Source: Podarcis muralis
Taxonomy: Eukaryota
NCBI RefSeq assembly: GCF_964188315.1
Contig: NC_135667.1
Coordinates: 12,772,001-12,836,000, forward strand
Length of the DNA stretch: 64,000 bases
Direction of reading: 5' to 3'
The translations under genes were made by a program, and so were the position numbers. The notes under the pieces are model-generated. The model ran no database searches and had not been told where the DNA came from. It saw nothing but the letters and a program-made list of their open reading frames with translations. Shown here one piece after another: positions 1-64,000 of this stretch. Within the stretch, counting starts at the first letter, position 1; every line of letters begins with the position of its first letter.

Positions 1-234
1 TCGAGGTTCTACTGAGGATGCTGGCTCTTCCCTCTTGTTTCTCAGCCCTGTTTTGGTTGCAGCCCATTTGGTGCCAATATCAGTATTACTGTAGATGGCA
101 CTTTAGATGTAACACCCATGATTTTCTATTGTGCAAAGTGAAAGGAACCAGCTGGACATCTCATGAGTAGCCTGTGAAATTTGATGCCCCAGCACATTGT
201 GATACTCAGTAAGAATAAATTACAGAAATAAATG

Positions 235-438
235 TTACAGATAGGTAGCCGTGTTGGTCTGCCATAGTCAAAACAAAAAAAATTCCTTCCAGTAGCACCT
301 TAAAGACCAACTAAGTTAGTTCTTGGTATGAGCTTTCGTGTGCATGCATGAAGTGTGCATGCACACGAAAGCTCATACCAAGAACTAACTTAGTTGGTCT
401 TTAAGGTGCTACTGGAAGGAATTTTTTTTTTGTTTTGA
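235..438. mobile_element. Inverted pair of Penelope-like pseudo-LTR fragments forming a long hairpin
   Basis: Arms 268-348 and 356-438 are reverse complements apart from poly-A length (8 vs 10). The centre holds GTGTGCATGCACAC-GAAAGCTCA, the 3' half of a minimal hammerhead motif. The same family recurs at 26141-26220. Assignment to PLE is from recognition of the family. Confidence 0.7.
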
Positions 439-1290
439 GAAATAAATGTGTGAACACACAAAGATATCTCAATGCCTCCTGTGCATGATAGTGTGTTCAG
501 AAGCAGAGGAAATAACTGACAGAATTATAAACAGTCAGATGACACTATCATGCCCTATTTTGAGATTCCCTTCCAAAGAACATCTGGCACTGTCTGAAGA
601 CAGAGTGCTCAGCTAGATGGCCTAGGCTGCATCCACACATTGTTTATGTAACTGTTAATTTCCACACTATATTTGATCTTTCACACAACAACTTCCAGAA
701 CTAGAGTGGAATATAACGTAGCTTTAGTGCTAATTTCCATGTTATTTGCTGCCAGAAAAATCATTTGCAAATATTATGGAAATGGGGCTAAACTTACACT
801 CTTTTCCTCCTTAGTTCTTAAAAGAGCCAATGTAATTTGAAAATGGATGGTCAGGAAATAGTGGGAAAATGGAATGAACTGTAATGTGTATATGAGCCAC
901 AGTCTGATCTGGAGGGGTAGTTCTGATTGCTCAACTTCTTATATCCTCCCTTAGAAAGGAACACCACTTCCCTAACCTCCGTATTCTAACAACATGCTGG
1001 GATGGATTCATTCCAAATCAGGCTGCGGTAATCTAGCTGAGTGTTCTGTCTTCTGACGGATGCCCATGAGAAACACACAAAAAGAATTTGAGAGGAGCCA
1101 TTTTCCACTTTTGTTCTCCAGCATAGAGAGGCATGCCAGCTCTGATCCTGGAGGTACTATACATAGTCTCCAGTTGCTTTGGATGGATAATTACAATGAT
1201 GACCAGTCTCTATGCTACCCCTATGTCCAGAAGCAATCTAGCCACCAGAAGGCATGTGGAGCGCTGGAGATAGAGAAGGGGAGAGAGCAG

Positions 1291-1811
1291 ATCATAGAAT
1301 CATAGAATCATAGAATCATAGAATCATAGAGTTGGAAGAGACCACAAGGGCCATCGAGTCCAACCCCCTGCCAAGCAGGAAACACCATCAGAGCACTCCT
1401 GACATATGGTTGTCAAGCCTCTGCTTAAAGACCTCCAAAGAAGGAGACTCCACCACACTCCTTGGCAGCAAATTCCACTGTCGAACAGCTCTTACTGTCA
1501 GGAAGTTCTTCCTAATGTTTAGGCGGAATCTTCTTTCTTGTAGTTTGGATCCATTGCTCCGTATCCGCTTCTCTGGAGCAGCAGAAAACAACCTTTCTCC
1601 CTCCTCTATGTGACATCCTTTTATATATTTGAACATGGCTATCATATCACCCCTTAACCTCCTCTTCTCCAGGCTAAACATGCCCAGCTCCCTTAGCCGT
1701 TCCTCATGAGGCATCGTTTCCAGGCCTTTGACCATTTTGGTTGCCCTCCTCTGGACACATTCCAGTTTGTCAGTGTCCTTCTTGAACTGTGGTGCCCAGA
1801 ACTGGACACAG
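1291..1811 (-). mobile_element. CR1 LINE, 5'-truncated 3' end
   Basis: ORF 1388-1735 is a CR1 ORF2 C-terminus ([22 protein letters not shown]...[14 protein letters not shown]). It ends in the CR1-type (ATTCTATG)n tail, seen as ATCATAGA repeats on +. Possible short TSD CAGATCA. Confidence 0.93.
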
Positions 1812-3326
1812 ATCAGCAGATAGAAACTGCTGGACAGCTCCTTGGAGGAGTCTGCAAAATTTCATTCATCCCAGAGCCTTCACCTGCCCTTTGGAAAAAT
1901 CTAATACACCCTCAACTATTTTTTCACTCACCTGCAAACCCCAGCAGATATTTCTTAAGGTTTTCTGCAGCAACTTCTGTTCAGCTCAGCATCAGTTTGG
2001 AGCTGTTTGGTTGAGTTCCATCTGCTGGCTGTGTGTGTTGCGAGGATGAGATCTACCTAAAAAGCAGGATGATCAGTAAATCAAGAGTAAATAGATAGAG
2101 AGAGTGTGGAAGTAATTAATTGCTCATTTCCTCTCCAATGGGGATTGCATTTGCTGGTGCCTTATCTGGTCCCGGGGAGCTAGTTTAAAAAGTAAAACTT
2201 TGTGAAGCAAGTGTTACAGAGCTGTCCTCAAGGGTACATTCTGTGTTAGTTTGACTTCTAATTTGGTTTCCTGGGTAAATGACACAGGATCAAGAAAGAT
2301 GGGGAAAACTGGAGTGTGGTTTTACTACTTCAATCAATGGAATATTATCCAGATTAGGGCTTGGCTATATCTGATTTTCAACATCACAATATATCACCAG
2401 CTAAATGTCATGATATCTTGATATACCACAATACATATCTGTGGTGATAGAGGGTGTGCCATGCTTTGGTGCAGCAGCAGAGGGCCTTGCCTCACCTCCC
2501 CATGGCAGCAGGGGGCCCCACTGTACCTCCCCATGGCAGCAGAGGTGCGCTGTGCTTCCCTGCAGCAGCCAAGAGCCTTGACGAGGCTCCCTGCAGTGGT
2601 GGAAGGTCTTAAAATGTAATGAAAATTTAATAAAAATATTAAATAAATTTCCATATATTATATTTAATATATTTTCAACTAATTTAAGAGTAGTTTAAGT
2701 GATTTACTAGTCAAGCTGCATCTGTTTCCCCACTCAGAGGTCTAAGTAGAATCTGTGCATGCAAAAGCACCACTGAGTTCAACTAAACTTACTTTCCTGA
2801 ATTAAGTAGGGCTTGCTTGGGAGTAGACATACTTTTGCTTTCACTGCTTACTGAAAAACACCCTCCCCATCATTCTCACAGAATACACAACCTCCCAATT
2901 CAGCATAAGGCCACCAGCTAAATCTCCTTCCATCCATCCCCACCCCCAGAAGTCCCCCCCAACCCACATCCCACCAATCTTTCCTTTTTTATCAAAGGGA
3001 GGGAGGGCAAGCAAGCAAAAAGATAGTTTCCAATCAATCAATCAATCAATCCCCTTCCTTTTTACTATGGAGGAAAGCTATTTAGGGGGCACCAACAACA
3101 TAAACACCACCAGAAAATAAAAATACAAACCCGTCCCTCTCTTTTTTTCACCGGTGAGGGAAGAAATAAATGCTTTCCACTTCTTTGTTCACTTTGCCTC
3201 TTTAATTGTCTAGCTGTGGGAGGGGGGGTTTCATCTCCTGGATTGTTAGCAGCATTCATTTATACTCCTTAATCTGAAGAGATAAGAGTTTCTTCAAAGT
3301 GGAAAAGAAAGTGGTGAAACATAACC

Positions 3327-3449
3327 TAAGGTTACCAGACGTCCCCATTTCCCGGGGACAGTCCCTGGATTTGCAAATCAGCCCCCATACAAAATCCATT
3401 GAAGTTGAAAAGTGTCCCCGGATTCATTGAAAAAAATCTGGTAACCTTA
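3327..3449. mobile_element. hAT-type MITE, 123 bp
   Basis: Terminal inverted repeats TAAGGTTACCAGA...TCTGGTAACCTTA, with an 8-bp TSD ACATAACC at 3319-3326 and 3450-3457. Empty paralogous site near 53611. Confidence 0.88.
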
Positions 3450-3572
3450 ACATAACCCTTAGTTACGGAAGCCCCTATGGTGTGAACCACTCCTGCGAAA
3501 CTCTACAGGATCACTAGAGGGGGCCCCTCTTCCTGCCCATTGCCACCAAGGGTCCAGCCCAATGCCCCTTCT

Positions 3573-3704
3573 CAGTGCTATTTTTCTAGAAAAAGAGATG
3601 CCGGAACTCAGCATGAACGCCTCCCTTGTTCTCTTATAATGGCAATGGCGCCCACACGAAAGCTTCCTGAACTGAGTTCTGGTGAGTTCTAGTGAAAAAA
3701 CACC
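3573..3704. mobile_element. Old short interspersed element (putative DNA-transposon MITE) shared by paralogous spacers
   Basis: CAGTGCTATTTTT...GAAAAAA-type ends. A homologous copy sits at the same position in the C/D spacer (about 42422-42517), so it predates that duplication. Confidence 0.4.
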
Positions 3705-5046
3705 AAGCCTCTTCTGTCACTTACATTGGTATCCTGCCAACTTACAACCAAACCAACCACATTAGCAACCAAGACATGAGGCCATTATGAGTGCCTGCCA
3801 TCCTAAGTCATTGCTGGTTGCAATTATATGTGTAGGCGGGGAGCATTTTATGTGCTCCTGATGGACCCATGACTGATGATGAACGCATCAATTTGTGGCC
3901 CAGGAAGGGGGTGGAACAGAGGCGGAACAGGCTTATGTGAGACCACTTATTTGTGTAATGACTCGCAACACAAACTCCACACAAACGGAGAGTTGCTGGC
4001 ACTCCATCTGGCCTGTACACATTTTTTATTTCACAGCTGAAAAAAGGAGATGCTACAACTTTTTCCTCCACCACCAACAACTGAGAGATGGAGGGTTTAA
4101 TCTTGCTGGGTGCTTCTATCAAACACAAAAGTTTGAGAATCCCAATAACACAGAATCATTTATCTGGGCTCTGACTACAGAGAGGCAAGCAATCCGAAGA
4201 TTCAAACAACCAACGGCAAGAATGTTTTGAAGCCACTTGGCACTGGAAAAAAATATTTACCCCAAAATATCCCAATCTCCTCTCCTTCCTCGTGAAATTC
4301 TTCAGGTTTAATTTTTGTTTCTTCTCTTTTGATGTTTATTTGCATTTGGAGCATATTGCCAAAAAGCAGATATCATTATTGGACTAAAAACCAGTGAAAT
4401 CCAGCCAAACCCAAAAGGATTGGGATCTGAAATAACTACATTTTGAGTGTTTGGCATATTTCTTTCCCTTTAAATTAGCTCGTAATTTATTTGGCTCTTT
4501 CCCTTTTTTCTCCCCTCCCTTCCTCATTAAGTTTTTCTTAATGTTATATTTAATGAATGCAACCTTTCTCTCAATTTAAAGTGACGTCTTGAGTCCTCCT
4601 TGGTGTGGCTGTGATGGCAAAACATTTTTACTCAGATTAATTGTCAGATTTACAGTTTGGAAGAAAGCAAGGGGAAAGAAAAAAGATAGGGCAGGTCCTT
4701 CATAAACCTTTTAGTCCTCAGTGCTTATATTTTGTGACTGTTTTTATGTCCAGTTTTTAAAGGATTTCTACAGACCTATCCTATGAAATTTCCACTAGAG
4801 TGGAGCAGGACGTACATTAACATAGCCAAATGCAGAAAAATAAGATGGGATTAGAAAGGGTGAAATTGTTTATCTGTAGTGTGAAAAAGTTGTGAGAAAC
4901 AGCATCAGAACAGAATAGTACAGTGCCGAGGCCTAAGAATAAGAGATACAGAGTTGAAACTGAGCAGAGGAAAAGATGCAGTAGATCTGGGATTGCTGAA
5001 TATGGGGGACTCAGTGTGTTGAAACAGGGCAAGTAGTGGAGATTTT

Positions 5047-5124
5047 TGAAGACAGGAGTGCCTGGCGTGCTCTGGTCCATGGGGTCACGAAGAGTTGGAC
5101 ACGACTGAACGACTAAACAACAAC
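5047..5124 (+). mobile_element. RTE-BovB LINE 3' tip, 78 bp
   Basis: GGGGTCACGAAGAGTTGGACACGACTGAACGACTAAACAACAAC tail, with a 12-bp TSD AGTGGAGATTTT at 5035-5046 and 5125-5136. Empty site near 18667. Confidence 0.88.
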
Positions 5125-5486
5125 AGTGGAGATTTTCAGGCAATAGTAATGAGAAATGGACATCTGCACAGCCTATGTGATCTGGGGTGCAATTTTGGAC
5201 CCTGGATTGGGCCAGCTGAGGGAAAAACAGGCATGCCCTATATGCATCCTCAGAGCAAATTGGGGGCAGGACTAATATTTAAATGTTGTTTTAAAAATGC
5301 TGATAAAGGTTGGAGGCAGGCAAGGGAAGGAGATACACCATCTCCTTCCCACATTCCGACTGACAGCAGAGGATGGTTAAATCCAGATGGTTGGTAGCCT
5401 ACAGAGGATTCTGGGTGCTTCTTTTCAGGTATACATACAAATTGCTCTTCTAGATATTGTAACCAGTGACACAGAATTTGATTTCT

Positions 5487-6774
5487 TTAGCATTTTCTTC
5501 TTATTAGGTGATCCCTATTGTTCAGCTCAGGTCTCAGCAAAATAATGTAACATTTTGGAGAAAAGATGCAACCCAACAACCCACCACTGGAGGCTAAGAT
5601 AGAGAAGATCTCCACAGCCACCATGTATTTCCCCTTTGTGCTCATGTAGGAAGGAACAAAGGATAACCAAACACTGCAAAAGACCAACATGCTGAAAGTG
5701 ATGAACTTGGCTTCGTTGAAACTGTCAGGTAATTTCCGGGCAAGGAAAGCCACAGTGAAACTGACCAGAGCTAGGAAGCCCATGTAGCCCAAGACACAGT
5801 AAAAGAAGGTCACAGTCCCCTCATTGCACTCCAGTACAATTTCTTCAGTCACTGACTTCATGTCAGCATTAGGGAATGGAGGAGAGATCACCAGCCATAC
5901 AGTGCAGATGAGTGCTTGCATAAGGGAGCAGGAGAGGACAATAGAGTTTGCCAGTCCTTTCCCCACCCACTTCCTCATCTGGGATCCTGGTTTTGTGGCC
6001 ATGAAAGCCAGAACCACAGTGATGGTTTTGGCCAGCACACAAGAAACAGCCACTGAGAAGATGATGCCAAAAGCAGTTTGTCGGAGGTGACACGTCACCT
6101 TGTCAGGATATCCGATGAACAGTAATGAGGAAAGGAAGGAAAGCAAGAGGGAGATGAGCAGAGCGTAGGTGAGGTCCCGGTTGTTGGCTTTCACAACAGG
6201 AGTGTCCCTGTGCTTCACAAATATTTCCAGTACCAGTGCTGTAATGAAAGCAAAGGAAAGAGCAGAACAGGCTAAGCTGAGGCCCAGAGGTTCTTCAAAG
6301 GACAAGAAGGTTGTACTCTTAGGAATACATATATTCTTATCTTTGTTTGGATACTTTTCGTCTTCACATTCATAGCAGTCATTCATGTCTGAGAAAGAAA
6401 AACATAGTTCTTAATCTCAAAAATATGACCAACATGTGCTTCTTCTTCTTCTTCTTCTTTTTTTTCATTTCAACATTTGGACCATTTTTTTTAAACAATT
6501 AAAGTATAATCTTTTGAATCCATTATTAAAATGATTTAAAAAGGGATTTAAAAAGGGTCCAAGGCTTACACCAGTTTAAGAAGCATCACATTCACCTCCG
6601 CCTGCTTAATCTTTGTTTATTATATCATATCAAGCAGATATGATGGCATATTTCCAGCTCTTATAGAAACCTCCTGGCTCATCTGAAAATCCACTTTATC
6701 CTAATCCTGTTCAATGTGGTGGATCTTGCTATAGGATTCTTCCTTAATAACAACATTCAACATCCACAATCACA

Positions 6775-6843
<69 letters not shown>

Positions 6844-9800
6844 ACTTTCATTATGTCCCTCTTCAGCAAAGTTTCTCAATATTTCCTGAACTGTCAAAGG
6901 AATCTTGGTGAATGCATGACTTTATATGCATGTTCTCGATTAGAGGCAACAGGCTTTAAATATATACATTCAATTTCTTACCCTCCTGATCTGAAATCTT
7001 CCCTTCTGGACATGGGATGCAATCGTAGCAGCAAAATGCTTCCCCCTCCTTTACTTTCCTGTAAAAACCAGGGCGGCAGCTCTCAGTGCATACAGAGTCA
7101 GGCATTGTCTAATACACAAATGAAAGAAAGAGATGTATTAAAAAAGTGGACTCAAAGTCCACTCAAATTTGAGCTCTCCATTAAAAGGAACTTGCAAAAG
7201 AACAACAGCGATTCACCTAATAAGTTGTTTCCATTCCATTATGACTCATTTTCTGACATTTCGCATTGACTCAATGTGGAAACTCTAATAAATTGTTATT
7301 TTTGCCGTTACTGTTGTGGATAGTAAGATTTTTAATATCCTGTATAGTCAGGGCTCGGACTAGGTATGCACACTTCTTTCTGTCAGAGTGACATTAAGGG
7401 GTTGTGGTGGTGTTCCTTAATGCAAATTAAGCCTCTAAGTTATACACCTGCTATTTTAAAACCTTGAAGCACGCCATGTTTCATCTACCTTGTGAGGTCA
7501 TTTATAAAAGGAGCTACAGTTTAGAAAGTGCTGAACATTGACATATGGATCCTTTTTTAAAACTGAAATACATGCCAGCCATAGATAGGTTTCTTTCTAA
7601 TTTTGGTGAAAAGCACTGATGTACTTTAATCAGGCTTGTCAACAATGACACACTTTCAATGGCTGACAAGCGTCAAAGTGGTTAAAACATGATTAATATT
7701 TCACTTTTAAAATAATTTTTATTTATGAATTTTGAAAAATGAAAAATTGAACAGCATGGTTAATGTTTTCCTTGCCCATTAAAGCATATGGGAACTAGAA
7801 GAAACATGTTATTGTTTATCTTAATTCAAATCTATTGTAAAAAAATATTTTGTTTAAAGTTCAGCCCGTGCGGTTTGATCCAATGTGTTTTTTTGTGAAA
7901 TCTGTTTTATAGCATCCTACATCCTCGCCTTGGGCCTTTTTGCAGAGCCACAATAGAGAACCCATTGGGTGTAATTTCAATTTACATTGTTATATGCCAA
8001 CACCAGTCTCCAAGTAGTGATTTTCTTTTAATGATTGCCGGAGACCACAGTCTTGAGTATATATGACTTTATTTAAACATTTAAACATATGGCTATATTT
8101 AAAATAGTTCTGCAAGCTTCCCTTTCTGTGTTCTCCCCTCACTGATGCAGAATCCTATGACTGGAAGGGGAACCAGGGTTTCATCCAGACTGATATTCCA
8201 AACTCATAACAGTATATTCAATACCATTAAAATCTATTTAGAATTCACTTCTTCAAGTTGTCAATTTATATAGTCACTTTCAGTGAAACAAGAACCACTA
8301 TACAGGCTGTGCATTCAGCTTCTAACATTAATTCATAGCTTATGTTACCTTTAATCCATTTTTTAAAAGGCTGAACACCGCACAATGAAAATATGTTTGT
8401 ATGTTATGTTCACAAATGGCTGATGTTCACATCCTACCTGGTTAAACCAATGGTGCCATTTTATGGCTCCCTCATTGATGGTCAGCGCTTGCTGTGGAGG
8501 AGCCAGGGAATCCACCCCTCCTACCTTCACTCTCTGAAAGGATTGGTTGGAGGAAATGATCCAATTGGTAATATCAAATCCAGCCAATATCTCCCCATTC
8601 TGGTCCAAGGAAATCTTATCCCCAGCGCTGTTGTTAAATGAGATACCCCTGAGAAAATGGTGGAGCTAGATTAAAAAGAAAGAGAAAGTATAGAAAAGGC
8701 TTCAATTCAACAAAAGATGATAACGATGTTCACTTTCGTGTCAGGATTCCAAATATAAACCTTGAAGGAAAGCAGTTTTCTTTTCACATTTTTTTAATGT
8801 GTGTGTGTGTGTGTGTGTGTGTATGATTTAGGGACGTGGGTGGCACTGTGGGTTAAACCACAGAGCCTAGGGCTTGCCTATCAGAAGTTCGGTGGTTCAA
8901 ATCCCCCGACGGGGTGAGCTCCTGTTGCTCAGTCCCTGCTCCTGCCAACCTAGCAGTTTGAAAGCACATCAAAGTGCAAGTAGATAAATAGGTACCTCTC
9001 CAGGTTATATCACTTTGCTCTCTATAGACTCTATATGCTTTGGTATGTGATATATTATTCCCTTTATATGCCAACTTCAGAGGTAAATGGGTTGGTATGA
9101 ATAGTTGAAGGAATGGTGATAAAGGCAAAGTCTAGAAGTTGGCTAAATCATGTTTGGATGGAATTCATTTTCTTTTGTTCTCTTTCAGTATTTCTACTTT
9201 AAGTTCCAACAGTTTAAAAGAAGACATTTAAAAGGTTTAAAATTAGAAGTAAAATGCAAGGAGATTAAAATACGAGAACACTCACGTGCCTTGGGTAAAC
9301 AAAAATATTTTAAGCAGGTGCCTAAATGAATACAGTGAAGGTGTCTGTCTGATGTCAACAGGTAGGGAAGTCTAGAAGGTTGAAACAGAAGCTAGAAAAG
9401 CAAGTGGAGAAGTACCCATTTGGCTCTATTTGCATTTCAAGAGACATAAAGCAACTATCTCATGGCCAAAGGGCAGTGAATGGAAGAAGTGGTTTGGCGG
9501 CACCTGGGGAAGATTTCAAGAGCATTGTTGCACCGACATGGGTGACCCCTGCTGTGGTTGCTTAGGAAAAATGACAATTAGCAAAGGTATAAAACCAAAG
9601 GCTTTTGAACCTCTTTCAGGAAGGATGTTCATCCCAGTACCTGCCACAGTGGTTGATTCTGATACTTCACTCCTCCCCTGATCATTACTGGTCTGTGTTT
9701 GCCTCGGGATGTAGACATGGCATGTAATGCATGGGCCACAGCATAGACAGCATTGTAGATGTTGTAGCTGTGGCTGGTCATGCTCATTTCAAAGAAAGGA

Positions 9801-12296
9801 CCAGGAAGATTCTCCAGCTTCTCTTGCCCAGTGCAAATATGACCCTTCACACTGCCAACCACTCGATTCGGAAATACACAGCCAAATGCCTGTTGCCAGA
9901 AGTCCAAAATGAAGCCATCACCATTTGGGCTGGAAGGGTTTTTGCTCTGGACAAATTGATGAAATCCTGGTGGGTCATTTGAGTGAGTTGTGAATGAGAG
10001 AACCCCATGGAGTATTTCTGTATCCCAAGTCTGTTGATAAACAAAAGAAGTGAGCTCCAACTGGGCTGTCATAATCCACACTTTACCTTTTGATGTATTT
10101 GAACTTTGTTCCAGTTCTGATAGGTAAGGCAACCATCGAAAAAATGCCAGAGCATATGATATTCCATAAAACAAGACTACATTGGCTTTGCTATCATTTA
10201 TTCTGTCATGTATTTTTGCCCCCAGTTTAAACATATCATTAATTTCAGTGACATAAGTAAATTTGTGACTTCTTTCTATGAAGGCGAAACAGATGCCACT
10301 CTGGGAAAATAGGGGAACCACAGTTTGCACAAATCTTTCTGCATTCTCGTCATAGAAAGTCAGGATCCCAATCCATATCCACTGGAAATGCAGAAGCAAA
10401 GAGAGGATCCCCTTGTACTGCCGGGTTTCCTTGGGCATCATCTGGTAGAAGAAAAGGCCTGGGGTTTTATCATTCATAACTGGAGCAGGGCCATATATCA
10501 GCTAAACGTAGTTGTGGTAGGAGGAGAAAGAGACAGAAGCAACAATGACTTTTAATTATTAGATTTGTGTATTACAAGCATCACTGGGGCAATTTCCATT
10601 TGGACCTTTCAATCCTTGCCACTTGGCCTGTGCATGCTATTTTTGCTAAGCCAAGTGATTCTCACCTGCCAATCAGCTGTTATCATATACAGTGGTACCT
10701 CAGGGTTAAGAACTTAATTCGTTCTTGAGGTCCGTTCTTAACCTGAAACTGTTCTTAACCTTAGGTACCACTTTAGCTAATGCGGCCACCCGCTGCCACC
10801 GTTCCACCGCCGCACAATTTCTGTACTCATCCTGAAGAAAGTTATTTACCCAAGCTACTATTTCTGGTTTAGCAGAGTCTGTAACCTGAAGCATCTGTAA
10901 CCTGAAGCGTCTGTAACCCGAGGTCCCACTGTATCAGGAACTAGCTAGGCCAAAAGGGACACCTGAAGCAATAACTTATGTGCTAACCATACTTTATTTC
11001 TTAGCTTTGATCTGCCATTAGCAGATTATTTGAAATGTGCACATTTTATTATCCAAATCTATCTGGATGTGCCTAGTTTCCATGACACATCATAGTGATA
11101 TATATCTCACCTGTGGAACCTTATAGATATCCAAGTTCGTTGCCACATGAAGAGAAGTTTGGGAGTCCAGTCCCCCAATAATGGCTATCAAGTTTTTCTT
11201 GAAATCACAGATGTAGTTGGGGACAAATGTTTCCAGTGTGGATATGAGTAACATTGTGGCATGAGAGGTCCATTTGGCATTGAAATAGCTGTCATAGATG
11301 CGGAAGCCTAAAGTGACATTGGGTAAGAGCTGAGGGTTTTCGTTGATCTCCTTCACTGCAAATTCCAAAGCCAGGATGTGCTGGTAATTCTTTGGTACCA
11401 CACTAAAAGAGTTTCATTTTCCATCAGAAGGGCATGTAACACTTTCTAAATTTATCATAACTCAGTTCTTCATCATCCTCATTAGTATTGTTTATTACTG
11501 TGTTCATTTAATTATTACTTCTTTTTTTCAGGGGAGGAAACTCTTGAACAGTGATCACTACACATGAACCTCCTCCTTGCCTACAAGGTTGAAAGTGAAG
11601 AAGGGGAAAATTCTATGGGAGGGGAGTGCAGACTTTAAAATATCCGTGATGTACATTTTTAATGCTGGCTTCATAATCTGTGTAGAAATCCTGTACTTAT
11701 TTCACTCTCCTGGGGCCCTTAGGAAATACTGATGCAGATATTTCCACAACAATGTTACATGTCTTCATATGATACCTGAATATTTAATTCAATTGGGAAA
11801 GTGGCAACATTTCCTTCAAACTAGAGGAGATCCTCCTGACCACATTTCTTCTACCTCACATCTCCTTCGACCCAAACAGTAGTTCTGCCTCTAGGACAAT
11901 TTGGAGAACTGTGGCCCTCCAGATGCTGTTGTCCAACAATTTCCATTATTATTGATGCAACTGATGGACTCCAACAACCACTGCAGGGCCACAGCTTTGC
12001 CACCCTTCCTCTAAATCTGATCACTCCAGTGTCCAAAGAAGGAATCAAAGTGCAGAAATGAAATTATCCAGGTCTTACTTTAGCTCTTCAAGCAATGTTG
12101 GTAGGGGTTTTTCGGTGAAGGCTATTGAAACGGAGATGATGATGCTATGAGAGGCTATGCCACCAATGATGAGGTCTCCTTCCTGATGATATTGATGAAG
12201 TGGAGTGTATGGATCATGGACATGACATTTAACAATGGGAGATTTGCTTATTGCATGAGGAAGTAGAGTCAGCAGCAAGAAGAACAATGCCACCAT
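5487..12296 (-). CDS. Vmn2r: V2R vomeronasal type-2 receptor, copy A (6 exons, 875 aa, apparently intact)
   Basis: Exons 12296-12079, 11402-11111, 10501-9641, 8665-8438, 7108-6982 and 6388-5487. All junctions are GT-AG and phase-compatible; total 2628 nt. Signal peptide MVALFFLLL, Venus-flytrap exons, Cys-rich domain ([14 protein letters not shown]) and 7TM with [16 protein letters not shown]. The symbol is family-level only. Confidence 0.95.
6778..6845. repeat. (CT)n(CA)n compound microsatellite
   Basis: Read directly; a shorter paralogous copy lies at about 36143-36185. Confidence 0.95.
8831..8997 (+). mobile_element. Sauria-type tRNA-derived SINE, 5' half only, in gene A intron 3
   Basis: Starts GGGACGTGGGTGGCACTGTGG and aligns to the full copy at 47575-47935 up to ATAAATAGGTACC. 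The 3' half and adjoining intron sequence are missing relative to paralogues. Confidence 0.85.
10690..10931. mobile_element. Tc1/mariner-pogo (Tigger-like) MITE, 242 bp, in gene A intron 2
   Basis: TIRs CAGTGGTACCTC...GAGGTCCCACTG with a TA TSD. Empty site in B, D and E (GTTATCATATATCAGG-like). Confidence 0.9.
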
Positions 12297-12497
12297 CTTT
12301 TGTATAATTTTTCCATACATACTAAGGTTCCTCTAACACTATTACAGCTTTTGAAACTGAAGTAGTCTAACTTGTTGGCCTTTTAGTCTGCTGATAGGTA
12401 TGAAATCCTGACTATGAAAACTGGGGGGGGAATAGAGATGGTGCTGATGGATCCTTGCTGGTTTCTGGTTCCCACATCTAGCTGTGATTACTGGAGG

Positions 12498-12500
<3 letters not shown>

Positions 12501-12550
<50 letters not shown>
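12501..12550. repeat. (CT)n microsatellite upstream of gene A
   Basis: Read directly; absent at the paralogous position in B, C and D. Confidence 0.95.
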
Positions 12551-12556
<6 letters not shown>

Positions 12557-13457
12557 CTCCAACCTAGTATCCCTCAGATGTTTTGGGCTACAATTCACAG
12601 CATTTAAAACAGGTGATGGGGTTGTGATCCAGAATAGTCCAAGGGCATCAGTCTTTTAAAGGCTAAATTATAGTACCTTTCACAGACTTTTTCATTTGTT
12701 GTGATAGTGTACTGTGCAATTCCAGGAAATGATTTGACAAGTAGGAACATTAATTATAGTTCTTTTGATAATTAATGGGAAGATAGTCACTTGTGTTTCT
12801 TTTTTAAAAAACAACAACACTTCATGAGATTTTGATTTACAATGATATACAATCAGAAAAAAACCCCCACTGGAAATACAACCCTTTGGTCTCTTAGGGA
12901 TGAAATGAACATGCTTGATCATAGCACTAGCCTCTTGAAATTCTGACCTGGAAAGAAGAAAAGTACGGAGATTTGGAGTCTTCCACTACTTACATTGCAT
13001 TCAAAGTTCACATGAAAGTACAATAGCATTAGTTGGTGTCCTTGTCTTGCTAATGGATGGGGGGAAAGCACCAGCTTTTTTGCTGGAGAAACTAAAATGA
13101 GACATGGGTAATGTCTCTGCCAACACGGAAACACATTTCTAATTTGTTGGCAGGGCTCAATATTACCTATTGCTGTTCTTGCATCTCCCTTTCCTTGTCT
13201 CATTTTGTCACTACTTTCTTCACCAAAATGTAAAAAGTTGTGCCAGAAATAGGTTATTATATTTCCCCTTCCCTTTCTTTGTGCTTTACAAATAGGAATA
13301 TAATTTAAGGGCAGACATACTTATTCTTGCACTCCACCCCAATCTCTTAAGTGGTTTGTGATTCCTGGTGCTTCAGGTGCTCACCCACACTTTTTGTATC
13401 CTTTTGGAATGCGGCACAGCAGAGATTGTGGCGTTTTTAGAATATATGGTTTATTTA

Positions 13458-13493
<36 letters not shown>

Positions 13494-13544
13494 GGTTTTG
13501 GTGTCCTCGGGTGTCTTCCCGTGTAAAAGTTGGGGTGTCTAGGC

Positions 13545-13578
13545 GACGTTTCGACGAGGTCTCACTCGTCATCTTCAG
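13545..13578 (-). ncRNA. Candidate minimal type-I hammerhead ribozyme motif in the PLE pseudo-LTR (element sense strand)
   Basis: CUGAAGA-U-[GACGAG/UGAGAC loop/CUCGUC]-GAAAC-GUC: catalytic core, 6-bp helix II and a palindromic ACGU helix III. Helix I is weak (2-3 bp). Confidence 0.6.
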
Positions 13579-15552
13579 GCTGGTGCTTTCGGCTTCTTGT
13601 TACTGGAACAGAGCAGGATCTCAGTGTTTGAGTTCCTATAAATACTGTTGAGGTGTGGTGTATAGCCTCCAATGTTCTGGGCAGAGAGGAAGTTCCCAGG
13701 CTAGTGTGCCTCTTCTTCTTTTGTTCCTTAATTACTTGAGGGATATCTTGAGTGATTTCTTGAGTGATATCCTGAGTACCACTTAGGTGGGTCATTAGGT
13801 GTGGATTAGTTGCTAAAGCCTTTGTGTCTTGACCTCTTGAACTTTGTGAAGAGTTTTTCTGAGAAGATGGCTGTACTGCATTTACTTGTGCTCTGGCTTG
13901 GCTTCGTGTATAGGGGCGAGCTGTGGTTTTGTGGCCTGTGCCAGCCAGATCTGTGTAGGGATTGCAGGGGGGTGCAGCATCCGGAGGTGCCACCATGGTT
14001 TGGCTACTGGATGGTGTCTGTAATTTATCTGTGGAGAGGGTCTGGGTTTGGGTCTGGTGTGGTTGATTGGTGATGGCGTTCTGTGTGCCTCTGGATCTGG
14101 TGTCAGTTTTTGTGGGGAGGGCTAATTTCCAGATGTCTGGCAAGCGGGATGTGTCGTCACGCTTGTTCATGTTGTGAGGGTGTTTCTCTATCTCGATGGC
14201 TTCCATGATTATTCTCTTGTGGTGATGTTCCATGTTAAAGAGCAATTTGGAATCTGCAAAATTAATTTCGTGTCCTGTTTCTTTCATGTGTTGGAAAAGA
14301 GAGGAAGTTTTTTCTTCTTTTTTGACGGCATTCTTGTGTTCTGCAATACGTGCATTTATTCGTCTGTTTGTTTGTCCAATGTACGTGGCTGGGCAGACTT
14401 TGCAGGGTATTTCATAGACCCCTTGGTTTTCCAACTGGATTTTATCCTTGGGGTTTCTGAGGATATTGGCTATTTTTTGGTTGGTGCAAAAGGCTGTTTT
14501 GATATTGTGTTTATGGAGGATTTTGCTAATTTTATCTGTAGTGCCCTTGATATAAGGAAGGAGGGCCATGCCATTGTTTTCTTCTGTGTCTTGGTTTTTG
14601 GGGGGTGTTTCTTTTTGGATTAGCTTCGTAACCCTGTTTTTCTGGTATCCATTGGCAATTAACACATTTGAGAGATTCTGTAACTCAGTTGTCAAGTGGT
14701 CTTTGTCAGCCAGGCGTTTGGTTCTGGAGATGAGAGTCTTGGCTACGGAGTTTATTTGTGCAGGGTGGTGGTGTGATTGTGCATGTAAGTAGCGGTTGGT
14801 GTGTGTTTTTTTCCGGTAGATAGTGTGTCCTAGGGAGCCATCAGGTTTTTTGTAGATTAGGACGTCAAGGAAGGGAAGTTGGTTGTTGGCTTCTATTTCC
14901 ATAGTGAATTGTATTTTGGGGTGTAGGCTGTTGAGATGTGTGAGGAAGCTATCCAGTTTTTCCTTCCCGTGTGGCCAAATTACAAAGGTGTCGTCAACAT
15001 ATCTGAGCCAAAGTTTGGGTTTGTGTTCTGACTTGTCTAGAGCATTGGTTTCAAAGTGTTCCATGTACAGGTTTGCGATGACCGGTGAGAGGGGTGATCC
15101 CATAGGTGCTCCTTCTATCTGTTTGTATCTTTGTCCATTGTGGATGAAGTACGTGTTGGTTAGGCAGTGGTTGGTCAGGTCCAAGATGTATTCGGGGGGA
15201 TTGTATTTGTTTTGAATGGCTGTCAAGGCTTCATTAATGGGCACTTGTGTGAAGAGAGATACAACATCGAAGCTCACAAGTAGGTCATTGGGATGTAGGT
15301 TTTGCTTCTTTATTGTTTCTATGAACTGGAAGGAGTTTGGAACGTGTGAAGAGATGGATTCTGCATAGGGCTGAAGTTGCTTGGCGAGAAATTTAGTAAT
15401 TAAGGAACAAAAGAAGAAGAGGCACACTAGCCTGGGAACTTCCTCTCTGCCCAGAACATTGGAGGCTATACACCACACCTCAACAGTATTTATAGGAACT
15501 CAAACACTGAGGTCCTGCTCTGTTCCAGTAACAAGAAGCCGAAAGCACCAGC

Positions 15553-15586
15553 CTGAAGATGACGAGTGAGACCTCGTCGAAACGTC
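15553..15586 (+). ncRNA. Second copy of the same hammerhead motif in the inverted pseudo-LTR
   Basis: CTGAAGATGACGAGTGAGACCTCGTCGAAACGTC read directly on the + strand. Confidence 0.6.
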
Positions 15587-15759
15587 GCCTAGACACCCCA
15601 ACTTTTACACGGGAAGACACCCGAGGACACCAAAACCTGCATTCCTGTACCCGTGAAAATCTACGAAAGCATATATATATATATATATATATAGGAATGA
15701 GATCTAAGCCTATGATGGAGGGGTTCACAGCATTAACACCCCTAAAGGGTCTCATTTTT

Positions 15760-15849
15760 CTCTTAGCTGTACCCTTGGATTAAAAAAGACATCAAACATT
15801 GCTCTCTTAGCTGTACCCTTGGATTAAAAAAGACATCAAACATTGCTCT
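15760..15849. repeat. 44-bp perfect tandem duplication
   Basis: CTCTTAGCTGTACCCTTGGATTAAAAAAGACATCAAACATTGCT occurs twice; paralogues have a single copy. Confidence 0.9.
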
Positions 15850-16736
15850 ATGACTCTTTCTGATTTATTTCTAGGTTGCATCACTGCAAACTCCCAACTC
15901 TAAACCCGGGCTTTGTCTTTTGAACCAGTTGAGGGAGGGGCCCCCAACCATTTCCTGTCTCACATAGAGCCCCCTTTCCTTTGTTCTCCTAATGGCCCAT
16001 CACCCAGGCAATCACCTCAACACAGGAAGGTAGCCTGGCTTATATTTTAACACTTGCTCAATCCTGGGGTTAGAAGGTTCTGACATGCAGCCAACTTCCC
16101 CCTATCCAAGCCCAAATTCATAAGAGTATATAAAATGATATAATGTTAAAAGCTAAATTGCAAGTCAGCAAGAAGAAGAAGTAGCAGAATATAGGTTATT
16201 CCTGTACGATGAATGATTTTATGCCTTTAGAAAGATAATATTTGAAGGTAGGAGATCCCTGTATAAGAATTTTGTTTCATTAGATGTTTCATAATGTGAC
16301 TCCAAAGCTTTCCAAAAGATTCTGCTACCATGCATGAAGGTGTAAATTTGGAGTTCATTGGAGTCTCCTGACCTTCTTCATCAAATAGATGCACTGGACT
16401 TCTCTTTCCCTATCTCTAACTTACTTGAGGTGTCTCTTCCTAATTGGTTCCCCGGATCTTTCTCTGTTTCTCATTGATAACTTTGTGCTCAATTCCTTGT
16501 CATGCTGTTCCAGCTTGATCAGCAGATTTGATCAGCGAGTTTGGTCTTATACAATGAACCCACCCTTTCCTCATCTCGACAATGTGACAATGTGATGGAT
16601 GGACACAAATTCCCAGCCTGTACACTGAAGAAAAGAAATACTCTTGTGCTTTTTTTCAAGACCTCCTTCTAATTAATAGATCCCTATCATTCAGTTCTGG
16701 TCTCAATAAAATAATGTAGTACAAATGTACTAGTGT

Positions 16737-17897
16737 GCCAGTGTGGTGTAGTGGTTAAGGGCGGTAGTCTCGTAATCTGGGGAACCGGTTTCGCGTCTCC
16801 GCTCCTCCACATGCAGCTGCTGGGTGACCTTGGGCTAGTCACACTTCTTTGTGTTTTTTTTTTTTTTTTTGCAAAAATTGTATTAGTTTTTACAATATCA
16901 GCGACAAACAAAAACATAAAACAAACAAAACATAACAAACATAAATCATAACCTTATTGAAAATAACAGTTATTTACTTTGCAAAATGACTTCCTCATTT
17001 CCCCTTAGTTGAATTTCATTGCATATCCTTATAAAGGTTTTCCAAATCCCAATTTTAATACCCTTTAAATTAAACATTAACATCTTTAAATCTTCTCCTT
17101 CTTGTATTAGACATATTATTTTATCAGTTAACATAAATACAATCCTAAGCCCATTAAGTATCTGGACGCTATTTCCAGTTATTTTAGCTTAACAAATTTA
17201 GCTAAATAATCATTAAATTTCTTCCGTTCTTCGTGGTGTTCCTCCTCCTTCTGGTCGCGGACTCTTCTTGTTAGGTCGGCTAGCTCCATACAATCCATCA
17301 TCTTCATCTGCCATTCTTCAACTGTTGGTAATTCTTGAGTTTTCCACTTTTTAGCTAACAAAATACGAGCCGCAGTTGTGGCATACAAAAATAGATCAAC
17401 ATCTTTCTTGGGCAATTCTGAACCTGTTATTTCAAGAAGAAAGGCCTCTGGTTTCTTTATAAATGTATATTTCAACATTTTTTTCAATTCATTATAAATC
17501 TTTCCCCAGAAGTCTTTCACCTTGGGGCAGGTCCACCACATATGAAAGAATGATCCTTCCTTTTCTTTACATTTCCAACATGTATTATCACAATTATGAT
17601 ACATCTTTGCTAATTTTACAGGAGTCAAATACCATCTATACATCATCTTCATAATATTTTCCTTTAACAAAGTACATGCGGTGAACTTCACCCCTTTCTT
17701 CCACAATCTTTCCCAGTCCTCAAACATTATATTATGTCCTAAATCTCTTGTCCACACACTTCTTTGAAGTCTCTCAGCCCCACTCACCTCACAGAGTGTT
17801 TGTTGTGGGGGAGGAAGGGAAAGGAGAATGTTAGCTGCTTTGAGATTCCTTAAAGGGAGTGAAAGGCGGGATATCAAATCCAAACTCTTCTTCTTCT
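16737..17897 (+). mobile_element. tRNA-headed SINE (about 246 bp, (CTT)n tail) split in two by an L1 insertion
   Basis: The 5' half (16737-16851) has A-box-like TGGTGTAGTGG and B-box-like GGTTTCGCGTCTCC. The 3' half (17767-17897) ends AAACTCTTCTTCTTCT. Confidence 0.85.
16852..17754 (-). mobile_element. L1-clade LINE 3' fragment, 903 bp
   Basis: Open ORF2 C-terminus with zinc knuckle CWKC...HMWWTC. Poly-A tail (poly-T on + near 16854-16870). 12-bp TSD CACACTTCTTTG at 16840-16851 and 17755-17766. Confidence 0.92.
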
Positions 17898-19019
17898 AAT
17901 AATAATATGGAAGTGGGGGGAGGAGATTTCTGGCCATTCTATTTTCCATATGTGCAGGAAGTGTTGGGAGATGCATGTACACATAATCTACCCCTGAACC
18001 TCTAAAAACATGCGCATATGAGAAGTGAATCTGTTTTGGGAGTTAAGACACATGCTGCCCTGAAAATGTGCCTAAACAGTTCTAAACCCAGAAATTTACA
18101 ACACAGACAATTTCAAAAGCTAACTTTTATTACAGAGGAAATAAGGTTTCAGCCCCTATTTTCTAATCAATGCAATGCAATACTTCCATGCATGCATTTT
18201 AATTCTAATATTCTAATTCATTCCTACTCCTTAAATCTCAGTATGAACCACTTCTGGGGAGCCCCACGGGATCATTAGGAGGGGCTGCTCTTCTTGTACA
18301 TTGCCACCAAGGATGCAGCCCAGTGCTCCTTCTTAGTGCTATATTTTGGGTGCTTGGCATATTTTCCTCCCTTTAAATTAGTTGGTAATTAGTTGGTAAT
18401 TTATTTAGCTCTTTCCCTTTCTTTAATGTGGTCGTGGTAATTGTCTATCTATGGTGCTAAGGGCAAATGACTATAACAAGTTGCCCCTAGAGTTATATTT
18501 AATGTATATAAACCTTTTCCCCAACTTAAAGTGGTGACATGAGTCTTCCTTGGTGCGGGTGTGATGGCAAAGCAATGTTACTCAGATTGACTGTCAGATT
18601 TGCAGTTTTGAAGAAAGCAAGTGGGGAAAAAGATATGGGGGACTCAGTGCGTTGAAACAGTGCAAGTAGTGGAGATTTTCAGGTAATAGACATCTGCACA
18701 GCCTACCTGATCTGGGGGTGCAATCTCGGGCCCTGAATTGGGCTGGCTGAGGGAAACAACTGCCCTGCCTTGCATCAATCCTCACAGCAATTTGGGCGTA
18801 GGGCTAATATTTAATTGATGTTTTAAAAATTCTAATTAAAGTTGGGAGAGGTCAGGGAAAGGAGACACACCACCTCCTTCCCACTTTCCAGCTGACAGCA
18901 GAGGAGGGTTAAATCCCGTGGGGTGGTAGCCTGAAAAGGATTCTGGATACTACTTTTCAGGGATAAATAGAAATGGCTTTACTAGATATTATGGCCAATG
19001 ACATAGACATTTGATTTCT

Positions 19020-22000
19020 TCAGGATTTTTTTCTTATCAGGTGCTCCCTACTGTTCAGCTCAGGCCTCAGCAAAATAATGTAACATTTGGGGGAAAAGAT
19101 GCAACCCAACAAGCCAGCACTGGAGGCTAAGATAGAGAAGATCTCCACAGCCACCATGTATTTCCCCTTTGTGCTCATGTAGGAAGGAACAAAGGATAAC
19201 CAAACACTGCAAAAGACCAACATGCTGAAAGTGATGAACTTGGCTTCGTTGAAACTGTCAGGTAATTTCCGGGCAAGGAAAGCCACAGTGAAACTGACCA
19301 CAGCTAGGAAGCCCATGTAGCCCAAGACACAGTAAAAGAAAGTCACAGTCCCCTCATTGCACTCCAGTACAATTTCTTCAACCACTGACTTCATATCAAC
19401 ATTAGGGAATGGAGGAGAGATCACCAGCCACAGAGTGCAGATGAGTGCTTGGAAAAGGGAGCAGGAAAGGACAATAGAGTTTGCCAGTCCCTTCCCCACC
19501 CACTTCCTCATCCGGGATCCTGGTTTTGTGGCCATGAAAGCCAGAACCACAGTGATGGTTTTTGCCAGCACACAAGAAACAGCCACTGAGAAGATGATGC
19601 CAAAAGCAGTTTGTCGGAGGAGACACGTCACCTTGTCAGGATATCCGATGAACAGTAATGCAGAAAGGAAGCAAAGCAAGAGGGAGATGAGCAGAGCGTA
19701 GGTGAGGTCCCGGTTGTTGGCTTTCACAACAGGAGTGTCCCTGTGCTTCACAAATATTTCTAGTACCAGTGCTGTAATGAAAGCAAAGGAAAGAGCAGAA
19801 GAGGCTAAGCTGAGGCCCAGAGGTTCTTCAAAGGACAAGAAAGTTGCACGCTTGGGAAGACATATAGTCTTATTTTTATTCGGATACTTTTCATCTTCAC
19901 ATTCATAGCAGTCGTTCATGTCTGAGAAAGAAAAACATGGTTCTTAATCCCAAAAATATGACCAGCATGCAACTACTCTTCCTCTATTTTTTCATTTCAA
20001 CATTTGGACCAGTTTTTTAAAAAAATTGAAGTATGTTAATTTGAATATATAATAAAAGTGATTTAAAAAGCATAAAAGGAGTTCCAAACAATAGATACTT
20101 AAAATTATGGAACCATGCCCCTTTATCCTATCTGATGTAGAATATTGATTGAGGCAAAATGCAAAAAGGAGGGCCAAAAAGACCCTTCCTGATCTGCAGC
20201 CAGAAGCCAACTCAAATTTACCTGTCACTGATTTAGTTGCTCACACTTACTTACTCCTTATTTAAGTAGTGATTGTGTAATTCAGACTTTGCAAATTTCT
20301 ACATTAGTTGACCAAATCAACACATTTCAACTGTTTTGTGGATTTAAGTATTTCACACGTCTCCAAACCTTATGCCACTATTCCCCAAAGTTTAAGGGCA
20401 TCAAAATGCATGTTTAAATATGTTACCAGAAAACAAGTGCACACTGAAATATTATTTGTATGGAAAAAATATTTGTCTAAACACATTTTAAGAGAAAATG
20501 CAGGGTTAAGTATGTAATAAATCAAACAAATTATGGGCAAACATATGTGAAAGTAACAAGGATTCAGCCAACTGTATCCAAAGTGTCAAAACAGATTTCA
20601 AGGACTGCTGTAGAAGATGATTTCAGAAATAAGGACAAATAGTATGCCAAGGTGATGGTGTAATTAAATCCAGGAGTAAATTAAGACAGCATAAAGTGCA
20701 CCAGATGCAAAATCCATTCAGGAGGAGGGCTGCCGCTGCGTGAGCTGGCTAAAGAGTGTCAGAGAGTAAACAAGCTTTTTAAATAGGATTACACCACCCT
20801 TTTCTTTGGCTTAATTTAGGCTGGATTTCCAGATCATGTGACCAAGCAGAATAGCCTTCATGCATTGTATTCTAAGGACACCCCCCACCATGGTCTCAAC
20901 CCTATATGATATTTCCAGCTGTTACAGAATGCTCATTCTGGCTCATCTGAAAATGCACTTTATACTAATCCTGTTCACCCTGGTGGAGCTTGCTATAGGA
21001 TTCTTCCTTAATAATAGCATTCAACATCACAAATTATCACACACACACTTTCATTAGGTCCCTGTTCTGCTGGATTTCTAAATATTTCATAAGCTGTAAA
21101 AAGGAGCCTTGGTGATTGCATAATTTTATATGCATGTTCTCGATTAGAGGCAAAAAGGTATAAATATATACAGTAAATTTCTTACCCTCCTGGTCTGAAA
21201 TCTTCCCTTCTGGACATGGGATGCAATCATAGCAGCAAAATGCTTCCCCCTCCTTCACTTTCCTGCAAAAACCAGGGTGGCAGCTCTCAGTACATACAGA
21301 ATTAGGCTGTGTCTAAAACACAAATGAAAGAGAGAGATGTATAAAATAAGTGGACTCAAAGAAAAGCTAACAAGGGAAGTTGAGCTCTTACCTCTTTTAC
21401 TGAAATATTTATACCTGCAGGCCATAGTTCTATCTAGGAATATAACAACCAGAGGTTATAGGGATTAGCCTTTTTTTATGGGGCTTATGTAAAAGTCAAT
21501 GTCACATCATTTTTCTTCCTTGTTAAAGCATAGTCATAAATTTGGGATACAGGCACAGATGTGTGGGGGCCCAAATATTTCAAGTACTATCTAGGTTGGC
21601 CCTTTGGGTGTAATTTGTATTTATATTGTTATATGCCACACCAGTCTCCGAGAAGTGAGAGAATATGGGGTGGTTTTCCCAGGAGTTTGATTTTCTTTTA
21701 AAGAAGGCCAGTGGAGAGCACAGTCTTTAGTATACATGGCTTTTATTAAACATTTAAATATATAGCTTTATTGTTCTGCAAGCTTCCCTTTATGTGTTCT
21801 CCTCTCACTGATGCAAGATCCCAGGATTGGACAGGGAACCAAGGTTTCATCCAGACTGATCCTCCAAACTCATAACAATATATTCAGTACCATCAAAATC
21901 TATTTAGAATTCCCTTCTTCAAGTTGTCAATTTATACATTCACTATCAGTGAAACAAGAACCAGTATACAGGCTGTGCATTCAGCTTATAACATTAATTC

Positions 22001-25000
22001 ATAGCTTGTGCTATCTTTCATCCAGTTTTATGAAGACTGACCAATGTACAATGAAAATATTTTTGTATGTTATGTTCAAGCCTTCAAAGTCACAAATGGC
22101 TAATGGTAATATCCTACCTGGTTAAACCAATGGTGCCATTTTATGGCTCCCTCCTTGATGGTCAACGCTTGATGTGGAGGAGCCAGGGAATCCACCCCTC
22201 CTACCTTCACTCTCTGAAAGGACTGGTTGGAGGAAACGATCCAATTGGTAATATCAAATCCAGCTAGTATCTCCCCATTCTGGTCCAAGGAAATCTTATC
22301 CCCTGCGCTGTTGTTAAATGAGATACCCCTCAGAAAATGATGGAGCTGGATTGAAAGAGAAAGTATAGAAAAGGCTTCAATTCAGCAAAGGACAATCATG
22401 ATTTTTACTATCATGGCACGTTTCCCAATATCCACCTTGGAGGAAAGCAGTTTTTTTTTCATATTTCTATTTTTATATATATATATAAGATGTAAGCAAA
22501 GCTTTATTCACATTTTGAAGTTCATTTCAAATTAAAGATTTTAAGATCTCCAGAAGCAAATGCACACAGTCATAAAAACTTTATTAACAAAAAGTAGGAG
22601 ATCTGTTCATTTTGTTGTCTAAAATATGTAACTTTGCTCTCTATAGACTCTATATGCTATGCTATGTGATATATTATTCCATTTATATGCCAATTTCAGA
22701 TGTAAATGGGGAATCAGCCCCATGCTCATCTAAGAGGTTGAGCATGATAAAGGCAAAATCTACAAGTTGGCTATATCGTGCTTGGATAGAATTCATTTCT
22801 TTTTGTTCTCTTTCAGTATTTCTACCTTAAGTTCAAACAGTTTAAAAGAAGAAATCTAAAACATTTAAATAGCAGTAAAATGAAAGGAGATTAAAGTACA
22901 TCAATACCCATTTGTCTAGGTAGGCATGCCGGAAAAAAACCATGTTTTAAGCAGGTGCCTAAATAAATACAGTGAAGGTGTCTGTCTGATGTCAATAGGC
23001 AGGGAAGTCCAGTAGGCTGAACTTGAACCTAGAAAAGCAGGTGGAGAAGTTCCCATTTGCCTTTATATGCATTTCAAGAGAGATAAAGCAACCATCTCAT
23101 GCCCAAAGGGTAGTGAATAGAGGAAGTGGTTTGGGGGCAGCTGGGGAAGATTTCAAGAGCACTGCTGCACCCACATTGTTGACCCCTGCTGTGGTTGCAT
23201 AGGAAAGGTATAAAACCAAAGTTTGCAAATGTATAAAATCAAAGGCTTTTGAAACTCTTTCATCAAGGGTATTCAACCCATTACCTGCCACAGATGTTGA
23301 TTCTGAAATTCCATTCCTTCCCTGATCATTACTGGTCTGTGTTTGCCTCGGGATGTAGACATGGCATGTAAAGCATGGGCCACAGCATAGACAGCATTGT
23401 AGATGTTGTAGCTGTGGCTGGTCATGCTCATTTCAAAGAAAGGACCAGGAAGATTCTCCAGCTTCTCTTGCCCAGTGCAAATATCTCCCTTCACACTGCT
23501 AACAACTCGATTTGGAAATACACAGCCAAATGCCTGTTGCCAGAAGTCCAAAATGAAGCCATCTCCTTTTGGGCTGGAAGGGGTTTTGCTCTGGACAAAT
23601 TGACGAAATCCTGGTGGATCATTTGAGTGAGTTGTGAATGAGAGAACCCCATGGAGTATTTCTGTATCCCAAGTCTGTTGATAGACAAAAGAAGTGAGCT
23701 CCACCTGGGCTGTCATAATCCACACTTTACCTTTTGGGGTATTTGAACTTTGTTCCAGTTCTGATAGGTAAGGCAACCATCTAAAAAATGCCAGAGCATA
23801 AGATTCTCCATAAAACAAGACTACATTGGCTTTGCTATCATTTATTCTGTCATTTATTTTTGCCCCCAGTTTAAACATAACGTTAATTTCAGTAACATAA
23901 GTAGGTTTGTGACTTCTTTCTATGAAGGCGAAACAGATGCCACTCTGGGAAAAAAGGGGAACCACAGTTTGCACAAATCTTTCTGCATTCTCGTCATAGA
24001 AAGTCAGGATCCCAATCCATATCCACTGGAAATGCAGAAGCAAAGACAGGATCCCCTTATACTGGTGGGCTTCCTTAGGCACCATCTGGTAGAAGAAAAG
24101 GCCTGGGGTTTTATCATTCATCACTGGAGCAGGGCCATATATCAGCTAAACGTAGTTGTGGTAGGAGGAGAAAGAGACAGAAGCAACAATAACTTAGCTT
24201 TGTGTATTATGAGCAACTTTGGGGCAATTTCCATTTGGGCCTTCCAGTCCTTGCCATTTGGACTGCCCATGATATTTCTGCTTAGCCAAGTGACAATCAC
24301 CTGCCAGTCACCTGTTATCATATATCAGGCATTGGCTAGACCTGAAGGGACATCTTAAGTAATAACTTATGTGCTAAAAATACTTTATTTCTTAGCTTGG
24401 ATCTACCATTAGAAGGGCCCATCTCATTATTTGAAATGTGCACATTTATTAATCCAAATCTACCTGGATGTTCCCATAACTTGACAGAGATATATATATA
24501 TATCTCACCTGTGGAACCTTATAGATATCCAAGATTGTTGCCACATGAAGGGAAGTTTGGGAGTCCAGTCCCCCAATGATGGCTATCAAGTTTTTCTTGA
24601 TGTCACAGATGTAGTTGGGGACAAATGTTTCCAGTGTGGATATGAGCAACATTGTGGCATGAGAGGTCCATTTGGCATTGAAATAGCTGTCATAAATGTC
24701 GAAGCCTAAAGTGACATTGGGTAAGAGCTGAGGGTTTTCGTTGATCTCCTTTACTGCAAATTGCAAGGCCAGAATGTGCTGGTAATTCTTAGGCACCACA
24801 CTAAAGACAGAGTTTTACAACTCAGTTGAACCTCATTCTCATTAGTATTATTTATTACTGCAATTATTTAACTTTTTTTTTTACAGGGGAGGAAACTCTT
24901 GAGCAGATATCACTACAAGGAATCCTGCTACTTGCTCATAAGGGATGTAGGGGAAAATTATATGGGAGGGGAGCACAGTCTTTAAAATATCCCTGATATA

Positions 25001-25482
25001 CTGGTACATTTTACATTTCTCCCACATCACATCTCTTTTCACCCAAACAGTAATTCTGCCTCTAGGACAAGGGTGGAGAACTGTGGCCCTCCAGATGTTG
25101 CTCTACTACAATGTCTATTATTATTGCTGGACATTACTGGCTGGAACTGATGGAGTCCAACAACCAGTGCAAGCCCACAGTTTAGTCACCCTTCCTCTAA
25201 ATCTCATCACTTCAGTGTCGAAATAAGCAATCAAAATGCAGAAATGAAATTATCCAGTTCTTACTTTAGCTCTTCCAGCAATGTTGGTGGGGGTTTTTCG
25301 GTGAAGGCTATTGAAATGGAGACGATGATGCTGTGAGAGGCTATGCCACCAATGATGAGGTCTCCTTCCCAGTGATACCGATGAAGTGGATTGTATGGAT
25401 CATGGACATGGCATTTAACAATGGGAGACTTGCATATTGCATGAGGCAGTAGAATCAGCAGCAAGACCATTAATGCCACCAT
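19020..25482 (-). CDS. Vmn2r: V2R receptor, copy B (6 exons, 875 aa, apparently intact)
   Basis: Exons 25482-25265, 24800-24509, 24145-23285, 22345-22118, 21312-21186 and 19921-19020. Same sizes as copy A, canonical splice sites, C-terminus RKKS*. Confidence 0.95.
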
Positions 25483-26140
25483 CCTTGGTACAGTTTCCCT
25501 CTATAAACTAAGATCCCCCTAGTAGTGTTACAGCTTATGAGACTGAAGTAGTCTGACCTAGTTGGCCTTTTAGTCTGCTCATATATCTGAAATCCAGAAT
25601 GTGAAAACTGGGGGAGGTGGGGGGGGGGGAATAGTGATGACACTGATGGATCTTTGCTGGTTTCTGATTCCCACCTCCAGCTGTGATTTCTGGAGGTAAT
25701 ATATTTTTATTAGCCTCATCCAACATTTTATCCCTCAGATGTTTTGGGCCACGATTCACTGCATTCTAAGCTGGCTGCAGGTGCTGGGGTTGTAATCCCA
25801 AACAGTCCAAGGGCACCAATCTTTTATAGGCTCAATTATAGTACCTTTCACAGACTTTCTCATTAGCTTTGATAGTGTACTGTGCAATACCATGAGGTGC
25901 TTTGACAAGTGGGAACTTTAATTACAGTTCTTTTGATAATTAATGGGAAGATAGTCACTTGTGTGTCTTTCTTAACAGAAGTTTTTATTTCCTCTTAGCT
26001 GCATGAGATTTTGACTTACAATGATAAACAACAAGAAAAAAAATCACTGGAAATCATAGCACCAGCTTATTGAAATTCTGACATGGAAAGAAGAAACCTA
26101 GGGAGAGGAGGAGCTTTCAACTACTTACAATGCATTCAAA

Positions 26141-26220
26141 TTCAAATGGTCTTTAAGGTGCTACTGGAAGGATTTTTTTTTGTTTTGACTATGGCAGACC
26201 AACACGGCTACCCATCTGTA
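26141..26220. mobile_element. 80-bp Penelope-like pseudo-LTR tip upstream of gene B
   Basis: Matches the element at 235-438 (TGGTCTTTAAGGTGCTACTGGAAGG...CTATGGCAGACCAACACGGCTACC). Flanked by a 12-bp duplication AATGCATTCAAA. Empty site in the gene A upstream region near 12995. Confidence 0.75.
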
Positions 26221-26682
26221 AATGCATTCAAAGTTCACATGAATAAACAACAATTGCATTAGTTGGTCTCCATGTCTTGCCAACAGATGGCACCAGCTTT
26301 TATGCATGAGAAACTAAAATCAGACATGGTTTATGTTTCTGCAAGCACGAAAAGACATTTCTAGTTCATTGGCAGTGCTCAATATTAGCTCTTTTTATTC
26401 TTGTGTCTCTTTTTTCTTAACTCATTTTGTCACTATTTCCCTTGCCAAAATGTAAAAAGTTGTGCCAGAAAGGTTATTATATTTCCCCTTCCCTTACTTT
26501 TTGCTCTACAAATGGGAATATAATTTAAGGACAGACATATTTATTCTTGTACTCCACCCCAGTCTCTAAGTGGTGTTAGATTCCCAGGTCTTCAGGCGCT
26601 CAGCCAGGCTTTGTGTTTCATTTTGGAATGAGGCACAGCAGAGACTGTCGCGTTTTTAGTATCTATGGTTTATTTACACATA

Positions 26683-26905
26683 CAGTGGTACCTCGGGTTA
26701 CATACGCTTCAGGTTACACACTCCGCTAACCCAGAAATAGTACCCCGGGTTAAGAACTTTGCTTCAGGATGAGAACAGAAATCATGTGGTGGCGCAGTGG
26801 CAGCGGGAGGCCCCAATAGCTAAAGTGGTGCTTCAGGTTAAGAACAGTTTCAGGTTAAAAACGGACCTCCAGAACGAATTAGGTTCTTAACCCGAGGTAC
26901 CACTG
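26683..26905. mobile_element. Tigger-like MITE, 223 bp
   Basis: TIRs CAGTGGTACCTCGGGTTA...TAACCCGAGGTACCACTG with a TA TSD. Opposite orientation to the 10690 copy. Confidence 0.92.
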
Positions 26906-27815
26906 TATATACGATCTGAGCCTACGATGGAGGGGTTCACAGCATTAGCACCCCTTAAATGTCAAGTTTTTCCTCATACTAGGAGCCTTTACATTCAGAC
27001 AGACATAAAACATTGCTCTTGGACTCTTTCTCCAGTTTGTTGCTTTATTTCTAGGTCACATCACTTCAAACTCTCAACTATAAACCCAGGCTTTGGCCTT
27101 CCAACGAATTGAGGGAAGTGCCCCAACCATTTTGTGTCTCATATAGAGCCCCCTTTCCTTTATTCTCCTAATGGCCCATCACCCAGGCAATCACCTCAAC
27201 ACAGGAAGAAAGCCTGGCTTTTTTTTCTTTTGGTAAAATAATTTTTATTAATTTTCAGTTACAAAAATCCAGTATATGCCACATTATATCAATACGAAGT
27301 TACTCTGCACATATCACATTAACATTAAAAAATAACAAAAAATAAAATGTTTTTACCCCTCCCCCCAGACTTCCCTCCACCCCCTCTTCTATTTCTTTAA
27401 ATAAACCAAATCATCTTACATTCCAGATCCCTTTACCCAATTTCCCCACTACTAAACAATTAAACTTATGATATACTGCACAGATATTTTAAACATTCAA
27501 ACCACTTTTTATATTACACATTGATGCTTACAGACTATTTCCCCTTTTAAAATTATCCTTATCGTTGCTTTTTGCAAGCGTTTAATCCATGTCTGCTGAT
27601 ATCCCGATTTATTTACAACCGCTAGTACCTAATAAATAAATACATAAAAATCCCCAGACTATTACCCATTCTTTTTTCTTACTTTGGCATATTTAAATCT
27701 CCTCTGGAAGGGGCTTCCTATTAGGGCAATTCCCAATTTCAGCCCTCCTACTTCCAAGTTTCTGTCTCCATGGTTGTGATTTCACCAAAATTTCTCTAGC
27801 TATTTCCTGCCTGTA

Positions 27816-28057
27816 CAGTGGTACCTTGGGTTAAGTACTTAATTCGTTCCGGAGGTCCGTACTTAACCTGAAACTGTTCTTAACCTGAAGCACCACTTTA
27901 GCTAATGGGGCCTCCTGCTGCTGCCACGCCGCCAGAGCACAATTTCTATTCTCATCCTGAAGCAAAGTTCTTAACCTGAAGCACTATTTCTGGGTTAGCG
28001 GAGTCTGTAACCTGAAGCGTATGTAACCTGAGGCGTATGTAACCCGAGGTACCACTG
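27816..28057. mobile_element. Tigger-like MITE, 242 bp, nested in the preceding element
   Basis: CAGTGGTACC...GGTACCACTG TIRs with a TA TSD. Same family and length as 10690-10931. Confidence 0.92.
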
Positions 28058-28669
28058 TAGTCTTATTTAAGGCTCCTCAAGAAGCAGCTACCAATTAGGG
28101 CCCTTTCCAATTTCAGCTCCTCTTGTCTTGACACTGGTGATTTTACCAATACTTCCTCAAATGCTTTCTGTGTATACTGCCCTTCAAACCTCCCTACTCT
28201 TTCCTTTCGGGTTTTCTTCATAACCATTAGGCCTTCCCCCTTTACAAACTTTCCCTCCTGTCTTTGCCCAAGAGTCTCCCCTGAGTTTATTCTTCTTGTT
28301 TCTGGTTCTTCCACTGTGTTATTATATTGATCCAATCTGGTAGTGATGGTCTCTGATATCTTAGCCATACTTTCCATAAATTCTCTTTTCCATTGATACA
28401 AAAATGCCATAGTCTCAGCGTCTGAGCTCATCTCTAGCTGCCCTGCTCCCCGACCTTTCATTGTTTTCAGAACAGCCAGTTTCCCCTTTTAGTCCTAATT
28501 AGGTCCAAGGCCATTTAGTACAGTTTCCCAGTAAACACTGGGGAGATCCAGTGCTTTTCCAGGGGAAGCATATTAAAACCACTTGTCCGCTTTTCCAAAA
28601 TGTCTCAGAGTGGGGCACAAAGTCAGGATACTTGCAGACTGCTCCTTAAAGTCTTAATTGAATTTGTTG

Positions 28670-29093
28670 TTGTTGTTGTTGTTGTTTAGTTGTTTAGTCG
28701 TGTCCAACTCTTCGTGACCCCATGGACTAGAGCACGCCAGGCACCTCTGTCCTCCACTACCTCCCGCAGTTTGGTCAAACTCATGCTGGTAACCTCGAAA
28801 ACACTATCCAACCATCTCGTCCTCTGTCGCCCCCTTCTCCTTGTGCCCTCCATCTTTCCTAGAATCAGTGTCTTCTCCAGGGAGTCTTCTCTTCTCATGA
28901 GGTGGCCAAAGTACTGGAGCCTCAGCTTCACGATCTGTCCTTCCAGTGAGCACTCAGGGCTGATTTCCTTAATAATGGATGCGTTTGATCTTCTTGCAGT
29001 CCATGGGACTCTCAAAAGTCTTCTCCAGCACCATAATTCAAAAGCATCAATTCTTCGGCGATCATCCTTCTTTATGGTCCAGCTCTCACTTCC
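28670..29093 (-). mobile_element. RTE-BovB LINE 3' fragment, nested
   Basis: Translation CWRRLLRVPWTARRSN...YFGHLMRR...GVTKSWTRLN with a (CAA)n tail. 13-bp TSD ATTGAATTTGTTG at 28657-28669 and 29094-29106. Confidence 0.93.
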
Positions 29094-30204
29094 ATTGAAT
29101 TTGTTGAGCCAACTACAAACTTCTTCATTCTTTGATTCCCTCCAGCCTGGCTTATATTTTAACACATTCTGGATCCAGGGATTAGAAGGATCTGATATGC
29201 AGCCTACTTCCCTCCGTTCTAGCCCAAATTCGTAACAGTATACAAAATATTAAAGGCTAAAATACACAACAGCAAGAATAAGAACTAGCCCAGGCTCTTC
29301 TGTCATTTTGTTGGTATCCTGCCAACTTATGGTAATTGTCTTTCTCTGCTGCTAATGGCAAATGGTTACGTTTTCCCTAATGTTATATTTAATGAATATA
29401 ACCTTTCCTCTAATTTAAATTGGTGTTTTGAGTCTTCCTTGGTGTGGGTGTGATGGCAAAGCATTTTTACCCAGACTAACAGTGAGATTTACAGTTTTGA
29501 AGAAAGCAAGTGGAGGGGGGGGGGGGGTAGAGGAGAGACAGAGCAGCTCCTTCATGAACTTTACAGCACTTAGTGTTTATATTTTGTGAATGTTTTTATG
29601 TTCAGTTTTAAAGGATTTCTACAGACCAATCCTACAAAATCTCCCACTGAAATGATACAGGGATGTATATTAACACAGCTACACACAGAAAAATAAAATG
29701 GGATTAGACAGTGTAAAACTGCTCATCTCTAGTGCGAATTAGTTGCGGGGAAGAGCATGAGAGCAGAATAGTACAGTGATGAGGCCTAAGAATAACAAAT
29801 GCACAGTTCACGGTGAGCAGAGGAAAATATACAGTAGATCTGGACTTGCTGGGGACTCAGTGCTTTGAAACAGTTCAGGTAGTGGAGATTTTCAGGCAAT
29901 ATATATGCTCAGTGGGCATCTGCACAGCCTACCTTATCTGGGGGCGAAATATGGGGCCCTGGATTGCGCTGGCTGAGGGAACAACTGCCCTGTCCTGTAT
30001 ACATCCCCACAGCAATTTGGGGGCAGGGCTAATATTTAATTGTTGTTTTAAAAGTCATCTCCTTCCCACTTTTTGACTGAAAACGGAGGAGGGTTAAATT
30101 CTGTGGAGTGGTAGCCTGAAGAGGAATCTAGGTGCTTCTCTTCAGGGATACATACAAATCCTTGGACAAATTATTATAGCCAATGATACAGACAGTTGAT
30201 TTCT

Positions 30205-33200
30205 TCAGAATTTTCTTCTTATTAGATGCTCCCTATTGTTCAGCTCAGGCCTCAGCAAAATAATGTAACATTTTGGGGAAAAGATGCAACCCAACAACCC
30301 ACCACTGGAGGCTAAGATAGAGAAGATCTCCACAGCCACCATGTATTTCCCCTTTGTGCTCATGTAGGAAGGAACAAAGGATAACCAAACACTGCAAAAG
30401 ACCAACATGCTGAAAGTGATGAACTTGGCTTCATTGAAACTGTCAGGTAATTTCCGGGCAAGGAAAGCCACAGTGAAACTGACCATAGCTAGGAAGCCCA
30501 TGTAGCCCAAGACACAGTAAAAGAAGGTCACAGTCCCCTCATTGCACTCCAGTACAATTTCTTCAGCCACTGAATTCATATCAACATTAGGGAATGGAGG
30601 AGAGATCACCAGCCACAGAGTGCAGATGAGTGCTTGGATAAGGGAGCAGGAAAGGACAATAGAGTTTTCCAGTCCCTTCCCCACCCACTTCCTCATCCGG
30701 GATCCTGGTTTTGTGGCCATGAAAGCCAGAACCACAGTGATGGTTTTTGCCAGCACACAAGAAACAGCCACTGAGAAGATGATGCCAAAAGCAGTTTGTC
30801 GGAGGAGACATGTCACCTTGTCAGGATATCCGATGAACAGTAATGAGGAAAGGAAGCAAAGCAAGAGGGAGATGAGTAGAGCGTAGGTGAGGTCCCGGTT
30901 GTTGGCTTTCACAACAGGAGTGTCCCTGTGTTTCACAAATATTTCCAGTACCAGTGCTGTAATGAAAGCAAAGGAAAGAGCAGAAGTGGCTAAGCTGAGG
31001 CCCAGAGGTTCTTCAAAGGACAAGAATGTTGTATGCTTAGGAATACATATAGTCTTATTTTTGCTTGGATAGTTTTCATCTTCACATTCGTAGCAGTCAT
31101 TCACGTCTAAGAAAGAAAAGCATGGTTCTTAATCTGAAAAATATGAGCAACATGCCACTGCTTGTAAATACATAATTAAAATGATTAAAAAAGGATACAA
31201 TGAGTTCTGAACAATGGAAATTGAAAATGGTGGAAACTTGTCCTTCTCACATATTGGATGTAAAATACTGATTGAGGCAAAATGCAAGGCCACAGAGAGA
31301 CTTCCTGTTCTCTGGCTAGAAGCCAACTCAAATTAACCTGTCACAGATCTAGTTGCTAACACTTACTTACTCCCTAATTAAGGAGTACAGTGGTACCTCT
31401 GGTTGCAAACGGGATCCGTTCTGCAGGCCCGTTTGCAACATGAAAAGAGCGCAACCCGCAGCAGCGCGTCTGCACACGCACGGGTTGGTAGAAGCACACG
31501 CTTCTCTGCATGCGTGAGTGGCGAATTTGGAAGTAACCCTGAATATAACATGAAGCAGACGTAACCAGAGGTACCACTGTATTTGTGTAATTCAGTCTTT
31601 GCAAATTTCAACATTTGAAAACTTAATCAACACCTTTCAATCAGTTCCTGGATTTAAGTATTTCACACTTCTCCAAACATTACGGCACAATTTTCTGAAG
31701 TATAAGGGCATAAAAATACATGTTTAAATATGTTACCAGAAAATAAACACAGATTCAAATATTTGTAAGAAAATATATATATTCCTAAAGACATTTTGAG
31801 AGAAAATGCAGGAATAAGTATATAATTAAACAAATTAATTATGGGCAAAAATATGTGAAAGTAACAAAAGCTAGAAACAGATTCAGCCATCTGTAGCCAA
31901 AGTGTCAAAACTGATTTCAAGATCTGCTGTAGAGGAAGATATTACATTTAGGTAGCCGTACTATGCCAAGATGATGGCATAATGCAAGCCGGGCATAAAT
32001 TATGACGGCATAAAGTACAGCAGATCTAAAATCCATTCTGAAGCAGGGATGCCACTGGTTGAGCAGTTCAAAGGCTATCAGAGAGAAAACAAGCTTTTAA
32101 AATAGTGTTGGGGTTACACCACCCTTTTCATTAGCTTAATTTAGGCTGGGTTTCCAGGTATTGTGACCAAGCTGAATAACCTTCATGAATTGTATTCTAA
32201 CCCCACCCTGGTCTCAACCCTGATATAAAGGCATATTTTCAGCTGCTACAGAAACCTCCTGGCTCATCTGAAAATCTACTTTATACTAATCTTGTTCAAG
32301 CTGGTGGATCTTGCTATAGGATTCTTCCTTATAACAGCATTCAACATCCACAATCACTAATATTGTGGCTGCTGCCACTCTGCCGTGAGTTTGTGGGGAG
32401 GACCACTCCCCCCTGAAGCCCTTTTCCCACCTTGGGCCTGGGGGCGGGCCCCATACTCCACCTCAGCATATAAGGCTCCAAGGAGGCCTCGGGACATTGC
32501 TGCTGCCGCTCTGCCGTGAGTTTGTGGGGAGGACCTCTCCCCTGCAAGCCCATTCTCCACCTTTGGCCTGGGGGCGGGCCCCATACTCACCTCCACAGCT
32601 TATGGGGCTCCAGGGAGGCCTCGGGTGCGTAGGGTGGGGTGGGTGTTTAGTTGGGTGTGGGAATTTGTTTAATTTAATTATGTTGTGTTTGTAACTTTGT
32701 TTTTTGTTTATATAGTTTTATTGTTCTGTTAGTTTGTTTTTTGTATAGGCTTTAATTTGATTTTAAGGGGAGGGGTCAGGGCTGCCTGGGAGTGGGTCCC
32801 AGCAAACAAAGTGGCTGGGGCAGGTTCCACAGGGGGGGATGCACTCGGACAACCGATCTCAGTGATCATGGGTAGGAGGAGGAGTTACGCTAAGACCAGA
32901 CCATGTCATTACCGAGGAAGCAGGCTTAGTCGTTGTCTGAGGACTATCCCTGCCTCCAGGTCTGGTCCTGACCGGAAGGATACTGGAATCAACAAGGGAA
33001 ACCCACATGACCTGAAAGTGTTGCTGTGCAATGCCAGGTCAATGATGAATAAAACCACTGCCATCCACGATCTGATTGTGGATGGAGGATATGACCTGGC
33101 ATGTGTGACAGAGACCTGGTTGGATGAAGCAGATGGGCCCGTCCTTGCCGCTGCTTGCCCACCAGGTTTCTCTTACGCACAGCAATCCAGGACTTGTGGG

Positions 33201-36142
33201 CGGGGAGGGGGGTTGCAGTGATTTTTAGGAAGTCATTAGTTTGCACCAGGCGTCCTATTGGAAAGACCCAGTTCTCTGAGTGCATGTTCTGGAAGTTGGG
33301 CAATAGGGGCAGTACAGGATTCCTATTGGTGTACCGACCTCCCCGCTGCACCAAGGATTCCCTGCCCGAGCTGCTTCAGGTCGTGGCGGATGTCCTCCTG
33401 GAGACACCTAGTTTGGTTGTCCTAGGGGATTTTAACATCCATGCCCGCACGACCTTACAAGGGGCCGCTCGGGACTTCATGGAAAGCATGGCCTCCATGG
33501 GGCTGTCCCTGAATAAGTCTGGCCCAAATCATAGCCACAGGCATGCCTTAGACCTGGTGTTCACCTCTATGGATGTTGGTGATCTGACACTAAGTAAAAG
33601 CGAAACCAAAGAAGTGCCATGGTCAGATCACTTCCTGGTGCAACTGGACTTCTCCGCGACCCTTCCCCTCTGCAGGGAGGCGGGACCGATTCAGATGGTC
33701 CGCCCCCGCCACTTAATGGATCCAAATAATTTCCAGAGAGTGGTAGGGGATGTTTTATCCCAAGTTAATGGCCTTTCAGCTGATTCCCTGGTGGCCCGCT
33801 GGAATGCAGAGTTAACCAGGGCTATTGACTGTCTGGCTCCGAAGCGCCCTCTCCGATTGCATGGAGCCCGGACAGCCCCGTGGTTTTCCACGGATCTGAG
33901 GGCAATGAAACAATCGTTGAGACGGCTAGAGCGCCGGTGGCTGATAACCCATTCTGAATCTGACCGGACACGGGTTAGAGCTCAATGTCGAGCCTACCAA
34001 GTGGCGATAGCGATGGCGAAGAAGACTTTCTTCACCGCCTCTATTGCATCTGCGGAAAACAGCAGCAGGAGACTGCAGCAGGTGGTTCGCAATTTAGCGG
34101 AACCACCTGCGACATCGGGGCCCAGTACGGGCCACATGATCTCCTGCAATGACTTTGCAAAGTTTTTTGCAGATAAAGTCGCTCAGATTCGAGAAGAGGT
34201 AGACTCCACCGTGGGAGCAGGGCTGGGGCGGGAGAGTGCTAGAGTCCTGTCTAGTCAAGTTGTGTGGGATCAATTCCAATCTGTTACCCCGAGGATGTGG
34301 ACAGGCTGCTTGGACGAGTGAAACCAACCACTTGTCTCCTTGATCCTTGCCCATCCTGGCTTATAAAAGCTAGCCGGGAAGGACTGGGCGATGGGCTTCG
34401 GGGGGTGGTGAATGCTTCCCTCCGTGAGGGAGCCTTTCCAGACCCGCTGAAAGAGGCGGTTATTAAACCGCTTCTTTAAAAGCCATCTTTAGATGCGGCC
34501 ACGATAGCCAACTATCGCCCAGTCTCAAATCTTCAATTCTTGGGCAAGGTGATTGAGCGAGTGGTTGCTGAACAACTCCAGGCACGCCTGGAAGAAGCAG
34601 ACCATTTGGATCCCTTCCAGTCGGGATTCAGGCCTCATCATGGGACTGAAACTGCCTTGGTCGCACTGGTTGATGATCTCCGGCGGGCTAGGGACAAAGG
34701 TGAGAGCTGTTTCCTAGTTCTGCTGGATCTCTCAGCGGCGTTTGATACCATCGACCATAACATCCTTCTGGACCGTCTTGAGGGACTGGGAGCTGGGGGC
34801 ACTGTTATACAGTGGTTCCGCTCCTTCCTCCTGGGCCGTGTTCAGAAAGTGGTGGTGGGGGATGAGTGTTCAGACCCCTGGGCCCTCACTTGTGGGGTGC
34901 CTCAGGGTTCTGTCCTCTCCCTCATGCTTTTCAACATCTACATGAAGCCGCTGGGAGAGATCATCAGGGGATTTGGGCTGGGTGTTCATCAGCATGTGGA
35001 TGATACCCAGCTCTACCTCTCTTTCAAATCAGAACCAGTGAAGGCAGTGAAGGTCCTGTGTGAGTGCCTGGAGGCGGTTGGAGGTTGGATGGCGGCTAAC
35101 AGATTGAGGTTGAATCCTGACAAGACAGAAGTACTGTTTTTGGGGGACAGGAGGCGGGCAGGTGTGGAGGATTCCCTGGTCCTGAATGGGGTAACTGTGC
35201 CTCTGAAGGACCAGGTGCGCAGCCTGGGAGTCATTTTGGACTCACAGCTTTCCATGGAGGCACAGGTCAAATCTGTGTCCAGGGCAGCTGTTTACCAGCT
35301 CCACCTGGTACGCAGGCTGAGACCCTATCTGCCTGCGGACTGCCTCGCCAGAGTGGTGCATGCTCTGGTTATCTCCCGCTTGGATTACTGCAATGCGCTC
35401 TACGTGGGGCTACCTTTGAAGGTGACCCGGAAACTACAACTAATCCAGAACGCGGCAGTTAGACTGGTGACTGGGAGCGGCCGCAGAGACCACATAACAC
35501 CGGTCTTGAAAGACCTACATTGGCTCCCAGTACGTTTCCGAGCACAATTCAAAGTGTTGGTGCTGACGTTTAAAGCCCTAAACGGCCTTGGTCCAGTATA
35601 TCTGAAGGAGCGTCTCCACCCCCATCGTTCTACCCGGACACTGAGGTCCAGCACCGAGGGCCTTCTGGCGGTTCCCTCACTGCGAGAAGCCAAGTTACAG
35701 GGAACCAGGCAGAGGGCCTTCTCGGTAGTGGCGCCTTCCCTGTGGAAACCCTCCCACCAGATGTCAAAGAGAACAACAACTACCAGGCTTTTAGAAGACA
35801 TCTGAAGGCAGCCCTGTTTCGGGAAGCTTTTAATGTTTTAATGTTTGATGTATTATAGTATTTTAATATTCTTTTGGGAGCCGCCCAGAGTGGCTGGGGA
35901 AGCCCAGCCAGATGGGCGGGGTATAAATAATAAATTATGATGATGATGATGATAATAATTTATTTATAGTTCTCCCATCTGGCTGGGTTCTCAGAATTGT
36001 AGTCTGAACCAGAGTTTCAACCAGATTCATCCTCCAAACTCATAACAATATATTCAGTATCAGCAAAATCTATTTAGGATTCTCTTCTTCAATTTGTCAT
36101 TTAACATATTCACTTTGAGTGTAACTGGAACCAATTACAAAT

Positions 36143-36184
<42 letters not shown>

Positions 36185-39100
36185 TTTCATTATGTCCCTC
36201 TTCAGCAAGATTTCTCAATATTTCATGAACTGTCAAATGGAACCCTGGTGAATGCATGACTTCATATGGATGTTATCGATTAGAGGCAACAAGCTATAAA
36301 TAAAGACAGTAAATTTCTTACCCTCTTTGTCTGAAATCTTCCCTTCTGGACATGGGATGCAATCGTAGCAGCAAAATGCTTCCCCCTCCTTCACCTTCCT
36401 GCAAAAACCAGGACGGCATCTTTCAGTACATACAGACTTCGGCTGTGTCTAATACACAAATGAAAGAGATATATAAAATAAGTGGACTGAAAGAAAAGCT
36501 AAAAGTGGCAATTAAACTCCTCCTTAAATGGATTTGCAAAAGAACAACAGCATTCACTTCAGGAATTCATTTAATAGCTTGTTTCAATTCTATTTGGACT
36601 CATTTTCTGACGTTTCCCAGTGACTCAATGTGCAAACGCCAATAAATTGTTGTTGTTTTTTGCAGTTACTGTTGTGTTTAGTGATGATTTTAGTATCCTC
36701 TATAATCAGGGCTCTGACTCTGTATGAAAACCTCTTTCTGCCAAAGTGACATTAAAGGGTTGTGGTGGTTTCCCTACTGCAAATTAAGCCTCAAAGTTAT
36801 ACACCTGCTATACTAAAACCTTGAAACATGGCATGCATAATCTGCCTTGGGAGGTGTACAAATGTGTCAAAACTTTATACCAATTTTGTAAAAGGAGCCA
36901 CAGTTTAGAAAGTGCTGAAAATTGACACATGGACTCTTTTAAAACTGAAATATTTATGCCTGCAGTGCATAGGTCTTAACTAGCCAGTCAAAGCCATTAC
37001 CTTGACAAAGGAACTAGTCCAGCAAACTTCCCTTTATTTATTCTCCCCTCACTGGTGCAGGACCCCAGAATTGTAATGTGAACCAGGTTTTCATCCAGAC
37101 TGATCCTCCAAACTCATAACAATATATTCAAGATCAAAATCTATTTAGGATTTACTTCTTCAAGTTGTCAGTTAACATATTCACTTTGAGTGTAACTGGA
37201 ACCAGTATAGAGACTGTGCATTTAGCTTATAACATTAATTCATAGGTTGTGCTATCTTTAATCCAATTTTATAAGGCTGAAGAATGTACAGTGAAATTAT
37301 ACCTGGATATATCTTTGTACCTTATGTTAAAGTCTTCAAAATCACAAATGGCTGATGTTCGCATCCTACCTGGTTAAACCAATGGTGCCATTTTATGGCT
37401 CCCTCATTGATGGTCAACGCTTGCTGTGGAGGAGCCAGGGAATCCACCCCTCCTACCTTCACTCTCTGAAAGGATTGGTTGGAGAAAACGATCCAATTGG
37501 TAATATCAAATCCAGCCAATATCTCCCCATTCTGGTCCAAGGAAATCTTATCCCCAGCACTGTTGTTAAATGAGATATCCCTCAGAAAATGATGAAGCTA
37601 GATAGAAAGAGAAAGTATAGAAAAGGCTTCAATTCAGCAAGAGAAAATAATGATGTTCACTTTCATGGCATGCTTGGAGGAAAGCAGTTTTCTTTTCATC
37701 ATATATATATATGAGATGAAAATCATATATATGATTTTCATCATATATATGAGATGAAAATCTCATATATATATATATGAGATTTAAGCCAAGAATTTGT
37801 CACATTTGGAAGTTCGTTTCAAATTACAGATTCTTAAGATCTCCCGCAGGAAATGCACACACAGCCATGAAAAACTGGGTGCTCTCTTCATTTTGTTGTC
37901 TAAAATATATCACTTTGCTCTCTATAGACTTTATATGCTATTCGATATATTATTCCTTTGATACTCCAACTTCAGTGGTAGATGGGAAATCAGTCCCATG
38001 CTCATCTAAGAGGTTGGTATGAATAGTTGAAGGAAACTTTTAAAATAGTTGAAATAAACTTTTAAAATAATTAAAATTCGCAAGAAATGAAAGGAGAATA
38101 AAATACGTCAACACCCATGTGATTGCGTAGGCTTTCCCAAACAATTAGGTTTTCAGCAGGTGTGTAAATGAATATAGTGATGGTGTCCGTCTGTTGTCAA
38201 TAGGAAGGGAAGTCCAGTAGGCTGAATTTGAACATAGAAAAGCACGTGGAGAAGTTCCCATTTGTCACTATGTGCATTTCAAGAGAGATAAAGCAACTAT
38301 CTCATGGCCAAAGGGCAGTGAATTGAGGAAGTGGCTTTGGGGGAAGGTGGGGAAGATTTCAAGAGCATTGCAGCACCCACATTGCTGACCCCTGCTGTGG
38401 TTGCATAGGGAAAATGACAGTTAACCAAATGGACAGATATAAAAGGCAAACAGAACATGTTTTGCACCTCTTTGAGGAAAGGTGTGCAGTCCAGTACCTG
38501 CCACAGCGGTTTTGTGTGAAACTTCACTCCTCCCCTGATCATTACTGGTCTGTGTTTGCCTCGGGATGTAGACATGGCATGTAAAGCATGGGCCACAGCA
38601 TAGACAGCATTGTAGATGTTGTAGCTGTGGCTGGTCATGCTCATTTCAAAGAAAGGACCAGGAAGATTCTCCAGCTTCTCTTGCCCAGTGCAAACATCTC
38701 CCCTCACACTGCCAACAACTTGATTTGGAAATACACAGCCAAATGCCTGTTGCCAGAAGTCCAAAATGAAGCCATCTCCTTTTGGACTGGAAGGTGTTTT
38801 GCTCTGGACAAATTGATGAAATCCTGGTGGATCATTCGAGTGAGTTGTGAAAGAGAGAACCCCATGGAGTATTTCTGTATCCCAAGTCCGTTGAAAGACA
38901 AAAGAGGTGAGCTCCACCTGGGCTGTCATGATCCACACTTTACCTTTCGGGGTATTTGAACTTTGTTCCAGTTCTGATAGGTAAGGCAACCACCTAAAAA
39001 GTGCCAGAGCATATGATTCTCCATAAGCCAACACCACATTTGCTTTGCTATCATTTATTTTGTCATTTATTTTTGCCCCCAGTTTAAACATATTGTTAAT

Positions 39101-40915
39101 TTCAGTGACATAAGTGTATTTGTGGCTTCTTTCTATGAAGGCAAAACAGATGCCATTCTCCGCAAAAAAAGGAACCACAGTTTGCACAAATCTTTCTGCA
39201 TTCTCATCATAGAAAGTAAGGATTCCAATCCATATCCACCGGAAATGCAGTAGCAAAGATAGGATCCCCTTATACTGGTGGGCTTCCTTGGGCGTCATCT
39301 GGTAGAAGAAAAGGCCTGGGGTTTTATCATTCATCACTGGAGCAGGGCCATATATCAGCTAAACGTAGTTTTGATAAGAGGAGAAAGAGGCAGAAGCAAC
39401 AATAACTTTTAGATATTCGATTTGTGTATTATAAGCCTCACTGGGGCGATTTCCACTTTGGGATTCCATTCCTTTATTTTTGGCTGCACATGCTATTTTG
39501 TTAAGACAAACTACACTCAGATGCCAATCAGTTCTTATCATATATCAGGAAATGACAAGGCCAAAAGGGATATCTGAAGCAAAAACATATGTGCTACCTA
39601 GACTTTATTTCTTAGCTTGAATCTCTCATTAGCATGGCCCACCTGATTATATGAAATCTGCTCATTTATTTATCCAAATCTATCTGGATGTGTATATCTC
39701 CCATGACATGTCAGTGATTTCTCTCTCTCACCTGTGGAACCTTATAGATATCCAAGATTGTTGCCACATGAAGGGAAGTTTGGGAGTCCAGTCCCCCAAT
39801 GATGGCTATCAAGTTGTTCTTGATGTCACAGATGTAGTTGGGGACAAATGTTTCCAGTGTGGATATGAGCAACATTGTGGCATGTGAGGTCCATTTGGCA
39901 TTGAAATAGCTGTCATAGATGCGGAAGCCTAAAGTGACATTGGGTAAGAGCTGAGGGTTTTCATTGATCTCCTTCACTGCAAACTGCAAGGCCAGGATGT
40001 GCTGGTAGTTCTTAGGTACCACACTAAAAAGAGAGTTTCATTTTCTATCAGAAGGGCTTGTAACACTTTGTAAATTTATCGCTGCTTAGTTCTACATCAT
40101 CCTCATTAGTAGTATTTATTACTGTAATTATTTAAGGTTTTTTATTTTTGCAGGGGAGGAAGCTCTTGAACATGAATCACTACAAGTGATCCTCTGCCTT
40201 GCCTACAACGGTAGAAAAGGAATATAGGAGGAAATTCTATAGGAGGGGGATCACAGATTTTAAAATGTCCCTGATGTAGATTTTAAATGCTGGCTTTATC
40301 ATCTGTGTAGAAGTTCTGTCCTTATTTCTTTCTCTCGGGGCCCTGAAGTAAAAGTGATGCAGTTATTTCTACAAGAATATTACATGTCTTCATATGATAC
40401 CTGAATGTTTAATTTAGTGTGGAAAGTGGAAACAATTTCTAGTGGAGATCCTCCAGACCACATTTCTCCCACATCACATATATTTCGACCTAAATAGTAG
40501 TTCTGCCTCTAGGACAAGGGTGGAGAACTGTGCCCCTCCAGATGTTGCTGTCCAACAATGTCCATTATTATTAATGCAACTGATGGAGTCGAGCAACCAC
40601 TGCACACCCACAGTTTATCCACCCTTCCTCTAAAATTAATCTCTGCAGTATGCAAAGAAGGAATCAAAATGTAGAAGTGAAACTATCCAGTTCTTACTTT
40701 AGTTCTTCCAGCAATGTTGGTGGGGGGTTTTCGGTGAAGGCTATTGCAATGGAGACGATGATGCTGTGAGAGGCTATGCCACCAAGGATGAGGTCTCCTT
40801 CCTGGTGATACTGATGAAGTGGAGTGTATGGATCATGGATGTGGCATTTAACAATGGGAGGTTTGCATAATGCATGAGAAAGTAGAATCAGCAGCAAGAC
40901 CAATAATGCCACCAT
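30205..40915 (-). CDS. Vmn2r: V2R receptor, copy C (6 exons, 875 aa, apparently intact; intron 5 expanded by an L2 LINE)
   Basis: Exons 40915-40698, 40023-39732, 39358-38498, 37597-37370, 36448-36322 and 31106-30205. Canonical splice sites, C-terminus RRKF*. Confidence 0.95.
31388..31579. mobile_element. Tigger-like MITE, 192 bp (different subfamily), in gene C intron 5
   Basis: TIRs CAGTGGTACCTCTGGTT...AACCAGAGGTACCACTG with a TA TSD. Empty sites in B, D and E. Confidence 0.9.
32358..35960 (+). mobile_element. L2-clade LINE with near-complete but inactivated ORF2 (APE endonuclease + RT)
   Basis: APE motifs CNARS, VTETWL, YRPP, LGDFNIH and SDH; RT motifs [16 protein letters not shown] and GVPQGSVL. 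The catalytic YADD is mutated to HVDD. At least two frameshifts and a stop at 34477-34479. Simple-repeat tail. Antisense to the gene, in intron 5 of C. Confidence 0.93.
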
Positions 40916-43340
40916 CCTTGGTACAATTTTCCCCTATACACTAAGATGCCCCTACAACTATTACAGCTTTTGTGACTGAAGTAGTCTGACTTGATTGACC
41001 TTTTAGTCTGTTCATATGTCTGAAATCCATACAGTGAAAACTGATGAAAAAAAATAGTTATGATACTGATGGATCCTTGAAGGTTTCTGATTCCTAAGCC
41101 TAGCTGTGATTGCTGGAGGTAGTATATTTTTGTAAGGCTTCTTCAGATGTTTTGCACCACAAGTCACAACATTCAAACCTGGCTGCAGGTGATGGGGTTG
41201 TAAACCAGAGCAGTTCAAGGGCACCAGACTTTGAAAGGCTCAGTTATAATACCTTTCACAGTCTTTATCATTAGCTTGGATAGTGTACTTTGCAAGTCCA
41301 TGAGGTGCTTTGACACAAGGAAACATTAATTATAGTTCTTTGGATAATTAAAGGGAAGATAGTCACTTGTGTGTTTTTCTGAACAGAAGTTTTCATTTCC
41401 TCTTAGCTGCATATGCTTTTGGCTTACAGTAATAAATAAGATGGGGAAAAATACTGAAAATACAACCCTTTGGTCTCAAGAGAGGGAGGAAATGAATATG
41501 TTTGATGATAGCACTGGCCTCTTAAAATTCTGACCTGGAAAGTTATAATATTAATAAATGTTATAAATGTTACAATATTATACAACCTGAGCCTATGATG
41601 GTGTTATTCACAGCATTAATACCCCTGTAGGGTCTAGTTTTTCTCATAGCTGTAGCCTTTGGATTCAAACAGAAATCAAACATTTCTGTTTTAAAATAAA
41701 ATAAAAGAAAGCTTGCTGCTTTCTAGGACACATCACTGCAAACTCTCAACTCTAAACCCAGGCTTTGTCCTTCCACCCAAATGATGGAGGGGCTCCAAAC
41801 ATTTCTTCTCCCACATAGTGCCCCCTTTCCTTTGTTCTCGCAATGGCCCATCACCCAAGCAATCACCTCAACACAGGAAGGTAGCCTGGCTTATATTTTA
41901 ACACTTGCTGAATCCAGGGGTTAGAATGATCTGACATGCAGCCTACTTTTCCCTGTCCCAGCCCAAATTCATAAGTGTATGTAAAATGATGTAATATTGA
42001 ATGGTAAAATATAAAACAAAAACATGAAATAGCAGACTATGAGCTGTTTATGTACAATGAATGATTGTATACCATTAGAATAAATAATATTTGAAGGTAG
42101 CAGATCCCTGTATAAGAATTTTGTTTCATTAAATGTATGACAATGTGACCCCAAAGCTCTCCAAGAGGGATCCTACTACCATGCATGAAGGAGTAAATGT
42201 GGAGTTCACTGGAGTCTCCTGACATTCTCATCTACAGTGAAAGATGTGCTGGACGCCTCTTTCCCTGTTTCCAACTCACTTGAGGTTTCTCATTCTTATT
42301 GGTTCAAAAGATCTGCCTCTCCTTCTCACTGATAACCTAGTGCTCAATTCCTATCCCTATTGTTCAGTTCAGTTGTTAACAAAATAATGTGCCACCAAGG
42401 ACGCAGCCCAGTGCTCCTTTTCAGTGCTATTTTTCAAGAAAAAGAGGTGGCGGAACTCCGCATGAATACCTCAACCTGAGAGGTGGCAGAACTGAGGTCT
42501 GGCTGAAGAAAAGCCCAGACGCTTCTGTCAATGTGATAAGTTGGTATTGGTCTCTTCTGTGGTTATTTGGTACACTGTCAACTTACTACCAAACCTAGAA
42601 CATCAGCAATCAGCCCACCAGGCCTTTTTGAGTTCCTCCCACCCAAGTCATTGCCGGTTGCAATTAAGTGTACAGGCGACGAGCATGTTGTGTGTGCCTG
42701 ATGGACTTTTGACTGCCGATGCTCGCATCATTTTGGCCCTGAAAGGATGTGGAACAGAGGCGTAACAGGCGTACGTGAGACTACTGATTCATGTAATGAC
42801 CCGGAAAACAACCTCCACACAAATGGAGAATTGCTGGTACTTCATCTGACCTGTACACATTTATTATTTCACCGCTAAAAAACGTTTGAAAATGCAACAA
42901 CACAGAAGCATTTATCCAGGCTCTGACTACAGAGAGGCAAGCAACCTAAAGATTCAAACAAACAACAGCAAGAATGAAGCCATTTGGCATTGTGGGGACG
43001 ACGACCCCAAAAAGCTTCCCATTCTCCCTTTCTTCCTCGTGCAATTCTCCAGCTTTATCTTTTGTTTCTTCTCTTTTTATTTTTATTTGCTTTTGAGTAT
43101 AGTGCCAAGAAGTAGAGATCATTATTGGAATAAAAACCAGAGGAATCCAGCCCAACCCAAAATGATTGGAATCTCAAATAACTATGTATTGAGTGTTTGA
43201 CATATTTATTTCCCTTTAAATTGGCTGGGAATTTATTTAGCCCTTTCCCTTTCTTTGATGTGGTCATGGTAATAGTTTATCTCGGCTGCTATGGGCAAAT
43301 CGTTAGAATAAGCTTTCCTTAATGTTGTATTTAATGAATA

Positions 43341-43594
43341 CAGTGGAACCTTGGGTTGGGAACGTGATCCGTGTGGGAGGCACGATCACAACGCGCAGCG
43401 CTCGCAACCCATAGCGCTGCGTCTGCACGTGCGGGTCACGATTCAGCGCTTCTGCACATGCGCAAAGCGTGATTTAGTATTTCTGCACATGCGTGAGCGC
43501 TGAAATTCAGAAGTAACCCGATACTTCTGGGTTCGGCGCGGTGCGCAACCTGAAATTCCATAAACTGAAGCATCTGTAACCCGAGATACCAGTG
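43341..43594. mobile_element. Tigger-like MITE, 254 bp, degenerate TIRs
   Basis: TA|CAGTGGAACCTTGGGTT...AACCCGAGATACCAGTG|TA. Empty site near 29395. Confidence 0.8.
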
Positions 43595-44051
43595 TATAAC
43601 CTTTCCCCCAACTTAAAGTGGTGTCCTGAGTCTTCCATGATGTGAATGTGATGGCAAGTTTTTTTTACCCAGATTATCTTTCAGATTTAAAGAATTGAAG
43701 GAAGAAAGGGGGGGGGGAGATAGAACATGTCCTTCATAAACCTTTTAGTACTCAGTGCTTATATTGTGTGACTGTTTTTATGTTCAGTTTTTAAAGGATT
43801 TCCATTAGACAGGGTAAAAATTTTCATCTCTGCTCCTGAAAAGTTGTGGGAAAGAGTATGAGGGTAGAAGAGTACAGTGCCGACGTACAAGAATAACAAA
43901 TGCAGACATCACAGTGAGCAGAGGAAATGATACAGTGTATCTGGAAAAGGTGAATATGGTAGATTGAGGAGGTTTCTGGGTGCTTCTTTTCAGGGATACA
44001 TAGAAATGGTTTTACTAGCAATTATAGCCAAGACACAGACATTTGATTTCT

Positions 44052-45858
44052 TCAGCAATTTCTTCTTATTAGGTGCTCCCTACTGTTCAGCTCAGGCCTC
44101 AGCAAAATAATGTAACATTTTGGGGAAAAGATGCAACCCAACAACCCACCACTGGAGACTAAGATAGAGAAGATCTCCACAGCCACCATGTATTTCCCCT
44201 TTGTGCTCATGTAGGAAGGAACAAAGGATAACCAAACACTGCAAAAGACCAACATGCTGAAAGTGATGAACTTGGCTTCATTGAAACTGTCAGGTAACTT
44301 CCTGGCAAGGAAAGCCACAGTGAAACTGACCAGAGCTAGGAAGCCCATGTAGCCCAAGACACAGTAAAAGAAGGTCACAGTCCCCTCATTGCACTCCAGT
44401 ACAATTTCTTCAGCCACTGACTTCATATCAATATTAGGGAATGGAGGAGAGATCACCAGCCACAGAGTGCAGATGACTGCTTGGATAAGGGAGCAGGAGA
44501 GGACAATAGAGTTTGCCAGTCCCTTCCCCACCCACTTCCTCATCCGGGATCCTGGTTTTGTGGCCATGAAAGCCAGAACCACAGTGATGGTTTTTGCCAG
44601 TACACAAGAAACAGCCACTGAGAAGATGATGCCAAAAGCAGTTTGCCGGAGGAGACATGTCACCTTGTCAGGATATCCGATGAACAGTAATGCAGAAAAG
44701 AAGCAAAGCAAGAGGGAGATGAGCAGAGCGTAGGTGAGGTCCCGGTTGTTGGCTTTCACAACGGGAGTGTCCCTGTGTTTTACAAATATTTTCAATACCA
44801 GTGCTGTAATGAAAGCAAAGGAAAGAGCAGAACAGGCTAAGCTGAGGCCCAGAGGTTCTTCAAAGGACAAGAAAGTTGCACGCTTGGGAATACATAAATT
44901 CCGATGTTTGTTTGGATATTTTTCAACTTCACACTCATAACAGTCATTCATGTCTGAGAAAAAAACCAAAACATGGTTCTTAATACCAATAATATGACCA
45001 ACATACCACTGCTTGTAAATACATAATTAAAATGATTTAAAAAGTGTACAAGGAGTTTTAAAAAATAAAGACTAAAATGTTGGAACCATGCCCTTCTCAC
45101 CTATCCATTCTAGAATACCGACTGAGGCAAAATGCAAGAGGGAGGGCCACAGAGACCCTTCCTGATCTACATTCAGAACCCAACTCAGTTTTTCCCGTCA
45201 TTGTTCTAGTTGCTCACAATTATTTATTCTTTAATTAAGGAGTGATTGTGTACTTGAGACTTTGCAAATTTTTACATCAAGACCTTTCAACTATTTCCTG
45301 GATTTCAATATTTCACACTTCTCCAAACATTACGGCACGATTCTCCGAAGTTTAAGGGCATCAAAATACATGTTTAAATATTTTACCCGGAAGTAAATGC
45401 ACATTCATATATTATTTTAAGGGAAAATATATCATTTGTAAGCCTGGATGAGGGAGATATGATGGCAAACTTCCAGCTTTTTACAGAACCCTCCTGGCTC
45501 ATTATACTAATCCTGGTGGATCTTTCTATAGCATTCTTCCTTATTAACAGCATTCAACATCCACAATCACAAATTATCACACACACTTTCATTAGTCCCT
45601 CTTCAGCAAGATTTCTCAATATTTCATGAACTGTCAACTGTAATATTGGTGAATGCATCATTTCATACGCATGTTCTTGATTAGAGGCAACAAGTTATAA
45701 ATATATACAGTAAACTACTTACCTTCCTGGTCCGAAATCTTCCCTTCTGGACATGGGATGCAATCGTAGCAGCAAAATGCTTCTCCCTCCTTCATCTTCC
45801 TGCAAAAACCAGGGCGGCAGCTCTCAGTACATACAGAGTCAGGCTGTGTCTAGAATAC

Positions 45859-45908
<50 letters not shown>

Positions 45909-48900
45909 TATAAAATAAGTGGACTCAAAGAAAAGCTAAAAAGGGAAGTTAAGCTCTTCCTTAAAAGGGATTTGCAAGAGAACATTATTTTCAGAAATTC
46001 ACTTACTAGCCTGTTTCAATTCCATTTTGACTCATTTCCTGACATTTATGAGTGACTCGATGTGCAAACTCCAATAAATTGTTGTTTTTTGCAGTTGCTA
46101 TTGTAGACAGTAAAGTTTTTAATATTATCGTCTATAGTCAAGGTTCTTTCTGCCACTGTGACATTAAGGGGTTGTGGTTGTGTCAATGCAAATTAAGCTC
46201 CAGAGTTATACACCTGCTATTGCAAAACCTTGAAACATGGCATTCATAATCTGCCTTTTGAGGTGTGCAAATGTGTCAAAACCTTATACCCATTTTGTAA
46301 AAGGAGCCACAGTTTAGAAAGTGCTGAAAATTAACATAAGGTCCCATTTGAAAATGAAATATTTATACCTGCAATCCATTGGTCTTAACTAGCCAGTCAA
46401 TGCCATTAAGTAGTATAGCAAACTTATTATTTCTACCCCGCCCATCTGGCTGAGTTTCCTCAGCCACTCTGGGCGGCTTCCAATCGAGTGTTAAAAACAA
46501 TACAGCATTAAATATTAAAAACTTCCCTAAACAAGGCTGCCTTCAGATGTCTTTAAAAGATAAAATAGCTGCTTATTTCCTTCACATCTGAAGGGAGGGA
46601 GTTCCACAGGGCGGGCGCCACTGCCGAGAAGGCCCTCTGTCTGGTTCCCTGTAACCTCACTTCTCGTAATGAGGGAACCGCCAGAAGGCCCTCGGCGCTG
46701 GATCTCAGTGTCCAGGCTGAACGATGGGGGTGGAGAGGCTCCTTCAGGTATACAGGACAGAGGCCATTTAGGGCTTTAAAGGTCAGCACCAACACTTGGA
46801 ATTGTGCTTGGAAACATACTGGGAGTCAATGGAGATCTCTCAGGACCGGTGTTTTGTGGTCCCGGTGGCCACTCTCAGCCACCAGTCTTCCCTTTATCTG
46901 TTCTCCCCTCACTGATGCAGGAGCCCAGAACTGTAATGTAAACCAGGGTTTCATCCAGACTGATCCTCCAAACCCATAACAATATATTCAATATCATAAA
47001 AATCTTTTTAGAATTCACTTCTTCAGGTTCTCATTCAATATATTCATTTCAGTATAACAGAAACCAGTATAGAGGCTGTGCATTTAGCTAATAACATTAA
47101 TTCAAAGCTTGTGCCATCTATAATCCAATTTTATAAAAGCTGAACAATATACAGTGAAAATGTCTGGCTGATGGTTGCATCCTACCTGGTTAAACCAATG
47201 GTGCCATTTGATGGCTCCCTCATTGATGGTCAATACTTGATGTGGAGGAGCCAGGGAATCCACCCCTCCTACCTTCACCCTCTGAAAGGACTGGTTGGAG
47301 GAAAGAATCCAATTGGTAATATCAATTCCAGCTACTATCTCCCCATTCTGGTCAAAGGAAATTTTATCCCCAGCGCTGTTGTTAAATGAGATACCCCTCA
47401 GAAAATGATGGAGCTAGATAGAAAAAGAAAGAGAAAGTAGAGAAAAGGCTTCAATTTAGCAGGACACAATCATGATGTTTACTTTTATGTCAGGTTTCCA
47501 AATATTCACCTTGGAGGAAAGTGGTTTTCTTTCCATCTTTCTTTTTTTATATACAGTATATAAGATTTAAGCCAGGACGTGGGTGGCGCTGTGGTCTAAA
47601 TCACTGAGCCTATTGGACTTGCCGATCAGAAGGTCAGCTATTCGAATCCCCGTGACGGGGTGAGCTCCCATTTTTCGGTCCCAGCTCCTGCTCACCTAGA
47701 AGTTGGAAAGCACGTCAAAATGCAAGCAGATAAATAGGTACCACTCTGGTGGGAAGGTAAACGGCATTTCCGTGCACTGCTCTGGTTTGCCAGAAGCAGC
47801 TTAGTCATGCTGGTCACATGACCTGGAAGTTGTCTATGGAAAGACACCGGCTCCCTCGGCCAGTAAAGCGAGATGAGCGTGCAACCCCAGAGTCGCCTGT
47901 GACTGGACCTAACGGTCAGGGGTACTTTTACCTTGAAGATTTAAGCCAAGCATTTCTCATATTTGGAAGTTCATTTTAAATTAAATTAAGATCTGCAGCA
48001 AATGCTCACACAACCATAAAAAGCTTTAGAAAGTTAGAAAGCTCTTTTTTGACTCTATATCTATGCTATGTGATATATCATTCCTTTGATACTCCAACTT
48101 CAGAGGTAAATGAGGAATCAGCCCCATGCTGATCTAAGAGGTTGGCATGAATAGTTGAAACAACAGGTTGAAGAAGCAAAATCTTGAAGTTGGCTATATC
48201 ATGCTTGGATAGAATTCATTCCTTTTTTTCTCTTTCTGTATTTCTACTTTAAGTTCAAACAGTTTAAAAGAAGAAATTTAAAACTTTTAAAATAATAAAA
48301 ATTAGCAGTAAAATGAAAGATTAAATAATGTCAACATACATGTGACTGTCAGATTTGCCTAAACAAATACAGGTGCCTAAATGAATACAATGAAGGTGTT
48401 TGTCTAATGACAATAGACAGGGAAGTCTAGTAGGCTGTATATGAACCTAGAAAAGCATGTGGAGATGTTCCCATTTGTCACTATGTGCATTTCAAGAGAG
48501 ATAAAGCAACTATCTCATGGCCAAAGGACAGTGAATTGAGGCAGTGGCTTTGGGGGCACCTGGGGAAGATTTCAAGTGCAAAAATCTGTGGTTGCTTAGA
48601 AAAAAGTGATAGTTAACCTAATGGAGAGATAGAAAAGGCAAACAGAACATGTTTTGAACCTATTTCAGGAAGGGCAATCAACCCAGTACCTGCCACAGAG
48701 GTTGTTTGTCAAACTTCATTCCTCCGCTGATCATTACTAGTCTGTGTTTGACTTGGGACGTAGACACGGCATGTAAAGCATAAATACTTAATTGACAGGA
48801 AAGTGGGTGCTCTGTTCATTTTGTTCTCTGTAATATATCATCTTGCTCCCTATAGACACTATATGCCAGGGATGTTCAACAGGTCGATTGGGAACGACTG

Positions 48901-51562
48901 GTCGATCCCCGGGAGGTTCTGGCATTTCAAGAGAGATATGGCAACTATCACATGGCCAAAGGGCAGTTAATTGGGGAAGTGGCTTTGGGGGCACCTGGGG
49001 AAGATTTCAAGAGCATTGGTGACCCCTGCTGTGGTTGCATAGGAAAAGTGACAGCAAAGGAATAGATTGATAGAAAAAGGCAAAGAGAACATGTTTTGAA
49101 ACTGTTTCAGGAAGGGTGTGCAGCCCATTACCTGCCACAGCGGCTGAATCTGAAACTTCATTCCTCCACTGATCATTACTGGTCTGTGTTTGCCTCGGGA
49201 TGTAGACATGGCATGTAAAGCATGGGCCACAGCATAGACAGCATTGTAGATGTTGTAGCTGTGGCTAGTCATGCTCATTTCAAAGAAAGGGCCAGGAAGA
49301 TTCTCCAGCTTCTCTTGCCCAGTGCAAATATCCCCCTTCACACTGCCAACCACTTGATTTGGAAATACACAGCCAAATGCCTGTTGCCAGAAGTCCAGAA
49401 TAAAGCCATCTCCTTTTGGGCTGGAAGGGTTTTTGCTCTGGACAAATTGACGAAATCCTGGTGGATCATTTGAGTGAGTTGTGAATGAGAGAACCCCATG
49501 GAGTATTTCTGTATCCCAAGTCCGTTGATAGACAAAAGAAGTGAGCTCCACCTGGGCTGTCATAATCCACACTTTACCTTTTGGGGTATTTGAACTTTGT
49601 TCCAGTTCTGATAGGTAAGGAAACCACCTGAAATATGCCCCAGAATTTGATTCTCCATAAAACAACACCACATTGGCTTTGCTATCATTTATTTTGTCAT
49701 GTATTTTTGCCCCCAGTTTAAACAAACTGCTAATTTCAGTGACATAAGTAGGTTTGTGACTTCTTTCTATGAAGGCAAAACAGATGCCATTCTGGGAATA
49801 AAGTGGAACTACAGTTTGCACAAATCTTTCTGCATTCTCATCATAGAAAGTAAGGATTCCAATCCATATCCACTTGAAATGCAGAAGCAAAGACAGGATC
49901 CCCTTATACTGGTGGGCTTCCTTGGGCATCATCTGGTAGAAGAAAAGGCCTGGAGTTTTATCATTCACCACTGGAGCAGGGCCATATATGAGCTAAACAT
50001 AGTTGTGGTAGGAGGCGAAAGAGACAGAAGCAGCAGTTTTATATATATATTAGAAGTGTGTATTATAAACATCACTGGGGCAATTTCCATTTGGGCCTTC
50101 CAATCCTCACCAGTTGGGCTGCCCATGCTATTTTTGTTTAGCCAAGCAACAGTCACCTGCCAATCAGCTGTTATCATAGATCAGGCATTGGCTAGGCCCA
50201 GAGGGAGACCTGAAACAATAATTTATGTGCTATCTAGAGTTTATTTCTTACCTTGGATCTGCCATTATCATGGCCCACCTGATTATTTGAAATGTGCACA
50301 TTTTATTATCCAAATCTATCTGGATGTGCCTAGTTTCCATGACATGTCAGAGAGATATATATCTCACCTGTGGAATCTTATAGATATCCAAGATTGTTGC
50401 CACATGAAGGGAGGTTTGGGAGTCCAGTCCCCCAATGATGGCTATTAAGTTTTTCTTGATGTCACAGATGTAGTTGGGGACAAATGTTTCCAGTGTGGAT
50501 AAGAGTAACATTGTGGCATAAAAGGTCCATTTCACATTGAAATAGGTGTCATAGATACGGAAGCCGAAAGTGACATTGGGTAAGAGCTGAGGGTTTCCGT
50601 TGATCTCTTCCACTGCAAATTGCAAGGCTAGTATATGCTGGTAATTCTTAGGTACCACACTAAAAAGAGATTTTCATTTTTTATCAGAAGGGCATGTAAC
50701 ACTTTGTAAATTTACCACAGCTCAGTTCTACATCATCCTCATTAGTATTATTTATTACTGTAATTATTGAAGGGTTTTTTTTTTTTTTGCAGAGGAGGAA
50801 ACTCTTGAACAGGTATCACTACAAGTGATCCTCCACTTTGCCTAAAATGGTAGAAAAGGGATGTAGGGGAAAATTCTATGGGAGCGGAGTGCAGACTTTA
50901 AAATGTCCCTAATACACATCTTTAATGCTGGTTTCATAATCTGTGTCCTTTTCTCATTCTCTTGGGGCCCTGAAGCAAAAGTGATGCAGTTATTTACAGA
51001 ACAATATGACATGTCTTCATATTATACCTGAATGTTTAATTCAGTGGGGGAACTGGCAAAAATTTCTTTAAACTAGTGGAGATCCTCCTGACCACATTTC
51101 TCCCACATCATATCTCCTTTGATCCAAACAGTAGTTCTGCCTCTAGGAGAAGGGTGGAGAACTGTGGCCTCCAGATGTTGTTGTCCACCAATATCCATTA
51201 TAATTGATGGATATTCTTGGCTGGATCTCATGGAGTCAAACAACCACTGCATGGCCACAGTTTATCCACCCCTCCTCTAAAATTAATCTCCGCAGTGTCC
51301 AAAGAAGGAAACAAAACGTAGAAGTAAAATTATCAAGGTCTTACTATAGCTCTTCAAGCAATGTTGGTGGGGGTTTTTCAGTGAAGGCTATTGAACTGGA
51401 GAGGATGATGCTGTGAGAGGCTATGCCACCAATGATGAGGTCTCCTTCCTGATGATACTGATGAAGTGGAGTGTATGGATCATGGACATGGCATTTAACA
51501 ATGGGAGGTTTGCATATTGCACGAGGAAGTAGAGTCAGCAACAAGACCAATAATGCCACCAT
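44052..51562 (-). CDS. Vmn2r: V2R receptor, copy D (6 exons, 875 aa, apparently intact; most divergent ligand-binding domain)
   Basis: Exons 51562-51345, 50659-50368, 49992-49132, 47413-47186, 45849-45723 and 44953-44052. Exon 4 is missing from the ORF track but reads open by hand ([32 protein letters not shown]...WFNQ). C-terminus RRNC*. Confidence 0.94.
45864..45905. repeat. (AG)n microsatellite next to the exon-5 acceptor of gene D
   Basis: Read directly. Confidence 0.95.
46426..46888 (-). mobile_element. L2 LINE 3' fragment in gene D intron 4
   Basis: The reverse complement matches the 3' end of the 32358-35960 element (LTFKALNGL...[14 protein letters not shown]; 3' end ...CAGCCAGATGGGCGGGGTA). 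Confidence 0.9.
47575..47935 (+). mobile_element. Full-length Sauria-type SINE, 361 bp, in gene D intron 3
   Basis: tRNA-like head and ...GGTCAGGGGTACTTTTACCTT tail, with a 13-bp TSD AAGATTTAAGCCA at 47562-47574 and 47936-47948. Confidence 0.92.
48690..48781 (-). pseudogene. Orphan duplicate of the 3' end of V2R exon 3 (pseudo-exon) in gene D intron 3
   Basis: Reads [30 protein letters not shown] followed by an intact GTACTG donor. 12 mismatches in 92 nt against the true exon end at 49132-49223. Confidence 0.88.
48867..48920. mobile_element. Possible hAT-type transposon end fragment at a deletion junction
   Basis: CAGGGATGTTCAACAGGTCGAT...GACTGGTCGATCCC resembles hAT termini and replaces roughly 330 bp of paralogous intron 3. 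Confidence 0.4.
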
Positions 51563-52332
51563 CTTTGGCACAATCTTTCCCTGCAAATTAAGATCCCCCT
51601 TGTTATTTTACAGCATTGGAGATTGAAGTAGACTGACCTGATTGGCCTATTAGTCTGCTCATATGTCTGAAATCCATACTGTGAAAACTGGTGAAAAAAA
51701 TAGTGATGACACTGATGGATCCTTGCTGGTTTCTGATTCCTAAGTCTAACAGTGATTGCTGGAGGTAATATATTTTTGTAAGGCTTCCTTACACAATTCA
51801 AAACATTCAAAGCTGGCTGCAGGTGATGGGGTTGTGATCCAGAGCAGTCCAATGGCACCAGACTTTGGAAGGCTCTGTTATAATACCTTTCAGAGACTTT
51901 CTCATTAGCTTGGATAGTGTACTTTGCAATTTTATGATGTGCTTTGACACAAGGGAACATTAATTATAGTTCTTTGGATAATTAAAGGGAAGACAGACGC
52001 TTGTGTGTTTTTCTGAACAGAAGTTTTCATTTCCTCTTAGCTGCATATGGTTTTGCCTTACAGTAATAAACAAGATGCAAAAAAAATACTGAAAATACAA
52101 ACCTTTGGTCTCAAGAGAGGGAGGAAATGAATATGTTTGATGATAGCACTGGCCTCTTGAAAGTTCTGACCTGGAAAGTTCTAATATTAATAAATGTTAT
52201 AAACGCTACAATATTATACGACCTAAGCCTACGATGGAGGTGATCACAGCATGAATATCCCAAAGGGTCTCGTTTTTCTCATAGCTGTAGCCTTTGGATT
52301 CAAACAGACTTTCAACTTTTCTGTTTTATAAT

Positions 52333-52381
52333 AAAAGAAAAGAAAAGAAAAGAAAAGAAAAGAAAAGAAAAGAAAAGAAAA
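52333..52381. repeat. (AAAAG)n microsatellite
   Basis: Read directly. Confidence 0.95.
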
Positions 52382-54529
52382 GTCACATCATTGCAAACTC
52401 TCAACTCTAAACCCAGGCTTTGTCCTTCCACCCAAATGATGGAGGGGCTCAAACCATTTCTTCTCCCACATAGAGCCCCCTTTCCTTTGTTCTCCCAATG
52501 GCCCATCACCCAAGCAATCACCTCAACACAGGAAGCTAGCCTGGCTTATATTTTAACACTTTCTGGATCCAGGGATTAGAAGGATCTGACATGCAGCCTA
52601 CTTCCCCCCGTTCCAGCCCAAATTCATAACCGTATATAAAATACACAACAGCAAGAACAAAAATGGCGGAATATGAGCTGTTCAATTACAATAAATGATT
52701 TTATATCAGTAGAAAGAGTAATATTTGAAGGTAGCAGATCCCTGTATTGTAATTTTATTTCATTGGATGTATCATAATGTGACCCCAAAGCTCTCCAACA
52801 GGGATCCTACTGCCATGCATGAAGGTTTCAATGTGGAGTTCCTTGGAGTCTTCTGACCTTCTGCATCAACAGGGATAGATGCGCTGGACTACTCTTTCAC
52901 TATCTCCAACTCACTTTGAGTATCTCTTTCTAATTGGCTCTCCAGGTCTTTCTTTCTTTCTCATTGATAACCTCATGTTCAGTTCCTTGTCTTGCTGCTC
53001 CAGCTTCATCAGCAAATTTGATCAATGAGTTTGGTATCATAAAATGACCCCTCCCCAGATTCCTCATTTAGACACTGTGACAATGTCATGGATGGACGCA
53101 AATTTCTAGTCAATACAATATAGGAAAGTGAAACTCATGCATTCTACAAGACTTCCTTTTAAATAATCAATCCCTATCATTTAGTTCAGGTCTCAAACAA
53201 ATATTGTAGAGCAGATGTACCAATATGGAATACTCAGTTAATAAAGAGAAGAATTCTGGCTATGCTTTTATCCTGATGCCCAGGAAGTGTTGGGAGATGC
53301 ATGTACATGTAATCTACCTATGAACCTCTAAACATACACATATAAGAGGTGGCTCTGTTTTGTAAGTCAAACACATGGTGCCCTTCAAATGTGCCTAAAC
53401 ACTTCTAAACTCAGAAATTCACAACACAGAGAATTTGAAAAGCAAACTTTTATTACAGTAGGGTGGTGGGTAATGAGGCTTCAGCAACTATGTTACAATA
53501 TTGCAATGTAATGCTTTCATGGGTATATTTTAATTCTAATATTCTAATTCATTCATACTCCATAATTTCAAAGGAGAAGAGTTCATTCAAAGGGGAAAAG
53601 AAAGTGGTGAAACATAACCCCTAGTTACAGAAGTTTCTATGGTTTCAACCACTCGAGGGAAACCCCATGGAATCACTAGAAGTGGGCCCTTCTTCCTGCC
53701 CAGTGCCCCTTTCCCCAACTTAAACTGGTGTCTTGAGTCTTTCTTAGTTTGAGACGGATGGCAAAACATTTTTACCCAGATTATCTGTCAGATTTAGAGT
53801 TTTGAAGAAAGCATGTGGGGGGAAAAGATAGAGTAGGTCCTTCATAAACCTTATAGTACTCAGTGTGTTATTTTTTGTGACTGTTGTTATGTGCATTTTT
53901 AAAAAGATTTCCACAAACTTATCCTAAAAAATCTCCACTAGAATGGGGCAGGATATACATTAACAGCCACATGCAGAAAAGTAATATGGGATTAGACATG
54001 GTAAAATTGTTACATCTCTAGTATGGAATATTTGTGGGGAAGACTATCAGGGCAGAAAAGTACAGTGCCGAGACCTAAGAACCACAAACACAGAGTTCAC
54101 AGTGAGCAGGTACAGTAGATCTGGAATTGCTGAAGATGGGACTCAGCATGTTGAAAGAGGGCAAGTAGTGGAGATTTGCAGGTAATAGGCATCTGCACAG
54201 CTAACCTGATCTGGGTGTGAAATCTGTGGCCCTTGATTGGGCTGGTGAAGGGAACACTGGCCCTGCACTGTATCCATCCACAGAGCAAGTTGGGGGCAGG
54301 GCTAATATTTTATTGGTGTTTTAAAAATTCTGATTAAAGTTGGAAGCAGGCAGATGAAGGAGACACACCATCTCCTTGCCACTTTGACTGACAACAGAGG
54401 AGAGTTTAATCCTGTGCAGTGTTAGCCTGAAGAGGATTCTGGGTGCTTCTTTTGAGATGCATACAAATCTCTGAACTAAATATTATAGCCAATGTCACAT
54501 ACTTTTGATTTCTTCAGCATTTTCTTCTT

Positions 54530-55822
54530 GGTTATTCCCCCCCCCCCCCCGCCGCCCTTTAAACATCTTTATTTAAAGTTCAAAAAGTACATAATTATAT
54601 GTGGACTAAACACGGTGAGACGTAAATAAAAGAGAAAAAAAGAGAAAGAGAAATTTTCTTCATGTTTTAGGTTATATAATTCTTCAATCCAATCATAGAA
54701 CGCAGCAACATGTTTATTTTTCCCAATTTATCAGTATCAGTCTTTTTTCTGTGGTAAGGGCATGGAGAGTCCACTCATATTATTCCATGCACTTTGTGTA
54801 TAATTCAAGAGGATATCTTGCTCTGTAAATGTAAAGTTGTTCCACACAGTTCTGTGGATAGTTTCAGTTTCCTTCTGCCAAAAACCTTTCAATATAGGAT
54901 TATCCCTATTGCATCTCCAACAGTTAGATACCTTAAATAGCCCTTTTAAAAGCAAACAACATGGGATCCAGTATATTCTAAATATTATTTCTTGTTGTAT
55001 GAGCCTCAGTTTAAGGTCCACAGACACCCTTATTATAGCATTAAAAACAGTGTCCAACTGTGTGGTCAAAAATGAGGTCTCTAATTTCTTATTCCAACCC
55101 TCCCTCAATGCCTGTATATCAAATTAGTTTGCTACTAACTAAGATTTATATATGTCAAGGGCCACCTTTTTTGTTGCATAAGAATCAATCAAATGCTTCA
55201 ATATATCTGGAGATATTTGCATTGAGCATTTGTAGGCAATCTGTATTTGTCTCTTAAAATGGAATATGCATAAAATTCCCCCTCTTCATTTATTAGCTGG
55301 TCTAACATTAATATACCCAAATTGATCCACCTCCTCCATACAACCATTTCTTTCCCGATTATTAAAGATGGGTTTCCCCACAAAGTCATTTTGTTGAGGA
55401 AGAAAGGGTAAAATTTATATTTTTGGGACATGTGGTGCCATTTTGTTAGAATTAAAGTTATTGTTTCAATAGCATATTGAGTATTAATGTATTTAGACTC
55501 AAGTCCTTCCCATCTTTCTAGAGGTGCTAGAAAGGAATATTCCAAAGCAGCCCCGTTTGGACAGTTGTTTTCAGTTATGGGTCTCCAGAATTGTGTACCT
55601 GACAGTAAGCATGCTTGGTGATACAATTCTAAGATTCGGATTCCAAATCCTCTTCATTTTATCCATATTTGCATTTTTTGCACAGATATTCTTGGAAACT
55701 GAAGAGCTCTAAAGGCATTTTCTAAACAAAGATTTGATTTTGAAAAAGAATTGGTTCGATATGTGAATTGGAATTTCTCTTCAGATATAAACTAGTCTAT
55801 GTATTATGTTCAGTTTAAGAAA
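54530..55822 (-). mobile_element. L1/Tx1-like LINE 3' fragment (1293 bp) inserted in the terminal codons of gene E
   Basis: 11-bp TSD ATTTTCTTCTT at 54519-54529 and 55823-55833. Degenerate ORF2 C-terminal frames (55198-55626, 54737-55108). AATAAA on the minus strand at 54568-54573. Confidence 0.85.
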
Positions 55823-58800
55823 ATTTTCTTCTTATTAGGTGTTCCCTATTGTTCAGCTCAGGCTTCAGCAAAATAATGTAACATTTTGGGGAAAAGATGC
55901 AACCCAACAAGCCAGCACTGGAGGCTAAGATAGAGAAGATCTCCACAGCCACCATGTATTTCCCCTTTGTGCTCATGTAGGAAGGAACAAAGGATAACCA
56001 AACACTGCAAAAGACCAACATACTGAAAGTGATGAACTTGGCTTCGTTGAAACTGTCAGGTAATTTCCGGGCGAGGAAAGCCACAGTGAAACTGACCAAA
56101 GCTAGGAAGCCCATGTAGCCCAAGACACAGTAAAAGAAGGTCACCGTCCCCTCATTGCACTCTAGTACAATTTCTTCAGCCACTGACTTCATGTCAGCAT
56201 TAGGGAATGGAGGAGAGATCACCAGCCATACAGTGCAGATGACTGCTTGGATAAGGGAGCAGGAGAGGACAATAGAGTTTGCCAGTCCCTTCCCCACCCA
56301 CTTCCTCATTCTGGATCCTGGTTTTGTGGCCATGAAAGCCAGAACCACAGTGATGGTTTTTGCCAGCACACAAGAAACAGCCACTGAGAAGATGATGCCA
56401 AAAGCAGTTTGTCGGAGGAGACACGTCACCTTGTCAGGATATCCGATGAACAGTAATGCAGAAAGGAAGCAAAGCAAGAGGGAGATGAGCAGAGCGTAGG
56501 TGAGGTCCCGGTTGTTGGCTTTCACAACGGGAGTGTCCCTGTGCTTCACAAATATTTCTAGTACCAGTGCTGTAATGAAAGCAAAGGAAAGAGCAGAAGA
56601 GGCTAAGCTGAGGCCCAGAGGTTCTTCAAAGGACAAGAAGGTTGCACATTTGGGAATACATATAGTCTTATTTTTGTTTGGATACTTTTCATCTTCACAT
56701 TCATAGCAGTCATTCATGTCTGAGAAAGAAAAACATGGTTCTTCAATCCAAAAAAATGACCAACATGCCACTCCGCTTCCTCTATTGTTTGTTTTTTTCA
56801 ATATTTTGAACCGGTTTTTAAAAATTAAAGTTTGATCTTGTGAATACAAAAGCGTATAAGGAGTTCAAAACAATTAATATTGAAAATGATGTACCCATGT
56901 TGAATACTGATGATGTTAAAATTCAAGGGGGGGGGGGGACACACATACACTTCCTGATCTATATACAGAAGCCAACTTAAATTTTGCTCTCACTCTTTTT
57001 GTTGCTCCCACTTACTTACTCCTTCATTAAGGAGTGATTGTGTAATTCAGTTTTTGCAAATTTCAACATTCTGTGACCTTTCAACATCTTTCAACTGTTT
57101 TCTGGATTTAAGTATTTCACACTTCTCCATACATTACGGCACAATTCTCTGAAGTTTCAGGGCATCAAAATAAATGTTTAAATATGTTACCAGAAAGTAA
57201 GTGGACATTGAAATAGTGTTTGTAAGGGAAAAATAAATGTCTAAGCACATTTCAAGAGAAAATGCAGGATTAAGTATATAATAAATCAACAGAAAAATGG
57301 GCAAAAATATGTGAAAGTAAAAGGGATTCTGCCATCTCTAGTCAAAGTGTCAAAACAGATTTCAGGGACTGCTGTAGAAGATGATTTCACAAATAAGGAC
57401 AAATACTATGCCAAGATGATGGTGAAATGGAATCCCGCCATAAATTAAGACAGCATAAAGTGTACTAGATGCAAAATGCATTCAGGATCAGGGCTGCCAT
57501 TGATTGAGCTACCTAAAGCTTGTCAGATAGAAAACAAACTTTTAAAATAGTGTTGGGGTTACACCACCCTTTTCATTAGCTTAATTTAGGTTGGGTTTCC
57601 AAATCATGTGACCAAGCTGAATAGCCTTCATGCATTGTATTCTAAGGACACCCCCCACCCTGGTCTCAACCCTATATGATATTTCCAGCTGTTACAGAAT
57701 GCTCATTCTGGCTCATCTGAAAATCCACTTTCTACTAATCCTGTTCACCCCGGTGGAGCTTGCTATATGATTCTTCCTTAATAATAGCATTCAACATCAC
57801 AATTTATCACACACACACATACCTTCATTAGGTCCCTCTTCTGCTAGATTTCTAAATATTTCATAAGGTGTAAAAAGGAATCTTGGTGATTGCATAATTT
57901 TATATGCATGTTCTTGGATCAGAGGCAACAAGTTATAAATATAGACAGTAAATTTCTTACCCTCCTTGTCTGAAATCTTCCCTTCTGGACATGGGATGCA
58001 ATCGTAGCAGCAAAATGCTTCCCCCTCCTTCACTTTCCTGCAAAAACCAGGGCGGCAACTCTCAGTACATACAGACTTAGGCTGTGTCTATTACACAAAT
58101 GAAAGAGAGAGATGTATAAAATAAGTGGACTCAAAGAAAAGCTAAAAGGGGAAGTTAAGCTCTTCCTTAAAAGGGATTTGCAAAAGATCAACAACATTCA
58201 TTTCCGCAATTCACTTAATAGGTTGTTTCAATTCCAAATTGGACTCATTTTCTGACATTTCCCATTGACACAATGTGCAAACTCCAATAAATCGTTGTTT
58301 TTTGCAGTTACTGTTGTGGATAGTAATGTTTTTAACATCCTCTTTAGTCAGGACTCTGACTAGGTATGCACACCTCTTTCTGCCACAGTGACATTGTGGT
58401 GGTGTCACTTAATGCAAAGTTGACATCAGATAGAGTTATACACCTGCTATTCTAAAATCTTGAATTGTGGGATGCATAGTCTGCTTTGTGAGGTCTACAA
58501 ATGTGTCAAAAATTCATACGAATTTTTTAAAAGGAGCCACCGTTTAGAAAGTGTTGAAAATTGACATATGGACCCCCCTTTTTTTACTGAAATGTTTATT
58601 TTACTGTAATATTTATACCTGCAAGCCATAGGTTTGCTTTCTAATTTTGGTGAAAACCACTGATGCAATTTATTCGCTTCTCAAAAATGACATGCTGTCA
58701 TTGGCTTGCCAAAGGTCAGAGTGGTTCAAAGATGACTAATGTTTTAATTTTTTATTGTTTTTATTTGTGAATTCTGAAAAAGTAACAGTTCAGCTACATG

Positions 58801-61800
58801 ATTAATGTTTTCCTTGCCCATTAAAGAATATGGGAGCTAGAAGCAACCATCTATTTTTTAAAATATCTTTTTAATTAAACAAAATATTTTGTTTAAAATT
58901 CAACCCATGTGGTCTGATCAAAAGTGTTTTTGTGCAATGTGTATTACAGCACCCCACATTCTTGCCTTGGGTCTTTTAGCAAAGCCACAATACAGAGCCA
59001 TTGCTCTCTATCCAGTAGATGGTGGCATCTAATTCTCCACTCAGCTATTCATTTGTGGGCTTAATATCAGTATCGAAGGAGGAGCATTCAGATGCCCCAG
59101 GGAATGATTCATAGTGACAGCCAAGGGGTACTGAGGTACAGAAGCGGGTAAGGACTTCCTTGTTGATGATATTGAACAGACTATATTAAACACCAATGAC
59201 TTTACATTGTTCTTTTGTTCTGTCTAGGAATATAACAACCAGAAGTTATAGGGATTAGGTTTTTGTTACGGGGGTTATGTAAAAGCTGATGTCACATCAT
59301 GTTTCTTCCTTCTCTCAGCATTGTTATAAATATAGGCACAGATGTGTGGCAGCCCAAGTATTTGAGATACTATCTAGGTTGGCCCATTGGGTGCAATTTG
59401 CATTTATATTGTTATATGCTACATCAGGCTCTGAGCAGTGAGAGAATCAGGACTTAGATTTCCTTTTAAGTAAGCTCAGTGGAGACCACAGAGTCTTGAG
59501 CATATATGGCTTTATTTAAACATGCAAGCATATGGCTTTATTTATACTAGTTCTGCAAGCTTCCCTTTATGTGTTCTCCTCTCACTGATGCAGGATCCCA
59601 GGATCGGAATGGGAACCAGGCTTGAAATCAGACTGATCCTCCAAACTCATAACAATATATTCAGTAGAATATATAGAATAGAATTCAATAGAATTCACTT
59701 TTTTAAGTTGTCAATTAATACATTCATTTCCAGTGTTAAAGGAACCAGTATAGAGGCTGTGCATTCAGCTTATAACATTAATACATAGCTTGTTCTGTCT
59801 TTAATCTTTACTCCAATTTTATAAAGGCTGAAGAATGTATAATGAAATTATCTTTGTATGTTATGTTAAAGTGTTTAAAATCACAAATGGGTGATGTTCG
59901 CATCCTACCTGGTTAAACCAATGGTGCCATTTTATGGCTCCCTCATTGATGGTCAACGCTTGCTGTGGAGGAGCCAGGGAATCCACCCCTCCTACCTTCA
60001 CTCTCTGAAAGGACTGGTTGGAGGAAAGAATCCAATTGGTAATATCAAATCCAGCCAATATCTCCCCATTCTGGTCCAAGGAAATCTTATCCCCAGCGCT
60101 GTTGTTAAATGAGATACCCCTCAGAAAATGATGGAGCTGGATAGAAAGAGAAAGTATAGAAAAGGCTTCAATTTAGCAAGAGATAACTATGATGTTCACT
60201 TTTTATGGCAGGTTTCCAAATATCCACCTTGGCGGAAAGCAGATTTATTTTCATATATAGCCAGGTATTTCTCACATTTGGAAGTTCATTTCAAATTACA
60301 GATTTTTAAGATCTCCTGCAGCAAATGCACACACACTAATAATTTATTAGTGGAAAGTGGGTGCTCTGTTCATTTTGTTGTCTAAAATACATCACATTGC
60401 TCTCTATAGACACTATATGCTATGCTACGTGATATATTATTCCTTTTATACACCAACTTCAGAGGTAAATGGGAAAACAATCCCATGCTCATCTAAGTGT
60501 CGGTTTGCAAGCCCCCTCCTCAGAGGCTGGCCCCTCTCACTGTCCTCGGAGCTTGCTTACCAGTAACCTCCTCTGGCTGATATCCAGACAGACCAGGGAG
60601 ATTTTGATGGGCGACATTTTCCCAAGCGTGGGTAAAATGCACAACCCCTCCCTCCTGCTTCCGCAGGGGAAAGAAAATAAGTCAGAAATCTATTTACATG
60701 ATGTTTATTTCTGACATTACAGCACTAGAGAAAAACACGTCCTTTCAGTTCAGTTCTTCTAGCACGTCTGACAAACTTCCTGAACATGCGCAGTTGGAAG
60801 GTTTCAAATTACACTCTTCACAAAGATTTATCCAGCCTGTGAACGTCCTGGGAAATTCTTCTTTCCCACAGATAGGCATATCATGTGATGTCAACAATCT
60901 GGCTGTCTGCAGCTGTGATGTTTCCATATACTGACACTAAGAGGTTACTATTAATAGTTGAAGAAACAGGTTAAAGAAGTAATGGTGATAAAGGCAAAGT
61001 CTAGAAGTTGGCTATATCATGCTTGGATGGAATTCATTTTCTTTTGTTCTCTTTCAGTATTTCTACTTTAAGTTGAAACCATTTAAAAGAAGAAATTTAA
61101 AATATCTAAAATAATAAAAATTGCAATAAATCCAGTTTTTCAACCAATAATAATAATAAAAATTAGCAGTATAATGCAAGGAGATCAAAATACGTCAACA
61201 CCCATGTGACTTGCCCAATCAAAAATATTTTAAGCAGGTGCCTAAATGAATGCAGTAAAGGTCTCTGTCTGATGTTAATAGGCAGAGAAGTCCAGTGGGC
61301 TGAAAGTGAAGCTAAAAAAGCATGTGGAGAAGTTCCCATTTGGCTCTATGTGCGTCTCGTGGCCAAAAGGCAGTGAATAGAGGAAGTGGTTTTGAGGGCA
61401 TCTGGGGAAGATTTCAAGACCATTGCTGCACCCACATTGCTGACCCCTGCTGTGGTTGCATAGGGAAAATGACAGTTAACCAAATGGACAGATATAAAAG
61501 GCAAACAGAACATGTTTTGCACCTCTTTGAGGAAGGGTGTGCAATCCAGTACCTGCCACAGTGGCTGATTCTGAAACTTCAATCCTCCCCTGATCATTAC
61601 TGGTCTGTGTTTGCCTCGGGATGTAGACATGGCATGTAAAGCATGGGCCACAGCATAGACAGCATTGTAGATGTTGTAGCTGTGGCTGGTCATGCTCATT
61701 TCAAAGAAAGGACCAGGAAGATTCTCCAGCTTCTCTTGTCCTGTGCAAATATCCCCCTTCACAATGCCAACCACTCGATTTGGAAATACACAGCCAAATG

Positions 61801-63890
61801 CCTGTTGCCAGAAGTCCAAAATGAAGCCATCTCCTTTTGGGTTGGAAGGGGTTTTGCTCTTGACAAATTTATGAAATCCTGGTGGATCATTCGAGTGGGT
61901 TGTGAATGAGAGAACCCCATGGAGTCTCTCTGTATCCCATGTCCGTTGATAGACAAAAGAAGTGAGCTCCACCTGGGCTGTCATGATCCACACTTTACCT
62001 TTTGGGGTATTTGAACTTTGTTCCAGTTCTGATAGGTAAGGCAACCATCTAAAAAATGCCAGAGCATATGATTCTCCATAAAACAAGACTACATTGGCTT
62101 TGCTATCATTTATTCTGTCATTTATTTTTGCCCCCAATTTAAACATATCGTTAATTTCAGTGACATATGTAGATTTGTGACTTCTTTCTATGAAGGCGAA
62201 GCAAATGCCACTCTGGGAAAATAGTGGAGCCACAGTTTGCACAAATCTTTCTGCATTCTCATCATAGAATGTTAGGATCCCGATCCATATCCACCTGAAA
62301 TGCAGAAGCAAAGACAGGATCCCCTTATACTGGTGGTCTTCCTTGCGCACCATCTGGTAGAAGACAAGGCCTGGGGTTTTATCATTCATCACTGGAGCAG
62401 GGCCATATATGAGCTAAACGTAGTTGTGGAAGGAGGAGAAAGAGACAGAGGCAAAAATAACTTTTTTATATTAGATTTGTGTATTAAGAGCACTGTTGGG
62501 GCATTTTCCAATTGGGCCTTCTAATCCTTGCCCTTTGGGTTGCCCATGCTAAGCCCTTTTTGCTAAGCCAAGTGATACTCACCTGCCAATGAGCTGTTAT
62601 CATTTATCAGGAACTGGCTAGGCCAAAAGGGATGTCTGAAGCAATAATATATGTGCTATCTATACTTGATTTCTTAACTTGGATCTGCCATTAGCGTGGC
62701 CCACGTGATTATTTGAAATGTGTGCGTTCATTTATCAGAATGTATCTAGATGTGTTAAATTCCCGTAAGGTGACAAAGAGATGCACATCTCACCTGTGGA
62801 ACCTTATAGATATCCAAGATTGTTGCCACATGAAGGGAAGTTTGGGAGTCGAGTCCTCCAATGATGGCTATCAAGTTTTTCTTGTTGTCACAGATGTAGT
62901 TGGGGACAAATGTTTCCAGTGTGGATATGAGTAACATTGTGGCATGAGAGGTCCATTTGGCATTGAAATAGCTGTCATAGATGTGGAAGCCTAAAGTGAC
63001 ATTGGGTAAGAGCTGAGGGTTTTCGTTGATCTCTTTCACTGCAAATTGCAAGGCCAGGATGTGCTGGTAATTCTTAGTCACCACTCTAAAAAGAGAGTTT
63101 TATTTTCCATCAGAAGAGCATGTAACACCTTGTAAATTTATCACAACACGGTTCTACATCATCCTCATTAGTATTATATTTTACAGCATTTATTTAACTT
63201 TTTTTTAAAGGGGAAGAAATTGCCTTTAAAATGTCCCTGATACACATTTTTTAATGCTGGCTTCATCATCTGTGTAGAAGTCCTACCCTTATTTCATTGT
63301 CTTGGAGCCCTGACGCAAAAGTGATACAGTTATTTACAGAACAATATTACATGTCTTCATATGATACCTGAATGTTTAAATCAGTGGGGGAAGTGGCAAC
63401 ATTTTCTTCAAATTTGTGGAAATTCCTCCTGATCAGATTTCTCTTACAACATATCTCCTTTGACCCAAACATTAGTTCTGCCTCTAGGTCAAGGACGGAG
63501 AACTGTGGCTCTCTAGATGTTGTTATACTACTATGTCCATTATTATCGATGGAACTGATGGAGTCCAACAACCACTGCAGGGCCAAAGTTTAGCCACCCC
63601 TCCACTAAAAATGATCAATCCAGTGCCCAAAGAAGGAATCAGAATACAGAAGAGAAATTATTCAGTTCTTACTCTATCTCTTCAAGCAATGTTGGTGGGG
63701 GGTTTTCAGTGAATGCTATTGAACTGGAGACGATGATGCTGTGAGAGGCTATGCCACCAATGATGAGGTCTCCTTCCTGATGATACTGATGAAGTGGAGT
63801 GTATGGATCATGGACATGGCATTTAACAATGGGAGGCTTGCATATTGCATGAGGCAGTAGAATCAGCAGCAAGAAGAACAATGCCACCAT
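55815..63890 (-). CDS. Vmn2r: V2R receptor, copy E (6 exons, 876 aa; last codons and stop supplied by an L1 insertion)
   Basis: Exons 63890-63673, 63085-62794, 62413-61553, 60136-59909, 58087-57961 and 56719-55815. Ends RRKFS*; the displaced native end (K-C-stop) lies at 54514-54522. Confidence 0.93.
60498..60936 (-). mobile_element. Solo LTR, 439 bp, in gene E intron 3
   Basis: TGTCGGT...ACTGACA termini (TG...CA, imperfect inverted) with a 5-bp TSD CTAAG. Minus-strand AATAAA at 60704-60709. Empty site GCTCATCTAAGAGGTT in B and C. Orientation is tentative. Confidence 0.85.
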
Positions 63891-64000
63891 TCTTGGTACA
63901 ATTGCTCCGTATAATCAAAAATCCCCCTTGTAATATTACTTCTTTTGAGATGGAATTAATTTGACCCAATTGTCCTTTTAGCCTGCTCATATGTCTGAAA

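Follow-up and report, generated by a model that had tools for sequence, protein, structure and literature searches.

Insertions within coding sequence are nearly always destructive. How, then, does a receptor gene come to carry a 1.3-kb insertion inside its last codons and still present an open reading frame? The question is posed by copy E, one of five intact V2R copies that stand in tandem within 60 kb of the Podarcis muralis DNA analysed here (NC_135667.1, positions 12,772,001 to 12,836,000; 64,000 nucleotides, hereafter "the window", in whose numbering all coordinates are given). The answer that we consider probable as a whole is that an L1-clade LINE, truncated at its 5' end, would have entered copy E by target-primed reverse transcription, within the last codons of its terminal exon, duplicating 11 bp of the target; that Phe-Ser and a stop codon of the insert would have taken over from the final Cys and the ancestral stop; and that this change, by now old and probably fixed, would have been tolerated.

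Copy E is read from the minus strand, as are the insert and its parts. Its assignment to the V2Rs is assumed from the large tandem family to which it belongs and from the literature on squamate V2Rs (PMC3590772). Exon 1 (63673-63890) contains the start codon (63890-63888) and a signal peptide, exons 2 (62794-63085) and 3 (61553-62413) hold the ANF_receptor domain, exon 4 (59909-60136) is followed by exon 5 (57961-58087) with the NCD3G cysteine-rich domain, and exon 6 (55815-56719) carries the 7tm_3 domain (E 3e-88) and includes the new stop. With frame continuity followed by script and Pfam domains searched exon by exon, the model comprises six exons with AG/GT at every junction and 876 open codons that end in a single terminal stop, and it bears out an earlier note on this DNA, which had described the gene as open.

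The insert occupies positions 54530-55822 and is bounded on both sides by an exact 11-bp repeat, ATTTTCTTCTT. The gene-side copy of this duplication (55823-55833; AAGAAGAAAAT in gene sense) provides the last two bases of an Ile codon, the R-R-K codons and the first base of a new Phe codon, and the distal copy (54519-54529) ends at 54519 with the T of the stranded ancestral TGC. Elsewhere in the window the repeat is found in copies A and C, at the homologous position of their C-terminus, and nowhere else; these four matches compare with 0.18 expected, and four were reached in none of 100 shuffles. All four paralogous V2R genes of the window possess the site singly, with an alignment that is continuous across it, and copy E without the insert and one repeat copy aligns to each of the four through an unbroken junction (87-93% identity). 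The 1293-bp insert with an 11-bp duplication that the earlier note had claimed is thus exact in its coordinates and has four paralogous empty sites. Target-primed insertion of L1 is expected to leave a target-site duplication of about 7-20 bp, and the mammalian L1 endonuclease consensus on the primed strand is 5'-TTTT|AA-3'. The corresponding nick site in copy E, TCTT|AT, agrees at four of six positions with this consensus, which is that of mammalian L1 and from which the preference of a lizard family may differ. The bottom strand is T-rich at this point, and the claimed fit to an L1 endonuclease site is a loose one.

In gene sense the coding-side junction reads AGA AGA AAA T|TT TCT TAA, i.e. 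R R K F S stop, and the F codon straddles the junction. Both the Ser codon (55818-55820) and the new stop codon TAA (55815-55817) are derived from the insert, and this stop sits in the last exon. The TGC codon and TGA stop with which the ancestral gene ended (54514-54519) are now stranded 1.3 kb downstream together with the ancestral 3' flank, which is that of the paralogues. This ending and the stranded TGC-TGA with its normal paralogous flank had been read in the same way before. As a consequence, copy E terminates in RRKFS* instead of the ancestral RRKC*, with Phe-Ser in place of the final Cys. The replaced residue varies among the four paralogues (C, S, F, C), and copy C natively ends in RRKF*, as had also been claimed.

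It is conceivable that such a structure is an artefact of assembly, in which an L1 fragment was misjoined into the V2R tandem array: the array is highly repetitive, with parts of exon 6 reaching a k-mer depth several hundred times that of single-copy sequence (a very large family), and a C/G homopolymer in the insert breaks short-read contigs. A misjoin is, however, extremely improbable in the face of the 11-bp duplication, which is perfect and falls where four paralogues show an empty site, and of the read-derived contigs. Contigs from X1, X2, X15 and X19 bridge the coding-side junction 55822|55823; they stem from four runs of four studies, namely three DNA data sets of three studies and a fourth run, X19, whose type is only guessed as RNA. 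The distal junction is reached in X2, where a contig (54204-54545) passes through the distal flank and the repeat and then stops in the homopolymer, support for this junction being a contig that extends only 16 bases into the insert.

The contigs differ from the reference by 2-3%, and the mismatches of the X19 contig number 12 in 482 positions of the insert versus 1 in 144 of the coding part. All individuals examined carry the filled site, and no joint that skips the insert, i.e. no empty allele, was seen in the read-derived contigs of the runs examined. Each individual shows two variants of the junction, for which further V2R genes with this filled site, duplicated after the insertion, would account. 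Because the junction contigs diverge from the reference to this extent and no empty allele was seen, we regard the insertion as old and widespread, and probably as fixed. A loose end at 55823 in X1, X2 and X15 had been a candidate for an empty allele; it was rejected, as its letters TTTAGC are those of copy A and not the distal TTCAGC of copy E.

Judged from its sequence, the insert is a minus-sense, 5'-truncated and decayed C-terminal part of an L1-clade ORF2, followed by a 3' UTR and oriented in gene sense. The endonuclease and reverse-transcriptase parts are missing and the C-terminal ORF2 segment alone remains, distributed over two reading frames. The first (55204-55695) falls between reverse transcriptase and zinc knuckle, matches residues 936-1014 of the protein P0034 and contains an in-frame TGA at 55656-55654; the second (54737-55120) bears a CWRC zinc-knuckle remnant and extends to the ORF2 stop. 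The two are separated by one or more frameshifts that lie between 55204 and 55120. The L1 identity was reached via an exhaustive search of representative proteins and a profile, because the insert's own two ORFs had chance-level matches only in sequence searches of Pfam and PDB. The exhaustive search yielded 37 protein matches for the 142-aa ORF of the insert, which aligns to P0034 at 951-1004, and the relatives are collinear with the insert across both reading frames. P0034 is a full-length protein with the domains Exo_endo_phos, RVT_1 and zf-RVT that matches LINE-1 ORF2p with E 6.7e-83. A profile made without P0034 finds its residues 936-1014 (E 6.6e-11 at whole-library size), and all of 200 shuffles run as a control remained at or below 10 bits. 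This chain upholds the earlier claim of L1 ORF2 similarity in the orientation of the gene; it depends, via P0034, on about 80 residues from a part of ORF2 that is poorly conserved.

The closest protein to the insert among 1.84 billion representatives is 51% identical, and the family must therefore be very divergent. The best relative is P0001, whose metagenome contig of 765 bp is uninformative about the 3' end of the element. A word-based protein search returned no close relative, and an ESM Atlas feature search no usable match. When the insert was compared by blastn and tblastx with the remaining sequence of the window, neither a second copy nor any resemblance to the other L1 present there (16855-17883) was revealed. 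The read depth over most of the insert is 20-70, which suggests few near-identical copies of the family.

The 3' end of the insert abuts the downstream duplication without a poly(A) run: its terminus (54530-54556) consists of GGGCGGC, 14 G (54537-54550) and AATAACC, whereas another L1 of the same window ends in 17 A. The homopolymer counts 14 bases in the reference, as the earlier note had it, and at least nine bases in an independent Illumina-derived contig, so that it is real to at least that length. A combination of G-run and AATAACC end was sought elsewhere in the window and found at the insert only. These features could point to an unusual integration instead of an ordinary poly(A)-primed one, either by an L1 lineage of lacertids whose priming does without an A tail, or as a chimera for which reverse transcription started on another RNA or a 3'-transduced sequence and then switched to the L1 RNA. 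We consider this quite unlikely, however, given that an AATAAA, present at 54568-54573 as previously claimed, is followed after 11 nt by the G-rich stretch and after 38 nt by the insert end, a spacing that fits a normal L1 3' end with a decayed short tail, and that the 3' UTRs of mammalian L1s typically contain G-rich tracts (PMC4407331). Most simply, the G-run would be a G-rich tract within the L1 3' UTR and AATAACC the remnant of a short tail. The view that the G-run makes for an atypical ending is accordingly not favoured here: the run would probably lie inside the 3' UTR, where such tracts are common, and would not be a tail.

What does the insertion mean for the gene? The private changes of copy E are 7 nonsynonymous and 19 synonymous (omega ~0.1; P = 4e-8 versus neutrality), so that none of the window's five copies is more strongly constrained, and its dN/dS relative to the paralogues is 0.19-0.27. 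These values indicate strong purifying selection on the own branch of copy E, as a signal that spans its entire private history and not the post-insertion time specifically. Gene conversion among paralogues could also help to keep the frame open; across the array, exons are 91-97% and introns 75-87% identical, a contrast that is expected from exon-limited gene conversion as well. We hold that the change would have been tolerated because the coding change is minimal, the residue concerned is variable, the six-exon frame of 876 codons is intact with its stop in the last exon, and purifying selection acts on the copy E branch.

At the RNA level, the mRNA of copy E would carry an L1-derived 3' UTR. 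The sense strand of the insert is A-rich and offers three AATAAA motifs in total, at 55289-55294 and 54713-54718 in addition to the one at 54568-54573. Another AATAAA in the ancestral 3' flank (54309-54314), about 200 nt after the old stop and with a homologous ATTAAA in copies B and C, is likely the ancestral poly(A) signal and is now placed 1.5 kb past the working stop. The predicted mRNA may end at one of the three signals of the insert, or by read-through at the ancestral signal. None of the sequencing runs recorded as RNA contains the stretch. X19 was rejected as transcript evidence, its RNA type being only guessed and the segment 56020-56900, conserved in hundreds of V2Rs, being uncovered.

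A reporter is expressed at a lower level when L1 ORF2 fragments follow it in sense orientation (PMC3036906), a result that counts against the tolerated reading: copy E could be hampered at the RNA level. It is possible to go further and suppose that 1.3 kb of sense L1 after the stop cripples the RNA of copy E by poor elongation or aberrant polyadenylation, and that the frame is open merely from a short elapsed time or from ongoing gene-conversion repair by its neighbours. Besides the reporter result, the three AATAAA signals within the insert, the contrast between exon and intron identity and the fact that no copy-E RNA evidence was found in the runs searched would fit such a loss. We nevertheless judge it rather unlikely. 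The constraint on private changes speaks against it, and the adjoining L1 frame has decayed and filled-site sequences are 2-3% apart between individuals; arguably, therefore, the receptor frame has stayed intact over a long time. Furthermore, premature polyadenylation within the insert would still give a complete coding mRNA.

The tolerated insertion that we favour reveals no new mechanism. It is a clean but ordinary case of a known type, because the alteration is confined to the stop and the final amino acid and the gene looks selectively maintained. A more far-reaching version, which combines an expressed receptor with a long-standing L1-supplied stop and poly(A) site, as a fixed and domesticated gene end of TE origin, and an L1 lineage of lacertids that would integrate with no poly(A) tail but with a G-tract and AATAACC at its end, appears unlikely. 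The locus illustrates the way in which a receptor gene of a rapidly evolving tandem family outlasts a coding hit, namely when the hit falls on the final codon of the terminal exon, which is variable. The filled site, with its L1 fragment dated, would be a natural marker by which to follow how the V2R array of the wall lizard was shaped by duplication and gene conversion, and copy E is a natural test of the effect that sense L1 behind a stop codon has on 3'-end formation in a reptile.

Compared with known 5'-truncated L1 insertions, the insert shares the homology to the ORF2 C-terminus, the 5' truncation, the 11-bp duplication and the AATAAA near its end, and its T-rich nick TCTT|AT may be a further common trait; it differs in the lack of a poly(A) tail, in its ending of G-run and AATAACC, and in the strong divergence of its family. 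With gene ends supplied by transposable elements (PMC3192792, PMC2176070) it has in common that a sense L1 gives the last two codons, the stop and several AATAAA signals, and the insert also forms at least the first part of the predicted 3' UTR. In most ends of this kind that have been described, an intronic L1 was captured, either by splicing or by premature polyadenylation, whereas the element of copy E lies inside the coding part of a terminal exon, with signal use that is only predicted. As in other squamate V2R tandem arrays (PMC3590772), the genes encode class C GPCRs with ANF_receptor, NCD3G and 7tm_3 domains in six exons, here in five tandem copies. Among the snake V2R transcripts that Brykczynska et al. 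2013 (PMC3590772) examined, none is reported to have a large insertion or deletion; copy E, in contrast, has a 1.3-kb insertion in its last codons.

Copy E, the fifth V2R gene in the window, has its minus-strand 7TM exon terminating at 55815, and an exact pair of the 11-mer ATTTTCTTCTT (54519-54529 and 55823-55833) flanks an insert of 1293 bp (54530-55822). This 11-mer is found four times in the window against 0.18 expected by chance, a count that none of 100 shuffles reached; copies A and C account for the other two, at their homologous C-terminal sites. At the proximal junction the gene sense reads AGA AGA AAA T|TT TCT TAA, with a Phe codon straddling the junction and a Ser codon and stop derived from the insert, while the ancestral TGC TGA lies at 54519-54514, and the sequence after it can be aligned to the 3' flanks of copies A-D. 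If the insert and one repeat are removed in silico, all four paralogues align unbroken over the junction with 87-93% identity (blastn against the rest of the window), and the window contains no N bases. Copy E is a classical filled site compared with four empty sites, and this alignment confirms in every detail what the earlier note had described: a 1293-bp insert with an 11-bp target-site duplication, a new F-S-TAA end with F across the junction, and a stranded Cys codon and stop with the normal paralogous flank. The nick on the primed strand, TCTT|AT, matches the TTTT|AA preferred by mammalian L1 only loosely.

Of the words sampled from the stretch, 18 DNA-type runs from five studies each contain about half or more; none of the runs containing such words is on record as RNA. 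Contigs of four runs (X1, X2 and X15, DNA runs of three studies, and a fourth run, X19) were placed on the stretch at 97% likeness, and each of the four bridges the coding-side junction 55822|55823, e.g. with contigs at 55714-55860 (X1), 55714-55872 (X2), 55745-55872 (X15) and 55341-55966 (X19). The distal junction is reached in X2, where a contig at 54204-54545 spans the flank, the repeat and 16 insert bases before stopping in the homopolymer, which falls short of a full bridge under a 31-base rule. None of the contigs of these four runs showed a joint that bypasses the insert; a loose end at 55823, considered as an empty allele, carries TTTAGC as in the flank of copy A, not TTCAGC as in copy E, and is a paralogue. 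Each examined DNA run yields two junction contigs (55714-55872), neither identical to the reference and each differing at about 4 of 140 positions (~3%); they represent either divergent (deep) haplotypes or the same insertion inherited by another V2R locus beyond the window. In the X19 contig, 12 of the 482 insert positions depart from the reference, compared with 1 of 144 coding positions. X19 was rejected as transcript evidence: its RNA type is only a guess, and it has zero cover of 56020-56900. Two segments of the 7TM exon (55929-56019 and 56293-56383) reach a contig k-mer depth of 1400-5000 in three individuals, against ~10-25 in single-copy flanks, which implies hundreds of near-identical V2R 7TM segments in the genome.

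The insert's own ORFs have no match in Pfam or PDB sequences, and the window holds neither a second copy of the insert nor similarity between it and the window's other L1. However, an exhaustive search of 1.84 billion representatives matched its 142-aa ORF (55198-55626, minus strand) to 37 proteins, mostly short fragments. Among them P0034, a full-length protein of 1243 aa, bears Exo_endo_phos, RVT_1 and zf-RVT domains and matches LINE-1 ORF2 protein chains (E 6.7e-83); the ORF aligns to its residues 951-1004, in the segment that links the reverse transcriptase to the zinc knuckle. A profile of the ORF and its short relatives, from which the three domain-bearing matches were excluded, detects residues 936-1014 of P0034 (E 6.6e-11, scaled to the whole library) as well as two zf-RVT-bearing fragments, while 200 shuffles of P0034 score at most 10 bits. 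In tblastn with all matched proteins, collinear matches run through one frame (55695-55204) and then another (55120-54854). The second frame retains a CWRC remnant of the zinc knuckle, for which alignment to the zf-RVT region of P0034 is weak. An in-frame TGA (55656-55654) and at least one frameshift mark the decay of the element's reading frame. Together, the domains of P0034, its ORF2 match, the independent profile and the collinear frames support the claimed L1 origin and indicate that the insert is the decayed 3' portion of a 5'-truncated L1-clade element that runs in gene sense.

The insert ends in AATAAA, 11 nt, GGGCGGC, G14 and AATAACC, whereas the window's other L1 terminates in 17 A. 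This end is read most economically as what is left of a short tail behind a G-rich tract that belongs to the L1 3' UTR; in mammals, L1 3' UTRs typically contain tracts of this kind (PMC4407331). No further copies of this L1 family were obtained for comparing 3' ends.

The other exons of copy E were located from stop-free minus-strand segments upstream of exon 6, with boundaries read from the sequence and Pfam run exon by exon; the joined model served for a scripted frame check only. Its six exons (63890-63673; 63085-62794 and 62413-61553, both ANF_receptor; 60136-59909; 58087-57961, NCD3G; 56719-55815, 7tm_3) have AG/GT at all junctions and 876 open codons, in agreement with the open frame claimed earlier. 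Copies A-D align to them without gaps, with the same canonical splice sites and 875 open codons. They end in RRKC, RKKS, RRKF and RRNC, the third as had been proposed for copy C, and the replaced residue was thus already variable in the family.

All five tandem copies (A-D at 5484-51562, E at 55815-63890) are intact six-exon genes of 875-876 codons. Exon identity to copy E is 91-97% across the array, free of gaps, whereas the introns are just 75-87% identical and indel-rich; this contrast suggests that purifying selection or exon-limited gene conversion, or the two together, have been at work. In intron 3 of copy D, the 3' end of exon 3 recurs as a partial duplicate (48690-48815, minus; 46 residues, 54% identical), downstream of the real exon 3 (49132-49992). 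The interval that separates copies A and B contains a relic of 19 residues from a V2R exon-6 C-terminus (16662-16718, minus), 74% identical to the copy E tail and retaining its own stop. This relic lies directly behind a SINE-like fragment (adjacent stretch 16720-16871) and the A17 end of another L1 that has its ORF2 C-terminal ORF at 17179-17883, and it appears to be all that rearrangement or insertions left of a sixth V2R copy. A 638-aa ORF (13562-15478, minus) also lies between A and B. Intron 5 of copy C is enlarged to ~5 kb by three long antisense ORFs on the plus strand (154, 388 and 421 aa; 32757-35805) that resemble LINE protein segments.

Pairwise dN/dS between copy E and the other copies is 0.19-0.27, the lowest in the set. 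Among codons identical in the four other copies but different in E, there are 7 nonsynonymous and 19 synonymous private changes at a site ratio of 3.5 to 1 (P = 4e-8 against neutrality, omega ~0.10, private dS ~0.033). This private constraint is the strongest of the five copies and spans the whole private history, not only the time after the insertion. We infer that constraint continued after the insertion, assuming an L1 frame intact on arrival, because at least two disabling lesions have accumulated in ~290 homology-supported L1 codons against none in 876 receptor codons.

The consequences for the mRNA can be put only conditionally. The sense strand of the insert offers AATAAA at 55294-55289, 54718-54713 and 54573-54568, any of which might serve as a poly(A) signal, and the likely ancestral signal (54314-54309), which has ATTAAA as its homologue in copies B and C, is now 1.5 kb after the stop. 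By the exon-junction rule, a stop in the terminal exon does not by itself elicit nonsense-mediated decay; since the new stop of copy E is located there, it should not trigger decay alone. Cryptic polyadenylation is known from intronic L1s (PMC3192792), and a reporter is expressed less when sense L1 ORF2 fragments are placed behind it (PMC3036906); expression of copy E may be affected likewise.

The copy E insert is real and well defined, one more tolerated TE insertion at a gene end; the earlier note was largely right in structure, and the functional part is putative. Squamates have large V2R repertoires. In a snake transcript study, neither large insertions nor large deletions are reported for the V2Rs (PMC3590772), whereas copy E carries an insert of 1293 bp.
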